Source: a virus (lineage: Duplodnaviria; Caudoviricetes). Taken from it: a stretch of DNA of 54,784 nucleotides. Of the stretch, positions 1 through 54,784 are shown one piece after another; position 1 is the stretch's first letter; each line of letters begins with the position of its first letter. The DNA is taken from positions 1 to 54,784 of IMG/VR virus record IMGVR_UViG_3300028384_000897; one strand, written 5' to 3'. Both the position numbers and the translations under genes were made by a program. The notes under the pieces are model-generated. The model was not told the origin of the DNA and searched no databases. It saw nothing but the letters and a program-made list of their open reading frames with translations.

Positions 1-783
1 GCTTTCTTCAGTGCTTTCATCCTCAGAGTTTTCAGTTTCTGAACTTTCAGAGCTTTCTTCGCTTTCGTTGCTTGAATCAGACCCTTCTTCTCCTGACGAA
101 TTATCATCGCCGCTATCTCCATCCCCAGAAGAGTTATCTGAATCTGAAGAACCACTGTCATTATCCGAGCCAGAAGACCCACTCTGATCGTCACCCCCTC
201 CTGAGTCGCTACCGCCAGAAGAGTCTCCTCCTCCACTGTTTCCGGAATCGCTTCCTCCTGAGTTATCGTTACCAGAAGATCCTGAAGACCCTCCTGAGCT
301 ATCTCCGCCCCCAGAGCTTGAGCTTCCTGAGGAGTTACTTCCTGAGTTAGATGAGCTTCCTCCTGTATTTGTTGATCCTGTGTTTCCATTTGTATTTGTA
401 TTAGTTGAACCTGTGTTAGTACTACCAGTATTATTCGTAGCATTAGATGTAGCATTATTAGCTGCATTAGTTGCGTTTGAAGTTGCGTTGTTAGTAGTTT
501 GTTGAGTAGTAGTTGTATTAGCTTGTCCTGTGGAGCATGGAGACAATGCTTGCCACCATTGGTACGTTTCCTCTAACCAAGCCTGTAAGGTACCGTTTGT
601 AAATTCTGCTGCCGTAAATACTCTAGATTTGTTATAAAAAGCAACAACAGTAGATCCGTTTATATCTACTGAAAATACTTTTACTTCTCCAGTACATCTA
701 TCTGTATAGGTCTGAACAAGGGCCTGTGAATGGCCCTTGAACATCCCCATCGCAGCAATTACTAAGAACAGTAACCATCTCAT
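1..783 (-). CDS. Secreted protein with long Asn/Thr, Gly/Ser and Asp/Glu low-complexity tract (partial, runs off the window edge)
   Basis: Not in the ORF track. ATG at 783 reads MRWLLFLVIAAMGMFKGHSQALVQTYTDRCTGEV..., a signal peptide, then TNNATSNATN/GSSGGSSG/EESSE repeats, open to base 1. Confidence 0.85.
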   Translation of the reverse strand, partial: MRWLLFLVIAAMGMFKGHSQALVQTYTDRCTGEVKVFSVDINGSTVVAFYNKSRVFTAAEFTNGTLQAWLEETYQWWQALSPCSTGQANTTTTQQTTNNATSNATNAANNATSNATNNTGSTNTGSTNTNTNGNTGSTNTGGSSSNSGSNSSGSSSSGGGDSSGGSSGSSGNDNSGGSDSGNSGGGDSSGGSDSGGGDDQSGSSGSDNDSGSSDSDNSSGDGDSGDDNSSGEEGSDSSNESEESSESSETENSEDESTEES

Positions 784-788
784 AACAC

Positions 789-1505
789 TTAGTGATCAAA
801 TATTTTCTTGCGTATCATTCTCTTTACGATCTTAGCAACTGCTGTCTCTAAAGCTTTACGTGTTGAGATACCAATCGATGATTGATTAAATTGAACTTCA
901 TCAAGATTTTGATCATTAAGTAATGTTACTTCCCTAGTAGTTTTTGCGAGTCCTAAACCTGAACCGGTCATATATAGTCCAGTTTGTGCGTCGACCATTT
1001 TAACTTGAAGTCCAAGTCTGGTCACAAGAGTATTCTTTACTCCGTCTTTTAAATTAATAGTTTCATCTTCTGATATAGAAAAATCATATATTTCAACATA
1101 AGCGAAATACCGAGCAAGAGTAATTTTTCCTCTAATCTCTATTTCATTAGCTGTAAATCCTTTTTGAGAAGCTTTAAACTGTACAACCATACGGTCTTTA
1201 ATCTCCTCTTTAGTTTCTACAAACTCAAATCTAAAAGTTTCATCTAAAAATGCTACAGTAATATTCGTTAGACCTAAGCCTACACGATAATCCCCAAGTT
1301 CTGGGTACTGTGCTAAAATGTCATCTGTTAAACCTACGTTTAGAAGAGCTACTGGTACTGGATCACCGAAGTATTCTGGAATTGAATATAGCGAGGCCTG
1401 TCTTTCAAATTCCGCTTGATAATCCTCAGTAGTGGTCTTTCCAACGACTTGTCCGTTAATAAATCCTATATTAAATAATAATATAAGAAATATTCTAATT
1501 GCCAA
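789..1505 (-). CDS. CsgG/HfaB-like envelope protein
   Basis: Signal peptide from a probable TTG start at 1505 (the ORF track extends to 1532). FEFVE and RLGLQVKMVDAQTG..GSG motifs and a C-terminal RKALETAV helix resemble the CsgG family. Confidence 0.6.
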   Translation of the reverse strand: MAIRIFLILLFNIGFINGQVVGKTTTEDYQAEFERQASLYSIPEYFGDPVPVALLNVGLTDDILAQYPELGDYRVGLGLTNITVAFLDETFRFEFVETKEEIKDRMVVQFKASQKGFTANEIEIRGKITLARYFAYVEIYDFSISEDETINLKDGVKNTLVTRLGLQVKMVDAQTGLYMTGSGLGLAKTTREVTLLNDQNLDEVQFNQSSIGISTRKALETAVAKIVKRMIRKKIFDH

Positions 1506-1722
1506 GAGTATCGAAGACCCCGAACGTAGCATTGTCTAAGTCAGCTTGTCCTGTAAGTAATCCTATTACAAGAGTAAACCACCCGACAATAAAAAGTGTA
1601 AATAAGCCAGCTACCCAAGCTAGCAAAAAAGCTTGCCAAATTTTTAGTGCTAAAGTTGGCTGCTTGAAAATATCTTCATATATTTCAATGAAAGGGTTTG
1701 CGAAAAAGTTAATTACATTCAT
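1495..1722 (-). CDS. Small membrane protein
   Basis: Long hydrophobic segment. ATG at 1722 is the more plausible start than 1785. Confidence 0.7.
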   Translation of the reverse strand: MNVINFFANPFIEIYEDIFKQPTLALKIWQAFLLAWVAGLFTLFIVGWFTLVIGLLTGQADLDNATFGVFDTLGN

Positions 1723-1738
1723 AGTTTTTAATTTAAGG

Positions 1739-1996
1739 TTACCAATCAAATTCTTTCTTCTTAGGAGGTTCCGGTTTTGCGACAACTGGGACCTCTTTTT
1801 TTTGTAGAACTACAATAGTATCTTTGCTGCTTTCTTTTATTGGTTCAGATACTACCTCTTGTTTTACTTCGTCATCACTGTCGAAGATTTTTTCCATATT
1901 AGCAATAAAAAGTCCACCTGCAGTTGTTATAGCTAAGGTTACGACTCCTATTATTGCTTTTTTAATTTCTCCAAATGAGTTTTCTTTATCTGCCAT
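1739..1996 (-). CDS. Small single-TM protein
   Basis: AIIGVVTLAITTAGGLFIA hydrophobic helix; tightly packed in the operon. Confidence 0.75.
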   Translation of the reverse strand: MADKENSFGEIKKAIIGVVTLAITTAGGLFIANMEKIFDSDDEVKQEVVSEPIKESSKDTIVVLQKKEVPVVAKPEPPKKKEFDW

Positions 1997-1997
1997 A

Positions 1998-2372
1998 CTA
2001 ATCTATCATTGTAAAGGATTCAATACCTAATACATTATTAAATTGATCAACAATATGTACTTGGTATGAACTCTTATCAAGTGCTGTAGTATAAATGTTA
2101 AGTAAGTTATCTCCTGCTGAAGCAAATACCTTATCTTGTGATACTACTTTACCTGCTATATTAATAATTTTTATTCTGTAGTTTCCTTCGACGTCAAATT
2201 TAGCATTAATTGCAACTTTATTAGTTACAATAGCGCTTTCTAATTTAAGTCCGATAGGATCTACTATTTGTAGAGCTTCAGGAACTTCTTCTATGTAGTT
2301 AAAGTCTTCAAATTCGTCTTTAGTACATCCTAGTACTACAAATAAGGATAAGAGTGTTAATAGTTTTTTCAT
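1998..2372 (-). CDS. Lipoprotein with T9SS C-terminal-sorting-domain-like fold
   Basis: Lipobox VLGC. C-terminus IKIINIAGKVV...GDNLLNIYTTALDKSSYQVHI fits the Por/T9SS type A CTD pattern by eye. Confidence 0.6.
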   Translation of the reverse strand: MKKLLTLLSLFVVLGCTKDEFEDFNYIEEVPEALQIVDPIGLKLESAIVTNKVAINAKFDVEGNYRIKIINIAGKVVSQDKVFASAGDNLLNIYTTALDKSSYQVHIVDQFNNVLGIESFTMID

Positions 2373-2378
2373 TTTATA

Positions 2379-4067
2379 TTAGTATTGGAATTTAACTTTA
2401 GTTCCGTCTGCTTTAACTCCTTCAATAATTTTAAAGCTTATCAGTCCTGCTGTGTTTGTTATGTTTTCATTTGCTGTAAAAATTAATCTATATGGTCTAC
2501 CTGTTTTAACTGATACATCTCCATTATAGTCTAAAGATCCAAAAGAGGCTACATTAGCTTTAACAGTACCGAAGTTAGTCATAGTGTTACCTGTATCATA
2601 AACAATATCATCTAATGTTAGTATGTTATTATCAAATACAATTTTAAATTGAGATCCTGCTAATCCTTCTGTATCTAGGTTTACATCTACATATACTTTA
2701 CCATCCTCTAATGTTGAAGCAATATCTATAGTTTCTGTTACTACTTCTCTGTTAGCAATTATCGAATAAGCTTGTGCATTTCTAGCAGATGTAGATTGAG
2801 CATTTGAATTATTAAAGGTAGGTACTGTTGAATGAGAAAAATCTAAATCTCCTCTTAACCCATGACCAATAGTAAAAGACTTATCATCATCTGTTGCAAT
2901 AAAAGTACGAGCACCCATAAACTCAGATATATCTCCATAAGTATCCATCAATGATGAAAAGTTAAATGCTCCGTTGTCCTTAGAGGTTACATTAGCACTT
3001 GTTGTCACTCCATTTACATGAGCTAATAATTCATAAGAATCATCAAAATTTACTTGACCATCGTTAGTTACTTCTCCTAATATAGCTTGTACTTCATGCT
3101 CCCAATTAGCTGATCCTCCACCAGGTCCGTCTGTAGAGCCTAGAGAGAATTGAAATGCTTTAAAGACATCTGTTACTGTTACTACATCATCTAACCAAGC
3201 TGGGTTACCAGATACGTAAGTATGAACCCATACTTCTTCGTTCAATGTTAAAGTAGCAAGAGAAGTAGTACCGTTAGCGTTAAATGTACCTGTAGTAAAA
3301 GGAGTTTCACCACTCTTAGGTTCTAAACCGTCACTAACACCGTCTCCATCGTAATCAACTTCTTCTAACTGGTTAGCTGTATAGATAGCATATTCGTAAT
3401 CTGATTTATAGTCTGTAGGAATATTCAAGTTTAATGTTACATCTCCTGCTCCAACTCCTCCTGGATCTAAGCCACTGATTTGATGATTATTTGAAGTAAG
3501 TTGGTGTACTGTTCCATCTCTATTGTCTTCGAATTGAGCCCAGTTAATTTGAAAAGCACCAGTATAGTTTTGATAGGGAGTACCTTGTCTATCTAAGATC
3601 TTAAATTTCATATGTACTACTGCATCATATAAGTTAATATCTTCTGATGCTTGAGTAGTAAACCTGGCAACTGAGAAATCATTATCTGAAGGGTATGAAT
3701 TTGAACCAACGGCGGCAGCTCCTCCGTTCCACCATAAAAACTGTCTGTATAAATTAGATGAACTATAGTCAAAATCTTGGCCAAACTTATAACCAGTCCA
3801 ATCTGTGTACGCTGCTTGTTCACCGGTTAATTTATTTAACGGGTCTATAGTATGGCTAACATACTCCAGTAATTTATTATTCCATTGAACGTCAAAACGT
3901 AAAAATGTACCTGGCATAGTCGATTGACCTGAGGGAGGAAACAATTCAAATTTAAGTTCAATTTCATCTCCTACGTTACCATCAGCACCGTAGTTCATAC
4001 CAACGTTAAACTGTTGCCCGAAAGCTACCATTGGTAATGTTAATAGTAAAAATAATAGTTTTTTCAT
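2379..4067 (-). CDS. Secreted protein with cohesin-like domains and dockerin/EF-hand-like motifs
   Basis: Signal peptide MKKLLFLLLTLPMVAFG. FDVQWNNKLLEYV and AGSQFKIVFDNNILTLDDI are cohesin-like. GEVTNDGQVNFDDSYELLAHV is dockerin-like. DYDGDG is a possible Ca-binding loop. Confidence 0.55.
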   Translation of the reverse strand: MKKLLFLLLTLPMVAFGQQFNVGMNYGADGNVGDEIELKFELFPPSGQSTMPGTFLRFDVQWNNKLLEYVSHTIDPLNKLTGEQAAYTDWTGYKFGQDFDYSSSNLYRQFLWWNGGAAAVGSNSYPSDNDFSVARFTTQASEDINLYDAVVHMKFKILDRQGTPYQNYTGAFQINWAQFEDNRDGTVHQLTSNNHQISGLDPGGVGAGDVTLNLNIPTDYKSDYEYAIYTANQLEEVDYDGDGVSDGLEPKSGETPFTTGTFNANGTTSLATLTLNEEVWVHTYVSGNPAWLDDVVTVTDVFKAFQFSLGSTDGPGGGSANWEHEVQAILGEVTNDGQVNFDDSYELLAHVNGVTTSANVTSKDNGAFNFSSLMDTYGDISEFMGARTFIATDDDKSFTIGHGLRGDLDFSHSTVPTFNNSNAQSTSARNAQAYSIIANREVVTETIDIASTLEDGKVYVDVNLDTEGLAGSQFKIVFDNNILTLDDIVYDTGNTMTNFGTVKANVASFGSLDYNGDVSVKTGRPYRLIFTANENITNTAGLISFKIIEGVKADGTKVKFQY

Positions 4068-4534
4068 TATAATTTTAATTTACGTATCAAATCTTCACAG
4101 AGTTTTTTAATTGCTGTCGAGACGTTTGCCTGTGAGAATACCCCGCCTTGATCTATAATTAACGTAGCTGTTGTTACAGATTTAGCTGTTCCTTTAGCTA
4201 CTGCTTTTCTTTTCTTTTTGCCATTAGTATAAACGCCTCTAGCGATTATCTGATAGACATCAATATTTTTTGCAAAAGCTGCCAGTTGAACGTTATTTTT
4301 TTTAACGTCAAAATATAGCAGTTCTACTTCCAGTAAATTATTTGAGTTTGGATTAAGATCATAGCCGAAGTCTTGTACAACTTCTTCTAGTACATTCTTT
4401 ACACCGAATGCTAGGTCACGGTTACCTGCGAGTTCACCGATGACGATACTGTTCTTAACGTCTACTATTTGTAGTTCTTGACCAATTGCTAAGAAACCAA
4501 ATAGAAAACTTAGTAAAAATAATAATATTCTCAT
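4067..4534 (-). CDS. Secreted/periplasmic protein, possibly CsgG/TolB-N-like fold
   Basis: Signal peptide from ATG 4534 (MRILLFLLSFLFGFLAIGQ). First gene of the envelope operon. Confidence 0.7.
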   Translation of the reverse strand: MRILLFLLSFLFGFLAIGQELQIVDVKNSIVIGELAGNRDLAFGVKNVLEEVVQDFGYDLNPNSNNLLEVELLYFDVKKNNVQLAAFAKNIDVYQIIARGVYTNGKKKRKAVAKGTAKSVTTATLIIDQGGVFSQANVSTAIKKLCEDLIRKLKL

Positions 4535-4653
4535 ATAATTACTGCTTTGCGACTGCAACAATTATAAAACGTTTGTAGAAAAACGATTGTAGAAAAACGG
4601 TTAGATAGGTTAGTCGACTTTTTGGTTACCTTTGTCGAATAATCCTGTACATT

Positions 4654-4661
4654 TATAAATA
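4654..4661 (-). promoter_or_regulatory. Putative phage late-type promoter motif TATTTAT(A/T); representative copy
   Basis: The same motif sits upstream of minus-strand genes at 5352, 7595, 9137, 11989, 26479, 32839, 35618, 40914, 46771, 50606, 52236, 54029 and 54086. Confidence 0.65.
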
Positions 4662-4673
4662 TACATATAAAAG

Positions 4674-4700
4674 GAAAAGGGCACTAAAAAGTGCCCCTTT
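4674..4700 (-). terminator. Rho-independent terminator
   Basis: GGGCACT-TTTT-AGTGCCC stem followed by TTTTCCTTTT on the minus strand. Confidence 0.75.
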
Positions 4701-4735
4701 AATCATAAATTTCTTCCTGTAAACCGGAGTATTTT

Positions 4736-4957
4736 CTACTCCAATTTTTTTCCCTGCTTTGGTTGGAAGATTTCGTTAACGTGTCCACATTTGTCACATG
4801 AGAAGACTGGGACGGGGATAAACGATGGCTCTCTTTGTCCTGTAAGGAAGCCTGATACTTGCCTGATAACGAGTGTTTGTCTGAAATACGGTGAACTACA
4901 CTCCTCACATACAACCGGAGTTGTCTTATCAAAGTCAACATTTAGGTTTTGCTGCAT
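4736..4957 (-). CDS. Small zinc-ribbon protein
   Basis: CEEC...CDKCGH motifs. Confidence 0.75.
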   Translation of the reverse strand: MQQNLNVDFDKTTPVVCEECSSPYFRQTLVIRQVSGFLTGQREPSFIPVPVFSCDKCGHVNEIFQPKQGKKLE

Positions 4958-4958
4958 A

Positions 4959-5321
4959 TTACTGGTTATAAAGCCCGTAAGCTTTATTAACGAGATTAGA
5001 TTTTCTAAGAGCAGGGTCTAAATCTTCGCCAAAATCAGCTTTTACAGAATCAATTAGTTGTTGCTTTGTAAGAGCGTTCAGATTAGATTTAGTTGGTTTA
5101 CCTTTTACAGCTGATACAACATCACCTAATTCTGCTTTAACCGCTTTAGCTCTTTTCTTAACTTCAGCAACTACTTCTTTTGCATCTTCAACAGCATCTT
5201 CGACTTCGTCTGGAATGCCGTCTTTGTCGGTGTCTTTGGCTAGTCCGAAAAACTTCGTCCCAACCCATACTGCTCCTGCAACTGCTGCTAAGATCAGTAT
5301 AATAATAAGAATTGTTTTCAT
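4959..5321 (-). CDS. Membrane-anchored protein with DxDxDG motif
   Basis: N-terminal TM helix, DTDKDGIPD, coiled region, HeH-like C-terminus. Confidence 0.75.
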   Translation of the reverse strand: MKTILIIILILAAVAGAVWVGTKFFGLAKDTDKDGIPDEVEDAVEDAKEVVAEVKKRAKAVKAELGDVVSAVKGKPTKSNLNALTKQQLIDSVKADFGEDLDPALRKSNLVNKAYGLYNQ

Positions 5322-5365
5322 GAAAAATTTAATTAATTAACAATTGTTTAAAATAAATAGAAGGG

Positions 5366-5884
5366 TTAAGCTATTTTAGATAAAGGTTTCCAATACGTTC
5401 CGTACTTTTCTTCCATTTCAAAATAGAAGTCAATTAGTTCGTCGGCTTTAGTCTCTACGACCTCTTCCTCGTATTGTTCCTTAGTCATCTTAAACGTGAG
5501 AAGAAACCCTTTCTTAACCTCCTCAAGTTTATTCTTTTCGTCTTTTTCGTAGTCTTCGTTAAGTCTTTTGATTCTTGCTCTATCAATAGAAGTCTGTGAA
5601 TGATACACTCCATAGTCAGGTTCACCTCCAGTAGTCATACATTCTTTGAACTTATCGTTCATTTTATGCTTAGCTAACTCTACTTCTAAGAGATAAGGAC
5701 CCATTTCGAAATCTCCATTAAGTATTTTGTCTTTGAAAAGTGCTCGTTTATCTAGAGGCTTATTCTTAAGAGTATAGCCTCTCCACCACATAAAACGATC
5801 ATATGGTTTCTTGTAATAACGTTGACTCAAAGTCTTTTCCAACTTAGGTTTAGATTGCTTAGGCGAATACGGTAAGTTTATCAT
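5366..5884 (-). CDS. Hypothetical protein
   Basis: 172 aa ORF directly downstream of a host-type promoter. Confidence 0.75.
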   Translation of the reverse strand: MINLPYSPKQSKPKLEKTLSQRYYKKPYDRFMWWRGYTLKNKPLDKRALFKDKILNGDFEMGPYLLEVELAKHKMNDKFKECMTTGGEPDYGVYHSQTSIDRARIKRLNEDYEKDEKNKLEEVKKGFLLTFKMTKEQYEEEVVETKADELIDFYFEMEEKYGTYWKPLSKIA

Positions 5885-5889
5885 ACATA

Positions 5890-5920
5890 TAATATACGAA
5901 CTATATGTAAGAAAACCAAC
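5890..5920 (-). promoter_or_regulatory. Bacteroidota-type (-33/-7) early/middle promoter; representative copy
   Basis: GTTGGTTTTCTTACATATAGTTCGTATATTA. The same ~31-bp architecture occurs at 8829, 11455, 14831, 18223, 22074, 25040, 32281, 37017, 40371, 42279 and 51643, with a partial copy at 9190. Confidence 0.8.
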
Positions 5921-5930
5921 TAAAAACTAA

Positions 5931-6083
5931 TTAATGTTTGTTGGCTATAGAAGCTAAAATATAATGAGCTATATCCTTGCACTGAATTTTTTCTCCATCA
6001 GTAGCAGCAGTTTTTTGATTTCCTAGAAAGGCTTGAGAGCTCTTCTTTCTATAGATTAATTCTGGATTAAGTGGTTTATTCAT
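5931..6083 (-). CDS. Small hypothetical protein (50 aa)
   Basis: Not in the ORF track. MNKPLNPELIYRKK...ANKH fills the gap after the 490-aa gene. Confidence 0.65.
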   Translation of the reverse strand: MNKPLNPELIYRKKSSQAFLGNQKTAATDGEKIQCKDIAHYILASIANKH

Positions 6084-6092
6084 GATATTTTA

Positions 6093-7565
6093 TTATTTTT
6101 GATCTGGTTCTTCTCTGAACACGTTGTTATGTGCTATCATTCTAACATTACTAACTGAAGTATCAATCTTAAAGTTATCGATTGTTTCAACATCCATAGT
6201 AGAGAAACTACCTGTTGGGTTAAAAAGCATTATCGACTCACAAACTAAAGGTAAAAGTGAACCATCATCACCTGGTATATAATGATCACTATCAGTTAGT
6301 TCATCTGCATAATGGTATTTAAATTGATTAGAAGAACTTTGATAGGCTAAAACCTTGAACTTAGGACTTGTATAAATTGGATCTGATCCATTAACAGATA
6401 TACTAGTTATTATACCGCTGATGTCTTGAGTTTCAAATGAATCATCTTCAGCAAATGATGAACTATAAACCGTACCGGCTGGTAATGTTTTACCAGTATG
6501 TACCCAACTGTCTCTGTCTGTAAAGCCAGGAATATGTAAAGAACGTACTCCACTACCAGATCCTAGATCTACTATAGTAGCGGCGGTTCCGTCACTTTGG
6601 ACAACCTTCTCTGTTTCGTATAATCCATATCCTTGGAATACACCGTATTTAGGTCTAGCAGTTCCGAATTCGAAATATCTAGAAACACCGTATTGAGTAT
6701 TTTCCCATCTTGTTGGATCCTCTACTTTAGGTAAGTCTGGGTATTCAGTAATCACTCCATTCTCCATAGAAGAAGATACTACTAAAGTTAAACTCCCTGT
6801 CGGGTAGTTAAATCTAGCATATAATTTAAATGTAGCAACATCTATTGGAGTTAAATCAGCTCCGTAGGCGATTGCGTAGTGTTTAAATGATTCTGCAATT
6901 CCGTTTGCTAATGAAGCACTAGAATAAGAATACTTTAATATGTACTTGTCTTCTTTATTATCGTCAATTAAGTTCTGCCAACTATCGATTGCGTATCCTA
7001 CTTTATGGAAATGAATACCTTGTGAAGTATGTACTTTAGTTTTAGTCACAGCATCTGGTACTCTGTTTGAATTTTCACTTCCTGTTGCAGCACTTAAAGT
7101 ATCTATAATTTCAGTACTATCACTACCACTATAATAGAAAGGAACAGCTAGTGATGATGAATTATATTCGTGAAGTAAGTTTAAAGAAGGGTGCCCAAGT
7201 TTAGCATAAGTTGAGTCTACAATCGCATTTTCATCGTAAGCTAATCTCAATATAAATGCTGAACCTGTATCATCAGGTGTGTTAGGGTATATAGTATCGT
7301 AATCTACTTCATGTCGTCTAAAAGCTGTTATGCCATTAGAAGCAGCTGATGCTGATAAGTTATTTACTATATCGTGTTGAATCGAAGGTTTATATACTAC
7401 GTCTAATTCTGTAATAGAATTATCAGACATGACTGTCCAAAGTCCGGACCAGTCGAGATGAGAGTTATACTGCTCTCCTACAATAACGTCAGTGTTCATC
7501 TCAATATACTTTATTGAGTCTCCATGATCTTTGACAAAATCAAATGATAATAATGTTCCTTTCAT
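6093..7565 (-). CDS. Hypothetical protein: ATP-grasp-like N-terminal motif plus degenerate C-terminal Hint domain
   Basis: SFDFVKDHGDSIKYIEMNTD resembles the glutathionylspermidine-synthase-type D..ExN motif. GLYETEKVVQSDGTAATIVDL...MDVETIDNF...IAHN is Hint-like. Confidence 0.5.
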   Translation of the reverse strand: MKGTLLSFDFVKDHGDSIKYIEMNTDVIVGEQYNSHLDWSGLWTVMSDNSITELDVVYKPSIQHDIVNNLSASAASNGITAFRRHEVDYDTIYPNTPDDTGSAFILRLAYDENAIVDSTYAKLGHPSLNLLHEYNSSSLAVPFYYSGSDSTEIIDTLSAATGSENSNRVPDAVTKTKVHTSQGIHFHKVGYAIDSWQNLIDDNKEDKYILKYSYSSASLANGIAESFKHYAIAYGADLTPIDVATFKLYARFNYPTGSLTLVVSSSMENGVITEYPDLPKVEDPTRWENTQYGVSRYFEFGTARPKYGVFQGYGLYETEKVVQSDGTAATIVDLGSGSGVRSLHIPGFTDRDSWVHTGKTLPAGTVYSSSFAEDDSFETQDISGIITSISVNGSDPIYTSPKFKVLAYQSSSNQFKYHYADELTDSDHYIPGDDGSLLPLVCESIMLFNPTGSFSTMDVETIDNFKIDTSVSNVRMIAHNNVFREEPDQK

Positions 7566-7610
7566 AATAGGTTTTATATAAAATTGTCTATATTAATAAA
7601 TATCGACTAT

Positions 7611-8303
7611 TTAGCGTTTACTCAAATACTCTGATAATTCTTGAGCATAAGATTTATTAAGTTCTGCACTAGCGTGTTCACCATGTAAAATTTTACTGGA
7701 ATACTCTCCTTCAAACTTATTCGGTTCTGATATATTATACATATCGTCGATAAAAGGAGTACTGTAGATTAAATTAATTCCTAACTGTTTACATACTAAA
7801 TCAACAATTAATTTGTTTTTACGAAAATTTAACCAGTCGGTTTGAGGATTAGAGAGCTCTAACATCGCATTATACTTATCGTTATAATCTTCAAAATATC
7901 CCCAAGGATTAGGATGCCAAGGTTGAAAACCAAATTCAGGATCAAAGTACTCTCTTCTATTTGTATAAGTATACATAACAAAACAATACTTAGGTCTAAT
8001 GAGCTGTAACTGAGTAGTAGCTATTCTTGCTATATAATCATTAGAACGTCCTGTAAATCCAAAGTTGATATGCTTCCAATTAAAATGCTGTGCTAAATAA
8101 TGTGGCCAAGTCTCATTGTCACTCACCCCTATACCTTCCGTATGAGAACAGCCGATAGCCACCATATCTATACCGGGAGGATTATCTCCTCTGTAACCTA
8201 AGTCATTATAGGTATAGGTATTTTTTCCGGACTTATCTGAACCTGATGTAGTGAAGGTTTTACCTTTCCTAGATTCTACAGGCCAATATTTCTCACTCGT
8301 CAT
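7611..8303 (-). CDS. SGNH/GDSL-like hydrolase-fold protein
   Basis: AIGCSHTEG block I, NFGFTGRSN block II, C-terminal His. Confidence 0.6.
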   Translation of the reverse strand: MTSEKYWPVESRKGKTFTTSGSDKSGKNTYTYNDLGYRGDNPPGIDMVAIGCSHTEGIGVSDNETWPHYLAQHFNWKHINFGFTGRSNDYIARIATTQLQLIRPKYCFVMYTYTNRREYFDPEFGFQPWHPNPWGYFEDYNDKYNAMLELSNPQTDWLNFRKNKLIVDLVCKQLGINLIYSTPFIDDMYNISEPNKFEGEYSSKILHGEHASAELNKSYAQELSEYLSKR

Positions 8304-8532
8304 CGTTTAGTAACTCCTCTGTAGCTATCTCAAGTGCAAGTAGCAGACTAGTCGAACCGAACTCTTTTTGTATCTCTTCAACACGAGTATGTACCTCAGC
8401 CGCCTTATTGGCTTTAGCCGCACGAGCCATCAATGATAACATCTTTGCTTCTCTGCGTTGTTCAAAAGATTCGTTTGGATCGATTACTCCGTCTTCTACC
8501 AACTCATTATACTTTTTTATTGAATCACTCAT
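8293..8532 (-). CDS. Hypothetical protein
   Basis: 79 aa ORF overlapping the next start. Confidence 0.7.
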   Translation of the reverse strand: MSDSIKKYNELVEDGVIDPNESFEQRREAKMLSLMARAAKANKAAEVHTRVEEIQKEFGSTSLLLALEIATEELLNDDE

Positions 8533-8561
8533 AACTCTTATTTTTGTGTTTTACTTTCCGT

Positions 8562-8693
8562 CTATACTTCTTCTTGTTCTTCACCGGAGTGGGTATCTTC
8601 AATGCCTCCATCCACTCCTGATGTGTGAGTGTTACTTCTTTTAATTGTATTTTCTTCTCCGTTCCACTCATCACAAAAGTAAATAAATTTCAT
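8562..8693 (-). CDS. Small acidic hypothetical protein
   Basis: ATG at 8693 is coupled (TGATG) to the upstream stop. Confidence 0.55.
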   Translation of the reverse strand: MKFIYFCDEWNGEENTIKRSNTHTSGVDGGIEDTHSGEEQEEV

Positions 8694-8824
8694 CAACTGA
8701 ATAATTTTGTTACTAATAAGGTTACTACAAGTCCTATAAAGCTCCATGCAACCATCTTATAACTACTTTCTATTTGTCTAGGGCTTCTTCCTTGTGAAGA
8801 CCTATATTGTCGCTTTTTATCCAT
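8693..8824 (-). CDS. Small membrane protein (43 aa)
   Basis: Not in the ORF track. MDKKRQYRSSQGRSPRQ plus a C-terminal TM helix; immediately follows the promoter at 8829-8860. Confidence 0.7.
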   Translation of the reverse strand: MDKKRQYRSSQGRSPRQIESSYKMVAWSFIGLVVTLLVTKLFS

Positions 8825-8861
8825 ATTATAAATATACGAAAAATAATTCATATATGCAAAC

Positions 8862-8882
8862 AAAAAGAGGGCCGAAGCCCTC
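8862..8882 (-). terminator. Rho-independent terminator
   Basis: GAGGGC-TTCG-GCCCTC-TTTTT. Confidence 0.9.
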
Positions 8883-8890
8883 CTTAAGTT

Positions 8891-9103
8891 TTAATTAGAT
8901 TTGTTGTTTAAAACAACGGACTTACGTCTTGCCATTGCTTCATCAAATTGCTCTTTAGTAACTGTAGTCTTTGTTACGACTACTACTCGGTCTTCATAAA
9001 CGATCGCCTCTCTGGTTGTGTTACCTTTTTCGTAGACGATTTGTGCCGTTGGTGCACAAGCGGTAAATGCTAGGACACCCAATAAAATCATTAGCTTCTT
9101 CAT
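8891..9103 (-). CDS. Small lipoprotein
   Basis: MKKLMILLGVLAFTAC lipobox. Confidence 0.75.
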   Translation of the reverse strand: MKKLMILLGVLAFTACAPTAQIVYEKGNTTREAIVYEDRVVVVTKTTVTKEQFDEAMARRKSVVLNNKSN

Positions 9104-9212
9104 ATGCTTTGGGTTTTTAAATTGTTCCTCTATATTAATAAATAGGCTATATTTCTTGAACTTCTCTTAATATTGCCTTAATATATAATTAATATACGAA
9201 AAATATTGCAAT

Positions 9213-9240
9213 AAAAAAACCCCTCCGTTTCCGGAAGGGC
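9213..9240 (-). terminator. Rho-independent terminator of the chaperone operon
   Basis: CCCTTCCG-GAAA-CGGAGGGG-TTTTTTT. Confidence 0.9.
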
Positions 9241-9288
9241 TTGTCAAAAATGCGCGTGGCGACTTCGTCGGTTAGAGAGAAACGCCCC

Positions 9289-9462
9289 CTACCCTTTCAC
9301 TTCGTCCATGTTCGCTTTCTTGTAAGGAGTAATCAACTTCTTAATCTCACCTGCTGCTTTTCTAGCTCTTGCTTGAGAAGCTTTAGTAGTACCTTCGTTG
9401 TTCTCACTTAGGATTGCAAATTGTTCTGCAATCTCATCGAATAATTCTTGTTTTGCACTCAT
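9289..9462 (-). CDS. Histone H1-like (Hc1 family) small nucleoid protein, 57 aa
   Basis: Not in the ORF track. MSAKQELFDEI...TKASQARARKAAGEIKKLITPYKKA matches the KAAGTRARKA pattern of short Bacteroidota Hc1-like proteins. Confidence 0.75.
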   Translation of the reverse strand: MSAKQELFDEIAEQFAILSENNEGTTKASQARARKAAGEIKKLITPYKKANMDEVKG

Positions 9463-9478
9463 ATTAATTAATTAAAAT

Positions 9479-11116
9479 TTAACCTAACAGCATGCTAGGA
9501 TCTACTCCGCCTGCTTGCTTTTCTTTCTCTTTAACATTAGTTACTACTGCCTCTGTAATAAGTAAAGTACCTGCTACTGATGCAGCATTTTCTAATGCTA
9601 ATCTTGTAACTTTAGTAGGATCGATAATACCTGTTTTAAACATATTAACGAATTCCTCACTTCTTGGATTATAACCTTGCCAGAACTCTCCTGATTCTAT
9701 AATCTGTTCTTCTATCTCTCCAGACGAATCGTTACTTAAACCAGCATTCTCTAAAATCTTATAGAACGGTCTTTCTAAAGCTTCAATAACAATTTGATAC
9801 CCTGAAGATTTAGCTCCTGATAAATCGTTAAGTCTCTCTACTAGTACTTTAGAAGCATTAAGTAGAGCAATTCCTCCACCAGGAAGTATACCTTCTTGAA
9901 GGGCGGCTTTGGTTGCATGTAATGCATCATCAACTCTATCTTTCCTTTCTTTCATTTCAATCTCAGTATGACCTCCAACATGTACCATAGCTACACCTCC
10001 AATAAACTTAGCAAGTCTATTTTGAAGATTTTCTTTTTCAAAAGGAGAATTCGAATCGTCAATCTGATTTTTAATCTCTGATACTCTCTCTTCAATGGCT
10101 TCAGCAGAACCTTTAGCATCAATGATAGTTGTAGTATCCTTATTAACTGTTACCTTGTTAGCTTTACCTAACCAATCTGGTTGGAACTTATCTAACCTCA
10201 TTCCTTTTTCAGTAGATATAACTGTACCTCCGGTAAGAATAGCAATGTCATCTAACATAGCCTTCTTTCTATCACCAAACTCTGGTGCTTTTACAGCTGC
10301 TACTGGGAGTATGCCTCTCATCTTATTAACTACCATAGTAGAGAGTGCCTCTCCGTCGATATCATCTGCTATTACTAATAGTGATTTGTTCTGCTGAGAT
10401 ACTGCTTCTAAGATAGGAAGTAGCTCTTTAACAGAATTTAGTCTTTTGTCAGTAATTAGAATTAACGGATTTTGAAGAACAGCCGACATATTACTATTAT
10501 CGGTTACAAAATACGGAGACTTATAACCTCGGGAGAATTGGATACCTTCGACAGTCTCAAGGTACGTCTCACCTGTTTTAGATTCCTCTATCGTAACAAC
10601 TCCGTCCTGACCTACTTTATCCATTGCAGCAGAAATCAACTCACCTACTTCAGGGTCATTATTTGCCGATATAGTAGCAACTTGTTTAAGCTGTTCTTCA
10701 TCCGTAATATCTTTACTATTATCAGTTAAGAAGTTACTTACTTCTTTTACTGCTTCATCTATTCCTCTTTTAACATCCACAGCATTTTGGCCTTCTTTCA
10801 TAAAGTCAATACCTCTGTTAATTAATGCTTGAGCTAAAAGGGTTGATGTTGTTGTTCCGTCACCTGCTTCGTCAGCTGTTTTAATAGCAGCTTGTTTAAC
10901 GATCTGTGCACCTGTATTCTGTACGTTATTTTTTAATTGAATTGATTTAGCTACCGTAACTCCATCTTTTGTAGAGACTGGTAGGCCTGTATCTTGTTCA
11001 ATAATAACATTACGACCTGCCGGTCCTAAAGTAGCAGTTACAGCATCGGCTAACTTATCTACTCCGTCTGCTAGTTGATTTCTAGCGGCTGATGAAAATG
11101 TAATCTTCTTACTCAT
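9479..11116 (-). CDS. groEL: Chaperonin GroEL
   Basis: TLGPAGRNV, TKDGVTVAK, AGDGTTT, PGGG and GIIDPTKV motifs. Confidence 0.98.
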   Translation of the reverse strand: MSKKITFSSAARNQLADGVDKLADAVTATLGPAGRNVIIEQDTGLPVSTKDGVTVAKSIQLKNNVQNTGAQIVKQAAIKTADEAGDGTTTSTLLAQALINRGIDFMKEGQNAVDVKRGIDEAVKEVSNFLTDNSKDITDEEQLKQVATISANNDPEVGELISAAMDKVGQDGVVTIEESKTGETYLETVEGIQFSRGYKSPYFVTDNSNMSAVLQNPLILITDKRLNSVKELLPILEAVSQQNKSLLVIADDIDGEALSTMVVNKMRGILPVAAVKAPEFGDRKKAMLDDIAILTGGTVISTEKGMRLDKFQPDWLGKANKVTVNKDTTTIIDAKGSAEAIEERVSEIKNQIDDSNSPFEKENLQNRLAKFIGGVAMVHVGGHTEIEMKERKDRVDDALHATKAALQEGILPGGGIALLNASKVLVERLNDLSGAKSSGYQIVIEALERPFYKILENAGLSNDSSGEIEEQIIESGEFWQGYNPRSEEFVNMFKTGIIDPTKVTRLALENAASVAGTLLITEAVVTNVKEKEKQAGGVDPSMLLG

Positions 11117-11435
11117 AATCTAATTCTGTATTATCTGATTCTTTAACTACTGCTAAAATTTCTCTATCTTGGGCAATATAATACTCGTCACCTTCAAAGT
11201 CAATCCGTAGAGTACCAATTTTAGGTACTAAAACTACGTCTCCTACTTTACAGGATCTAACAGTGATTAATTGATTGTGTTCAGATAGTCGCCCTGGGCC
11301 AATTGCTAGGACTTCACCCATTTCAGGCTTTTCTTTCCCCATATCGGGGATAACGATCGAACCGTAAGTCTGCTCTCCTTCATCTATAGGTCGAAGCAGT
11401 ATCCGGTCATTTGTTGGTAATAACTTTTTAGTCAT
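11109..11435 (-). CDS. groES: Co-chaperonin GroES
   Basis: PTNDRIL, GIVIPD-like, GEVLAIGPG and KVGDVV motifs. Confidence 0.95.
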   Translation of the reverse strand: MTKKLLPTNDRILLRPIDEGEQTYGSIVIPDMGKEKPEMGEVLAIGPGRLSEHNQLITVRSCKVGDVVLVPKIGTLRIDFEGDEYYIAQDREILAVVKESDNTELDYE

Positions 11436-11483
11436 GTAACTTTTTATTTTAAATTAATATACGAAATAATATTAAAAGATCAA

Positions 11484-11975
11484 ACCCCAGAGCAGGTTTA
11501 TTTAGCTAATTTTCAAAGTTTTTGGCTCTGATCCTTTAGCAAAAGGGATAGTTATAACTAATAGTCCGTTTTTAAACTCAGCTGTTGCTTTACTTAAATT
11601 AAACTTACTATCGATTTTCCAACCTAAATTGAAAGAACGTTTAGCAATGCCTTTGTGTATAAAGACATCTTCAAGTTCCTCTTTTGGTCTTTCGTAATTT
11701 ACTCTGATTATGTTACCCTCGATAAGAATTTCGATATCCTCTTTAGAGATCCCTGTACAAGCTATGTCTATTCCTAGACCGTTGTCTCTCTCGTAAATAT
11801 CTACTGGGTGGGGTAATTTGGTGTCTGCCAGAGGCCTGTAAGCTCCGGCTTCTTGGAAAAAATTCCTAACTAAAATGTCGAACGGATTACGTTCATTAAT
11901 AAATGTATTCATATCATTAAAATTTGTGATGTCCTAAGATCATCGGTTATTAAAAAATTAAAAACGCTCTGGGGT
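11484..11975. repeat. 10-bp perfect inverted repeat flanking hsp20
   Basis: ACCCCAGAGC at 11484-11493 and GCTCTGGGGT at 11966-11975. Confidence 0.8.
11502..11912 (-). CDS. Small heat-shock protein Hsp20
   Basis: PVDIYE, HKGIAKRSF and AEFKNGLLVITIP alpha-crystallin motifs. Confidence 0.95.
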   Translation of the reverse strand: MNTFINERNPFDILVRNFFQEAGAYRPLADTKLPHPVDIYERDNGLGIDIACTGISKEDIEILIEGNIIRVNYERPKEELEDVFIHKGIAKRSFNLGWKIDSKFNLSKATAEFKNGLLVITIPFAKGSEPKTLKIS

Positions 11976-12010
11976 CGTCTTTCTTTATTATAAATATAGT
12001 CTTTTTCTAA

Positions 12011-14335
12011 TTAATGCCCATCTCTCCAATTGTTAGCTATCTCTGGTGGAGCTTTCAAAGTAACACCAGGTAGTTGAGTAGTAGTTTCCATAATCTCTTG
12101 AACATACGGAGCAAACATATCTGCATCCTTCTCATCAACGTTAATAATCAACTGGTCATGCACTTGAGCTTGAACACAAGCATCAATACCTAATTCTTTA
12201 GCCTTACGGTTTATCTTTAAAGCTGCTCTATTAACTACCGCTGCAGCTAAGGACTGAAGTTGGAAGTTCAAACAGTTATTAAGTCCGTTTCTATAATCTC
12301 TATAAACTTTGATTACTTGATCTCTTCCATATTGAGGTTCTAATTCTTTTCTAAACCTCCAGTCCATCATTCTTTCACCAAACTTCTCATATATCTTTTT
12401 AACTCTAGGTAAATGTCTTACTCTACCTACATAGTTTTTAATAAAGCCATGATCTTTAACTTGTTTACGAGAATCTTCTCTCCATTTAGCTAGACCCGGG
12501 AATCCATCTAAGTATCCTTTAATCAACTCTTCAGCAGTTTTTTGATCGACTCCCAAAGTCATTTTAAGAGCATAAGCCTCCATTCCGTAGGCAACCCCTA
12601 ACGAGTAGGCTTTAGCTTTATTTCTCTTAACAGGATCTAGCTTCTTTAGATAGTTATCAGCTTTTTTATCAGCAGATACTCCATCAATCTTCTCAGTTTG
12701 TATAGCGACATAAGAATAAAAATCCCAACCGTTATCAAAAATCTCTTGAAGTTTCTCATCACCAGATACTGATGCAAAGCAATGAGGTTCAAGAGATTCG
12801 TAATCAGCATCAATAACTTTTCTACCATTACCTGCAGTTAAGAAAGCACGTACTATATTAACGTACTTCATGATAACAGGAGCATCTTCACCTTCTTCTA
12901 AAGGTTTAGGTAGTTGCTGAGCATCACTACCGTATCTACCCGATACAGTACCGTTCTGCTTAAAGTAGAAGTAGTATTTACCGTCCTCTTGACGGTCTCT
13001 AAATCTATCTACATAAGTTGATTTAATCTTTAAAAGCTTATTGTAGACACGTAGATTCTCAGCCCAAGGATACTCTTTAGCTAAGTCTTTAACCATATCC
13101 ATATCAAACTTAGCTCTACCAGATTTAGTATTCGCACCTTTAACTTTAGGTTCAATACCCATATACTTAAACACAATTTCACCTAAGTGCTTCTTAGATT
13201 GAATATTGATATAATCACCATCGTTAGACTCCTTCCATAAGGACATAGATATCCTAGCACATTCTAGTTCATCAAGTACTTCTTTATTCCCAGTAAGTAA
13301 AAACTCTTTTACTGGAGAGTCATCTAATTCTTGTATATTCTTAGCAGTAAGTGAATACTTACCGGTCTTTTCAGATTTAGGTAAAGGTAAAGAATATCTC
13401 TGTACTAATCTTTGAGCAAAGTTACCTTTATGAGAACAAGGATATGCTTCAGTAGCAGTATCTACTACCCATGCTTTTACTTCCGGAAGAGCAAGTAATG
13501 ACTTCATCACTATCTCTTTGTTCTTAGCTTGATCTTCTACAATCTCAGAATGAATCTTATCTATAAGTTCCACATCTAAATCTACTCCGTAGGCTTCCAT
13601 AGGTACAGTTACCTCACGGTAGATAGGCATTACTTCTTCTTCGAAGAAAAAATCTTCGAGACCTTCCTGTCTAAGTTTATCAAGATATAGATTGCAGATT
13701 CGTAGAGTAAGATCGGTATCAGCACTAGCATATTTGCTAAGAATATCAAGGTCAGCTTTGTATATTTCAAAACTTTCTTTCGTAACGGATCCTCCATTTT
13801 TCTTTATACTTTCTTTTAGTTCAATTTGCTCCTGGTTAGCAGCTTCTTCTACGTTCAGGCCAAGAGCTTCCTGATTCATAATAGCAATAGACTTAAGCCC
13901 AAAAGGATTACCAAATCCAAATGCACCTTCCTCGTACACAGTATGTACAAGCAATCCTGTATCAACCCATACGTCGGGTAATAGGTCAATACCAAAATAA
14001 TTTTTTATAAACTGAACGTCAAATGAGGCATTATGGAAGACAAGTTTCTTACCTTTTAATGCTTTAAGTAAATTCTTAGATATAACTTCACTAGAAGTAC
14101 CATCGATAGTTTGAACTTCTAACTCTCCTTTTTCAAAGTTCCATACTAAAGTAGGAATATAGAATCCAATACCTTCATCACCAGATAGTGACCATCCTAC
14201 AATTTTATTCTTTCTAGGATTAAGACCAGAGGTCTCGGTATCGACTGCTATAACTTCTGACTCTTGAATGTGTTGAAACATTAATTTTAACGTCTCAGAG
14301 TCTTGGACGGTATAGTACTTTTTTTCTATATTCAT
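12011..14335 (-). CDS. polA: Family A DNA polymerase with 3'-5' exonuclease
   Basis: Exo motifs DTETSG, HNASFD and YASAD. Motif A DADYESLE, motif B RNKAKAYSLGVAYG, motif C QVHDQL. Confidence 0.95.
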   Translation of the reverse strand: MNIEKKYYTVQDSETLKLMFQHIQESEVIAVDTETSGLNPRKNKIVGWSLSGDEGIGFYIPTLVWNFEKGELEVQTIDGTSSEVISKNLLKALKGKKLVFHNASFDVQFIKNYFGIDLLPDVWVDTGLLVHTVYEEGAFGFGNPFGLKSIAIMNQEALGLNVEEAANQEQIELKESIKKNGGSVTKESFEIYKADLDILSKYASADTDLTLRICNLYLDKLRQEGLEDFFFEEEVMPIYREVTVPMEAYGVDLDVELIDKIHSEIVEDQAKNKEIVMKSLLALPEVKAWVVDTATEAYPCSHKGNFAQRLVQRYSLPLPKSEKTGKYSLTAKNIQELDDSPVKEFLLTGNKEVLDELECARISMSLWKESNDGDYINIQSKKHLGEIVFKYMGIEPKVKGANTKSGRAKFDMDMVKDLAKEYPWAENLRVYNKLLKIKSTYVDRFRDRQEDGKYYFYFKQNGTVSGRYGSDAQQLPKPLEEGEDAPVIMKYVNIVRAFLTAGNGRKVIDADYESLEPHCFASVSGDEKLQEIFDNGWDFYSYVAIQTEKIDGVSADKKADNYLKKLDPVKRNKAKAYSLGVAYGMEAYALKMTLGVDQKTAEELIKGYLDGFPGLAKWREDSRKQVKDHGFIKNYVGRVRHLPRVKKIYEKFGERMMDWRFRKELEPQYGRDQVIKVYRDYRNGLNNCLNFQLQSLAAAVVNRAALKINRKAKELGIDACVQAQVHDQLIINVDEKDADMFAPYVQEIMETTTQLPGVTLKAPPEIANNWRDGH

Positions 14336-14808
14336 TATCTATTTTTAGATTTATTGTAAGTAGGGAAGAATTCCTTGATAATTTTATTTTCAAAACTTTG
14401 AGTTACCTTCATAATTTCACCAGTAGGTCCATATTCGACTTCAGCAGGTATATAATAATATACGAAAACTTTTCTTTGACTCCAAAATCTTTTTGCAGCC
14501 TCAACATTAGTCTTACCAGCAGATTCGTTTCGAATACCAGAAGCATAATTTGCCCAACGTCTCATCCAACCATTCATTGCTGATCCAAAGTAGAAGTCTT
14601 GAAAATCATTATCATCAACAGTAATATATACCCCTTCTTCAGAGCAGTACTTAGCAAGTTCCTTTGAGTAAGGAGTAAATTTAAGATACTTCGCTCCTTT
14701 CTTTTCTGATTTTTCCTTGTCTTTAGTTATTTCTCCGACCTTAACAAAATCGTAGCGATCTAAAATTGTGTGTAATTTTTTACTACTTTGCGACCAGTAT
14801 TTACTCAT
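14335..14808 (-). CDS. GIY-YIG-like endonuclease
   Basis: GVY...YFG...RR and E...PTYN pattern. Confidence 0.6.
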   Translation of the reverse strand: MSKYWSQSSKKLHTILDRYDFVKVGEITKDKEKSEKKGAKYLKFTPYSKELAKYCSEEGVYITVDDNDFQDFYFGSAMNGWMRRWANYASGIRNESAGKTNVEAAKRFWSQRKVFVYYYIPAEVEYGPTGEIMKVTQSFENKIIKEFFPTYNKSKNR

Positions 14809-14843
14809 TTATAACCGTTTTATTTATACTTAAATATAAGAAA

Positions 14844-15419
14844 TTATTCGCTGGTTTCCAACTTATTTAGTATATCTTTTGCATCTATTTTTATATTATG
14901 GTCTTTTTCTAATTGAACGATAACTCCTTTCTTCATTGCTAGACTACCGTTAAAAAAATTCCATATTAAAGTAGAACGTATTTTATTAATGTCATTCTGA
15001 AGTTTCATACAGCTCTTTTCAAAAAGGACTTTATCTTCTTCTGCTACCTCGACTTCTATATTATTTTGAGATGCGTAGTTGAGTAGACCCATGTAGTCAT
15101 TACTTTCGTAATACTTCTTAACCTCATTAAACTCTTCAGGATCTCCACCTTTGTCTGGATGAGCTATAGTAGATGCTTTTCTGTATAGCTTTTTAACTTT
15201 AGTATCAATTTTGGGTTTTGATTTTTTTTCGTCCGGAGGTTCATTACTTATTTCTCCAGTTTCTTCATTTATCCAAACCTCTTGTTTAATGTTATTAAAA
15301 TATTCAGCAAATAGTTCTTTCCATTCGATTTCGTAATCTTCGAATTGCTCTTGAAATTCTTCAAGTTCTAATTTTAGGAACTCGTATTTGTGAGAATATT
15401 TTTTTAAGAATCTTGACAT
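14844..15419 (-). CDS. DnaJ-domain protein
   Basis: KKLYRKASTIAHPDKGGD (HPD motif). Confidence 0.85.
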   Translation of the reverse strand: MSRFLKKYSHKYEFLKLELEEFQEQFEDYEIEWKELFAEYFNNIKQEVWINEETGEISNEPPDEKKSKPKIDTKVKKLYRKASTIAHPDKGGDPEEFNEVKKYYESNDYMGLLNYASQNNIEVEVAEEDKVLFEKSCMKLQNDINKIRSTLIWNFFNGSLAMKKGVIVQLEKDHNIKIDAKDILNKLETSE

Positions 15420-15679
15420 TAGTATTCACCGTACAGATCAAATTTCATTGGTTCAGGTTCTTCAACTTGTACTTCGTGTTTCTTAATTGCATATAATTTA
15501 CCATCTAAAGGAGCTAATCTGTACTCACCTTTAAATTTAGTTCTACGCATGTACATGGTAAGAGCCATTACCAGCCCTTCGATAGTAGTTCCTTGATCAA
15601 TAGTCAATTCCCAATTATCTCCAGGCGGTACTCTTGTAGCTATTAGCTCTTTTTCCTCCTCAATGATGATCTCGGCCAT
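15419..15679 (-). CDS. Hypothetical protein
   Basis: Translationally coupled 86 aa ORF. Confidence 0.75.
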   Translation of the reverse strand: MAEIIIEEEKELIATRVPPGDNWELTIDQGTTIEGLVMALTMYMRRTKFKGEYRLAPLDGKLYAIKKHEVQVEEPEPMKFDLYGEY

Positions 15680-16590
15680 TACTGTCTTAGAGTTTTAGCG
15701 ATTCTATAATCCGTATCGGTAAAGAAATCTGGGATAAATCTTGAATGAGTAGCTCTAATAGGATTAATATCTAAGCCTCCTCTTCTAGTATATAAACAAG
15801 ATACCATAAGGTCTTCTGGTTGGTAAGCATCAGTCAAATGCTTAAACACCATTTCACAAATCTCTTCATGGAAATGACTTACAGTTCTATGAGATACAAT
15901 ATACTTAGCCACCGATTCAGGAGAAGGAATATTTTTTCCTTTCATTCTAATAAATACATCTCCCCAATCTGGTTGATTAGTAACTCTACAATTTGATCTT
16001 AATAAATTAGACCTTAACTTTACTTCTTTAGCTTCCTCTACTACAGTTTCAGTCTCTAATTGTGAAGCATCTGAAGAGAATGCGGTAAAATCGATTTGAT
16101 CTAAATCTGTAATATCAGCTAAATCTTGATAACCTTCGAATGATAATGCTTTACCGTCTTCTTCATCAGTATAGAAACTTACTGTCGTATCTGTTTCAAG
16201 TAACTTATCTAAATCGGCTTTTACTCTTTCTTCAATTTCTAAAATACACTCTACTGTATTATCTCCTAATCTAGTCATATTAAATGAATTTAAATACAGC
16301 TTAATAGACTTAGATTCTACGTGATATTCGGAATCTGAAGAACATACTATTTTTAACATACCCGCTACAGGTAATCCTTTAGTAGTAATTGCTGATACTT
16401 CGTAACAGTTCCAGGTATCTACACCTACAAAGTCTTTATTAGTTAACCCGTAACCTTCTCTATTTAAATAACGAGGTACTTTAACTAGCAACTCAGGAGC
16501 ATAGGTATCTTTATACCCATCTCCTCCTACTTTACCTAAATGCTTTGACGCAATGTCTACTACTTCTTGATAATTTTTTACTTCTGCCAT
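15679..16590 (-). CDS. queF: NADPH-dependent preQ0 reductase, bimodular QueF
   Basis: VESKSIKLYLNSF QueF motif, SNCRVTNQPDWG, FHEE, YTRRGGLDINP. Confidence 0.95.
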   Translation of the reverse strand: MAEVKNYQEVVDIASKHLGKVGGDGYKDTYAPELLVKVPRYLNREGYGLTNKDFVGVDTWNCYEVSAITTKGLPVAGMLKIVCSSDSEYHVESKSIKLYLNSFNMTRLGDNTVECILEIEERVKADLDKLLETDTTVSFYTDEEDGKALSFEGYQDLADITDLDQIDFTAFSSDASQLETETVVEEAKEVKLRSNLLRSNCRVTNQPDWGDVFIRMKGKNIPSPESVAKYIVSHRTVSHFHEEICEMVFKHLTDAYQPEDLMVSCLYTRRGGLDINPIRATHSRFIPDFFTDTDYRIAKTLRQ

Positions 16591-16593
16591 AAT

Positions 16594-16965
16594 TTATCCT
16601 TTAAATAATTGTTTTTTGCCACCTTCATAAACATATGCGTGACCGTTTTCTATTAATAGTTTATTTAAAGAGGTTTCTTCTCCGTCGATATCAATAAATA
16701 TTTCAGCAAGTACTCGACCATACTTACCTTTTCCGAAAGATTGAATAACAAATTTACCGTCATTCATTTCCATATATTTTTTAGTAAACTCAGAAGCAGC
16801 TATTCCTAACTTTTTTTCTTCTAAATTTCTTGTTCTCTTTTCCCAGGTATCTACACCTTTGAATCTTAATCTAGCTTTAGTCCAAACATCAAAACCTAAA
16901 TCGATCATAACGTCTGCAGTATCGCCGTCTACTACTCTAAGTAGTTTTGCTCCGTATCTATACAT
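16594..16965 (-). CDS. Thermonuclease (SNase-like) protein
   Basis: RVVDGDT..IDLGF, GKYGRVLA and GHA motifs. Confidence 0.85.
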   Translation of the reverse strand: MYRYGAKLLRVVDGDTADVMIDLGFDVWTKARLRFKGVDTWEKRTRNLEEKKLGIAASEFTKKYMEMNDGKFVIQSFGKGKYGRVLAEIFIDIDGEETSLNKLLIENGHAYVYEGGKKQLFKG

Positions 16966-17338
16966 TTTTACTTTTTAAATATTTAACTAAATAACTTGCT
17001 GTTTTGTAATTTGTAGCAAGTGGAATATTATGAACATCACAAAGTCTCATCAACATTGAAATGTCTACATCATGAGGATGTTTATCCAATGGATCTCTTA
17101 AAAATATAACTAGGTTAATTTTACCTTCTGTAACTTGGGCTGCTATTTGTGCATCTCCACCTAGAGGTCCTGATTGTACAGTTTCTACATTAGTTATACC
17201 TGCATGTTTTACATGCTTACCCGTCGTTCCTGTTGTTATAATCCTAACATCTTCTCTATTAAAAAACGGTAATCTTTTAGAAACAAAAGCTACCATTTCT
17301 GCTTTTTTATTATCGTGCGCTATTAATGCAATTTTCAT
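16958..17338 (-). CDS. mgsA: Methylglyoxal synthase
   Basis: IALIAHDNKK, TGTTG, SGPLGGDAQI, DPL..HPHDVD and LATN motifs. Confidence 0.95.
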   Translation of the reverse strand: MKIALIAHDNKKAEMVAFVSKRLPFFNREDVRIITTGTTGKHVKHAGITNVETVQSGPLGGDAQIAAQVTEGKINLVIFLRDPLDKHPHDVDISMLMRLCDVHNIPLATNYKTASYLVKYLKSKNV

Positions 17339-17691
17339 ACTGTATTCTTAAAAAAATGTATCGTCCAAGCTATTAATCCGTTAAGTTGTAGTGCTACTAA
17401 ATTCCACTGTCTTCTTGAAAAGACTTGTATCAGTACGCATATAAATCCTACAATAAAGAATACTGGTTCAACAGTCCATTGTCCGGCAATCAAAAATCCA
17501 GTACCCATATATCCTATACGAGAAGACATTCTCTCCATAGGAGTTAAACGTCTATCTCTAACCAATATCCTCAGTATACTATTAGTCCATGTTCTTTCGC
17601 AAGATCTACATGTCTTTTTTCTAGTACCGTCTTTTTTCTTTTTATACCTAAAATCAGGTTTGTTATACTTACAGACGTTGCATTTTCTCAT
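17335..17691 (-). CDS. Zn-finger plus membrane hypothetical protein
   Basis: CNVC...CRSC followed by hydrophobic helices. Confidence 0.7.
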   Translation of the reverse strand: MRKCNVCKYNKPDFRYKKKKDGTRKKTCRSCERTWTNSILRILVRDRRLTPMERMSSRIGYMGTGFLIAGQWTVEPVFFIVGFICVLIQVFSRRQWNLVALQLNGLIAWTIHFFKNTV

Positions 17692-18206
17692 TTAATAAAT
17701 TCCATTATCTGTTCTACCCTTTGCATCGGAGAACCAGTAATAGTCAAATAAGGTTGACGTACTCCTCCTAGTACAGCCTTAAACTCATCATCTACTTGTT
17801 TTCTCCATTCCTCATTAACACTTCTAACTCCATCATCTATCGAATCAAATTCAATAGGAAAGTACACATAATGAGTATATTCATTCTTAACTCTATTCCA
17901 AGTATCTTCAATATAGTTATATGCCTTTACAGATAATTTATCCATAAACTTAGAATATACGAGTAAATCCATATAACACCTATCTAGCACTAAGTTATAA
18001 GGTTGAAGTAAAGCTTCTAAATGAAAACTACTAATAGCTAACTGAGTAGCATCAGTACCTTCTTCATTAATAGGGAATCCATAACCGCCAACAGTTCTAG
18101 TAGACTCATTTACAAATTCATACTTAGGTAACTTATTTTTAAGTAATTCATAAACAGTAGTCTTACCTGTACTACTAGCTCCTACTAATGCTATTCTTGT
18201 TATCAT
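17688..18206 (-). CDS. P-loop nucleotide/nucleoside kinase-like (AAA_28/NadR-like)
   Basis: GASSTGKTT Walker A, LDR motif, DDGVR lid. Confidence 0.8.
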   Translation of the reverse strand: MITRIALVGASSTGKTTVYELLKNKLPKYEFVNESTRTVGGYGFPINEEGTDATQLAISSFHLEALLQPYNLVLDRCYMDLLVYSKFMDKLSVKAYNYIEDTWNRVKNEYTHYVYFPIEFDSIDDGVRSVNEEWRKQVDDEFKAVLGGVRQPYLTITGSPMQRVEQIMEFIK

Positions 18207-18253
18207 AAAACCTATTTTACTATAATATACGAATTATTATTCTACTTACAAAC

Positions 18254-19018
18254 TCAATGCATGTCTTTTTGATACTTCTCAACAAACCATACATACTCTT
18301 TATAGTTTTGAATCTTTTTAACTTCTTCTCTTAAGAATTTACCATCAATCCATTGTCCGTCATCAAAATCTAATTCTTCCTGTAAATCGTGGCGAAGTAA
18401 AGTAAAATCAAACCAACGATCCATTTCTAATATATCTACTTCTTTTTCTGTTAAGTACTTACCTAACGATCTGTGATAGTCTAATTTATAGAAAGCATTA
18501 TCATCAGCATCTACATAGGTTGTATATAAATCAGCTAAAATATCTAAAGCTTCTCTGTTAGCAATTAAAATTTTATCTTCCATTCTCTTAGTATCCTCTT
18601 GGATCCTATCTAAATGAAAAACTGTAGGTTTATTTACTTTACTCCAGGTCTCTATAAAATTGTTAAATAATACTTCACTATCAGTTTTATCCTCAAATTT
18701 TAAGTCCGGACGAGCAATGATATAGAAGTCGTATTCTTTATTAAACTTTTTACGAAATTCAACACTTTCTCTTAAACAGTAATAATACTGTATAAGTGAA
18801 CCTGTTTTGATAACAGGCTCTTTAATTAATTGTAAATTATCTATTGAGTATAGATTACCTTCCTTTAATTGCTTTACAGAGTAATTATCTTCCCAGAATG
18901 TACCGTATGTATCTACCTGGTATCCAAACTCATTTAACTTATTAATAAATGAGCCTAAAGTTTTTTGCAACTCCCACCATCGGAGCTGACCGAACAATTC
19001 TATACTAACTCTTTTCAT
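18254..19018 (-). CDS. Glycosyltransferase-like hypothetical protein
   Basis: N-terminal ELFGQLR and YDFYIIARPDL motifs typical of phage GT-like proteins. ATG 19018 overlaps the upstream stop. Confidence 0.5.
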   Translation of the reverse strand: MKRVSIELFGQLRWWELQKTLGSFINKLNEFGYQVDTYGTFWEDNYSVKQLKEGNLYSIDNLQLIKEPVIKTGSLIQYYYCLRESVEFRKKFNKEYDFYIIARPDLKFEDKTDSEVLFNNFIETWSKVNKPTVFHLDRIQEDTKRMEDKILIANREALDILADLYTTYVDADDNAFYKLDYHRSLGKYLTEKEVDILEMDRWFDFTLLRHDLQEELDFDDGQWIDGKFLREEVKKIQNYKEYVWFVEKYQKDMH

Positions 19019-19554
19019 TGTAATGTAGCACGTAGAAAATTGCACCACATATAGAGACTTCTATCTCTTAGAATTCTAAATAGATCATCAAGAGTATTAT
19101 TCATATTATTAAACCTTTCTTCCATAATAACTCTACCCTCATCAACTCCAGCAGTAACGTGATGAATTACAGCTCCTGCAATAGGATACTTACCTTCAAA
19201 AGCTCTAACTTGAGGATCTTTACCTTTTAGTTCTGGGTATTCAGTTATAAGGCCAGGATGTCCGTTAAACACTCTAAACTTTTCGCAAATCTCAGGAGGC
19301 ATAATTCTCAACCAACCATGTAACGTGATTATAGCTTCCGGAAAGTAAACTAAAAAGTCTTCATACTCCTCTAAAGTAGGTTTATTGTTAAGAGTAAAAA
19401 ACCCTTGCTTTACTATTCTTTCATCAATAGTTCTTAAATGATCAGGTCTTTCATTAGTATATATTCTATCCGGCCATCTTCCTAATGACTCTGCAATATC
19501 TGCGATTTCTGCTCCTGTCTGACTAAAAAATGCTATCCAAACCTTCGTTTCCAT
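19015..19554 (-). CDS. PurN-like formyltransferase (DpdN-like preQ1 formyltransferase)
   Basis: FSQTG, LHGWLRI, FNGHPG and IHHVTAGVDEG formyltransferase motifs; adjacent to the DpdA-like gene. Confidence 0.85.
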   Translation of the reverse strand: METKVWIAFFSQTGAEIADIAESLGRWPDRIYTNERPDHLRTIDERIVKQGFFTLNNKPTLEEYEDFLVYFPEAIITLHGWLRIMPPEICEKFRVFNGHPGLITEYPELKGKDPQVRAFEGKYPIAGAVIHHVTAGVDEGRVIMEERFNNMNNTLDDLFRILRDRSLYMWCNFLRATLQ

Positions 19555-20347
19555 TTGCGTACCATCTAAATTTTTGAATATTAGTTCTAATACTAGATAA
19601 AGTATCAGGACTTACATCTTCGTTAATTAATTCAAACAACTTTTGAGATTCCTTTGACCATAAGCCACCTGATTTGTATTCAATACCTTTTATTCCATGG
19701 ACCACTGGATTACTAGTATCCAAAGAATATAACCAATTATAGTTAGCATGTTTATAAAATTGAAATTCCTGAGGTAAACCACAGCCTAGTAAATGATGAG
19801 GTTTATCTTCATTAATAACACCGTCTTTAAGTAAATCTCCAAGTAACTTAACACGTCCTAGCATCCAACTAACATACTTGTTAGGATGAGGTACAGACTG
19901 TGTATAATACGAATAATCGAAAGATATAGCAATCATATCTACATCTGCTTCTTTATTCATATAATTGTAACAATCTACTATCTCATCGTAAGTTTTACCT
20001 TGAATAACTCCTATTTTGCCGCTACCTTCATAACCAAGACCTTTATTATTCCAGTCTTCCATTTGTTTGCAAGTTTTATCAGCATTCTCTAAAGCATCTG
20101 GAACAATATACCAAGCAGGTCTAATTTCGTTAACCCACTTATCAAACTTATTAGCATCGAAAGCCTCTTCTAACTCAAATATTGAATTATCTAATATTAC
20201 TTCTCTACCTTTTAAGATAGCTTTTTTAAACTGAGCTAGATACTCTGGATCTTCTTCAAATAAATGAACCAAAGCATAATCGTAGTCAGTAAACTTTTGA
20301 ACTTCTTCAAAAATACTTTTAGGACTTTCGTGTGCTATTTTAATCAT
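19523..20347 (-). CDS. dpdA: TGT-fold 7-deazaguanine transglycosylase (DpdA-like, probably the DpdA3 type)
   Basis: ILDNS, VPD, GVIQG, HHLLG and SLDTS follow the TGT/DpdA barrel motif order; located inside the que cluster. Confidence 0.75.
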   Translation of the reverse strand: MIKIAHESPKSIFEEVQKFTDYDYALVHLFEEDPEYLAQFKKAILKGREVILDNSIFELEEAFDANKFDKWVNEIRPAWYIVPDALENADKTCKQMEDWNNKGLGYEGSGKIGVIQGKTYDEIVDCYNYMNKEADVDMIAISFDYSYYTQSVPHPNKYVSWMLGRVKLLGDLLKDGVINEDKPHHLLGCGLPQEFQFYKHANYNWLYSLDTSNPVVHGIKGIEYKSGGLWSKESQKLFELINEDVSPDTLSSIRTNIQKFRWYANGNEGLDSIF

Positions 20348-20525
20348 TATCTAATTTAGTGTTTAACGTATTGGTAATATTTTTAAGATAACCTTCAACC
20401 TTTGTCATCTCTTTATCTAGCCTAGAATTATAGCTGAAGACTTCTTTGATTGCCTTATCAGCTATCTCTAAAGGAACATACTTTACTCCATCTACTACCT
20501 TAATATGTTCGTTAAGATTAATCAT
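20340..20525 (-). CDS. Hypothetical protein
   Basis: Coupled 61 aa ORF. Confidence 0.7.
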   Translation of the reverse strand: MINLNEHIKVVDGVKYVPLEIADKAIKEVFSYNSRLDKEMTKVEGYLKNITNTLNTKLDND

Positions 20526-21060
20526 TAAAAAACTGTTTTAAGTTAGGTCTAAAATAATTAATACTTTTCATTACTTTCCTATCAGCTGTTCGGTAGACAA
20601 TATACCGTCCTTCCGCAATCTTCTCAAAATGGCAGGCCTGACCTTGTTCCTCACTTCTCTTGCTGACGGTCTGTATGGCTTCTTCTTCAGTTTTGCAAGC
20701 TTTCGACATATTACTAGCTTGTACCTCTTGATATGCCGGCCATATCTTATCCTTAAGACCGTGTAACATAGTACCGTTCCCAAGGGAAACATAAGTAATG
20801 TCGCACAAAGCGTCCAAAACTTCCACAATGTCGCCTCTCTCGCAAGCTTCTCTATACTCTTCGAGTTCTTCAAGGATAAAGTCATAGACGAATTGCCATT
20901 CTTTTTTCTCTGGGATTGTGGGTTCATAATTGTTAGGTTTACCGAATGTTGCGTTAAAAATTTCTACTTCGTTAACAAAAGGAACATCAGCACTTAGTCC
21001 AGTGCTAGGATCCATTCCTGGTTCAAGATTTTCAAATAATGATAATTGTTTACCTTTCAT
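20518..21060 (-). CDS. MazG-like (all-alpha) nucleoside-triphosphate pyrophosphohydrolase
   Basis: EELEEY...EVLDALCDITYV...EVQASNMSK. Confidence 0.85.
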   Translation of the reverse strand: MKGKQLSLFENLEPGMDPSTGLSADVPFVNEVEIFNATFGKPNNYEPTIPEKKEWQFVYDFILEELEEYREACERGDIVEVLDALCDITYVSLGNGTMLHGLKDKIWPAYQEVQASNMSKACKTEEEAIQTVSKRSEEQGQACHFEKIAEGRYIVYRTADRKVMKSINYFRPNLKQFFND

Positions 21061-21397
21061 AATCGTCTTCGTATCTAGTTATATCATCTTCACCGAAATA
21101 AGTTCCGGTTTGTACTTCTATAAAGTTAATTTTATGATTCGTTTTATTCCATGCACGATGTTTTGAACCTTGAGGTATTTGGATTGTTTCTCCAGGTACA
21201 ACAGTATGTTCTACATCATCTACTATAACTGTTAATGTACCATTTACACATGTCCATGCCTCTTTTCTCAATTTATGAGACTGGTATGATAACCTCTGAT
21301 GAGGAGCTACGGTTATTAATTTAACTTTAGTAAACTGAGTATCTAATAATACGTCGTAACATCCCCAAGGTCTTTCATCATGTTCTAATGCTTGCAT
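21050..21397 (-). CDS. Cupin, mannose-6-phosphate isomerase type II C-terminal-like
   Basis: RPWG, LSYQSH and EVQTGTYFGEDDI motifs. Confidence 0.85.
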   Translation of the reverse strand: MQALEHDERPWGCYDVLLDTQFTKVKLITVAPHQRLSYQSHKLRKEAWTCVNGTLTVIVDDVEHTVVPGETIQIPQGSKHRAWNKTNHKINFIEVQTGTYFGEDDITRYEDDYER

Positions 21398-22053
21398 ATA
21401 CCTGCTAATTCTATATTTTTATAAAACTCTGCTCTAGCCGAATCTTCGTTTAAGAAACATCCGGTTAACTTAGCTGTTTGCATAGATGCACCGTGATGCT
21501 TAACTCCTCTACAACTTACACAGTTATGAGTTGCATCAATCATTACAGCTACTCCTAAGTTACCTTCACATATCTTATCAATAGCATTGTGAATAGCTAC
21601 GGTAAGCTGCTCTTGAATAGCACCTCGTCTACCAAAATGCTCTACAATTCTATTTAACTTAGATAGACCCACAACTTTACCGTTCTTAGAAGGTACATAA
21701 GCTATACTAACTTTACCGCCGATAGTTTGATGGTGATGACTGCACATAGAAGTAACTGGTATATTACTCTCTTGTACAATACCGTCGTAACCGTCAGAAG
21801 GAAATGCAGTAATCTCAGAAGGTGCATCGTAGCGTCCTTTCCAAAGATCAAATACATACGCTTTAGCCACTCTTCGAGGAGTGTCAGCTGAATTAGGATC
21901 GTTTCTCCAATCACAACCTAAAGCATCTAAAAATTTACCATAGGCCTCGGCTGCTTCTTCTACCATAGACCATTTTTCTTTTTCTGTAAAAGGAAAGCCA
22001 GGAGCTACTCCATTTGCATAACCTGCTTTTACGAGTTCTAAATCTTTACTCAT
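21385..22053 (-). CDS. folE: GTP cyclohydrolase I
   Basis: TPRRVAK, SMCSHH, GLSKLNR, IQEQLT and HNCVSCRG motifs. Confidence 0.97.
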   Translation of the reverse strand: MSKDLELVKAGYANGVAPGFPFTEKEKWSMVEEAAEAYGKFLDALGCDWRNDPNSADTPRRVAKAYVFDLWKGRYDAPSEITAFPSDGYDGIVQESNIPVTSMCSHHHQTIGGKVSIAYVPSKNGKVVGLSKLNRIVEHFGRRGAIQEQLTVAIHNAIDKICEGNLGVAVMIDATHNCVSCRGVKHHGASMQTAKLTGCFLNEDSARAEFYKNIELAGICKH

Positions 22054-22085
22054 CTATAACTTTGTTTATACTTTAATATATGAAT

Positions 22086-22496
22086 TTATTTTTTATTATC
22101 CAAATAATCCTGTATAGGTTTTGAATCTTCTTTTTCCCAAGGGTAGACTATCCACCCAAAATCTTTATCAATTTTTTCACCGTAGTAATCAGGTTTAAAA
22201 GTTGATACTTCTTTATATTGAAGAGCAGCATACTTAGGGTTAGGAAACTGCTCTTTTAATTTTGAAAATGTTTTTCCTGAATCTGCAATATCATCGATAA
22301 TTAGTAAATTAGGGTAATGGTCACTTTTATACTCCATGTAAGGTATATCGAATCTATGTGAATACAAAATTGCTAGTAATGTACCTCCTCTAGGTACTCC
22401 AGTTACATAAGTTATTTCTTCTTTACATTGCTCGTAAATAATATCGAGAAGATTATTTATATCGTCCCATGTTAAATAGTGTTTTTTTATACTCAT
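22086..22496 (-). CDS. Type I phosphoribosyltransferase (Gpt-like)
   Basis: GVPRGG, LIIDDIADSGKT PRPP-binding loop, WIVYPWE. Confidence 0.9.
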   Translation of the reverse strand: MSIKKHYLTWDDINNLLDIIYEQCKEEITYVTGVPRGGTLLAILYSHRFDIPYMEYKSDHYPNLLIIDDIADSGKTFSKLKEQFPNPKYAALQYKEVSTFKPDYYGEKIDKDFGWIVYPWEKEDSKPIQDYLDNKK

Positions 22497-23017
22497 AATA
22501 ATGATTTGGATTTTCCCATATTGTATGCCGATAGTAGTAGAACTGCAGAATACCTAATACCTGATGTGACAGGGCATGCTTGATGCAAATAGTCGGAGGA
22601 AAATAGTACCGTATTACCTAATTCCTTAGATACAGTATACTCTTCATCATTTTCATCCCAAATTTTTAAATCCCCGCCATCATAATAATCGTTTAATTGT
22701 ATAGATAAAGTTCTATAATAAGCAGCATTATATGTAGATGAATTATCTCTATGCCTTTTAAATTGTTGATCTTTGCCGTACCTTAAAATTTTTATAGTTT
22801 CAGGAAGATTCTTAACTCCTAATACTTCTAATTTATTAAGAAGGAACTCTTTTAGTTTACCGCCTATTTTTATTTTACTTTGATCGGAAGTTCTAGTATG
22901 ATTATATCTACCTTCAGGGTAAGCAGCACTATAAACTAGACTTCTAGAAAAGTCTTTAGCGCAATCAAGTATAAATTCACAATCTTGTTTACTAAAGATA
23001 ATCTCTTCTTTAATCAT
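22493..23017 (-). CDS. 2OG-Fe(II) oxygenase
   Basis: HRD...H...R motif, YDGGDL. Confidence 0.85.
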   Translation of the reverse strand: MIKEEIIFSKQDCEFILDCAKDFSRSLVYSAAYPEGRYNHTRTSDQSKIKIGGKLKEFLLNKLEVLGVKNLPETIKILRYGKDQQFKRHRDNSSTYNAAYYRTLSIQLNDYYDGGDLKIWDENDEEYTVSKELGNTVLFSSDYLHQACPVTSGIRYSAVLLLSAYNMGKSKSLL

Positions 23018-23186
23018 TTGTAGTAGTCATAACCCAACCTGGGGTTTTAATATAGTGTTTATTTTTATTAATCCCTACAGATTCTAGTTTCTCTTTTAAC
23101 TCATCCCATTGCTTGGGTGTAATATTGTAATGGTGCACTCCTTGTGCAAAACCTCTTAACCATTGAACAAACTCTTTATCCGACAT
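23010..23186 (-). CDS. Small hypothetical protein (58 aa)
   Basis: Not in the ORF track. MSDKEFVQWLRGFAQG...; overlaps both neighbours. Confidence 0.7.
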   Translation of the reverse strand: MSDKEFVQWLRGFAQGVHHYNITPKQWDELKEKLESVGINKNKHYIKTPGWVMTTTND

Positions 23187-23487
23187 ATTCTAATCCAAAA
23201 AATTTATAGTTATTTTTAACAGCATCTAATTCTCCAGCATCTATAGCATCCTCTTCACTATCAAATATAGCTTCAACTGGGCATTCGGGAACACAAGCTC
23301 CACAATCAATACATTCTTCAGGGTTAATATATAAACTCTTACCTTGAAGTTCTTCTTTACTCATATTAGCTACTTCAGCACCAGCTCCATCGATATCTAT
23401 AGGTCCGTGAATGCAGTCGACAGGGCAAACTGCTACACAGGCTGTGTCACAAGTACTAATGCATGGAGAACCTATAATAAAACTCAT
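23176..23487 (-). CDS. Ferredoxin (dicluster, 7Fe/8Fe type)
   Basis: C..C..CPVDC and CIDCGACVPECP. Confidence 0.92.
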   Translation of the reverse strand: MSFIIGSPCISTCDTACVAVCPVDCIHGPIDIDGAGAEVANMSKEELQGKSLYINPEECIDCGACVPECPVEAIFDSEEDAIDAGELDAVKNNYKFFGLEYVG

Positions 23488-24260
23488 ACCTCTCTTTGAT
23501 CATTAAATGCCATAATATGAGCCCTACCTGTAAATCTCCATCCTCTATCTCTTACAAAATCCATTACTTTAGGATAAGATTCAAACAAAGAATCTCTGGT
23601 ATCCCCTGCTGGCATTGCCCATACTTTATCATCTGGTATATCTAAATCTTTTAAGAACTCTTCTACTTCATCTAGGATACTAAATTCTTTATCGAGTACA
23701 GGTTTAATATGATAATCTTTATGATACTCTATAGATTGTTTTATAGCTTCTTTATTTACTCTAAATCTATTGTGAGTTTTAATCATTTTTTCGTCGACCA
23801 CTTTTCCTTGAGGAGTAAGAGTCCCAACAACGGGGATACTATTACTAAATTTAGGAGAAATACTGAGAAGATCGATAGGATAATCAGTAGGAAGGAAATG
23901 AGATCCTTCGTTTTCAATAGTAATAAATATACCGTTTTCATGAGCAAAATGTGTTAGTTCATTAACAAGCTTTTTATGCATAGTAGGTGAACCTCCAGTA
24001 AGCATCATTTCTTTAATATGAGGATTCTCTTCATATTTTTTGATAATATCATTAAAAGAATATTTACCTTTTTCAGGATGAATCGAAGTATACCAACTAT
24101 CACACCAACCGCCTTCACCGAAGTAACATCTATGTGTACATCCAGTAGTTCTAATTACTATAGTAGGAAAACCTTGTCTACTACCTTCCGATTGAACTGC
24201 GGTATATACTTCTACTATAGGTAAATTTTTATCGTAATCTTCAATCCTGCCCAGGCTCAT
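23484..24260 (-). CDS. queE: 7-carboxy-7-deazaguanine synthase (radical SAM)
   Basis: QSEG..G, RTTGCTHRCYFGEGGWCDS, LTGG, SISPK. Confidence 0.93.
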   Translation of the reverse strand: MSLGRIEDYDKNLPIVEVYTAVQSEGSRQGFPTIVIRTTGCTHRCYFGEGGWCDSWYTSIHPEKGKYSFNDIIKKYEENPHIKEMMLTGGSPTMHKKLVNELTHFAHENGIFITIENEGSHFLPTDYPIDLLSISPKFSNSIPVVGTLTPQGKVVDEKMIKTHNRFRVNKEAIKQSIEYHKDYHIKPVLDKEFSILDEVEEFLKDLDIPDDKVWAMPAGDTRDSLFESYPKVMDFVRDRGWRFTGRAHIMAFNDQREV

Positions 24261-24714
24261 ATATTGCTGAATTTTTATTATGTTCTCTAAATTCTACTTT
24301 AGCTATTTTTACCCTACCGTTAGTTTCCTTTACGATAAAAGGGTTAACTTTATTGTAGATAAACTCTGCAAATTTCTCTGCTCCTACTGCAGGTATGACT
24401 CGTAACTGAATAATACCTTTAGAACCTAGTCTTGTGAAAGAGTCTAAAGAAGGATCATCTTCAGCCATAACTACGGTATGGTCAAACATATAATCAAACC
24501 ACTCCTTAGGACTCATCCCATCAATTTTACCTTCAGCTCTCTTCATTCCACCGAAATCCCATACCCAGTTACGATTATCTAAATCTCCTTCAAAAGTTAA
24601 TTTAAACGATACGCCGTACCCGTGTAAGAATTTACAGTGAGTTGTTTTTGCTTTCCATTGACGAAAACAAGTAGAAAATCCGTCAAATACTTTAGTTGAT
24701 TTAAAATTTCCCAT
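24241..24714 (-). CDS. queD: 6-carboxy-5,6,7,8-tetrahydropterin synthase
   Basis: HCKFLHGY, VWDFG, FDH and GAE motifs. ATG 24714 is coupled to the upstream stop. Confidence 0.93.
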   Translation of the reverse strand: MGNFKSTKVFDGFSTCFRQWKAKTTHCKFLHGYGVSFKLTFEGDLDNRNWVWDFGGMKRAEGKIDGMSPKEWFDYMFDHTVVMAEDDPSLDSFTRLGSKGIIQLRVIPAVGAEKFAEFIYNKVNPFIVKETNGRVKIAKVEFREHNKNSAIYEPGQD

Positions 24715-24992
24715 TATACTAATTCTTCTATTATACCAACAACTTCTGATAACACTAAAATACCTGCAGCCCAAGGAAGGCTAAAAGGTATAAGTATATA
24801 ACCTAATATACGAATTCCTGATTTAATAAACGACACAATTTGGTGTTTTTTTGCGTCCGGATAGTTTTGGGATTGATTTGGAGAAGCTTTTACTGCTTCT
24901 TGATCAAGCAGATAATCTGCTCTTAATACTCTTCTTGATTCTGGATCTCTAAGAGAATCCATAATCTCTTTTTCTGTAGAATTATTTACCAT
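24714..24992 (-). CDS. Small membrane protein, first gene of the riboswitch-led operon
   Basis: Two C-terminal hydrophobic helices. Confidence 0.75.
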   Translation of the reverse strand: MVNNSTEKEIMDSLRDPESRRVLRADYLLDQEAVKASPNQSQNYPDAKKHQIVSFIKSGIRILGYILIPFSLPWAAGILVLSEVVGIIEELV

Positions 24993-24995
24993 TTA

Positions 24996-25025
24996 CGTGT
25001 TTTTAAAGTGGTGCTACGACACTAT
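24996..25025 (-). ncRNA. preQ1 class I riboswitch-like aptamer
   Basis: AUAGUG-UCGUAGCAC-CACUU-UAAAAACACG: P1 AGUG/CACU, ligand-reading C before the P1 3' strand, A-rich L3, and CGU/ACG plus G-C pseudoknot pairs. Lies between the promoter (25040-25070) and the ATG of the queD-queE operon. Confidence 0.75.
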
Positions 25026-25076
25026 AGTCTTATATCTTATAATATAAGGATATTATTTTAAATAGGCAACTTTTTA

Positions 25077-26462
25077 TTAAGTTATTCTTATCCATTCTTT
25101 TCCATCACTCCAAACCTTAGCAGATTGGTAAGATGAACTTATAATAAACGGATCAGACGAACCATTTATAGTATTTGAACCAGATCCATACAATTTAAAA
25201 AATTTAGCATTAGTAATAGTACTATCAGCTTGAAGTCGTATGTACCTGTATGTATTATAGTTAAATTGAGCAGGCGGTAATCTTAACTCTGCTTCACCGT
25301 CACTACCAGAATAATTTAGGTATACCATTTCAGTTCTACTGTATGTACTTCCTGTTAAGAAAATTACGTCAGAAGCTGAACCAGAGACTATAGTAGGTAA
25401 TATGTGTTCTTTCGTAGTTGCAGATGTCGAAATTTTTACCTGTTTAAATGAACTTGTTTGGGCAGCTTCTATATAAGAACCTGTTTGAGCTTCTATCCTT
25501 TCTACCCTACCTTCGTAGGATTCTTCAGCAAAAATGTTTACTAATGAACCACTATGGTTTAATAATTCGATAATACTAGTCTCGTTCGTTTCTACTCTTA
25601 ATTGAATTGAAGAAGAGAATGTAGTATGCTGTACTTCCCTATCGTTTTCATTTTGGTTAATAGTAGAATCAATAGAAGAAGAAACTAAAGTGAAAGAACC
25701 GCTAATTTGATTTTTTAATGCATAAGATCCTGTTGCTGCATTTAATCCACTAACATCAGAATGTACTATATTATCAAACCTAGTTGCTATAGAAGAACTT
25801 AATTCATTGAACGAACCACTTATTTGTGTTTTAATAGCATATGAACTAGTAGCAGCATTTAAACTACTTACTGCTGTTGATACTTCTGTATCTGTAGCAA
25901 ATGTTGCGTCTAAAGATGAACTAAAATTTTCTTGATCAGCTAATCTAAGAGCTAATGAACTAGAAACAGTATTAAATGATCCTGAAATACTTGTTTTTAA
26001 AGCATAAGATCCTGTTGCTGCATTTAATGCACTAACTGCAGTGGTTAATTCAGCATCTGTGGCAAAATCATTATTTAGAGATGAACTAAAGTCTAATAAC
26101 TGAGCTGTTTCTAAAGCTAGAGAACTAGATACAGCTTCTAATTCCGCATCTGTTGCAAAATCATTATTTAACGAAGCACTAAAATCTAGTAATTGAGCTG
26201 TTTCAGAAGCAAGTGAGCTAGATACTGTGCTAAGTTCTGCATCTGTAGCAAATGTATCGTTTAATGAAGAGCTAAAGTTATCTAATCTAGTTAAAGATTC
26301 AGAAACGTTACTATGTCCAGTAATGGATAAGGTTCCATTTACTGTCAAATCCGACATAGATCCGGAAAGAGTATTTCCTAAACCATCTTGCAACACAGCA
26401 CCATCGACTTGTACAAGACGTTTATAGGTTTTATTGATTTGTTTGTTAGTAAAGTTTGCCAT
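25077..26462 (-). CDS. Ser-rich repeat-containing fibre-like virion protein
   Basis: Repeats LDFSSSLNNDFATDAEL and LNAATGSYALKxQISGSF; C-terminal WSDGKEW; late-type motif upstream. Confidence 0.6.
   Translation of the reverse strand: MANFTNKQINKTYKRLVQVDGAVLQDGLGNTLSGSMSDLTVNGTLSITGHSNVSESLTRLDNFSSSLNDTFATDAELSTVSSSLASETAQLLDFSASLNNDFATDAELEAVSSSLALETAQLLDFSSSLNNDFATDAELTTAVSALNAATGSYALKTSISGSFNTVSSSLALRLADQENFSSSLDATFATDTEVSTAVSSLNAATSSYAIKTQISGSFNELSSSIATRFDNIVHSDVSGLNAATGSYALKNQISGSFTLVSSSIDSTINQNENDREVQHTTFSSSIQLRVETNETSIIELLNHSGSLVNIFAEESYEGRVERIEAQTGSYIEAAQTSSFKQVKISTSATTKEHILPTIVSGSASDVIFLTGSTYSRTEMVYLNYSGSDGEAELRLPPAQFNYNTYRYIRLQADSTITNAKFFKLYGSGSNTINGSSDPFIISSSYQSAKVWSDGKEWIRIT
25680..26290 (-). 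repeat. Intragenic imperfect tandem repeats (~78-bp unit plus a second unit)
   Basis: For example gcataagatcctgttgctgcatttaat at ~25721 and ~26002, and repeated gcaaaatcattattta. Confidence 0.8.
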
Positions 26463-26488
26463 GAATACCAGTATATAGTATAAATAGC

Positions 26489-26605
26489 TTAAAAGTTTGT
26501 ATAGTTAAAAGGATCTCTTTTTTTTAATTCTTTGATCTTTTTCTTAAACTCTCTGTCTTTTTTCCACTGCTGGTATTTACCTTTTATCCACTTAATTAGT
26601 CTCAT
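26489..26605 (-). CDS. Small basic protein (38 aa) following the carbamoyltransferase
   Basis: Not in the ORF track. MRLIKWIKG...KKRDPFNYTNF. Confidence 0.65.
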   Translation of the reverse strand: MRLIKWIKGKYQQWKKDREFKKKIKELKKRDPFNYTNF

Positions 26606-28283
26606 TCCAAATAATATAATTGTTTATAATTAAATAGTCAATATCACTATTGACCAATCGTTCGATTGCATCTTCTGGAGTTAATGTGATAGTCTGGTCC
26701 TTTAAGTTAAAAGAAGTATTTAGTAGAAGTCCGAATCCAGTTAATCTATACATCTCAGTTAACAGCTTATGATACTTTTCATTCTGCTCTTCGGTTACTG
26801 TGTGAAGTCTAGCAGACATATCAATATGAACTGCAGCAGGAAAAGGTGTCTGACCGCCGAGTTTAGCTACAGGACGTGCTTTTATAACTTGATTCATGTA
26901 TGGAATATTCTCTTTATAGTTAAAGAACTTTTTCGATGTCTCTAATATAGCAGAAGGTGCGAATGGTCTAAATCCTTCTCTTTTCTTAATTACTAAATTA
27001 AGTTTTTCTCTCATATTAGGATCCTCTGGTGAAGCTAAAATAGAACGGTTACCTAAAGCTCTTGCTCCAAATTCCATCCTACCTTGGAACCAAGCTACAA
27101 TATTTTGAGCTTGTAATAATTCAGCAGCTCTTTGTATAAGTTTATCCTCTTCTAAATTTAAAGCTCTTAACGTCTTAGGACCATTTTGTATAGCTCTCTT
27201 AACTTGATCGTCGGAATATTCTGGTCCTAGAAAAGGATTACTGTTGCCTTTTCTATTACCTTTTCTTGTATAGGAATAAAGACAAGCACCGATAGCGGAA
27301 CCTGCATCAGAAGGAGCAAATGGAACATATACAGATTTAAATTTAGGAATAATTTTACCATTAGCTACTCCATTATATGCACACCCTCCACCAATACATA
27401 TATTATCGGAATTAGTCATATTTTTAGCTGTTTTAATTAACCTAAAAAACTGTCTTTCATATACTAACTGTAAAGCTGCAGCTAAATCTTTATGTTCTTG
27501 CTTTACTTCCTCTTCTGGTAAACGAGGTTGAAGATTTAATAATCTACATAATTTTTTAGTAAACATTATTCTATCACTATATTCCCATGCAAAGTACTTT
27601 TGTTTGATCCAGTATTTATTACTTGTATTCTTAAATACTGAGTGAAGTTTGTGATAGTATACATCTGGGTCACCGTATGGAGCTAATCCCATAACTTTAT
27701 ATTCTCCTTCATTAGGTTTAAAACCTAAAAATGCAGTTATAGTTGAATATAACATACCAAGAGAATTAGGAAAATCAATACTTATCTTCTTATCTAATTT
27801 ATTTCCTTCTCCATGCCATATAGTAGTAGTTTCCCACTCACCCACTCCATCAACAGTTAGTACAGCAGCCTCTTTATATGGAGAAGTTAAATAAGCGAAA
27901 GCAGCGTGAGATAAATGATGATCTACATACACTACTTTACCGCTGTAGCCAATAGTATTTTTGAGAAGTTTTTCTGGGTTCTTATTAACCCATTCTTTTA
28001 AAAATCGCCTTTTCGTAAAAAACGTTTTAATAGGATGTTTAGAAAATATCTTGAGAACTCTATCTTTTTTGAGTTCAGGATTTTCATACCAACATACTTC
28101 GTCAATTTCATTTACGTTTATTCCAGATTCTTCTAATATCCAATTTAAGGCATTGATCGGGAAACTGGGATCATGTTTAATTTTAGTAAATCTTTCTTCT
28201 TCGGCACCTAAAAGTACCTTACCGTCTTTTACTAAACAAGCAGCTGAATCGTGATAAAAAGCTGATATTCCTATTTGTATCAT
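26592..28283 (-). CDS. Carbamoyltransferase (NodU/CmcH family)
   Basis: FYHDSAA, EEERF, HHLSHA, DGVGE, GEYKVMGLAPYG, EFGARALGNRS, RPFAP and LNTSFN. Confidence 0.95.
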   Translation of the reverse strand: MIQIGISAFYHDSAACLVKDGKVLLGAEEERFTKIKHDPSFPINALNWILEESGINVNEIDEVCWYENPELKKDRVLKIFSKHPIKTFFTKRRFLKEWVNKNPEKLLKNTIGYSGKVVYVDHHLSHAAFAYLTSPYKEAAVLTVDGVGEWETTTIWHGEGNKLDKKISIDFPNSLGMLYSTITAFLGFKPNEGEYKVMGLAPYGDPDVYYHKLHSVFKNTSNKYWIKQKYFAWEYSDRIMFTKKLCRLLNLQPRLPEEEVKQEHKDLAAALQLVYERQFFRLIKTAKNMTNSDNICIGGGCAYNGVANGKIIPKFKSVYVPFAPSDAGSAIGACLYSYTRKGNRKGNSNPFLGPEYSDDQVKRAIQNGPKTLRALNLEEDKLIQRAAELLQAQNIVAWFQGRMEFGARALGNRSILASPEDPNMREKLNLVIKKREGFRPFAPSAILETSKKFFNYKENIPYMNQVIKARPVAKLGGQTPFPAAVHIDMSARLHTVTEEQNEKYHKLLTEMYRLTGFGLLLNTSFNLKDQTITLTPEDAIERLVNSDIDYLIINNYIIWNETN

Positions 28284-28870
28284 AACTCCATTTCTTTTTT
28301 TAGATATTCAAACATTTGTTTATGACCTTTGATACCCCAGTGATGATCTGCATGTTTACTTTCTTTTGTAATAGTCGTAAACTTTCTCCACAGTAATTCA
28401 TCCCAGTAGTAGGCTTTAACTCTTCTTCTTTGAAAAGCAGTACATAAAAAATCGAAATTAGCTTGATTTCTTAGGTACACTTTATCTATGTGTTTTCTAA
28501 TATTTTTTAAAATAGCATCTGCTACTTGTTTACCTAGTAGAAGTTGACTATCCCTAATTGGCGCTACTCCAAAGAGACCTGCCTGCCAATGGTCTGGTTG
28601 ATATACGCCGAATCTTGCACATTTAGTCAAGCCTATTACTACTACATCGTTTCTCTGAATATCCTTATACCTATGTAGGATATTATCCCATATCATATCA
28701 TTAGATATACCGTGTACTCCGTGATTTTGATGTTTCATACCTAAATGGTCCGCTAATAATCTTGACCATATAAGGTGTTCTTTACCTTTATAAGTACCGT
28801 ATTGATGTTTATCGTCTGTAACACCTAATCCGGCTGTGAAAGAATCACCGAAGGCCCATAACGTATTCAT
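28280..28870 (-). CDS. SGNH-like hydrolase-fold protein
   Basis: AFGDSFTAG; DHHWG..GH. Confidence 0.65.
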   Translation of the reverse strand: MNTLWAFGDSFTAGLGVTDDKHQYGTYKGKEHLIWSRLLADHLGMKHQNHGVHGISNDMIWDNILHRYKDIQRNDVVVIGLTKCARFGVYQPDHWQAGLFGVAPIRDSQLLLGKQVADAILKNIRKHIDKVYLRNQANFDFLCTAFQRRRVKAYYWDELLWRKFTTITKESKHADHHWGIKGHKQMFEYLKKEMEL

Positions 28871-29690
28871 ATAATCTATCTTTAGGCTCCCATCCTAGTT
28901 TTTCTTTAGCATCAGAATTCTCTCTAAGAGTAACTCTATAATTTCCAGGTTGGTCGTCTATATAAATAGCTTCTGTACCGAACTTGGTTTTAAACATCTG
29001 ATACACCTCGTTTATCGAGTGGTTTTTACCAGTACCTAATTCCCATGCATCTTCATGAACTTCAGTTCTAAACCCTATTCTATATAGACCGTCTACTATA
29101 TCAATAACATGAGTAAAATCTCTTCTTTGTTCTCCATCACCTACTATAGTAATTTTTTCACTATCTCTAACTTGTCTTCTCCAAATACCAATTACTGCTG
29201 CCCAATCACCTTCTATAATTTCATTAGGACCGTAAACATTATAGAATCTAGCGATTTCAATATCCATGCCGTATGTCTTTTTATACATTTTACATACTTC
29301 TTCGCCCATATACTTACAAGCCGCATACGGTGATTGATACGGATCATGCCACTTAGAAGACGAACCGGCATAAATCACTTTAGCACCAGTTCTTCTTGCT
29401 AACTCTAATACTTGCTGTGTGCCGTAAGTATTAACTCTATAAGTTTCATCGGGATTATTAAAAGAAGGCTGTATTCTGGAAAGAGCAGCAAGATGGTATA
29501 TTTTATCGTAAGTGCCGAACTCAGTTATAGTATCAATATCTCCTATATAATAGGTGCATCTGTTATGTTCGTTTTCTATTCTGCCGCTTGAGTAATCATC
29601 GAGACTATCTACATCATGACCTTCTTCAATTAACCTTTTAATTAAGTGATGTCCTATAAAACCAGCACCTCCAGTAACTAATACCCTCAT
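28845..29690 (-). CDS. NAD-dependent nucleotide-sugar epimerase/dehydratase
   Basis: VTGGAGFIG, YAACK, RFYNVYGP and GDGEQRRDF; start at ATG 29690. Confidence 0.93.
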   Translation of the reverse strand: MRVLVTGGAGFIGHHLIKRLIEEGHDVDSLDDYSSGRIENEHNRCTYYIGDIDTITEFGTYDKIYHLAALSRIQPSFNNPDETYRVNTYGTQQVLELARRTGAKVIYAGSSSKWHDPYQSPYAACKYMGEEVCKMYKKTYGMDIEIARFYNVYGPNEIIEGDWAAVIGIWRRQVRDSEKITIVGDGEQRRDFTHVIDIVDGLYRIGFRTEVHEDAWELGTGKNHSINEVYQMFKTKFGTEAIYIDDQPGNYRVTLRENSDAKEKLGWEPKDRLYEYVMGLR

Positions 29691-30217
29691 ACTAAATTTC
29701 TTTTTTCTCTTCTTGTATTTTTTACACATAGATCACTTATTTCTATGTGATTTGGTGTGTTAATTATGAATTCTAGTATCCTAGACAATTCAGAAAATTT
29801 TAACTTATTGTATTGTTCAAAACTCCTGTTAGATTCTAGAGTACCTGGGTTAAAGTTAATAACTCTAACGCTTTTATTTGGATTAGTAGCACACAGTTCT
29901 TTTGAAAGGTTGTATAAATGCTTTTTATTTGAACTGTATACAGGAAATACCCCGTTAGTTTCATAAACGTTTGAAGTACCAAAATTGATAATCGTCTTAT
30001 TCTTACTAATCCAGGAATCGAAAAATAACTTTAACAGTCTCGATTGATCTATATTATTATAAGCGTGGTTTATAAATACGTCACAATTATTAAGTTTTGA
30101 AAAAACTGGTTTGATACCATCTCTTAAAGACGCTCCAATAATTTCATACTTATTAGACCAGTTTTCCGATAGATACTTACCTAAACCTCCTGATACTCCT
30201 GTTATACCTATTTTCAT
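29687..30217 (-). CDS. Short-chain dehydrogenase-like protein
   Basis: ITGVSGGLG, DVFINHA, YSSNK. Confidence 0.75.
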   Translation of the reverse strand: MKIGITGVSGGLGKYLSENWSNKYEIIGASLRDGIKPVFSKLNNCDVFINHAYNNIDQSRLLKLFFDSWISKNKTIINFGTSNVYETNGVFPVYSSNKKHLYNLSKELCATNPNKSVRVINFNPGTLESNRSFEQYNKLKFSELSRILEFIINTPNHIEISDLCVKNTRREKRNLV

Positions 30218-30708
30218 AATAACGAAACCTTGCTTAATTGTTTTTTAGTAAAAAATAATATAAAAGACCACCTAACACCCTCAGTTATTTTCGTAACTTC
30301 ATGTGGTCTGCTAGCTTTCATAGAGTATAATTTACCTACTTCTTTTTCTATAATATTATCAGGTTCATATTGCAAAAAATCTCCACCTGAGAATCTATCG
30401 TCTAATAAACACCCTACATTTAATACCTGGTCTGGGTATTTTATATCGTCTCTATGTCGAGAAAAAGCACAGCCAGCAGGATATCTATGTACAAAGATAC
30501 AAGGCATTTTATCAGCAGAATTATCAGGGTATCTAGGATTAAGATATTCCTTTATTCTATCGAAAATCCATTGTGTCTTTTCACCTCTCTCTAGAACCAT
30601 GTAATAATAATCAATAGAACCCTCAGCAAAGAGAGTCTTAGAGTGTGTTTCTCCAATCTCCTTACTGAGAGTTTTAATTGACTTACATTCCTCTAAAGTG
30701 AAATGCAT
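30214..30708 (-). CDS. 2OG-Fe(II) oxygenase
   Basis: HRD, FSGGDF, HEVTKITEGVRWS. Confidence 0.85.
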   Translation of the reverse strand: MHFTLEECKSIKTLSKEIGETHSKTLFAEGSIDYYYMVLERGEKTQWIFDRIKEYLNPRYPDNSADKMPCIFVHRYPAGCAFSRHRDDIKYPDQVLNVGCLLDDRFSGGDFLQYEPDNIIEKEVGKLYSMKASRPHEVTKITEGVRWSFILFFTKKQLSKVSLL

Positions 30709-30709
30709 A

Positions 30710-31504
30710 CTAAGCAGCGTATTCGGCTAGTAGTTTTTCAACATGTGCTTTCGCAACTTCGTAACTAACTGGTCCAGTCTCGTCTTCATATTGAACGGGA
30801 TCATCAACACCCAAATTAATAAATGCTTCAATCCTTTCAACAGATGACGCACTTTTGTAATCAGAGTTTCCTGATGGGTATGGTTTGTACGAGGTATTCG
30901 TTCTTCTGTATACTTCGCTAAAATCCAATTCCAATGCTTCTGTGAGTTTTTCTCCATCTTTAAGAATTCCTAATTTGTCAGTTTCCAAGTAAGGAGTAAA
31001 GTACCCTACTTTCTCTGCTTCCCAGTTACCTATTCTAAAGGCAGCATCGTCAGCATCTCTAAACTCTTGTCTACAGTCTGGGTAGATAGCATGATCACCA
31101 GCATGAATACCTAACGCAATATCAGTATCTAAACCATTTGCATTAGCAGCTGATAAAGCTACAGCTTGAGTAATAGAAGCAAATATTTTATTCCTATTAG
31201 GAACAACAGTTGCTTTCATGTTATCTTCTTCGTAATGACCTTCTGGTACATCTTCACCACCTTGAACAAGGTTAGAATTTAACAGGTTAACTAAACCATC
31301 TAGTTTAATCACTTGATAAGTCACTTTTTGACCTTTATCTGCTAGATAATCGACCAATTGTTGAGCTCTTTCAAGTTCTACTCTATGCTTTTGACCGTAA
31401 TCAAAAGATAAAGCTGTTACGTTGTCATACTCAGATAAACATCTAAGTAATAATGTTGAGGAGTCCATCCCTCCACTAAGACTAACTACGACATTTTTTG
31501 CCAT
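30710..31504 (-). CDS. queC: 7-cyano-7-deazaguanine synthase
   Basis: SLSGGMDS, FDYGQKH, TVVPNRN, DHAIYPDCR. Confidence 0.95.
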   Translation of the reverse strand: MAKNVVVSLSGGMDSSTLLLRCLSEYDNVTALSFDYGQKHRVELERAQQLVDYLADKGQKVTYQVIKLDGLVNLLNSNLVQGGEDVPEGHYEEDNMKATVVPNRNKIFASITQAVALSAANANGLDTDIALGIHAGDHAIYPDCRQEFRDADDAAFRIGNWEAEKVGYFTPYLETDKLGILKDGEKLTEALELDFSEVYRRTNTSYKPYPSGNSDYKSASSVERIEAFINLGVDDPVQYEDETGPVSYEVAKAHVEKLLAEYAA

Positions 31505-31521
31505 GATTAAAAATAATTAAA

Positions 31522-31556
31522 TTTGCCAGGTATTATTAAGCGTATAGGCAAACGCT
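31522..31556 (-). promoter_or_regulatory. Candidate H-type pseudoknot in the queC leader
   Basis: AGCGU-UUGCCUAU-ACGCU-UAAUAAUACCU-GGCAA; two interlocking 5-bp helices. Confidence 0.5.
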
Positions 31557-31851
31557 ACTCTAATATAGAAGTTAAGGAATTTTTTACATTTTCCCAACGA
31601 TCTACATAGCTTTTTAAATCGTATGTTTTACCTTCTTCGTTTAGAATTTCTCTAGCAACCATTTGTAATGCATTGCCGAATCTAGAAGGATAACCTAAAG
31701 TTTTAATGTATTCTGTATCATTATCTCCTTTGATAACCCTTTGGTAAACTGTATAACCCCCAGTCTGGGACCTAGTAATAAAGAATGGTTCCATTACTGG
31801 ATCCGAAATTATTGTATCTGTACTAGGTATTGAATCTGGTTTTCTTAACAT
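31555..31851 (-). CDS. Hypothetical protein
   Basis: 98 aa ORF in the operon. Confidence 0.75.
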   Translation of the reverse strand: MLRKPDSIPSTDTIISDPVMEPFFITRSQTGGYTVYQRVIKGDNDTEYIKTLGYPSRFGNALQMVAREILNEEGKTYDLKSYVDRWENVKNSLTSILE

Positions 31852-31853
31852 AA

Positions 31854-32120
31854 CTAAAATAATATTTTTTCTTTTAAAACTTGCTCTCCTAAAACTCCGA
31901 CTTCAAGAGATTTTAAATCTTCACCTTCTAAAATAACTACTGAAGGAATAGATCTAATTTTATATTTGGCTGCTAATCCTTCTGTGTCTTGATCTATATC
32001 AACACTTTTAAAATTAACTTTATCAGCTAATTCATTTTCTACTTTTTCCCATGTAGGTTTAAACCCTTTACAAGGTCCACACCAGTTAGCATAAAATCTA
32101 ATTGCGCTTACGTCTGCCAT
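31854..32120 (-). CDS. Thioredoxin
   Basis: WCGPC and IRSIP; start at ATG 32120. Confidence 0.92.
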   Translation of the reverse strand: MADVSAIRFYANWCGPCKGFKPTWEKVENELADKVNFKSVDIDQDTEGLAAKYKIRSIPSVVILEGEDLKSLEVGVLGEQVLKEKILF

Positions 32121-32265
32121 AATTATTTCTTGTTTTTTTATAAACTTCTGCTTTTGAAAATTTTTTGTTAGCGCCTTTTGCACTTCTAAAAGATGATGAA
32201 GCTTTTCTCCAAGCCAACCAATCTAATAACTGTTCTACGGTTTGTTTTGCTGAGTTTTTTGACAT
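32098..32265 (-). CDS. Small basic hypothetical protein (55 aa)
   Basis: Not in the ORF track. MSKNSAKQTVEQLLDW...; directly after the promoter at 32281-32311. Confidence 0.65.
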   Translation of the reverse strand: MSKNSAKQTVEQLLDWLAWRKASSSFRSAKGANKKFSKAEVYKKTRNNYGRRKRN

Positions 32266-32312
32266 ATACTTATTTTATATTAATATACGAAAAAAAACCT
32301 TAAAAACCAACT

Positions 32313-32834
32313 TTAATTATATTTAACATACCAACTGGTTGTACTGTTGAAACTCCCTGAATTTAATGTTAGAGGGTTGGATGTAGAAACAGCTGAACCT
32401 GTGAATATAGGTGAAGGAAACCACCCAGTAAATTCATTTGGGTAGGTTGGAGTGATTTCCATAGTAAAGGAAGGATAAAGACTAAAGTTATGTCTAGTAG
32501 TAGAGGAGTTGGAAGTCGTAGTTTCACTCTCACCTGTAATGGTTACACTACCTCCTGAGCCTGGGTCAACGGTAATAAACTCTACTACGTTAGAATTTTC
32601 AGTTAAACTTCCTGATCCTATATTTACACAGGTGGTAAGATTCTTTACAAAAAACTGAGATATATTATCTTCAACTTGAAATGTAAGTCCAGCTGCTAAA
32701 TCAGCACCGGTAAATACTCCACTAGAGGAAACACTACTAGATAGCAGGTTATCTTCAATAATAGAGGTATGATAAATCTTACAAGTAAGTATATCAGTAG
32801 CTATTGCGGTATTTCGAATTCTAACTGTTTTCAT
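32313..32834 (-). CDS. Ser/Thr-rich protein with InlB-B/Listeria-Bacteroides-repeat-like C-terminus
   Basis: PTYPNEFTGWF...STSNPLTL...WYVKY; late-type motif upstream. Confidence 0.55.
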   Translation of the reverse strand: MKTVRIRNTAIATDILTCKIYHTSIIEDNLLSSSVSSSGVFTGADLAAGLTFQVEDNISQFFVKNLTTCVNIGSGSLTENSNVVEFITVDPGSGGSVTITGESETTTSNSSTTRHNFSLYPSFTMEITPTYPNEFTGWFPSPIFTGSAVSTSNPLTLNSGSFNSTTSWYVKYN

Positions 32835-32847
32835 TTATTATAAATAG

Positions 32848-34563
32848 TTAACCATCACAACTTAAACAATCCAAAGATGTTCTTGAACCTATATCTCCAT
32901 TAATAACGGAATCAGTTCTTAGATAGTATAAAGTCTTAACTCCTTCTCTCCAAGCTGTTTGATGTACTTCATTAATAAATTTAGGACTGTCTGTTGGATC
33001 AAAAGCTAGGTTAAGTGATTGGGTTTGGTCGATATACTGTTGTCTTGCACCTGCTTGCTTTACTAACTCTAACTGATTTATTTCTGCAAAAGTTAAAAAT
33101 ATAGGTTTATCTTCTGCAGGCATAATATCTTCTGGTAAGTTAGCAATAGAACCTCTATCTTTCATAATCTGATCCCATACTTCTTCAGTATTAGCACCTC
33201 TTTCTTCTAAATAATCTTCTAATGCTTTATTTTTTCTAATAAAAGTACCTTTAGCAGAATTAAAAGTATAAATGTTAGCAGGTACTGGTTCTATACCGGC
33301 AGAAACTCCACCAGCAATAGTAGAATTAGATACAGTAGGAGCAATAGCCAGTACGTGAGTATTTCTCATACCGGTTCCTTTACACCAAACTGGTTCTCCG
33401 TATTCTTCTGCTAATTTTCTTGATGCTGCTTCTGCTTCAGTTTTGATTTTAGAAAAAATTTGGTGAGTTAATGATGTTGCTCCAATAGAAGCGAAAGGAA
33501 TTCTTTCATTTTGCAATAAAGTATGCCATCCTAAAACACCTAATCCAATAGCTCTACCTTTTTTAGCACTTCTATGAGCTCTAATTAAGGAATCCCTTCC
33601 GGAAGTCTTAGCCAAAAACTCTTCTAATACTCCATCTAAAAAATATACTGCAGTCTCTATTAAATCTGTATTTTTCCATTCATGCCACTTAGATAAATTA
33701 ACTGATGATAAGCAACAAATGAAAGAATGTTCTTCATCGGTGAATAAAGTAATCTCTGAACATATATTCGTCATTGATACTTCTAAGTTATTCTTCTTAT
33801 ATGCTAAAGGATTGTTATTATTTACGTTATCCTCAAACATAAGGTAAGGTTCACCAGTCTCAACTCTAGATTTAAGTATTTTAACCCATAATTCCATTGC
33901 CTCAGCGTCTCTATGCTCTAATCTTTGCATAAAGTTATCATCCACTATGACACATTGATGTAGGTTTAGACACTGTCTATTAGGATCTCCCTTAGGTCTA
34001 CGTATCTCTAAGTACTCATGTATATCTGGGTGGTTAATATTAAGGTTAACACTTGCTGCTCCTCTTCTTACTGCACCTTGATTAGTAGCTATGATAGTAG
34101 AATCGTATATCTTAGCCCATGGAACAACTCCTTCTGATTGACCCATAGTCCCGTCACCAATTTTTGTACCTCTACCTCTAATTTTAGATAATCCGATACC
34201 TACACCACCACCTAGGGAAGTCAGCCTCATTAACTCAGCGTTAGTAAGGCCGATTCCTCTAATTGAATCTGGTGTGTCTATCCCAAAACAAGAGATTGGC
34301 AATCCTCTATCGGTGCCGGTATTGGATAGTACAGGAGAGGCTAAGTTCAACCAACCTTTCCACATATAGCGATAAAATTTACTCGCTAAATCAGGTCGGT
34401 CAAGTCTTCTTGCTATTCTATCAGCAACTCTTTTGTAAGCTTTTTTTACATTTTCATCTGGAAGTAGATATCCCTTAGAAATAGTTGCTAAGGAAACTTC
34501 GTTCATCCATTCTGGGTAATCTTTACCAGCTTCCCAGCCGCTGGTATCTACTACTACGCTCAT
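32848..34563 (-). CDS. nrdA: Ribonucleotide reductase class I alpha subunit (short, no ATP cone evident)
   Basis: LPISCF, GGGVG, TNICSEI, AIAPT, LYYLR and C-terminal CLSCDG. Confidence 0.96.
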   Translation of the reverse strand: MSVVVDTSGWEAGKDYPEWMNEVSLATISKGYLLPDENVKKAYKRVADRIARRLDRPDLASKFYRYMWKGWLNLASPVLSNTGTDRGLPISCFGIDTPDSIRGIGLTNAELMRLTSLGGGVGIGLSKIRGRGTKIGDGTMGQSEGVVPWAKIYDSTIIATNQGAVRRGAASVNLNINHPDIHEYLEIRRPKGDPNRQCLNLHQCVIVDDNFMQRLEHRDAEAMELWVKILKSRVETGEPYLMFEDNVNNNNPLAYKKNNLEVSMTNICSEITLFTDEEHSFICCLSSVNLSKWHEWKNTDLIETAVYFLDGVLEEFLAKTSGRDSLIRAHRSAKKGRAIGLGVLGWHTLLQNERIPFASIGATSLTHQIFSKIKTEAEAASRKLAEEYGEPVWCKGTGMRNTHVLAIAPTVSNSTIAGGVSAGIEPVPANIYTFNSAKGTFIRKNKALEDYLEERGANTEEVWDQIMKDRGSIANLPEDIMPAEDKPIFLTFAEINQLELVKQAGARQQYIDQTQSLNLAFDPTDSPKFINEVHQTAWREGVKTLYYLRTDSVINGDIGSRTSLDCLSCDG

Positions 34564-34572
34564 ATCTTAATC

Positions 34573-35550
34573 TTAAAATGCTGCTGACCAGTCCATATGA
34601 CCTTTAGCATAGTTTGTAACTCTATTAGCAAAGAAATCAGTTTGTTGTTTACCAGCAATAACTGCATCAAACCATTTCATAGTTTTTAACGCTCCTTTAT
34701 CGATTTCAGAAGCTGGTACGATAGGTTTTAAACCTAGATCCCCCATTTTAGTATTTACTCTATGACGAATAAAGTTTTTTAACTCTTCTTTACTAAGGTT
34801 TTCTAAATCACCCATTTCAAAAATCTTATCAATAAAGTCAAATTCTAACTGTAAAGCATTTTTAGCTGCTACTTCAATATCTTTTACTAACTCTTCAGTT
34901 TTAAATTCAGGATGTTCCTCCATAAGTGTTCTAAATAACCAACACCCAGCATCTGAATGTAGTGATTCATCCCTCACTGACCATTCTACTATTTGACCTA
35001 CCCCTTTTAGTAAGTTTCTCATTTTAAATGATAACAAAACAGCAAAAGACGAAAATAAGTTAACACCTTCTGTAAACGCGGAAAAAATCGCTAAAGACTT
35101 AGCTCTATCGTGCCAGTTAGGAGTACCATCGTGACCATCTCTCACGTTCATTAACGCCTCAATCTTAGCCATCGTAGTTTCATCCTCTAAAAACTCAGCA
35201 AAATTATCTAAACCTAATTGCTCATTTAATAAAGAATAAGCTTCTGCATGAATCGTTTCGCTTGACCCCAAGGTAGTGCCCATCATAATAACTTCTGGTT
35301 TTCTAAACCATTTTGTTACTAGTGTTGACCAGTAGTCATTTACTATAGTTTCTGTTTGAGCAAATCCTTTTAGGATTCCTCCAACTACGTTTTTTTCGTG
35401 ATCTTTTAAATTAGACTTCCAGTCTGTAACATCTTGAGCCATCGGTACTTCTGTATGTAGCCAATGTGCTTGTTGTTGTTTTAACCAATAGTCAAATGCT
35501 TTCGGGTATTCAAAGGGTTTGTACACCACTCGTTCTTGTAGTAGACTCAT
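34573..35550 (-). CDS. nrdB: Ribonucleotide reductase class I beta subunit
   Basis: W..TEV, ETIHAEAY, RDESLH, DFFANRVTNY. Confidence 0.96.
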   Translation of the reverse strand: MSLLQERVVYKPFEYPKAFDYWLKQQQAHWLHTEVPMAQDVTDWKSNLKDHEKNVVGGILKGFAQTETIVNDYWSTLVTKWFRKPEVIMMGTTLGSSETIHAEAYSLLNEQLGLDNFAEFLEDETTMAKIEALMNVRDGHDGTPNWHDRAKSLAIFSAFTEGVNLFSSFAVLLSFKMRNLLKGVGQIVEWSVRDESLHSDAGCWLFRTLMEEHPEFKTEELVKDIEVAAKNALQLEFDFIDKIFEMGDLENLSKEELKNFIRHRVNTKMGDLGLKPIVPASEIDKGALKTMKWFDAVIAGKQQTDFFANRVTNYAKGHMDWSAAF

Positions 35551-35581
35551 ATATCTTTATATATTTGAAAGTTAGTAAGAC

Positions 35582-35614
35582 AAAAACATCCCCTTGAATA
35601 TCTCTTGGGGACGT
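35582..35614 (-). terminator. Terminator/attenuator-like hairpin in the nrdB leader
   Basis: ACGTCCCC-13 nt-GGGGATGT followed by TTTT. Confidence 0.55.
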
Positions 35615-35657
35615 AGTAATAAATAGAATGATTATCTGTTATCACTACGAGTTTCTG

Positions 35658-37001
35658 CTAAATTTTATCAAAAATTTCGTTAACAGCTTTTCTAGAGAAA
35701 GTAAAATTGTCACTGGTAGTAACTTCTTCACTTTCTAGATCAGCTTTTTCTAGGAATTCTATATGTCCGTTATTGGTATCCATTTTAACGTTATATGTCA
35801 TTCCATCTTGTCCATATCTATTTTTCATCACATGGACTCGCCCGGTACCCAGTACCTTATCTTCTTTTTGTCTTGAAAGAGAAAGACAGATATCTGCAAC
35901 CATCATCTTATCATAACTGCCTGCTGCTTTATCTCCTTCAATAACAGAATCTTTAGCTCCCATTCTATTTACCTGAGAAGGTGTAAGAATAGGTATTTTC
36001 ATTTCTTTGGCAAGTCCTTTTGTAGCGATAAATACATCGTCTATTTCGTCCTTACGTTCAGAAAATTTACTTTTACTTCTTGCTCTAAGGTAATCAACAT
36101 AATCGATTATTACTAAGTCTGGTTTATGTTCCATATCTATACATTTCTGTATATGAGAACGAATAGTCCCTACAGAAGCTGATTTAGGAGCATACTCTTT
36201 AACAATAAGTTTACCTTTAAGATTATCTACATGTGTCTGTACTTGTTTTCTGTGTTTATTTACCTCATCTATAGAGTGTCCAGTAAAGTAACAATCAAAT
36301 CTCTTCCCAACATAGTCTTCTCCTAATTCTAAAGTATAGTAATTTACTTTATACCCTAACTGTACAGCATGAGCTGCTATTGCAACCATCGTCCAAGACT
36401 TACCGCCGCCAGGATTTCCAAACATTATAGCAAGGTCCCCAGGACCGAACCCTCCTTGAATACCATCATTTAGTATACCCCAAGGACTAGGGATAGTAGG
36501 GCGATAGTCAGTACGGTAACGAGTTTCAACGTCTTTATTGTATTCATGTCCAATATTTTTATCCATACCAGCTTTCATAGCTTTCTCAATCATATTTCTT
36601 ATCCCATCGAAATCATGTTCTTTGAGTAAGTCTGCTGAGTTAAGTATGGCAGATTTCATTTCTTGATTCTTACAGAAGGTTTGAAATTCTTCTTGTACAT
36701 ATTCTAGATCATCTTGCGATGCTTCATAAGAGTTTCTTAATTCTTCTTTGAGTGCAACTTGAAGTACTTCGTTTTCTACCTTTTGAAGCTCTACTTTAAG
36801 TACATCCATAGTAACATTAGTATGATACTTATCAAAATACTCACATATTTGCTTTATAATCCATTTATGTGAATCAGCATCAAAATAGTGATCATGTAAT
36901 ACGTCACGGACGTTTAATAAAAACTTCTTATCTGTAAGTAGAGAACCTAAAACCTTTAGTTGGAACCCCTTCCCGTACTGTTGTAAACTCTTTAATGTCA
37001 T
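35658..37001 (-). CDS. Replicative DnaB/gp41-like helicase
   Basis: GNPGGGKS, YTLEL, IIDYVD, SQVNR, KNRYG. Confidence 0.93.
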   Translation of the reverse strand: MTLKSLQQYGKGFQLKVLGSLLTDKKFLLNVRDVLHDHYFDADSHKWIIKQICEYFDKYHTNVTMDVLKVELQKVENEVLQVALKEELRNSYEASQDDLEYVQEEFQTFCKNQEMKSAILNSADLLKEHDFDGIRNMIEKAMKAGMDKNIGHEYNKDVETRYRTDYRPTIPSPWGILNDGIQGGFGPGDLAIMFGNPGGGKSWTMVAIAAHAVQLGYKVNYYTLELGEDYVGKRFDCYFTGHSIDEVNKHRKQVQTHVDNLKGKLIVKEYAPKSASVGTIRSHIQKCIDMEHKPDLVIIDYVDYLRARSKSKFSERKDEIDDVFIATKGLAKEMKIPILTPSQVNRMGAKDSVIEGDKAAGSYDKMMVADICLSLSRQKEDKVLGTGRVHVMKNRYGQDGMTYNVKMDTNNGHIEFLEKADLESEEVTTSDNFTFSRKAVNEIFDKI

Positions 37002-37024
37002 ATAAAACCTTTAATCTAATATAA

Positions 37025-37447
37025 TTAATTTTCTTCTAATAGCCAACTAGATGATTGTATTTTATCTCCTAATCCATCGATTAATTCTATACCGAATTGC
37101 TCACAAGTTTGTCTCTCCGGTATTGTATCATTATTCTGGTCTCCACCGTTAGCGAAAGCTAATTTATATGTTTCGTTAAATTTACCAAACATTAATTTTA
37201 AGCTTTCATTCTGAGTATTATCTTCATCGATTGAAACCCATGCCATATCAACTACACTAAGAGCTCTAATTATTTGAACTCTTTCTTGTTCATCCATGAA
37301 GAATTTAGAACCCTTCAATTCTCTTTGTTTATCATTATTTACTATAACTATTAAAGCATCACCTACTTCCTTAGCTTTTTCAAATAACTCTAAATGTCCT
37401 TTATGAAGCGGGTTAAAATAACCGCTAACTATAACTGCTTTTTTCAT
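37025..37447 (-). CDS. Cytidylyltransferase-like nucleotidyltransferase
   Basis: SGYFNPLHKGH, FANGGD, KIQSSS. Confidence 0.88.
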   Translation of the reverse strand: MKKAVIVSGYFNPLHKGHLELFEKAKEVGDALIVIVNNDKQRELKGSKFFMDEQERVQIIRALSVVDMAWVSIDEDNTQNESLKLMFGKFNETYKLAFANGGDQNNDTIPERQTCEQFGIELIDGLGDKIQSSSWLLEEN

Positions 37448-38469
37448 TTTACTGTTGTTAATCCTCTAAAATTTTCTAACCAACCTTCAGTATTCTTAGT
37501 TATACCTTCAATTTTATCTTGATCAAGCATATGAAGAAATGCCCCAGATTGAAGTTCCGGTACTTTACTACCAATTACTTCACTAACGTACTCTTTTTCT
37601 CTATCATCTAATTGAGAATTATGCAAATCCATTAGATCGAAGTTAGTCATAACTCTATCCCAATTATGTAGTATTTTAGCAAAAATCTTTTTAGGTTTTT
37701 TAGTTTCTAACTGTGTTTCACAGTGGTCCCATACATCTTGTAAACTAGCTAAAGGGTCATAACTAAAACTTTTCCATTCAGAGAGTATTGTTTTTATTCC
37801 TAATCCTTTAACTCCTGGTAAGTTATCTGAATTGTCACCGAGTAATGCTTTTACAATATTGTAATTCTGCGGTAATACTCCTATCTCTTCCTTTATATTA
37901 TTAATATCAATTGTCCTCTTTTTTACTGGAGCGTAAATTTCAATATTATTATCAATTAACTGATAAAAATCTTTATCAGAAGAGACGATAGTAACTTTTT
38001 TACCAGATGCAGATGCTTTTTTAGCGAGATACGCCATTATATCATCAGCTTCTAGCTTTTCCATTACTATTTGCTGTAACGGTAAACAATCTAAATAATC
38101 CTTTACTCTAAAAAGTTGATTAATTAATGCTTCTGTCTCTTCCTCTTTGGTGTCGTACAACCCCCAATGAGTAATTCTAGAAGTAGCTCTCTGAGCTTTA
38201 TAGTTTGGATCTATATTCTGTCTATTCCCAGAACCTCCTTTACCGTCCCATACTACTATAACCCTAGTAGGATCGAAAATCCTAGTTACATAACCTAAAG
38301 AGCGAAGAAACCCAACAAGCCCACCGATATGGGTACCTGAAGGGTTCATCGCTTTTAGTAGCGAAAACGATCTAATTAGAGTATTCATTCCATCAATCAA
38401 CAGAATATGATCGTTTAACGCTCGGGGTGGGGTCTCTTTAAGGTTGTTAAGAATATTCTCAAATGCCAT
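37444..38469 (-). CDS. 5'-3' exonuclease / RNase H (FEN family)
   Basis: LIDG, YKAQR, EADD, SSDKDFYQL, GDNSDNLPGVKGLG. Confidence 0.93.
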   Translation of the reverse strand: MAFENILNNLKETPPRALNDHILLIDGMNTLIRSFSLLKAMNPSGTHIGGLVGFLRSLGYVTRIFDPTRVIVVWDGKGGSGNRQNIDPNYKAQRATSRITHWGLYDTKEEETEALINQLFRVKDYLDCLPLQQIVMEKLEADDIMAYLAKKASASGKKVTIVSSDKDFYQLIDNNIEIYAPVKKRTIDINNIKEEIGVLPQNYNIVKALLGDNSDNLPGVKGLGIKTILSEWKSFSYDPLASLQDVWDHCETQLETKKPKKIFAKILHNWDRVMTNFDLMDLHNSQLDDREKEYVSEVIGSKVPELQSGAFLHMLDQDKIEGITKNTEGWLENFRGLTTVK

Positions 38470-39539
38470 TAATCGAGTAGATTAGGTGAGATTGGTGTTT
38501 CTTCTAAGTCTCCTTCCTCGATTAAATCAAAATCAATAGAACCTACTAATTTTAACCAGTGCTCTTTATGGGCATCTTTGTACTTATCAATTGCTCTTTT
38601 ATCATCAGGTAAAAATCCATGAGGTGTCATTACTATCCTACCTCTAGATTGTACTCCGCCAATATGATTCTTCTCTACTTGAACGTTTGTACGTTTAGCA
38701 AACTCTACTTGCATACCGTTCTTAATAGCTTTGATTTTCGATGTACCTGGGTTAGTGATATTCCCGAAAGTAATAACTAAAGTAGCATCATACCACATTG
38801 ACATACCTCCTTTATTCTGTAACTTAGGTTGACCCATCGGAGATTCCGGTTTCATAGTCCAGACTTTATTGATAGCAACTAAAGTATTAGTATAAGGAGA
38901 GTTTTCTTTACGAGAAAGTAGAATTTTCTGGTTTAGATTATTACCAAATTGAGTAGACATAGCACCTGCATTCCACTCGTTATTGTTCTTATTAGAACGA
39001 ACTGATAAATCACAGGGTACAGAGCCGATACTATCCCAGAAGAAACACATATCGTAAGGTAAGTTACCTTTTGCTTGCTCATCCATAAGATCAGCAATAT
39101 AGACTGCTACATCTTCAATAGTATTGAGAGTACCTCTATCAGCATAGAGGAAATGACCTTCATAATCAGTAACTACTCCGTTATCATCTCTAACTTCCTC
39201 AACCTGAAGTCCCATTTCTTTAGCATGTTCCCAAGACCATTTCATCTCTGTAATAATGAAGACCGGGAGAATGCCCAGTTTTTGAGCATTCACCGCAGCT
39301 TCTATTAGGGCAGTAGTTTTGCCCGTATCACTATGTCCACGCAAGAGAGTGATATGCCCGGTAGGAATACCAGGTAAAGATGTGATGTCTTGAAAAGCTT
39401 TAGATAATGGTATCCAGCCTTGTTCTTTAAATTTTACTGATGCATTAGAAAATCCTTTCTTTTTCTTAAAATTAGATAAGTTAAAAGACTTTCTTACAGC
39501 TTCAGTTGCTTTTGCTTGTACTTCTTTTTTCTTCGCCAT
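38469..39539 (-). CDS. RecA/UvsX-like recombinase
   Basis: GHSDTGKTT, WDSIG, INKV, GG, KNH motifs. Confidence 0.88.
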   Translation of the reverse strand: MAKKKEVQAKATEAVRKSFNLSNFKKKKGFSNASVKFKEQGWIPLSKAFQDITSLPGIPTGHITLLRGHSDTGKTTALIEAAVNAQKLGILPVFIITEMKWSWEHAKEMGLQVEEVRDDNGVVTDYEGHFLYADRGTLNTIEDVAVYIADLMDEQAKGNLPYDMCFFWDSIGSVPCDLSVRSNKNNNEWNAGAMSTQFGNNLNQKILLSRKENSPYTNTLVAINKVWTMKPESPMGQPKLQNKGGMSMWYDATLVITFGNITNPGTSKIKAIKNGMQVEFAKRTNVQVEKNHIGGVQSRGRIVMTPHGFLPDDKRAIDKYKDAHKEHWLKLVGSIDFDLIEEGDLEETPISPNLLD

Positions 39540-40336
39540 TATTCATTAAATAAATCATCAAACTTACTAACTGTATCTTGGTTGCCAGCAGTAGCTGTTT
39601 CCAATGTAAAGTCAGTCTTTTGAGGACTATTGCTTTCTGGCGTAGTTTCAGAACCTGCTGGAGGGGTATTCTCTTCAGCTGATCCTGGGTTTAAGTAATT
39701 TTGAAGTTGTTTCTTAACAAAGTCATAATCGTATTGAGTATGAACTTCAGTAGGATTAGGTTGTTCTTTCAACCATTTGTCTACTTGATCGTTGTTATCT
39801 GATAAAGCAGTTTGTTTAGGTTTAATTCTTACTGTTGTTGTTGGGTAAGGGTTTCCTTGTACTTGTTCTACTACAAGATCCCATCCATTAATAACGTCAG
39901 TAAAATCTCCTACATCTTCGTCTTCAGCTAATGCTAGGAGTGCTTTGTAAATTGTGATACCAAAGCCCCATAGTCTTACACCTTTATCTTCTTCTCCTCT
40001 TACTATTACAGGAGCAAAGACTCTAGTTTTAGGGTTAAGCTTACCAGATAGAGACCAATTGTCTTTATCATTAGTCTTTCTTAATTCTTTTACGAACTCT
40101 TCAATAGGGTCTTGCTTACCGAAATTCGATAAGGCAACCATAGGGTATTTACCAATACCATAGTGAAACTTCAATTCCTTAAAAGGAAATGTAGGGTCGA
40201 AGGCAGAAGGTACAATCCTAACTGTTTGTTTACCTAATTCAGGTTTCCAAAAGATAGTTGAATAGTCTGTCTTCTCTCTCTGTTGACCGTTATTATTTAA
40301 CGAATCAAGCTTTGCGCGAATTGCATTTAAATCCAT
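39539..40336 (-). CDS. Single-stranded DNA-binding protein (gp32-like)
   Basis: FWKP..G...VRIVP, DFTD..G.D, acidic tail KFDDLFNE. Confidence 0.8.
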   Translation of the reverse strand: MDLNAIRAKLDSLNNNGQQREKTDYSTIFWKPELGKQTVRIVPSAFDPTFPFKELKFHYGIGKYPMVALSNFGKQDPIEEFVKELRKTNDKDNWSLSGKLNPKTRVFAPVIVRGEEDKGVRLWGFGITIYKALLALAEDEDVGDFTDVINGWDLVVEQVQGNPYPTTTVRIKPKQTALSDNNDQVDKWLKEQPNPTEVHTQYDYDFVKKQLQNYLNPGSAEENTPPAGSETTPESNSPQKTDFTLETATAGNQDTVSKFDDLFNE

Positions 40337-40453
40337 ATAACTATTTTTATTTTTACGTATTATACTCTAATAATATAAGAAGAATATCTTATATAACCAA
40401 CTTCTAGATAAGATTTTTTTGAAGTTGTATAGGATTAGTTTTAGCGTAAGGCA

Positions 40454-40909
40454 TTATTGCTGTACTTCTAAAATCTTAAATAATTTGGTATTTACTCTTT
40501 TGAGCTCAGGTCCTTTGGTTAGCAATATACAGTTCCTGTAATCCATCCAATTTACTCTATAAGTCTTATCTAAAACTCCATTATTGAGTTCTTTAACAAG
40601 GGTATTGAGTGCGTTTATAGTATAAAGTGTATTTGATTCTTTTTTACGATGGACTAATATAGTGTTCTCTAAAAATGTAGAAACATTTCCAAAGTCAACA
40701 TTATACGTACAAATATATTCGTCTTGGCTCTTAGAGTAAAGAACGAAAATTTTGTTGTATATGATTTTATATTTTTCCTTTATCGCATCCAAAGTAGAGT
40801 CTAACTCGGCTTCGGTAGAAAAGGTGCAGAATAGTTTATTGCTCATATCTTCATTAAAAAATATAGGTTCAATATCATAATCAAACCTTTTTTCTATAAC
40901 ATTTGTCAT
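40454..40909 (-). CDS. Hypothetical protein between the second PolA and SSB
   Basis: LFCTF, CTYNV, LVHRKKESNTLYTINALN; function not recognised. Confidence 0.8.
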   Translation of the reverse strand: MTNVIEKRFDYDIEPIFFNEDMSNKLFCTFSTEAELDSTLDAIKEKYKIIYNKIFVLYSKSQDEYICTYNVDFGNVSTFLENTILVHRKKESNTLYTINALNTLVKELNNGVLDKTYRVNWMDYRNCILLTKGPELKRVNTKLFKILEVQQ

Positions 40910-40931
40910 TTTATATAAATATTAGTTATTA

Positions 40932-42257
40932 TCATAAAACTAAATTAGAACTGAATTTGAAACTTACAGGGTACTTTCCATCTTCTGAGAGTATGTTTTC
41001 TAAGTCTTGTAATAACTCTTTACCGTCATCTTTACTAAAATCAAACAGTATGGAATCGTACGTATAAAGTACTGCTTTAGTCTTTTTATCTTTTAAGTAC
41101 CTTAGTACTTCTTTTAGTATTTTTATATTCCTAGAAGTCTCTAATGACTGCATTACATAGTTCATCAGCTTCTGAGGGTTCATATCTTTCAACGATTTTG
41201 TGAAAGGCTTTCCACTAATTGGAGCCAGGATTTTTCCGTCATCTTGATATCGTTGCCATAACTCTTTGATATAAGAGTCAATTCGTTCAAAGATGTCAAG
41301 GAAAGCGTACTGTTCTGGTATTTTTCCATAAATTGCGTGAAAGTTAATTTGCTTTGCTTTTGCATATTCTTCATCTGTTATTTCGTCTTTTTCAAAATAG
41401 AGTTTAGCTAATTGTTTATGAGCAGATTCATTTGTCAATTCATACTTAATCTGATCAGCAAGTAAACGAAGGTGATAACCATCAAAATCAAACTCGACAA
41501 AGTAATCCCCGGTCGGACGGAAACATTGGCGGTGCTCTTGATTCTTAGGAATAGCAGCGAAATTAACGCTATTAAAAGCATTAGTTGGTCTAGAAGTAAC
41601 ATTGTATAAATTATATTGAGTTAATACTTTAATCCCATCGGTATTATAAATAGGATTACGTGGTTTGAATAACTTATTGAAAGGTTCATAATAAACACCC
41701 AATCCAGACTGCTCTAACAAGTAAAATACGTTAGTAGCTGTAGAATTATAAAAGTCAAATCCTTCAGGTTTCTTTAACTCGATAGCTTTACTAACTGAGT
41801 TGTAAAGTTTTTCGCTTGACTCGTATAATTTACTTAATGGAATAAGTTGATTAATATTACTATGACTGTTATGTTTGTTATAAAAATAATTTAACGTGCT
41901 ATTCTCCTTCGAATACTCTAATTTATCGAATTTTACCATAGAATAAAGTAAAGAAACATCTATGGCTGACTGTAGATTAAAGTGGTAGAGAAGGTTCTTC
42001 TTGTTAACTGTATATAGTTTAGAAGACTTAGATAAAAGTTCGTAGACCCGGTTTTTATCTACGTTAATTCCTTCATCGTGATTGATAGGAATAATAAAAC
42101 CGAAATCAGATTTAAGTAATCTGATATATACTGCAACGGTAGAAGTTAGTTTAGGATGAAAATAATCATTAGACGATATTACGTCCACAAAACAACCTAA
42201 TCTTACTAATTTTTCTAACGATGCTAATTTATGCTCTTCTTCTACTATATAAAACAC
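40932..42257 (-). CDS. Short, atypical family A DNA polymerase
   Basis: TSRPTN, motif A EFDFDGYHLRLL, motif B AKQINFHAIYG, NYVMQSLET, motif C LYTYDSILFD; GTG start after a promoter. Confidence 0.85.
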   Translation of the reverse strand: MFYIVEEEHKLASLEKLVRLGCFVDVISSNDYFHPKLTSTVAVYIRLLKSDFGFIIPINHDEGINVDKNRVYELLSKSSKLYTVNKKNLLYHFNLQSAIDVSLLYSMVKFDKLEYSKENSTLNYFYNKHNSHSNINQLIPLSKLYESSEKLYNSVSKAIELKKPEGFDFYNSTATNVFYLLEQSGLGVYYEPFNKLFKPRNPIYNTDGIKVLTQYNLYNVTSRPTNAFNSVNFAAIPKNQEHRQCFRPTGDYFVEFDFDGYHLRLLADQIKYELTNESAHKQLAKLYFEKDEITDEEYAKAKQINFHAIYGKIPEQYAFLDIFERIDSYIKELWQRYQDDGKILAPISGKPFTKSLKDMNPQKLMNYVMQSLETSRNIKILKEVLRYLKDKKTKAVLYTYDSILFDFSKDDGKELLQDLENILSEDGKYPVSFKFSSNLVL

Positions 42258-42296
42258 TTGCTATAACCATTATTATACTAATATAGTAAAAATATT

Positions 42297-42830
42297 TCAA
42301 ATTACAAACTCTCCGAGGTCTGATAAGTAGTTTTTTATTCCTTGTACTTCCTTTTCTGCTTTCTCTACTGCCAATCCATTTCTATATTTTGCTCCTTTGT
42401 AAAGGTAACCGTTATAGTAAGTATCTTCTATAGGGCCTTCTAACCACCATTCTATCTGACATCCTATATAAGAAGGAAAGTTTTTAATATTTTTAAAATC
42501 AGCTGCGACTACTTCGATTATTTTACCATTTCTTTTATCTTTAGTAAAATATCTTTTAAATTTTTTAGACTCGTAATCGTTTTCAGTAGGTTTAATATAA
42601 GCTATTTTTGGAGCTTTAGATTCTTTGGCTGCTGCTTCTTTTTCTTCTAATTCTTTAGCAAATATTAATTTTCTACCAGCTTCTTTTGGAAATCTACCTT
42701 CATACATTTCTCCCTTATAGGTAACAAAGTACTGTCCTTTGAAGTCTTCTTTCGTTTCTTCTATGAGCATACGCTTATCACCACCAGAGGCTGTAAAGGG
42801 TCCTTTGTATTTAGATTTTGGTAGATACAT
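42297..42830 (-). CDS. Hypothetical protein at the end of the baseplate operon
   Basis: Coupled to the upstream gene. Confidence 0.75.
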   Translation of the reverse strand: MYLPKSKYKGPFTASGGDKRMLIEETKEDFKGQYFVTYKGEMYEGRFPKEAGRKLIFAKELEEKEAAAKESKAPKIAYIKPTENDYESKKFKRYFTKDKRNGKIIEVVAADFKNIKNFPSYIGCQIEWWLEGPIEDTYYNGYLYKGAKYRNGLAVEKAEKEVQGIKNYLSDLGEFVI

Positions 42831-45004
42831 TATTCTTGACTTAATATTACTGCATTAGCTTCAATTTGAGTAGACCATTCGTTATTAGATATTTCATGTG
42901 ACACATTTGAAATCTGAAATCCTACTTCTAACCCATCTGAATAAGATTGTGGAAGTACTTCATCAGGTAACTTGAAGAACTGTAGAGCTTTGAGTCCACC
43001 TATCCCCATCATTGTAAGGTTTACTTTAGCACCGATATGCCCTCTCTTACCTTTTGCTTTACCTACATGTTCATCTAACTCTTGCTGTATTAGTGAAGCA
43101 CCGTTGGGCAATGCTTTTTCTATAGTATCAGAATCGTATTTACCTTTTTCAAAGATTGATTTAAATTGATCTTCTAATGCTGTTTTAGAATCTGCTTTTG
43201 CTTTTTCGTATTCTTTTGCTTTAGCTTGTACATCTTGAGAACCAGCAGAGGTAAATCTGCTAGATATACCTGTATTAAATGCTGCTAAGCCTGTTGATGC
43301 ATTTTTACCTGCGTCTTGACCTTGTATTATAGCTTGATTTACTATTAGGTTGATCATAGAATTAGACAGAGTGCTATTAAAAGAAAAGTCTTTAAGAAAA
43401 GATTTCTGCCCTCTAGGTATTATTACTGTGTAGTTATCTTCTTGGCCTTCTGGTCTAGGGGTTAGTTGTAAATCTATAATCTTACTCGGTCCTAATTCTT
43501 TCTTTAGATAGAAATCGTTGTATAAAGTAAACTGGTTTACTCCTCCTAATGATTTTTCTAATTGTTCAAATACATTATTTAAAAAAGTTCCAATACTTAC
43601 ATCTATAGGTTTACCTCCTTCATCTTTTCTTAACTTTTTATACTCATCATATAAAAATTGAGTAGAAAGATGTAAATCCATAATATCTCCTCTATCATCA
43701 TCTCTATCACCAGATATAATTCCTTCAGTTTTTAATCCATATTTTCCTGTTTGCCCAGGTAAAAGACATATACCAGGGTCTATACTAAAATGTTCAGGAT
43801 AAGATAAATAATAATCTATTCCAGGAGTAGTATTAAACTTACCGTTAGGAGTTTCTGTATCAGCTGAATCTCTAGGTAAGAAGAAATAGTTAACCATACC
43901 AAGAAGGAATCTCATACTAATATAGTTAAACCTATTACCGCCTGGTCTACCATTAGCTGCATTAAAACCAGCTCTATACACTTTAAATTCAAATGAATCT
44001 CCTTCAGTGTTAAGTAGATTTTCAATACCGGTAATTGATTCCGAATATTTAGATTGTAGCGCAGCATCTATTCTATCCATATCTGCCTCTTCAATGATAT
44101 CATCACTTTCTTGATAGCCTCTTTTATCTGCATCATTTATAGTAGAAAGTATTCCACCAAAAGAAGACTGGTTAGATGGATCAAATTCAACTCCTGCATC
44201 AGTAGCTGATCCTTTGCTTTCTTCTGAATCTGTTCCTCCATGCATTTTACGTAAAAAGGTAGTCATCGCACCTTCACCAAGTAGTTCTATATTAACTGTG
44301 TATCCATCTCGTTCATAATTCCAATCATAGTTCTTTATAAGTCCTATCATAAAATCGTAATTATGTTGAGTGTTGTCTATAATAGTGCCACCAGCTTCTT
44401 TTAAATCATCTTCAGCATTTTCTCCATTAGTTACTTGTATAGTAGAAGGAGGAGTAGGTTGTGCCTGTATAGATTCACCTTTAATATCACTACCTTTACC
44501 GTAAACTACATGTCCCCATTCTAATAAACATTTAAAACCTGGTCTTAAATATAATTTTTCGATTATAGACAATTGTTCTAAACTAAAACATCTTACTGTT
44601 ATTTGAGCTTCTCTTGTATAACCGCTGTTACCTCGGTTTATTACTCTAACATCTAATATACCGGGCATAGGTACAAACCCTTCATTGCTAGCAAAATTAT
44701 ATGCTCCAGAAGAATCAGAAAAAGGATCTGTTGAAATTCCTGCTCGAAGTTTTCCATCCTTATCTAACGTACCTCCATGCAGAATATGCTTCATAGCAGC
44801 ATCTGGATCTGATTCAAGCTTAATTCCGGAAGTTAATCTTACAAAAGAGTTATTTCCGTTAATAAAACTTTGTAAAAAATTAGGAGGTACATTAGCTGAT
44901 TTACCGAACAGATTAGCTCGAGCAGCTAGTTGTTTACTTACTTCTGGGTCTATAGTATCTAGAGAAGGTAAGGGTCTAGTAAAAAACACGCCTTTTTCTG
45001 CCAT
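42830..45004 (-). CDS. Baseplate hub-like structural protein
   Basis: Position after the LysM gene; PMPGI, LYLRPG..LLEWG and ISNVSHEIS.NEWST.I motifs. Confidence 0.6.
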   Translation of the reverse strand: MAEKGVFFTRPLPSLDTIDPEVSKQLAARANLFGKSANVPPNFLQSFINGNNSFVRLTSGIKLESDPDAAMKHILHGGTLDKDGKLRAGISTDPFSDSSGAYNFASNEGFVPMPGILDVRVINRGNSGYTREAQITVRCFSLEQLSIIEKLYLRPGFKCLLEWGHVVYGKGSDIKGESIQAQPTPPSTIQVTNGENAEDDLKEAGGTIIDNTQHNYDFMIGLIKNYDWNYERDGYTVNIELLGEGAMTTFLRKMHGGTDSEESKGSATDAGVEFDPSNQSSFGGILSTINDADKRGYQESDDIIEEADMDRIDAALQSKYSESITGIENLLNTEGDSFEFKVYRAGFNAANGRPGGNRFNYISMRFLLGMVNYFFLPRDSADTETPNGKFNTTPGIDYYLSYPEHFSIDPGICLLPGQTGKYGLKTEGIISGDRDDDRGDIMDLHLSTQFLYDEYKKLRKDEGGKPIDVSIGTFLNNVFEQLEKSLGGVNQFTLYNDFYLKKELGPSKIIDLQLTPRPEGQEDNYTVIIPRGQKSFLKDFSFNSTLSNSMINLIVNQAIIQGQDAGKNASTGLAAFNTGISSRFTSAGSQDVQAKAKEYEKAKADSKTALEDQFKSIFEKGKYDSDTIEKALPNGASLIQQELDEHVGKAKGKRGHIGAKVNLTMMGIGGLKALQFFKLPDEVLPQSYSDGLEVGFQISNVSHEISNNEWSTQIEANAVILSQE

Positions 45005-45007
45005 AAC

Positions 45008-45313
45008 CTATCGTTTTTTATTCAACTTCTCATACTTCTGTACTATGCTAGTTGGGTTAGCTGGTATTCTTAACTGACTACCGGGTTTAGGTATAAGAGA
45101 ACCTGTACTACTTATAGGATTAGCTGTTGCTATAATCCACCACAAGCTAGTATCTTTATAAAACTGTTGAGCTAAAGTATCAAATCTATCACCTACAGTA
45201 GTAATTACGTAAGTGTCATTAGAAGTAGCAGGAATATCAGGATATATTGCATTCTGTATATACCTAGTACCTTCTAAATCTTTAACTTCTTGTATGTTTT
45301 GATATCTATTCAT
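45008..45313 (-). CDS. LysM-domain baseplate protein (gpX-like)
   Basis: GDRFDTLAQQFYKDTSLWWIIATAN...GSQLRIP. Confidence 0.85.
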   Translation of the reverse strand: MNRYQNIQEVKDLEGTRYIQNAIYPDIPATSNDTYVITTVGDRFDTLAQQFYKDTSLWWIIATANPISSTGSLIPKPGSQLRIPANPTSIVQKYEKLNKKR

Positions 45314-46558
45314 TTAGTTTGTTATATCTAAATCGATTTCTTCTTCTAAATAGTCTAAACTATCAGGATCGAATTCATCTATTTTCAATTCTGGTTTAGG
45401 TAGAATAGGGTCTTTTTGAGTGTTGGTAATATATGGCATACCTCCAACTTGAGGAACAAATTCATGAATTGCTTCAGCTGTTACACTTACGTCTAACACA
45501 TGGGGTAATATCTGAACATCTGTTTCACTATTTTGTAATTTTATTTCCCATGGATAATCTTGTTGCCAAGTTATAGTAACGTTAGAAATATTACAAAGCT
45601 GTTTTGAAAGATAATCTCCTATGGTAATTCTAACTAAAGTACCTCTCATAAATAACCCATCTTCAGAAAATGACGGAGCTGTAGTAGAAGCAAGATAGTT
45701 TAACTTTCTATATAAAGGTCTTAAATCTGCTCTAGTATCGGCTGCTATTTTAAATCCAAAATTTATACTTCTTTCAAAACCTGTGTATGATTTAAACTGT
45801 TCCGGTCTTCCAAGGTACTGTGTTTTATTCCACATACCATTGTAAGAGTCACTGAGGCTATCTAAATAAGCTCTAAACTGAATAAAGTTACTTTCTTCTC
45901 CGTTTAAGACTGAAAAATAAAATGGAATTATATCAGCTTCCATTCTATCTTCTGAGGTTTGTATTGGATTTGAATTTACAAAGTCAGCGGTGAAAGTATT
46001 ATCAGGTTTTTTAGTATAATCAATCCTACCGTATTTTGGGTCTGCAGCAAGGGTTAGTTTTTTAGATTTTTTGATACCTTGTGAAATCCCTAACGAATGA
46101 GCTGGTGAGGTGGTTTTGCCTTTTGCATCATTAGCAAAGTTACCTGCGTAATCTCTAGCATCTTTATCTAGATTTAAGATACCTTTATATAAATGTAATC
46201 CTAATCCGTTTAAGGGTGTTTGAGCTACGTTAGTAACTGCAGTTGCTAAAATATCTTTAGCATCATCTATTAGTTCTTTAGCTAGTCCACCTCCACCGTA
46301 CTCTGCTTTTTTATCAGCAGCAGTAATTAAAGCGGTTAATCCTTGTTTTGCAGCATGAGTTATTCCAGGTTTAGCTATAACAAGTTTAGCCATACGGATA
46401 ACATCGTCTACTCTTTTAGCAGCGAGTATGCCTTGTACGGCTAAGCCAGAGTTACGGCCTCCTTCCTGATCTATATCCTTTACTACAAACGGTTTTCGAT
46501 TAAGACCGCTTTCAAATTTCAAAGACTTTAGATCTGTTTTTAGATCTACTAAAGCCAT
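45314..46558 (-). CDS. Tail tube initiator / baseplate protein
   Basis: FRAYL...YLGRPE..Y.GFERSI.F.F; position between tape measure and LysM genes. Confidence 0.6.
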   Translation of the reverse strand: MALVDLKTDLKSLKFESGLNRKPFVVKDIDQEGGRNSGLAVQGILAAKRVDDVIRMAKLVIAKPGITHAAKQGLTALITAADKKAEYGGGGLAKELIDDAKDILATAVTNVAQTPLNGLGLHLYKGILNLDKDARDYAGNFANDAKGKTTSPAHSLGISQGIKKSKKLTLAADPKYGRIDYTKKPDNTFTADFVNSNPIQTSEDRMEADIIPFYFSVLNGEESNFIQFRAYLDSLSDSYNGMWNKTQYLGRPEQFKSYTGFERSINFGFKIAADTRADLRPLYRKLNYLASTTAPSFSEDGLFMRGTLVRITIGDYLSKQLCNISNVTITWQQDYPWEIKLQNSETDVQILPHVLDVSVTAEAIHEFVPQVGGMPYITNTQKDPILPKPELKIDEFDPDSLDYLEEEIDLDITN

Positions 46559-46559
46559 T

Positions 46560-46748
46560 TTACTTTGGTGGGTTGTCTAAATACTTAGTTGGTACCGCTC
46601 CGTCTAAATCTAAAGTAGAATGATCAGCTTTTTGAGTTTGACCGTCTACGTGTACTTTAGTAGTATCAGCAGAAGCTCCAGCTCTTAATGCTGGTTGATC
46701 TCCTCCTAATCCTAAAGTAGTTTCTTTTAATGAATCAATTAGTGCCAT
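46560..46748 (-). CDS. Small hypothetical protein in the tail operon
   Basis: 62 aa; late-type motif upstream. Confidence 0.7.
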   Translation of the reverse strand: MALIDSLKETTLGLGGDQPALRAGASADTTKVHVDGQTQKADHSTLDLDGAVPTKYLDNPPK

Positions 46749-46779
46749 AATTTAATTTTTAGTTTATGTTAATAAATAT

Positions 46780-49700
46780 CTAGTATCTTGATACTATAGA
46801 CTCTCCTACTTTATAACTATCCATTTTTATAATACTTTTTGTAGGGTTAGTTATATATTGATAAAGTAAGGCAGTCTGGTTTCTCAATTCTGTTATTTCG
46901 TTTTGATGTTGTTTATCACTTTGCATTTTCAACTCTTTCATTTTTTGTAGTTGATCTTCAGCTGTGATTCGTGATTCGGTAATATAAGGTTCTATATTAT
47001 CACCAAATTGATTAACTGCCTGTACAGTAGCTTCTGCTCCTTTAGTAAGTGCAGCATTAAGAGCAGTCATTAATTCTTTAGATTGAGAAGTAGACATTTG
47101 AACTAAGGGTGTAGTTACCTTTTTAATCTCTGCTTCTTTTATTTCTGGTGTTGATGCTGTTGTTCCGTTCCACCAGTCTTTTAATCCTTGAACTTTTGAA
47201 CCAAACCATTCAGAGGCTTTAGAGGCTAAACCTGCAGCGGCTGCTCTTATACCACCAACTAGTCCTCCGTTTGCTTCAACGAATTCAGATATTTTACCTC
47301 TTATATTTCCAATCTTTTCCCCTATTGCACCGGCAAAGGCTTTTGCTTTATCTCTTGCTGTATTAGCAAATGACATTATCCCAGTACCTACTGCAGTACC
47401 AAATTCTACAGCTCTATCTTTAACATTAGTAGCAAAGTCAGATATTTTTTCACCCACCATCACAGCAGTTTCTTTTACTTTACTTCCTATCTCTTTAGCT
47501 TTATCCCAAGTCGCAGAAGCAAAGTTAGATAAACCTTGTCTCAATTTAGAGTTAGGATCTGAGAATACTTTGAATCCTTCAGCAACTACTCCTACTGCTC
47601 CTCCTACTACTGCACCAACTGCGGTACCAACTACAGGAACAACCGAACCGATTGCTGCTCCTACAGCAGCTCCTCTAGCACCTGATGTGGCAATACCTAA
47701 TGCTTCATCACCAGCTCCTCCCTCTTCTATACCTACATACTTACTTAACGAAGATCCTTTATTAGCATTCCCAGTTAAAGCTCCAAGCACACCTGCCTCC
47801 GCAGTACCCATATCTTCTCGGATACCTTGTTCTTTCTTTTGCGCAGCTGTTAGATCTTTTACTTGATTAACACCTTTAAAGGCACCCATTGCTAACTCTA
47901 ACGGTGCTAATATCTTACCGCCAACTGTTTTTAAAAGTCCAGAAGCAGCTCCAGTAGGTATTTTGATTTTACTAAATACATTAGTTAAGTTAGGTAACTT
48001 AATCTTAGAAAAGATATTACTTAAATTTGGCATTTTTAATCTAGAAAAAATTCTAGTTAAATTAGGCATTTTTATTTTATTAATTCTGCTTGCAAAATTA
48101 CCTAAATTTCTAGATATCATGTTTCTACCGAACATTTTGGTAATACCTCTGCTAAATGTTCTTGTAAGATTACCTACAAAGTTACCTTTTTTACCAAAAA
48201 GATATTTAAATACTCTAGAACCGCCTTGTGAACCTAAAAAGCCTTCTCCTGCTCCTACATTTTTAACATACAAAGGTAAAGATCTAATAGAACCCCTTAA
48301 TTTGCTAAACATTCCGCCAAGAGCCGATAAGCCTTTAAATGCTATAGTTAGACCGCCTCCTGCTAATACTCCTGCACCTAATAGTTTACCTAAAATACCT
48401 CCTTTGGAAAGTAATCCTCCTTCACCGCTATTAAATGCTTCTGTAAACGTATCCATTACTAGTGTACCTAGATTCTTTACAGTATCTTTAATAGCAGGTG
48501 CTAGTTCTTCAAAAGCATTTTTGACACCGGCTACAAACCCATCAGTCTTAAACGTTTCTAATATACCGCTAAAGTCTACGCTTTTTAAAGGTTCAAATGC
48601 TACCATAACAGCATCAGAAAATTCTTTAATACCTAACTTGAAAGACTCTATCATTTTATTTATTCTATCAGATAAAGTAGCCATACTCTCCATAGCGGCC
48701 ATCTGTCTTTGACCAATTTCTTCAGCTGAAAGTTTTTCGTTTTTAGCATTAGCCGCTTTTCTTGCAGCATCTTTCTCAGTCATTTTAGCCATTTCATCTT
48801 GGCTATTGAGCATTTTATTTAGTTCTTCACCTGATATCCCGATAGTTTTACCGAACATCTCTTGTGCTAGAACATTACCTTCAAGTCTGTCTTTATTTTC
48901 AGCTACAAGTCTTGCTATTTCTTCTTGCTGTGTTGCTACATCACCGGTAGCTGCTGCTGCTCTTAATCTATCAAGATTTAATTCCTTACCGAGCATTAAC
49001 TCAGCTTCCATCTCTTGAGCCATCGAATTTTCAAAATCAAGAGTGTTTCTTGCTGCGTCTTCAATTTTGCTCATTTCCATACCCATCATACGGGCACCAT
49101 GAGCAGCTTTGATTAAAGCATCTGGATTTTTAGCATTAGCACGAAGTATCGTCTCTGATGCATGTCCTATCTCTTCGAATATAGCTTTAGGTGCTACAGC
49201 GGCATTATTGAGAGCGTTAAGCTTTTCCGTTGAGCCTATAATATTTGCAGTAAGCTCTTCAAACGGTTGACCTATTTTAGCAGAAATCTTAAATAAGTGA
49301 GCTGCGGTATCTGCGGATACTCCTATCTTTTTAGTAAGTGTACCAAACGTAGTAAGTATGTCACCTGTAAACCCTAAAGAAGTACCTAATGCATCATTAA
49401 GCTGACCTACCATAGCGGCGGCTTCAGTAATAGGGATAGTTAATCTACCTGCTGCTTCAGATGCTGCCGCCATTGACTTAGACGCATCGATAAATCCTCC
49501 GCCAAGGCCTTTTCTTACTTCTACTGAGAATTCAGAGGTAAGTTTCATTGCATCGTAAAGACCGGAAAGGAAACCGCCAAGTCCTACTACGGTAAGACTT
49601 TTTATAAATCCTTGAGTAGCTTTAAACATAGCACCGAGCTTACTAGTACCTTGTGCAGTAGCATCTTGGAACATTGTACGAGCTTTAATTAACTCGCCAA

Positions 49701-50589
49701 ATATTGTGTTGAATGCAGTTCCAATTAAAGGTACGTTTTTAAGAAGAGCATCACCTAACTTTTGAAAAGACTCTAAAATACTACCTCCAGCTTTATCTAT
49801 TTCCTCCATAGTCTTTTGGAGTTCTTTGGCTGCTTCTATATCTTTACCCTGTAAGGTAGCTTTTTCTTTAAGTAAGTTAACTTGACCTTCTAAATTAGAA
49901 GCTTCTTGTTGAGCGGCATCTGCTAGATCTTGTGCATTATTAATTGCTTTTTGATCTTGAACTTCTTGTTTTTTAGCTATAGCAGATAAATTCTTCGCTT
50001 CATTTTCCATGCCTCTGGCTCTAGCCATTTCAGCAGCATGTAATTCTTCAGCTCTTGCTATTTTTGTTTTATCACCTGTCGCCTTAGCAGCATCTAACTG
50101 TGAAAATGAATCAGTTTCAATTTTAGTTCTATCTGCTGTTAGTTGGGCTATCTTCTCATCTGCAGCTAGTTGCTTATCTCTAGCATCTTTCTGCATTTTG
50201 TCAGACTTCGCTTGAAATTCTGCAGCTTCTCTTTTACGTTCCTTGATACGTTCCTCAAACGTAGCTACTTTAGATAGAATTGAGGCTTGATCTTGTTCTG
50301 CTTTGAGGATTTGATCTGCAAAACTTTTCCTAGCTTTAGATGATTTTAAGGTACTGACGGTAATGCTTTGTAGAGTTTTACTCAAAGCACTAACTTTACT
50401 AACCTCAGCTTGAGATATAATATCAGTACCTCCTCCTTTTACTTTGCTTAGTTCTTGAAACTCTTTTGCAAGAGATCTTATTTCAGCAGCGGTTTCAGAG
50501 GCAGATGTTCTTATAGCATCCAGTTCTTTTTTACGACCAGATGCTCCAGAAATATCTCCTAAAGGTTCTTTGTTAAAATCGTCAGCCAT
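46780..50589 (-). CDS. Tail tape measure protein
   Basis: 1269 aa, Ala/Gly-rich and helical, with glycine-zipper TM segments; follows the tube and chaperone genes. Confidence 0.88.
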   Translation of the reverse strand: MADDFNKEPLGDISGASGRKKELDAIRTSASETAAEIRSLAKEFQELSKVKGGGTDIISQAEVSKVSALSKTLQSITVSTLKSSKARKSFADQILKAEQDQASILSKVATFEERIKERKREAAEFQAKSDKMQKDARDKQLAADEKIAQLTADRTKIETDSFSQLDAAKATGDKTKIARAEELHAAEMARARGMENEAKNLSAIAKKQEVQDQKAINNAQDLADAAQQEASNLEGQVNLLKEKATLQGKDIEAAKELQKTMEEIDKAGGSILESFQKLGDALLKNVPLIGTAFNTIFGELIKARTMFQDATAQGTSKLGAMFKATQGFIKSLTVVGLGGFLSGLYDAMKLTSEFSVEVRKGLGGGFIDASKSMAAASEAAGRLTIPITEAAAMVGQLNDALGTSLGFTGDILTTFGTLTKKIGVSADTAAHLFKISAKIGQPFEELTANIIGSTEKLNALNNAAVAPKAIFEEIGHASETILRANAKNPDALIKAAHGARMMGMEMSKIEDAARNTLDFENSMAQEMEAELMLGKELNLDRLRAAAATGDVATQQEEIARLVAENKDRLEGNVLAQEMFGKTIGISGEELNKMLNSQDEMAKMTEKDAARKAANAKNEKLSAEEIGQRQMAAMESMATLSDRINKMIESFKLGIKEFSDAVMVAFEPLKSVDFSGILETFKTDGFVAGVKNAFEELAPAIKDTVKNLGTLVMDTFTEAFNSGEGGLLSKGGILGKLLGAGVLAGGGLTIAFKGLSALGGMFSKLRGSIRSLPLYVKNVGAGEGFLGSQGGSRVFKYLFGKKGNFVGNLTRTFSRGITKMFGRNMISRNLGNFASRINKIKMPNLTRIFSRLKMPNLSNIFSKIKLPNLTNVFSKIKIPTGAASGLLKTVGGKILAPLELAMGAFKGVNQVKDLTAAQKKEQGIREDMGTAEAGVLGALTGNANKGSSLSKYVGIEEGGAGDEALGIATSGARGAAVGAAIGSVVPVVGTAVGAVVGGAVGVVAEGFKVFSDPNSKLRQGLSNFASATWDKAKEIGSKVKETAVMVGEKISDFATNVKDRAVEFGTAVGTGIMSFANTARDKAKAFAGAIGEKIGNIRGKISEFVEANGGLVGGIRAAAAGLASKASEWFGSKVQGLKDWWNGTTASTPEIKEAEIKKVTTPLVQMSTSQSKELMTALNAALTKGAEATVQAVNQFGDNIEPYITESRITAEDQLQKMKELKMQSDKQHQNEITELRNQTALLYQYITNPTKSIIKMDSYKVGESIVSRY
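47960..48085 (-). repeat. 12-aa tandem repeat in the tape measure protein
   Basis: KIKMPNLTRIFS/RLKMPNLSNIFS/KIKLPNLTNVFS/KIKIP. Confidence 0.8.
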
Positions 50590-50626
50590 TGACAGTATTC
50601 TTTTTTATAAATAGCAAAGGCCTCTA

Positions 50627-50891
50627 TTATCTAGAAGCCTTTGTTGTATAAGATGGGTCTATATTTGGACCTTTCGGTATGTCGGGAGTCTTATTTTCTC
50701 CCTCAGCTTTTTCATTCTGTTCTTTATACCATTCGTCAATGGATTTGAACGTAAATCTTCTTAACCATATCGGCATATTATACACAGTACTCCAATCATA
50801 GCCGCCTTTACCATGAAATACTATTTCGTGTATCTGCCGAAAGATAGCAGCTCTATACTCCGCTGCTGCTTCAGGCGTCAGGCCAAAAAAA
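50627..50891 (-). CDS. Tail assembly chaperone extension (GT-like), probably made by frameshift
   Basis: Reading frame FFGLTPE...HEIVFHGKGGYDW...MPIWLRRF overlaps the end of the upstream gene at a T7 run. Confidence 0.65.
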
Positions 50892-51611
50892 GTTGATAGT
50901 AACCGGAACGTCGATGTCCTCCCCAACACCGTCATCGTTCACATGGTATACTTTAAATTCAACATCTGGCTGTACTCTGCCATACTCTTCTCTAAGAGCT
51001 CTAGCATCTGCAGCCAATAAACCTTGGTCAACAAATTGTCTGATAGTAGAAGTTTCTCTTTCACCATTAACTGAGGTAATGAGATGCTTCATTCTTGTAG
51101 TAACTGAAGTGTCGTTATCTCTGCTAATCTTTTTTAGTCCTTCTATCTCTCTATCGATTTTTCTATCATCACCGTGAGTTAAAAGCTTAAACGTTACTTC
51201 GTTACCGCTTTTAGGAAGATTAAATGTAAACTCACCGTTTTCGTTAATATCAACAGAAGAATCAAACTCTTTCTCTTTAATTTCAGATAAATCAACGCTA
51301 ATTTTTTCTCCGTTGTATTCTATTTCATAATCTTTACCGTATGATAAGATTCTTGCTGCTACCATAATAGCATTCTTATCTCCGATCAATAGATCATCAT
51401 AGTTTAAATCAGTAACTAACAGTGACTTAAGTAGTTTATCGATAACTATACCCTTTTGTATGTAGTTCTGATTTGTTAGGATATCCTCTTCTTTTGCTGT
51501 CATGTATTTCATTTCTACAGTACCGCTTTTCAGAGGATGTCCTTCAGGATAAAATTTACCCTTCGAAGGTAGTTCTACCGTTTCGGTAGGAATTTTAAAT
51601 TTTGGTTCCAT
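50871..51611 (-). CDS. Tail/baseplate assembly chaperone (T4 gp26-like)
   Basis: LPSKG..Y, MTAKEEDIL, GD.NAI..AAR, C-terminal NFFWP. Confidence 0.75.
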   Translation of the reverse strand: MEPKFKIPTETVELPSKGKFYPEGHPLKSGTVEMKYMTAKEEDILTNQNYIQKGIVIDKLLKSLLVTDLNYDDLLIGDKNAIMVAARILSYGKDYEIEYNGEKISVDLSEIKEKEFDSSVDINENGEFTFNLPKSGNEVTFKLLTHGDDRKIDREIEGLKKISRDNDTSVTTRMKHLITSVNGERETSTIRQFVDQGLLAADARALREEYGRVQPDVEFKVYHVNDDGVGEDIDVPVTINFFWPDA

Positions 51612-51683
51612 AAATTTTATTTAATGTAAACTAGTTTATATATAAATATACGAAGACTAAATTTATTAGGCAACTATATTCAT

Positions 51684-51707
51684 AAAAAAAGCCCGCTAAT
51701 GCGGGCT
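51684..51707 (-). terminator. Rho-independent terminator after the tail tube gene
   Basis: AGCCCGC-ATTA-GCGGGCT-TTTTTT. Confidence 0.9.
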
Positions 51708-51733
51708 CTTTCTTTATAAAGATGTATTTTATC

Positions 51734-52219
51734 CTAGTAGTTAAGTATACAGTAATCCATGTTGATTGTGATCCCTAAATCAACAACTGCATCTGATGAC
51801 CAGTCAAACTGTCCGAAGTCTCCATTAGTAACGAATGCTCCTTTGATTATCCACTCTCCAATTACGTCACCAACAGGTCCTAATACGTTAAGTGTTAAAT
51901 CTTTTTTGTAGAAGTCTGAGTATCCTGCTCTACCGGTTACTGATTCGTATCCTAATCTTGCCCATTCCATTACAGCTTGTGCTCCACTTGGAGTGATCGG
52001 ATCGTAAAGAGTCATAGTCATTTCTGCCCACTCTCTCTTTCCGCGGATCTTTCTATATGTGTTGATATGGTCAAGCTTTACTACGTTATCTGTAAAGGTA
52101 GGAGCTTTGACGTTCTTTATCATGAACGATGGGATCGCATCGATATACATGATAAATCTGTTTTGCACTTTCGGTTCGAAAGCTCTGAACATTATTTCGT
52201 TAGGATCTAATACTGCCAT
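51734..52219 (-). CDS. Tail tube protein (gp19-like)
   Basis: FEPK..NRF, TLYDPI, YKKD, W.IKGAF; follows the sheath gene. Confidence 0.9.
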   Translation of the reverse strand: MAVLDPNEIMFRAFEPKVQNRFIMYIDAIPSFMIKNVKAPTFTDNVVKLDHINTYRKIRGKREWAEMTMTLYDPITPSGAQAVMEWARLGYESVTGRAGYSDFYKKDLTLNVLGPVGDVIGEWIIKGAFVTNGDFGQFDWSSDAVVDLGITINMDYCILNY

Positions 52220-52256
52220 TTTGTTTTATCTTTATTATAAATATTCTACTTTTAAA

Positions 52257-53999
52257 TTATTCTCCCAATGTAGCCCCAGTTGGTAGGATTACGAAGTCTA
52301 ATGTGATGAATTCCGCTGTTTTAGCTGGCTGTATAAAGATTTGACCTACTAATTGGTTTCTATCGATTACGTCTGCCGTGTTATTCGTATCATCCATTAC
52401 TACTCTGTAAGCGTAAAGACCTTGTCTCTGTACTACTGACTCTAAGTATGGGTTAACGTTTGCTAAGAAAGTATTTCTTGTAGCAATTGTGTTTTGCTCG
52501 AATACTAATGTCTTAGCTTGATCTCCTAAGAATTTCTTAAGGTCGATCAATAATCTTCTAACATTTACTCTATCTAAAGCTGATTTCTTCTTCTGTAATG
52601 TCTTCTGACCGAATACTGAAATACCACTTCCTGGGAATGTTGCAATTGGGTTAACATTTGCAGCATATAATGTGTCTCTTTGAGATCTAGTAAGTTTTCT
52701 TTCTGCTTGGACAACGTTAGGAATTCCACCTCTAGTTAAACCAGCTGGTGCAAACCATGGTGCTGCTGCAGAATCTGTGAAAGCATATACACCTGGGATT
52801 ACAACTGATGCAGGAGCGAATTCTAACTTACCTGTTGAACTACCTACTTGTACCCATGGCCAGTAAGATGCTGCATATGAGCTGTTAATTGTAGCTGCAT
52901 GTCCTGCTGCACCGTTGACTGTAGATCCATAAGGAGATAAATCTACTACTGCGATACAGTCACCTCTGTTAGATGCTAAAGACACCATGCTGTCGATTTG
53001 TGTCTTGTGATCTCCGTAGTTGTAAATTAATCCTGGGGCAGATATGATATTAAATACGTATTCGTCTTGATTCTCTAATAATCCGAATGCGTTAGTATAG
53101 TTTGAAGCAACTAATCCTTGAGTATTTGCATTTGTAATATCTGCAAAGTGTTGGTTAGCTTCATCATGCTGATAGTTTTGACCAGAAGCTCCGTGGAACG
53201 AACCTGAAGAAGCAGTTGGTAAAGAACCTGTATAAGCATTATCTCTTACATTGATACCGTCATTTGATAAGTAGTTAAGAGTTTGTCTGTTAACTCCAGA
53301 TACTCTAATGTAGTTAGATCTGTTAACATAAGTTCCTACTGTGCTTAAGTAAGTACCGTCAGCACCAGTGTTTAAACTCTTATATTGATCTCCAATTACT
53401 TTAGCAATGTACCCATCGTTGTTTGGGTCTAAGCTTAAGTCATTGAAAGATTCTAATACTGTTTTTGATTTATCATTATCGTCACCTCTTCTAACAGCTA
53501 ATGAGAATGTACCAGCATTATTGTCTACGTTACTGATTTCCCATCTGATGTTATCTCCAGAACCAGAAACTAATGAACCATCACTATTAAGTGATCCTGG
53601 GTCACTAGCACCAGTAGAGTTATTCAATAATGCACCTTTACCTAAAGTTTGAATAGTGAAAGGAGCGTCACCACCATCTGATGCAGCGATAGTAGAGTTA
53701 CTAGCACCGGTAAATGAACCAGATACTACTCTAGTAATAAGTGCTGTGTTACCGCCTTGCTCAAAGTATGATTTGACTGCAATTGAAGTTAAAAATTCGT
53801 ATTTGTTTGAACCTGACTCAAATGTTACTCCAAATTTTCTTTGGTAGTCGCCATAAGATGTTACAACTGTAGGTTCAAAAGTAGGTCCTTTTACTGCAGG
53901 ACCCACAAATGCTGCTCCAGCAACTATAGGTGCAGGAGGGAGAAAAGATCTATCTTGTTCTCTTGATAGGACCCCTGGTGAGATTAATGATTCTGCCAT
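52257..53999 (-). CDS. Contractile tail sheath protein
   Basis: SPGV, WFAPAG..RG, NPIATFPG, GQKTLQ, LDRVNVRRL, PAKTAEFI. Confidence 0.96.
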   Translation of the reverse strand: MAESLISPGVLSREQDRSFLPPAPIVAGAAFVGPAVKGPTFEPTVVTSYGDYQRKFGVTFESGSNKYEFLTSIAVKSYFEQGGNTALITRVVSGSFTGASNSTIAASDGGDAPFTIQTLGKGALLNNSTGASDPGSLNSDGSLVSGSGDNIRWEISNVDNNAGTFSLAVRRGDDNDKSKTVLESFNDLSLDPNNDGYIAKVIGDQYKSLNTGADGTYLSTVGTYVNRSNYIRVSGVNRQTLNYLSNDGINVRDNAYTGSLPTASSGSFHGASGQNYQHDEANQHFADITNANTQGLVASNYTNAFGLLENQDEYVFNIISAPGLIYNYGDHKTQIDSMVSLASNRGDCIAVVDLSPYGSTVNGAAGHAATINSSYAASYWPWVQVGSSTGKLEFAPASVVIPGVYAFTDSAAAPWFAPAGLTRGGIPNVVQAERKLTRSQRDTLYAANVNPIATFPGSGISVFGQKTLQKKKSALDRVNVRRLLIDLKKFLGDQAKTLVFEQNTIATRNTFLANVNPYLESVVQRQGLYAYRVVMDDTNNTADVIDRNQLVGQIFIQPAKTAEFITLDFVILPTGATLGE

Positions 54000-54157
54000 T
54001 GTATCTTAAATTAGATTATTCGTTCTATAATAAATATCGTTGTTATATCGAAACCGATTTATTATGCTAAAGTTCTATTAACATTAATAAATAGGAAAAG
54101 ATAGCCGAAAACAAAGTTACTTAATCTACTTTAAGACCCGGAAAAATATTTTGGTAT

Positions 54158-54406
54158 TTATACAGCGTTAAACTCTCCTGTAATAGTATTAACAGTTCCT
54201 TTACCGTACTTTTCTTCGAGTTGTTTTGCTATGTCAGTTTCAAGCTTTCTAAGTTTTTCTATGAACTCTTCTGCTCTTTCTCTTCTTTTATCTAAATTGT
54301 ATTCAGCTATAGAGATTTGACCGAACTCTTTAACGATAGCAATATTTCTATTTTCTAACTCTTTTAGAGTTTGTATTTCTTCTTCGGTAAGTTTAGTTTT
54401 TTTCAT
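54158..54406 (-). CDS. Coiled-coil hypothetical protein
   Basis: LEEKYGKGTVN..TGEF C-terminus. Confidence 0.75.
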   Translation of the reverse strand: MKKTKLTEEEIQTLKELENRNIAIVKEFGQISIAEYNLDKRRERAEEFIEKLRKLETDIAKQLEEKYGKGTVNTITGEFNAV

Positions 54407-54416
54407 AATTTATTAT

Positions 54417-54677
54417 TTAATCATTTGTTTTTACTATTTCGTCTCCAATATGTCGGTGACTATGTTTAATTGTAGGAGAAAGTAAAGGATGGTCTGCAAT
54501 ACTAGAATGAGCTGCGTGAACACAGTAAGGACAGTTGTCAGCATATACTTGCTCAATTTTGTCCTTAATAATTGCAGTATCTACTTGTATAGCATATACG
54601 CTAGTTACTAACCAACCTGCTACACCTAATAGTAAAGTGCCTGCTAACGCAACTATCTTTTTATTTATCTTCTCCAT
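54417..54677 (-). CDS. Small membrane protein with CPYC and His-rich C-terminus
   Basis: One TM helix; ATG 54677 overlaps the upstream gene end. Confidence 0.7.
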   Translation of the reverse strand: MEKINKKIVALAGTLLLGVAGWLVTSVYAIQVDTAIIKDKIEQVYADNCPYCVHAAHSSIADHPLLSPTIKHSHRHIGDEIVKTND

Positions 54678-54784
54678 CTTCTTTAATTTCTTCATAAGAA
54701 CCATCTTCCAAGTTGATATTTATTTTACCATACTTTTCTTCTAGCTCTTTTTTGAACTTATTTTCTTCCTCTTGAAGACCTGCC
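54661..54784 (-). CDS. Partial CDS, paralogue of 54158-54406
   Basis: Not in the ORF track. ...KELEEKYGKININLEDGSYEE...; stop at 54661-54663. Confidence 0.7.
   Translation of the reverse strand, partial: AGLQEEENKFKKELEEKYGKININLEDGSYEEIKEDGEDK

Follow-up and report, generated by a model that had tools for sequence, protein, structure and literature searches.

Guanine replacement at the nucleotide level as a candidate route in a DpdA3 gene cluster of an immuto-like phage

At what stage does a phage that replaces all of its guanine make the exchange, in replicated DNA or in the free nucleotide pool? The question is raised by a 54,784-nt stretch of Caudoviricetes DNA (IMG/VR record IMGVR_UViG_3300028384_000897), which was analysed as a whole and is called the window below. 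In the DNA of Flavobacterium phage immuto, every G is replaced by fdPreQ1 (7-formylaminomethyl-7-deazaguanine), and the replacement was published as post-replicative (2023, PMC10516641). The window matches immuto in gene set and order, namely PRTase, FolE, a MazG-like hydrolase, DpdA, a formyltransferase, a "thymidylate kinase", QueF and PolA; the published immuto model leaves the MazG-like protein, the kinase and the PRTase unused (PMC10516641). Judged by its genes, the window encodes the fdPreQ1 system by which immuto-like Flavobacterium phages replace guanine completely. It differs from immuto in an additional ORF of 264 aa in the gap between the formyltransferase (DpdN) and the kinase, a cupin, a 2OG oxygenase, and a block of about 5.6 kb with genes of the sugar-modification type between QueD and QueC. 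An earlier note on this DNA had proposed pre-replicative replacement of guanine, and all of the cluster genes that it named are present at the coordinates given below. These genes, and the others described here, lie on the minus strand.

The window's proteins were searched by tblastn against 80 related IMG/VR loci. The related loci keep the cluster genes in the same order and orientation as the window, and therefore the arrangement is not a product of chance. Because many of these loci are truncated by contig ends, all counts among the 80 are lower bounds.

The predicted base-exchange enzyme is DpdA3 (19523..20347), a minimal TIM barrel of the TGT superfamily with 274 aa. Its identity by tblastn is 74% to immuto DpdA as annotated (immuto_2-6A) and 41-42% to Campylobacter phage proteins; Pfam gives no match. 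The AF2 model (pLDDT 96.9) matches TGT at E 2e-8 in Foldseek, with Z scores (VIA) of 17.9 against archaeosine TGT and 16.9 against DpdA 7ui4. Across 92 sequences, the residues D53, D210, R165 and H185 never vary, whereas no Cys position is conserved. DpdA3 shares the TIM-barrel fold and the candidate catalytic Asp residues with bacterial DpdA/DpdB and phage DpdA1/DpdA2; however, it has no conserved Zn motif, and a short stretch replaces Ins8. In the AF2 model, about 36 residues separate the putative nucleophile D210 from the last helix. The equivalent in DpdA, Ins8, has 128 residues and a Zn site and provides both the dsDNA surface and the essential Phe265; in TGT, the corresponding insertion holds the tRNA. 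We count the small insert and the lack of a conserved Cys in favor of action on the nucleotide pool. This argument is one of degree only, because the DpdA1 of phages, with 317 aa, likewise falls short of bacterial DpdA in length, and an alignment of seven sequences shows no invariant CxCxxC motif in it. Other observations count against such action. To our knowledge, members of the TGT superfamily act on a polymer, which may be tRNA, DNA or, for Cap10, protein; Cap10 is among the structural matches to DpdA3 by entry title, and the solved relatives are TGTs and DpdA. The isoelectric points do not separate DpdA3 from DpdA1 (medians of 5.48 and 5.71), and the authors who defined DpdA3 judge the insertion to be post-replicative.

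Two neighbors of DpdA3 belong to nucleotide metabolism. The gene at 20518..21060 encodes a MazG-like all-alpha NTP pyrophosphohydrolase (Pfam PRA-PH 1.1e-9, 39 bits against a cut-off of 21.3; PHROG "nucleotide pyrophosphohydrolase" 1.5e-27), for which a sequence search of the PDB gave no match. It stands directly upstream of DpdA3 in at least 49 of the 80 related loci. The gene at 17688..18206 encodes a small P-loop kinase of the nucleoside/nucleotide-kinase clan (Pfam AAA_28 8.5e-16), with a homologue in at least 67/80 loci. This kinase is 67% identical to the immuto kinase and 30% identical to gp057 of CP220, which is also a neighbor of a DpdA3. The best 50 Foldseek matches listed in the PDB for its AF2 model (pLDDT 91.1) are all nucleoside/nucleotide kinases or NadR, headed by the NadR ribosylnicotinamide kinase domain, deoxyadenosine/deoxyguanosine kinases and thymidylate kinases, and no DNA-acting ATPase occurs among them. 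We propose that it phosphorylates a 7-deazaguanine deoxynucleoside or deoxynucleotide.

The formylamino group of fdPreQ1 is attributed to DpdN (19015..19554; Pfam Formyl_trans_N 5.5e-9), a PurN-like formyltransferase with a homologue in at least 74/80 loci. It matches GAR transformylases in the PDB, down to 1.2e-8, and its alignment to E. coli PurN shows that the catalytic N, H and D are kept (N97, H99, D138). The N-terminal loop of PurN binds the 5'-phosphate of the substrate. In the alignment, DpdN retains the S-x-x-G of this loop, which we count for action at the pool level.

The window also contains genes for the supply of 7-deazaguanine. FolE (GTP cyclohydrolase I, 21385..22053; Pfam 2.4e-44; 66/80 loci) catalyzes the first step from GTP; QueD (24241..24774; Pfam PTPS 3.9e-13; 50/80), a QueE-like radical SAM enzyme (23484..24260; Pfam Radical_SAM 2.2e-6, below the cut-off; 47/80) that corresponds in position to immuto QueE, and QueC (30710..31504; Pfam QueC 4.1e-39) are also present. 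A 4Fe-4S ferredoxin (23176..23487; Pfam Fer4 families; 14/80) likely donates electrons to QueE. QueF, the preQ0-to-preQ1 nitrile reductase, is of the bimodular type (15679..16590; Pfam QueF_N 1.8e-27, QueF 6.1e-17) and immediately follows the kinase in at least 63/80 loci. A staphylococcal-nuclease-like protein (16594..16965; Pfam SNase 2.1e-11; 14/80) may feed dNMPs from host DNA. RNR lies nearby, as the earlier note had described, and both of its subunits are encoded (large, 32848..34563, Pfam Ribonuc_red_lgC 2.1e-102; small, 34573..35550, Pfam Ribonuc_red_sm 9.2e-64). Of the two PolAs that it had listed, one is a full family A DNA polymerase with a 3'-5' exonuclease (12011..14335; Pfam DNA_pol_A 5.9e-57, DNA_pol_A_exo1 3.2e-12), found downstream of the cluster in at least 36/80 loci and a candidate for polymerizing the modified nucleotide; the other (40932..42257) is a weak PolA-like match, with 31.2 bits against a cut-off of 34.3. 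Further genes, of which the earlier note passes over the cupin and the two ORFs, are a cupin resembling the C-terminal domain of mannose-6-phosphate isomerase (21050..21397; Pfam MannoseP_isomer 1.5e-26; 11/80), a 2OG-Fe(II) oxygenase (22493..23017; Pfam 2OG-FeII_Oxy_3 2.6e-13; homologue in 0/80), a 61-aa ORF (20340..20525) without a Pfam or PHROG match but with weak homologues at the same position in 8/80, and the 264-aa ORF (18254..19048), an insertion specific to this phage with neither a Pfam or PHROG match nor a homologue in the 80 loci.

The earlier note had tied guanine replacement to enzymes of the nucleotide pool, in the form of a dedicated kinase and a pyrophosphatase for dNTPs, and the comparison between phages supports this link. 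In about 10 phage lineages, a DpdA3-like gene stands beside a kinase, a dNTP pyrophosphatase, or both, and the kinase adjoins it or lies within two genes. The kinase is of the AAA_28 family in the window, immuto, CC_R7, Vibrio phage Bakedbeans (two genes upstream) and CP220, where AAA_28 gp057 is joined by the HD+AAA_33 protein gp055. It is AAA_18 in phiST and Chryseobacterium phage MA9V-3, a T4 gp1-type DNMK in Aeromonas phage Ahp1 and Vibrio phage D479, and a P-loop ORF in Bacillus phage BSTP12 and Weizmannia phage Youna2. The pyrophosphatases span three folds: MazG-like in the window and phiST, HD in CP220, and dCTP-deaminase/dUTPase-like in Ahp1, D479, RHph_I1_18, L106 and 23 of 25 Ahp1-like loci. 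Gene fusions occur as well, with DpdL joined to an AAA_18 kinase directly upstream of DpdA3 (L106, L107-109), DpdA3 joined to DpdN (P0169, P0187), and an AAA_28 kinase joined to DpdA3 in P0255, of which there is one sequence, from one 2.9-kb contig. The diversity of the kinase families points to a simple metabolic job that was filled several times over in these clusters. The linkage is not universal; a Walker A screen found no kinase in the cluster of 5/53 immuto-like loci with full flanks, a DNMK homologue lies beside DpdA3 in only 2 of the 25 Ahp1-like loci, and the MazG-like gene was found in no more than 49 of the 80 close relatives, as a lower bound.

Canonical DpdA1 loci, represented by 80 contigs and accompanied by six named canonical DpdA phages, served as controls. 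Counting full-flank loci only, 48/53 DpdA3 loci have, within 2.5 kb and on the same strand, a small ORF whose N-terminal part contains a Walker A motif, compared with 2/69 DpdA1 loci; at the 80 control loci, the motif screen flagged one 112-aa ORF, at three of them. By Pfam, the neighbors of DpdA3 (144 ORFs, 22 loci) include AAA_28 (15), PRA-PH (9), DCD (4), AAA_18 (2), dNK (2) and Thymidylate_kin (2), whereas those of DpdA1 (132 ORFs, 32 loci) include no kinase and no pyrophosphatase family. A homology search with eight kinase and pyrophosphatase queries gave no match in any of the 80 control loci. The six named phages have no Walker-A ORF, and the sole query match in them is a marginal DNMK hit (25%, E 2.75e-4), which falls within the gene of 9g that is annotated as Gat-QueC. 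Part of this contrast may reflect genome style, because DpdA3 phages are mostly large and rich in nucleotide-metabolism genes, whereas a single clade of phages of about 60 kb makes up the large control set.

On this basis, we infer that guanine is swapped in the free deoxynucleoside or deoxynucleotide pool before replication, a proposal with about an even chance of being right. The MazG-like enzyme is proposed, from its family, to convert dGTP to dGMP, which would remove G from the pool and supply the substrate. On dGMP or deoxyguanosine, DpdA3 would then put the 7-deazaguanine base in the place of guanine, and DpdN would formylate its aminomethyl group, for which the mononucleotide stage is the simplest. 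The dedicated kinase would phosphorylate the product, host enzymes would complete the triphosphate, and the phage PolA would incorporate it into DNA. The released guanine could be returned by the Gpt-like PRTase to GMP and on to GTP for FolE.

Such a route has partial precedents. In the hydroxymethylcytosine pathway of T4, gp56 is a dCTPase, gp42 a dCMP hydroxymethylase and gp1 a dNMP kinase. The proposal follows the same logic, in which the canonical dNTP is destroyed, the dNMP is modified, and a phage kinase re-phosphorylates it before polymerization; however, the modifying enzyme would exchange a base instead of modifying one. In Ahp1, D479 and L110/L111, genes for a gp1-type DNMK and a protein of the dCTPase/dUTPase fold come after the DpdA3-like gene. 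The Z-genome (2-aminoadenine) pathway consists of MazZ, PurZ and DatZ, and the resemblance lies in the MazG-type pyrophosphatase, the exclusion of a canonical purine from the pool and the complete replacement. In contrast, the window has no PurZ-like enzyme, and its modified base is made free by the queuosine pathway and must be joined to deoxyribose. Nucleoside 2'-deoxyribosyltransferases swap the purine base of free deoxynucleosides by way of a covalent deoxyribosyl-enzyme intermediate, the type of reaction proposed for DpdA3, although the fold is unrelated. None was found in DpdA3 clusters; one is annotated near the canonical DpdA of Edwardsiella phage ZHS and one occurs among the 132 control ORFs. 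For phages without DpdA, "undetected 2'-deoxyribosyltransferases" were suggested previously (Hutinet 2019). In 2019, a modified dGTP for the polymerase had likewise been put forward for Campylobacter phages (quoted in Hutinet 2019); it was abandoned in 2023 after DpdA3 was recognized, so the outline of the earlier note is not new. Two published observations we count for a reaction in the pool: replacement reached 100% in all three DpdA3 phage types tested compared with at most 30% in other DpdA subfamilies, and the ADG nucleoside has been detected in the cytoplasm of CP220-infected cells.

In the published model, DpdA3 would be a DNA transglycosylase of unusual efficiency, which replaces every G of replicated phage DNA with preQ1 or its formyl derivative, and the MazG-like protein, the kinase and the PRTase would be general nucleotide helpers, for example in a loop from guanine through GMP and GDP to GTP that feeds FolE. 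We regard this model as possible but rather less than probable. Canonical DpdA acts on DNA, members of the DpdA family occur in all phages whose DNA contains 7-deazaguanine, and DpdA3 has the TGT/DpdA fold with invariant Asp at the expected catalytic positions; a PRTase beside folE, also found with DpdA1, fits guanine recycling, and a GMP-kinase role of the P-loop enzyme would close the loop. However, the model gives no role to dNTP pyrophosphatases, of which three folds recur with DpdA3, and leaves unexplained the absence of kinases and pyrophosphatases from canonical clusters, where the need for GTP would be equal. Most of the nucleic-acid-binding insertion of DpdA and TGT is also missing from DpdA3, and its activity has not been obtained in E. 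coli in published work. It is very improbable that the P-loop protein is instead an ATPase cofactor of DpdA3 on DNA. Bacterial DpdA does require the ATPase DpdB for preQ0 insertion into DNA, and no other partner is linked to DpdA3 as tightly as the P-loop gene. However, DpdB is ParB-like, the structural matches listed for the window protein are kinases, and a co-evolving cofactor would be expected to be orthologous, yet the partner comes from at least four kinase families (AAA_28, AAA_18, DNMK and the Bacillus type).

The 136-aa PRTase (22086..22496) is a Gpt-like 6-oxopurine enzyme (PHROG "phosphoribosyl transferase" 5e-17; PDB 1vdm 1.6e-9, 4trb, and E. coli XGPRT 1a95 3e-3, all purine or xanthine-guanine PRTases), with matches slightly below the cut-off in Pfam (Pribosyltran, 25.2 against 26.3 bits) and below it in NCBIfam (xanthine PRTase, 1.8e-9). 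The earlier note had made it a possible entry point for preQ0/preQ1, and this part is not supported. Salvage of guanine to GMP, towards GTP for FolE, is more likely than admission of preQ1, because homologues also lie 0.8-2 kb from DpdA1 in 24 of the 80 control loci; its presence in only 39/80 relatives (a lower bound) and its position next to folE fit the same salvage. Therefore, we consider improbable a ribonucleotide route that would start with the PRTase joining PRPP to preQ1 or preQ0, continue through phosphorylation to the diphosphate by the kinase and reduction of the latter by RNR, and end with a triphosphate as the substrate of the polymerase, with DpdA3 only clearing residual G from DNA or having another target. 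The window does contain the PRTase, the kinase and both RNR subunits, and DpdA3 clusters repeatedly contain PRTases of two subtypes, a Gpt-like one in the window and an Hpt-like one in L106. However, no PRTase occurs in the stretches examined of CP220, phiST and the Bacillus phages, modification at the DpdA1 loci is partial and post-replicative, and DpdA3, the one universal gene, would be left without a needed role.

All of the support from pairwise comparisons and tallies is guilt by association, and we infer the site of action of DpdA3, free nucleotides as opposed to DNA. The pre-replicative scheme of the earlier note is thus supported in its link to the nucleotide pool and not in its PRTase step. 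The replacement system of these phages was already known; the new part is the comparative evidence that kinases and pyrophosphatases accompany DpdA3. With this evidence, guanine replacement at the nucleotide level through DpdA3 becomes the better-supported reading, unproven and about evenly poised between right and wrong.

The locus is a further member of the system known from Flavobacterium phage immuto_2-6A (hereafter immuto), and the question is its mechanism. The gene order in the immuto record is that of the window. According to Cui 2023 (PMC10516641), dG is undetectable in immuto DNA, which carries 345,000 fdPreQ1 (7-formylaminomethyl-7-deazaguanine) per million nucleotides. The names DpdA3, for the transglycosylase subfamily, and DpdN, for the formyltransferase, were coined in the same paper, which also states that tests of DpdA3 in E. 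coli failed. The idea that guanine is replaced before replication is already in print in outline and is not new. In the one library searched, the terms DpdA3 and fdPreQ1 occurred in Cui 2023 only; neither a pre-replicative route combining DpdA3 with a conserved kinase and a pyrophosphatase nor any later experiment, from after 2023, that put DpdA3 or a 7-deazaguanine dNTP route to the test was found there.

The window, 54.8 kb in length, is a viral record with an estimated completeness of 36%, and all genes of the region lie on the minus strand. In transcription order, Pfam, PHROG and NCBIfam scans identify QueC (30710-31504), a block of sugar-modification-type genes (25077-30708), QueD (24241-24774), QueE (23484-24260), a ferredoxin followed by a 2OG-Fe(II) oxygenase, a Gpt-like PRTase of 136 aa (22086-22496), FolE (21385-22053), a cupin, a MazG-like pyrophosphatase (20518-21060), a 61-aa ORF, the 274-aa DpdA3 (19523-20347), the PurN-like DpdN (19015-19554), a 264-aa orphan ORF with a GTG start (18254-19048), a P-loop kinase (17688-18206), three small genes of which one encodes a nuclease, QueF (15679-16590) and finally PolA (12011-14335); both RNR subunits are encoded at 32848-35550. 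These scans bear out the gene inventory of the earlier note, including one of the two PolAs that it had listed, the second being a sub-threshold match only (40932-42257). The 264-aa ORF has no family match, and no homologue of it occurs in the 80 related loci. A megablast search of the region against the phage collection, from which close records may be missing, returned no match.

Several other genes accompany this cluster. The block between QueC and QueD, which spans approximately 5.6 kb, includes a NodU/CmcH-type carbamoyltransferase (26592-28283), a GDSL hydrolase, an NAD-dependent epimerase/dehydratase, an SDR fragment, a second 2OG oxygenase and a 461-aa orphan ORF. Because the distance between QueC and DpdA3 is only about 5-6 kb in some related loci, the block looks like an insertion; its genes could form an auxiliary pathway for sugar nucleotides or serve a further modification. 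A methylglyoxal synthase homologue (16958-17338, minus strand; NCBIfam 159 bits against a cut-off of 84) is situated inside the nucleotide-modification cluster and was found in only one of the 80 related loci. A GroEL-type chaperonin is encoded at 9479-11116 on the minus strand (Cpn60_TCP1, 3.7e-74), and immuto encodes one too.

The 274-aa protein belongs to the DpdA3 subfamily by its sequence kinship to the proteins of immuto (74% identity in tblastn), the CP220 group (41-42%, E 1e-45 or better) and phiST (25%, E 3e-4) and by its company of 7-deazaguanine synthesis genes. The family is large, with 3545 proteins at E ≤ 0.001 among 90%-identity clusters and 1385 among 50%-identity representatives; for the DpdA3-like protein of a Bacillus phage, no relatives were found among the viral contigs. 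A PDB sequence search with DpdA3 gave nothing useful. The AF2 model (pLDDT 96.9) has the TIM-barrel fold of TGT and DpdA, and its best Foldseek matches are bacterial TGTs (E 2e-8, TMq 0.63). In VIA-align, the archaeosine TGT 1iq8 (Z 17.9), the DNA preQ0 insertase DpdA 7ui4 (Z 16.9, with 237 of 413 residues aligned) and the bacterial TGT 3unt (Z 15.9) exceed generic TIM barrels (Z 12-15) by a modest margin; 9ntn_B, titled "Cap10-CdnD complex containing NDG modification", has a Z of 14.2. Across 92 diverse homologues, which are 22-58% identical to the window protein, D53, E58, R165, H185, D210 and N256 are invariant and D84 is nearly so. D53, D84 and D210 are thus candidates for the catalytic and base-recognising Asp residues of the superfamily, and the model has D210, the putative nucleophile, at the end of strand 8. 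An hhalign comparison of the DpdA3 profile with 9g DpdA places D53 opposite the Asp-Ser-Gly motif at a probability of 2.2%, which we take as a hint only.

According to Gedara 2023 (PMC10164549), the catalytic residues of DpdA are Asp95 and Asp256, and a structural Zn site, CXCX2CX22H, is conserved across TGT and DpdA. In bacterial DpdA, this site pins Ins8, the insertion between beta8 and alpha8, which comprises 128 residues, carries the essential Phe265 and forms a positively charged dsDNA surface together with Ins1; in TGT, the anticodon stem-loop is held by Ins3 and Ins8 (Gedara 2023, PMC10164549). DpdA3 has no large Ins8, since only about 36 residues separate strand 8 (206-211) from the terminal helix (247-273). 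Moreover, the Zn motif is absent, and the 92-sequence alignment contains no invariant or nearly invariant Cys. As modelled, this anatomy argues against TGT-style polynucleotide binding by DpdA3, although the 9g-type DpdA1 (317 aa), a canonical DpdA of the post-replicative type, is likewise trimmed and lacks an invariant CxCxxC motif in a 7-sequence alignment. Isoelectric point and net charge were rejected as a proxy for DNA binding, the median pI being 5.48 for DpdA3 (n=92) and 5.71 for 9g-like DpdA1 (n=10), which does not discriminate between them. One viral contig (L082) carries tandem DpdA3 paralogues of 265 and 289 aa (6001-6798 and 6791-7660).

The MazG-like protein has a MazG/PRA-PH all-alpha domain (PRA-PH 39 bits against a cut-off of 21.3; PHROG 671, "nucleotide pyrophosphohydrolase", 1.5e-27), and a PDB sequence search with it returned nothing useful. 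It is not alignable with the MazG of phiST by BLASTP, and the two share the same broad class by Pfam only. DpdN scores above the Pfam cut-off for Formyl_trans_N, is encoded with DpdA and FolE-to-QueF, and is 50% identical to its immuto homologue (tblastn). Its invariant N97, H99 and D138 align with the catalytic Asn, His and Asp of E. coli PurN, and the N-terminal Ser-x-x-Gly loop is kept. In PurN, this loop binds the 5′-phosphate of GAR, and its retention appears compatible with a mononucleotide acceptor for DpdN. By its sequence, the PRTase appears to be Gpt-like: its family scores fall below the thresholds (Pfam, 25.2 bits against 26.3; NCBIfam xanthine PRTase, 37 bits against 138), and it matches the purine PRTases of the PDB clearly (1.6e-9) with the acidic-Asp-x-x-Asp-Ser-Gly-x-Thr loop aligned. 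The earlier note had considered this enzyme as an entry point for preQ1. That role is not upheld, since PRTase homologues also lie 0.8-2 kb upstream of canonical DpdA1 in 24 of the 80 control loci (among L151-L213) and the gene adjoins folE here; on the same grounds, we read the PRTase as guanine salvage towards GTP. The available portions of the papers on these systems yielded no mention of a Gpt-like PRTase beside canonical DpdA1. A nucleoside 2-deoxyribosyltransferase gene was also observed near canonical DpdA, in Edwardsiella phage ZHS (L223:4718-5128) and as one ORF of the DpdA1 control set (alignment A4).

The P-loop protein belongs to the clan of nucleoside and nucleotide kinases (dNK / Tmk / NadR-RNK), with 59 bits for AAA_28 against a cut-off of 27, and its G-x4-GKT (Walker A) and D-G-x-R-S regions are invariant in 26 sequences. 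A PDB sequence search gave weak matches only. With the AF2 model (pLDDT 91.1), the top Foldseek matches are the ribosylnicotinamide-kinase domain of NadR (TMq 0.79), deoxyadenosine/deoxyguanosine kinases and thymidylate kinases; deoxycytidine kinases and YorR are matched as well. A bona fide thymidylate kinase was considered and rejected (NCBIfam TIGR00041, 21 bits against a cut-off of 83). The predicted structure speaks against a DNA-acting ATPase like DpdB, since the Foldseek matches listed down to rank 50 are all nucleoside or nucleotide kinases or NadR; the substrate may be a nucleoside or a monophosphate.

These genes recur with DpdA3. In tblastn searches with the window's proteins of 80 immuto-like IMG/VR loci, whose DpdA3 is 49-82% identical to that of the window, DpdN was found in 74, the kinase in 67, FolE in 66, QueF in 63, MazG in 49, the PRTase in 39 and PolA in 36. 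A screen for same-strand ORFs (110-270 aa) that lie within 2.5 kb and begin with a Walker A region was positive in 63/80 immuto-like loci (48 of the 53 with full flanks) and in 3/80 canonical DpdA1 loci of the 9g-like type (2 of the 69 with full flanks), where every positive belongs to one family of 112-aa ORFs. The screen, which is blind to GKD-type P-loops and to fusion proteins longer than 270 aa, was negative in all 4 phiST-like and all 25 Ahp1-like loci. By homology, kinase matches occur in 4/4 phiST-like loci, and among the 25 Ahp1-like loci DNMK is matched in only 2 and a dUTPase-fold protein in 23.

An unbiased Pfam scan covered neighbouring same-strand ORFs of 100-400 aa within 2 kb, comprising 144 ORFs from 22 DpdA3 loci and 132 ORFs from 32 DpdA1 loci. 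The DpdA3 set contained AAA_28 (15 ORFs), AAA_18 (2), dNK (2), Thymidylate_kin (2), PRA-PH (9), DCD (4), dUTPase (3) and Formyl_trans_N (15), none of which occurred in the DpdA1 set, while Pribosyltran was found in 5 and 1 ORFs, respectively. The 132 ORFs of the DpdA1 set yielded queuosine-pathway and miscellaneous families only, with no kinase and no pyrophosphatase. Furthermore, no Walker-A ORF was found in six divergent phages with canonical DpdA (9g, Dp-1, Rosebush, ZHS, BcepGomr and RHEph04), and the only match of the kinase and pyrophosphatase queries in these phages was a marginal DNMK hit within the 9g gene annotated as Gat-QueC (25%, E 2.75e-4). The large control set comes from a single clade, and most DpdA3 phages are larger; the contrast between the two groups may therefore partly reflect genome style.

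The neighbourhoods of DpdA3-like genes in named phages were examined as well. CP220 encodes an HD+AAA_33 protein, DpdA3 and an AAA_28 kinase that is 30% identical to the window's, and CC_R7 combines QueC, a DpdA3-like protein, an AAA_28 kinase and a DNA polymerase. A P-loop ORF, a DpdA3-like gene and PolA occur together in Bacillus phage BSTP12 and Weizmannia phage Youna2. The phiST neighbourhood comprises FolE, a MazG-like protein, DpdL, an AAA_18 P-loop protein and DpdA3, and that of Chryseobacterium phage MA9V-3 an AAA_18 P-loop protein and a DpdA3-like protein. Aeromonas phage Ahp1 and Vibrio phage D479 encode a DpdA3-like protein, a dNMP kinase of the T4-gp1 type and a protein with the dCTP-deaminase/dUTPase fold; Rhizobium phage RHph_I1_18 encodes a DpdA3-DUF3310 fusion and a dUTPase-fold protein; and in Vibrio phage Bakedbeans an AAA_28 protein is encoded two genes upstream of the DpdA3-like gene. 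According to Cui 2023 (PMC10516641), the phiST P-loop gene CGPG_00066 was dismissed for having no sequence homologues in other phages, and the ADG nucleoside was observed within the cytoplasm of CP220-infected cells.

Gene fusions were found as well. Directly 5′ of the DpdA3-like gene, four uncultured contigs carry a fusion of DpdL, a QueD-like putative CDG decarboxylase, with an AAA_18 kinase (L106:4082-4993; L107-109, for example L107:2489-3454), which in L106 is preceded by a PRTase and a dUTPase-fold gene. The 50%-identity representatives include two proteins in which DpdA3 is fused to DpdN and one, P0255, in which the kinase is fused to DpdA3; P0255 is a singleton to which we give little weight. 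DUF3310 is fused to DpdA3-like proteins in P0272 and in Rhizobium phage RHph_I1_18 (L218:4001-5269). In the immuto-like loci that lack the kinase, a small ORF whose N-terminal residues are similar to those of DUF3310 lies 3′ of DpdN (L070:7207-7551, L072:7309-7563 and L082:8166-8429). No function of DUF3310 is apparent in the available portions of the literature surveyed.

Pre-replicative pathways such as those for T4 hmC and the Z-genome consist of a pyrophosphatase for the replaced dNTP, an enzyme that modifies a mononucleotide, a kinase that phosphorylates the product and a polymerase able to use it. All four gene classes are present and linked here, as candidates for these steps. A pathway assembled from them would begin with the conversion of dGTP to dGMP by the MazG-like, HD or dUTPase-fold enzyme. 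DpdA3 would then exchange the base on a free deoxynucleotide or deoxynucleoside, and DpdN (in the 7-deazaguanine branch, DpdL) would tailor the side chain. The linked kinase would phosphorylate the tailored product, the phage polymerase would incorporate the modified nucleotide, and the PRTase would salvage the released guanine. Based on association and anatomy, we consider this nucleotide-level model the most economical one that uses every conserved gene, and we give it about an even chance of being correct. We hold the published model, in which DpdA3 performs the replacement on DNA after replication, to be less likely, though still of substantial weight, and other readings share the remaining probability.

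Within the nucleotide-level model, we propose, tentatively and with somewhat less than even confidence, that DpdA3 is the first TGT-superfamily enzyme acting on free deoxynucleotides or deoxynucleosides, converting dGMP or deoxyguanosine and a 7-deazaguanine base to a 7-deaza-dGMP analogue and guanine. With a dGTP pyrophosphatase and a kinase dedicated to the product as partners, DpdA3 would constitute a further pre-replicative pathway common to phages of Flavobacterium, Cellulophaga, Campylobacter, Bacillus, Vibrio, Aeromonas and Rhizobium. If true, the published model, in which complete G replacement is post-replicative, would no longer hold.

Few natural DNA chemistries are as extreme as the complete replacement of G by a 7-deazaguanine, for which DpdA3 is the putative enzyme. 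Should the exchange take place on nucleotides, past reconstitutions, for which we found no mention of these enzymes, would have missed both pyrophosphatase and kinase. One would then expect a small, defined set of genes to yield fully 7-deazaguanine-substituted DNA in a heterologous host as well as enzymatically made 7-deaza-dGTP analogues, and a new class of substrates would be added to those of the TGT fold.

Follow-up and report, generated by a model that had tools for sequence, protein, structure and literature searches.

The window analysed here is a 54.8-kb fragment of a marine phage genome (54,784 nucleotides), estimated to be 36% complete; the named phages that carry the polymerase family discussed below are given as 155-190 kb. 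A 441-aa protein with a GTG start is encoded at positions 40932..42257 on the minus strand, a gene defined by its open reading frame, its homology to gp001 of Flavobacterium phage immuto, its AF2 model and a fold matching the Klenow/Bst large fragment. Separated from it by 22 nt is the gene for a conserved 151-aa protein with the motif HRKKESNTLYTINALN (40454..40909, minus strand), a candidate partner of the polymerase. Downstream on the same strand lie genes for a gp32-like single-strand DNA-binding protein (SSB; 39539..40336; Pfam gp32 and PHROG 1192), a RecA/UvsX-like recombinase (38469..39539; PHROG 97 at E 5e-18, with Pfam RecA below cut-off), a 5'-3' exonuclease/flap endonuclease (FEN; 37444..38469; Pfam 5_3_exonuc_N, 116.9 bits) and a DnaB-type replicative helicase (35658..37001; Pfam DnaB_C, 70 bits). 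A regular PolA of 774 aa with a 3'-5' exonuclease domain is encoded 26.6 kb away (12011..14335, minus strand; Pfam 193.8 bits; 67% identical to immuto gp199). The original prediction had placed a reduced PolA at the head of an SSB-RecA-FEN block, next to a 151-aa protein and about 27 kb from a full PolA, and ORFs together with Pfam and PHROG matches agree with this layout. Promoter-like and terminator-like sites around the divPolA1 and 151-aa genes showed no excess over shuffled sequence, and a search of RNA runs found none that contains the window.

The 441-aa protein is a thumb-truncated, exonuclease-dead family-A DNA polymerase. It belongs to the divPolA1 family, which is already published, and is a further member rather than a new type of enzyme. 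The family was described computationally in 2024 by Yutin, Tolstoy, Mutz, Wolf, Krupovic and Koonin (PMC11348598), who name immuto gp001 as a member (Yutin et al., 2024, Virol J 21:200; PMC11348598); the window protein is 58% identical to gp001 across 441/441 residues. According to that account, divPolA1 proteins have in common with the window protein a truncated thumb, an inactivated exonuclease domain and conserved palm residues, as well as downstream replication genes and a second, regular polymerase in the genome (PMC11348598). The main text, which deals with 14 genomes, makes no mention of the histidine at the steric gate, the tyrosine in place of R754 or the 151-aa neighbour (PMC11348598). 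A literature search found no assay of divPolA1, and the term was confined to the 2024 paper and its preprint.

The family comprises 491 clusters (50% identity) matching at E<=1e-30, and members are mostly 399-462 aa long among the 150 matches listed. With so many clusters, most of similar length, divPolA1 is not a product of chance or decay, in line with the earlier suggestion of a specialised second polymerase under selection and not a pseudogene. Marine and seawater metagenomes are the source of most related sequences; a query of cellular genomes with the single protein found no relative.

The AF2 model (pLDDT 96.5) aligns by VIA to the Bst Pol I large fragment 6dsu_A with a Z of 27.1 over 411/441 residues, the targets of this search being 577-580 residues long, and Foldseek matches it to Klenow 1kfd (E 8e-18, TM 0.72). 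A T7-like single-subunit RNA polymerase, for which an N-terminal promoter-binding domain and RNA polymerases as nearest structures would be expected, was also considered; the best 50 matches of each search were DNA polymerases. A profile of 69 family members matches the Klenow fragment at E 1.4e-9; against the regular PolA of the window itself the hhalign match is not significant (E 0.26), and the case for homology to PolA is based on the profile match to Klenow together with the fold. On its own the protein scores below the gathering cut-off of Pfam DNA_pol_A (PF00476; 31.2 vs 34.3 bits), and the score reaches 34.5 bits once neighbouring in-frame pieces are added. The large fragment of bacterial Pol I (Klenow, Bst) is the best structural match, with motifs 2, A, B, 6 and C alignable, but divPolA1 is about 165 residues smaller, lacks most of the thumb, has a dead exonuclease site and carries E710H, R754Y, H881Y and E883S/A.

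The reduced thumb noted in the original prediction corresponds to about 80 residues (236-313 of the Klenow chain) without a counterpart in the family profile alignment. The prediction had also reported no clear exonuclease motifs, and this applies to the active site and not to the fold. The N-terminal exonuclease-fold domain (approximately residues 1-190; 41679..42257, minus strand), assigned from fold matches with an approximate boundary taken from the secondary structure of the model, is present and whole, and is aligned from residue 1 by both Foldseek and VIA. No acidic position is conserved in its Exo I strand (residues 22-28) among 69 members, and the Exo II and III equivalents were judged by eye. 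H34, H60, E/D62, K87, D100 and P140 are nearly invariant in this domain in the same 69 members.

The polymerase site was compared in the same members, which are diverse and only 28-50% identical to the window protein. The two metal-binding Asp residues are kept throughout the family, as are residues that contact the primer-template and the incoming nucleotide. Motif 2 (TGR-like, NVTSRPTN; 41580..41603, minus strand) contains the invariant Arg223. Motif A (DFDGYHLR, residues 257-264; 41466..41489, minus strand) has the catalytic Asp257, which aligns to Klenow D705, and at the steric-gate position His262 (41472-41474), which aligns to E710; both are found in 69/69 members. In motif B, the O-helix (YAKAKQINFHAIYG, residues 298-311; 41325..41366, minus strand), Tyr298 replaces R754 (57/69), and Lys302 (69/69), Phe306, the counterpart of F762 (65/69), and Tyr310 (68/69) are kept. 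Motif C (YTYDSILFD, residues 398-406; 41040..41066, minus strand) has the catalytic Asp401, aligned to D882 (69/69), with Tyr400 at H881 (68/69), Ser402 at E883 (Ser or Ala in 68/69) and Asp406 (69/69). R223, N232, D257, K302, the motif-6 Gln Q370 and D401 are each retained in 69/69. The glutamate gate, Arg754 and the HDE form of motif C give way family-wide to His, Tyr and YD(S/A). For the window protein, the ORFs are as described, motif strings and coordinates were confirmed by script, and the Klenow alignment upheld the three replacements named in the original prediction: His for the motif-A Glu, Tyr for the motif-B Arg and TYDS for VHDE.

Judged from sequence, the changed residues of the nucleotide pocket may point to weak catalysis or to a different substrate. 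The replacement of R754, H881 and E883, together with the sub-threshold Pfam score, might indicate a catalytically dead scaffold that keeps the shape of Pol I. We regard this as very unlikely, since there would be little reason for a scaffold to keep both metal-binding Asp residues, K302, R223 and Q370 in 69/69 members and Y310 in 68/69, at 28-50% identity to the protein of the window.

To our knowledge, glutamate occupies the gate in the family-A polymerases compared here or otherwise known, and divPolA1 has histidine there. The original prediction took the altered gate as a possible sign of RNA or primer synthesis. However, experiments have shown that a histidine serves as the steric gate in family-D polymerases (H931; PMC7708050), and a histidine has been proposed to do so in Pol III alpha (H760; PMC8485763). 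Given these histidine gates and the retention of the F762-equivalent Phe in 65/69 members, the Glu-to-His change modifies the gate without removing it and does not imply RNA synthesis. By analogy, the invariant His262 most likely still excludes ribonucleotides. Primer synthesis also loses ground on a second count, as a separate DnaG-type primase is encoded in 4/4 complete or near-complete genomes carrying divPolA1.

The link to recombination made in the original prediction holds for the genes among which divPolA1 is encoded. Across loci with room for the gene in question, SSB accompanies divPolA1 in 63/63, RecA in 48/48, FEN in 38/38 and DnaB in 32/32, and ribonucleotide reductase also forms part of the module. 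Gene order is unchanged in Mel-JY01, whose polymerase is 29% identical, and in a 484-kb phage. The regular polymerase is a PolA in the window and immuto and a PolB in Mel-JY01; in the published account it may be of family A, B or C (PMC11348598). That divPolA1 stays constant while the replicase is swapped is just as compatible with divPolA1 being the core enzyme. It could then be the true replicase, with the 151-aa protein providing the DNA grip of the thumb and the regular PolA, PolB or PolC serving as an accessory or repair enzyme. In keeping with this, divPolA1 is constant and stands first in the replication module, whereas the regular polymerase varies in family and sits in functionally mixed neighbourhoods (Yutin et al., PMC11348598), and the 151-aa gene follows divPolA1 in 78/78 loci with room. 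Against it, divPolA1 lacks proofreading although the genomes are about 150-480 kb, and the 151-aa partner is apart from it in several lineages. It is also the fastest-evolving gene of the module (median identity 60.9% vs 71.6-88.6% for the others), and between the window and immuto it is less conserved than the regular PolA of the same genome pair (58% and 67% identity), which suggests that it evolves faster than expected of a replicase. Overall, we consider a replicase role unlikely. Among the eight most distant loci divPolA1 and FEN diverge alike (38-41% and 36-40% identity), a correlation across eight loci of related phages.

The 151-aa protein had been proposed as a possible subunit of the polymerase. 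The adjacency behind that idea is real, but the whole module is equally colinear, the protein is no closer to divPolA1 than to SSB, and the adjacency is broken in several divergent lineages. Its homologue in immuto is gp002. Its family spans thousands of clusters; an alignment searched against cellular genomes returned 12 loci, all in metagenome bins. Neither Pfam nor PHROGs gave a match for the protein, its profile had 0 matches to PDB sequences at E<=10, the ESM Atlas had no usable match, Foldseek found nothing in the PDB for its model at E<=0.001, and a BFVD search returned solely its own uncharacterised orthologue. The predicted model is mixed alpha/beta and not a beta barrel; no OB fold was present among the matches listed, where Z was low throughout, and going by the predicted secondary structure the protein is probably not an OB fold. 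The best VIA alignment (Z 6.5) covers residues 21-86, a common ferredoxin-like unit. The sole whole-domain matches are to polyomavirus T-antigen origin-binding domains (Z 5.6-6.1, 94-101 residues, rmsd 3.6-4.6), with Z values below the level the tool treats as meaningful, so that they are a lead and not a finding. A permissive Pfam scan of 20 family members gave sub-threshold matches to FecR_C (7/20), P-II (7/20) and T_Ag_DNA_bind (2/20), and the one located T_Ag_DNA_bind match spans 36 residues at E 0.012. A UvsY-like mediator or a gp59-like helicase loader was considered from the proximity of SSB and UvsX; both are all-helical, and the mixed alpha/beta model is unlike either. The 151-aa protein is a core protein of the divPolA1 module and may bind DNA.

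A small conserved protein encoded beside a cut-down PolA recalls CCPol-MP of staphylococcal SCC elements, in which a family-A polymerase and a small DNA-binding protein start chains de novo (PMC7581432; PMC10061031). As in the window, the CCPol-MP/PolA-SSB primases of Bacillota mobile elements pair a reduced family-A polymerase with a small protein near a helicase, and CCPol-MP shares with divPolA1 a shortened thumb and a short helix before motif A. In divPolA1 the helix ahead of the motif-A strand has 4 residues (240-243; DSSP of the predicted model), with a 2-residue deletion vs Klenow in the profile alignment, and a short helix there has been linked to room for the initiating triphosphate (Bebel et al., 2020, PMC7581432; Rice, 2023, PMC10061031). 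The triphosphate contacts R754 and H881 are also replaced. However, CCPol keeps the Glu gate (E174; Bebel et al., 2020, PMC7581432), whereas divPolA1 has a histidine, a bulky residue that acts as a gate in PolD, alongside the retained F306. The CCPol partner is an OB fold, in contrast to the mixed alpha/beta model of the 151-aa protein. The CCPol helicase is MCM-like and the islands have serine recombinases, whereas the window holds a phage module with DnaB four genes away. Unlike CCPol-MP, divPolA1 has a whole, untruncated exonuclease fold and shares its genomes with DnaG, and structurally it matches DNA Pol I enzymes best. A CCPol-MP-like primase or initiator, or an RNA-making enzyme, is accordingly an improbable description of divPolA1 and its neighbour.

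Much the same low probability attaches to a two-subunit enzyme of divPolA1 and the 151-aa protein, independent of CCPol-MP in origin, that would start or restart chains at recombination intermediates or origins. The 151-aa protein, with its resemblance to viral origin-binding domains, would grip DNA in place of the lost thumb, and the rewired pocket, with a His gate and neither Arg754 nor His881, would permit chain start or restart. If true, these phages, a very abundant marine group, would have a second initiator besides DnaG.

Lesion bypass in the manner of Pol theta or Pol nu, serving UV-damaged DNA in phages of surface waters, would suit an exonuclease-dead polymerase with an altered nucleotide pocket encoded near RecA and SSB; the strong Foldseek matches of the model include both of these enzymes, and the marine and seawater origin of most relatives points the same way. 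Bypass polymerases, however, have insertions and a full thumb, whereas divPolA1 is minimal, and its module, with DnaB, FEN and ribonucleotide reductase, looks replicative. We consider a bypass role unlikely. Handling of modified nucleotides, another earlier suggestion, fares worse. DpdA and Que genes are present in both the window and immuto, which would fit an enzyme specialised for 7-deazaguanine phage DNA, but DpdA was absent from 2/5 records searched, the complete Mel-JY01 and 484-kb records, both of which carry the module. Moreover, DpdA-type systems act after replication, the base being inserted into finished DNA. Such a specialisation is highly improbable.

On balance, we lean towards a short-patch role for divPolA1 in the replication-recombination module, as a DNA polymerase that is distributive and does not proofread. 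It would be an active, template-directed DNA polymerase without proofreading which, having lost most of its thumb, would add only short stretches per binding event, filling gaps and extending 3' ends on intermediates coated with SSB or UvsX. Going by their sequences, divPolA1 and the separate FEN would between them provide polymerase and 5'-nuclease functions as Pol I does, and may amount to a split Pol I for lagging-strand maturation. Primers would come from DnaG, and bulk synthesis would fall to the regular polymerase, which is exchangeable and in the window is the 774-aa PolA. This short-patch role is drawn from gene context and absent parts, which do not set gap filling apart from D-loop extension, primer hand-off or lesion bypass.

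divPolA1 is widespread in aquatic phages and shows which parts of Pol I survive the loss of thumb and proofreading. It is retained as the main replicase swaps between families A and B, and also C in the published account (PMC11348598), and its job would clarify how labour is divided between the two polymerases of large phages. A compact polymerase that handles substrates in unusual ways might come out of it as well. What this means for the window in practice is that its annotation is now correct and the hypotheses are fewer. Barbaviruses likewise have an additional, divergent PolA next to a regular one of their polymerases; this divPolA2 is set apart in the published description by an unrelated N-terminal domain, a variable gene context and RNA-polymerase-like structural matches (PMC11348598).

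The 441-aa protein encoded at 40932..42257 on the minus strand, from a GTG start, can be placed by its sequence in divPolA1, a family described in the section 'Two novel phage PolAs' of Yutin et al. (Virol J 2024;21:200, PMC11348598). That section reports divPolA1 from 14 phages (immuto plus uncultured relatives) with genomes of 155-190 kb, all of them encoding a regular family A, B or C polymerase as well; the protein is characterised by a truncated thumb, an inactivated exonuclease, retained palm residues and conserved replication genes downstream (PMC11348598). The window gene has every one of these features that a genome fragment can show; the window is an entire IMG/VR virus record estimated to represent 36% of a phage genome. 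Among phage records, the Flavobacterium phages immuto come closest, with 58% identity over the full length. The gene is a further member of a family already published in 2024 and adds no new kind of system; in the literature searched, the term divPolA1 occurs only in the 2024 paper and its preprint. The family is nevertheless noteworthy, being abundant, with an unusual pocket and no enzyme assay found in the literature searched, and we can add to it an invariant gate His, co-presence of DnaG, independence of DpdA, low conservation within its module and the 151-aa neighbour.

Taken alone, the protein scores 31.2 bits against Pfam DNA_pol_A (residues 227-315), below the cut-off of 34.3, and has no match in PHROGs. 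An exhaustive search returned 1108 clusters (50% identity) at E<=0.001, 491 of them at E<=1e-30, and most of the 150 matches listed are 399-462 aa long. From these 150, 68 were chosen by eye as full-length (28-50% identical to the window protein) and aligned with it, and the resulting 69-sequence profile matches the Klenow fragment (E 1.4e-9). By this profile Arg223, Asp257, His262, Tyr298, Lys302, Phe306, Tyr310, Gln370, Tyr400, Asp401 and Ser402 are equivalent to Klenow R668, D705, E710, R754, K758, F762, Y766, Q849, H881, D882 and E883, respectively. The original prediction of a small PolA that keeps both catalytic Asp residues and the K/F/Y motif, with His for the motif-A Glu, Tyr for the motif-B Arg, YDS for HDE and a reduced thumb, holds well: D257, D401 and K302 are invariant (69/69), as are R223, N232, H262, Q370, E373 and D406, with Y310, Y400 and Ser/Ala402 (each 68/69), F306 (65/69) and Tyr298 (57/69) nearly so. 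R754, H881 and E883 are replaced throughout the family, and Klenow chain residues 236-313, most of the thumb, have no counterpart in the profile alignment. Neither the His gate nor these three losses are mentioned in the main-text divPolA1 section of PMC11348598.

AlphaFold2 gives a very confident model (pLDDT 96.5, pTM 0.93) that superposes on the entire Pol I large fragment, including its exonuclease fold (Foldseek against 1kfd, E 8e-18; VIA-align against 6dsu_A, Z 27.1, rmsd 4.2, 411/441 residues). The lack of clear exonuclease motifs noted earlier was borne out: the Exo I-equivalent strand (residues 22-28) has no conserved acid across the 69 sequences, though the domain itself is present, if catalytically dead. 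The same domain (41679-42257, residues 1-190) also conserves H34 (66/69), H60 (68/69), E/D62 (69/69), K87 (64/69), D100 (64/69) and P140 (67/69), which suggest a retained function, e.g. a binding surface or metal site.

divPolA1 keeps the Pol I-type fold, the metal ligands, the minor-groove readers (R223, Q370) and the nucleotide readers (K302, F306, Y310). RNA synthesis had been among the activities suggested for the altered gate. However, in family-D polymerases the gate has been shown by experiment to be a His, and H931A abolishes discrimination (PMC7708050); the Glu-to-His exchange would alter, not remove, the steric gate. Because His can act as a gate and Phe306 is kept, dNTP selectivity would be the default expectation. 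Two features leave room for stranger readings: the exchange of the triphosphate contacts, and the newly invariant acids E373 and D406. Truncation of the Pol I thumb decreases processivity and fidelity while activity stays. The same point is made in a passage of Rice 2023 (PMC10061031), citing Minnick 1996. divPolA1 would be an active, distributive and error-tolerant DNA polymerase.

The genes of the window module all lie on the minus strand. The 151-aa ORF (40454..40909) starts 22 nt downstream of divPolA1, followed by a gp32-like SSB (39539..40336), a RecA/UvsX-like recombinase (38469..39539), a 5'-3' exonuclease/FEN (37444..38469) and a DnaB helicase (35658..37001); both ribonucleotide reductase subunits are also downstream. 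Related loci with room have SSB in 63/63, RecA in 48/48, FEN in 38/38 and DnaB in 32/32, so the module is colinear. Between FEN and DnaB lies a 140-aa cytidylyltransferase-like gene (37025-37447, minus strand). Of 38 related loci extending past FEN, only 10 have a homologue at this position, so it is a variable insertion, unlike the rest of the module, which is fixed. Upstream of divPolA1 are two genes (42297-45004, minus strand) for proteins of 177 aa, without a Pfam match, and 724 aa. Their homologues are only 22-45% identical; their position is kept in 61/66 loci with room and in the 484-kb phage, and the fixed block therefore reaches past the replication genes into this pair.

The 151-aa protein, previously proposed as a possible polymerase subunit, does co-occur with divPolA1. 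Among 80 IMG/VR loci with the polymerase, a homologue is downstream in all 78 with at least 520 nt of room, starting within 60 nt of the polymerase end in 75 and after 606-830 nt in three. A homologue is also encoded in Mel-JY01 (44% identity, hhalign probability 99.8%); in the 484-kb phage, ORFs of 358 aa and 104 aa lie between the two genes. However, the entire module is colinear, so the linkage does not single out the polymerase. A reverse search from the 151-aa protein gave 12 loci in metagenome bins, with divPolA1 directly upstream in seven, no room in one and another upstream gene in four (L102, L103, L105 and L106; SSB is still next in L102 and L106). In the four non-adjacent bins, a full divPolA1 sits on a different contig in one (E 3e-162), small PolA-like ORFs with weaker matches occur in two (442 aa, E 1.5e-13; 371 aa, E 5e-5) and the last has only a 905-aa Pol I-like gene. 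As bins are mixtures, this shows loosened adjacency rather than absence of divPolA1. Compared with the divPolA1 profile, the 442-aa and 371-aa ORFs (L109, G007:C139; L111, G008:C84) may belong to more divergent lineages within the family.

The 151-aa protein is abundant (at least 8000 matches, with every scored candidate matching), and 45 alignment columns are invariant among 20 sequences, including the motif HRKKESNTLYTINALN. Its model (pLDDT 81.9, residues 1-23 disordered) is mixed alpha/beta rather than a beta barrel, and structure and profile searches with it gave no assignable fold; the sole whole-domain resemblance is to polyomavirus T-antigen origin-binding domains, at Z ~6, below the tool's meaningful level. 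The protein can therefore be called only a candidate subunit of the polymerase. The pair is somewhat similar to the CCPol-MP primases, as portrayed in Bebel 2020 (PMC7581432) and Rice 2023 (PMC10061031), but the context feature of those systems is absent here and the 151-aa partner is not recognisably an OB fold, unlike that of CCPol-MP. A TV-Pol family is mentioned in the discussion of Rice 2023 (PMC10061031). In the available portion of the PolA reclassification into 19 clusters (Czernecki et al., 2023), no thumbless His-gate subfamily was found described.

A separate DnaG-type primase is present in 4/4 complete or near-complete genomes carrying divPolA1: it is annotated as gp091 in immuto, with homologues in Mel-JY01 (39% identity), a 96%-complete IMG/VR relative (84%) and the 484-kb LR756508 (34%). 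None was seen in the window or in three fragments (47-59% complete), where absence is uninformative. The full PolA predicted elsewhere in the window is a 774-aa enzyme with a 3'-5' exonuclease domain (12011..14335, minus strand). The regular polymerase is likewise PolA in immuto and an 855-aa family-B enzyme in Mel-JY01, whose genome has no PF00476 match; a search for Pol III alpha found none in either phage. This exchange agrees with the swapping picture of Yutin et al.

A modified-nucleotide polymerase had also been suggested. The window encodes DpdA (19547..20347, minus strand), 77% identical to the immuto DNA-guanine transglycosylase, and the near-complete relative has a weak match; however, Mel-JY01 and the 484-kb phage carry divPolA1 but no DpdA, and the family is therefore not bound to 7-deazaguanine DNA. 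A QueF-like nitrile reductase (15679-16590, minus strand) together with DpdA points to a 7-deazaguanine DNA-modification system in the window phage, as annotated in immuto.

No gene of the module is less conserved than divPolA1: among IMG/VR loci its median identity to the window protein is 60.9%, compared with 71.6% (FEN), 76.5% (151-aa protein), 78.7% (SSB), 82.4% (DnaB) and 88.6% (RecA). In the comparison of the window with immuto, the regular PolA reaches 67% identity and divPolA1 58%. With the lowest identity in its module, and less than the regular PolA, divPolA1 does not fit the part of main replicase. A role in short-patch synthesis within the replication-recombination module would suit it better, because it is encoded with SSB, UvsX, FEN and DnaB, persists whichever replicase the phage uses, has a primase separate from it and evolves fast. 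Together, divPolA1 and the separate FEN would supply both activities known from bacterial Pol I, so clearing primers and filling gaps on the lagging strand would be its most economical specific task; extending D-loops made by UvsX would be an equally plausible second one.

Motif B of the regular PolA reads KAKAYSLGVAYG, with Leu at the Klenow F762 position in a by-eye alignment. The gene adjoins GroEL (9479-11116), a nearby 108-aa ORF may be GroES, and this chaperonin neighbourhood is the one noted in the text of Yutin et al. (2024; PMC11348598). Amid phage genes at 26592-29729 (minus strand) are a carbamoyltransferase (563 aa) and a nucleotide-sugar epimerase/dehydratase (294 aa), which could act in DNA hypermodification or on host surface sugars. 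The TV-Pol family was reportedly introduced by Iyer, Abhiman and Aravind in 2008.
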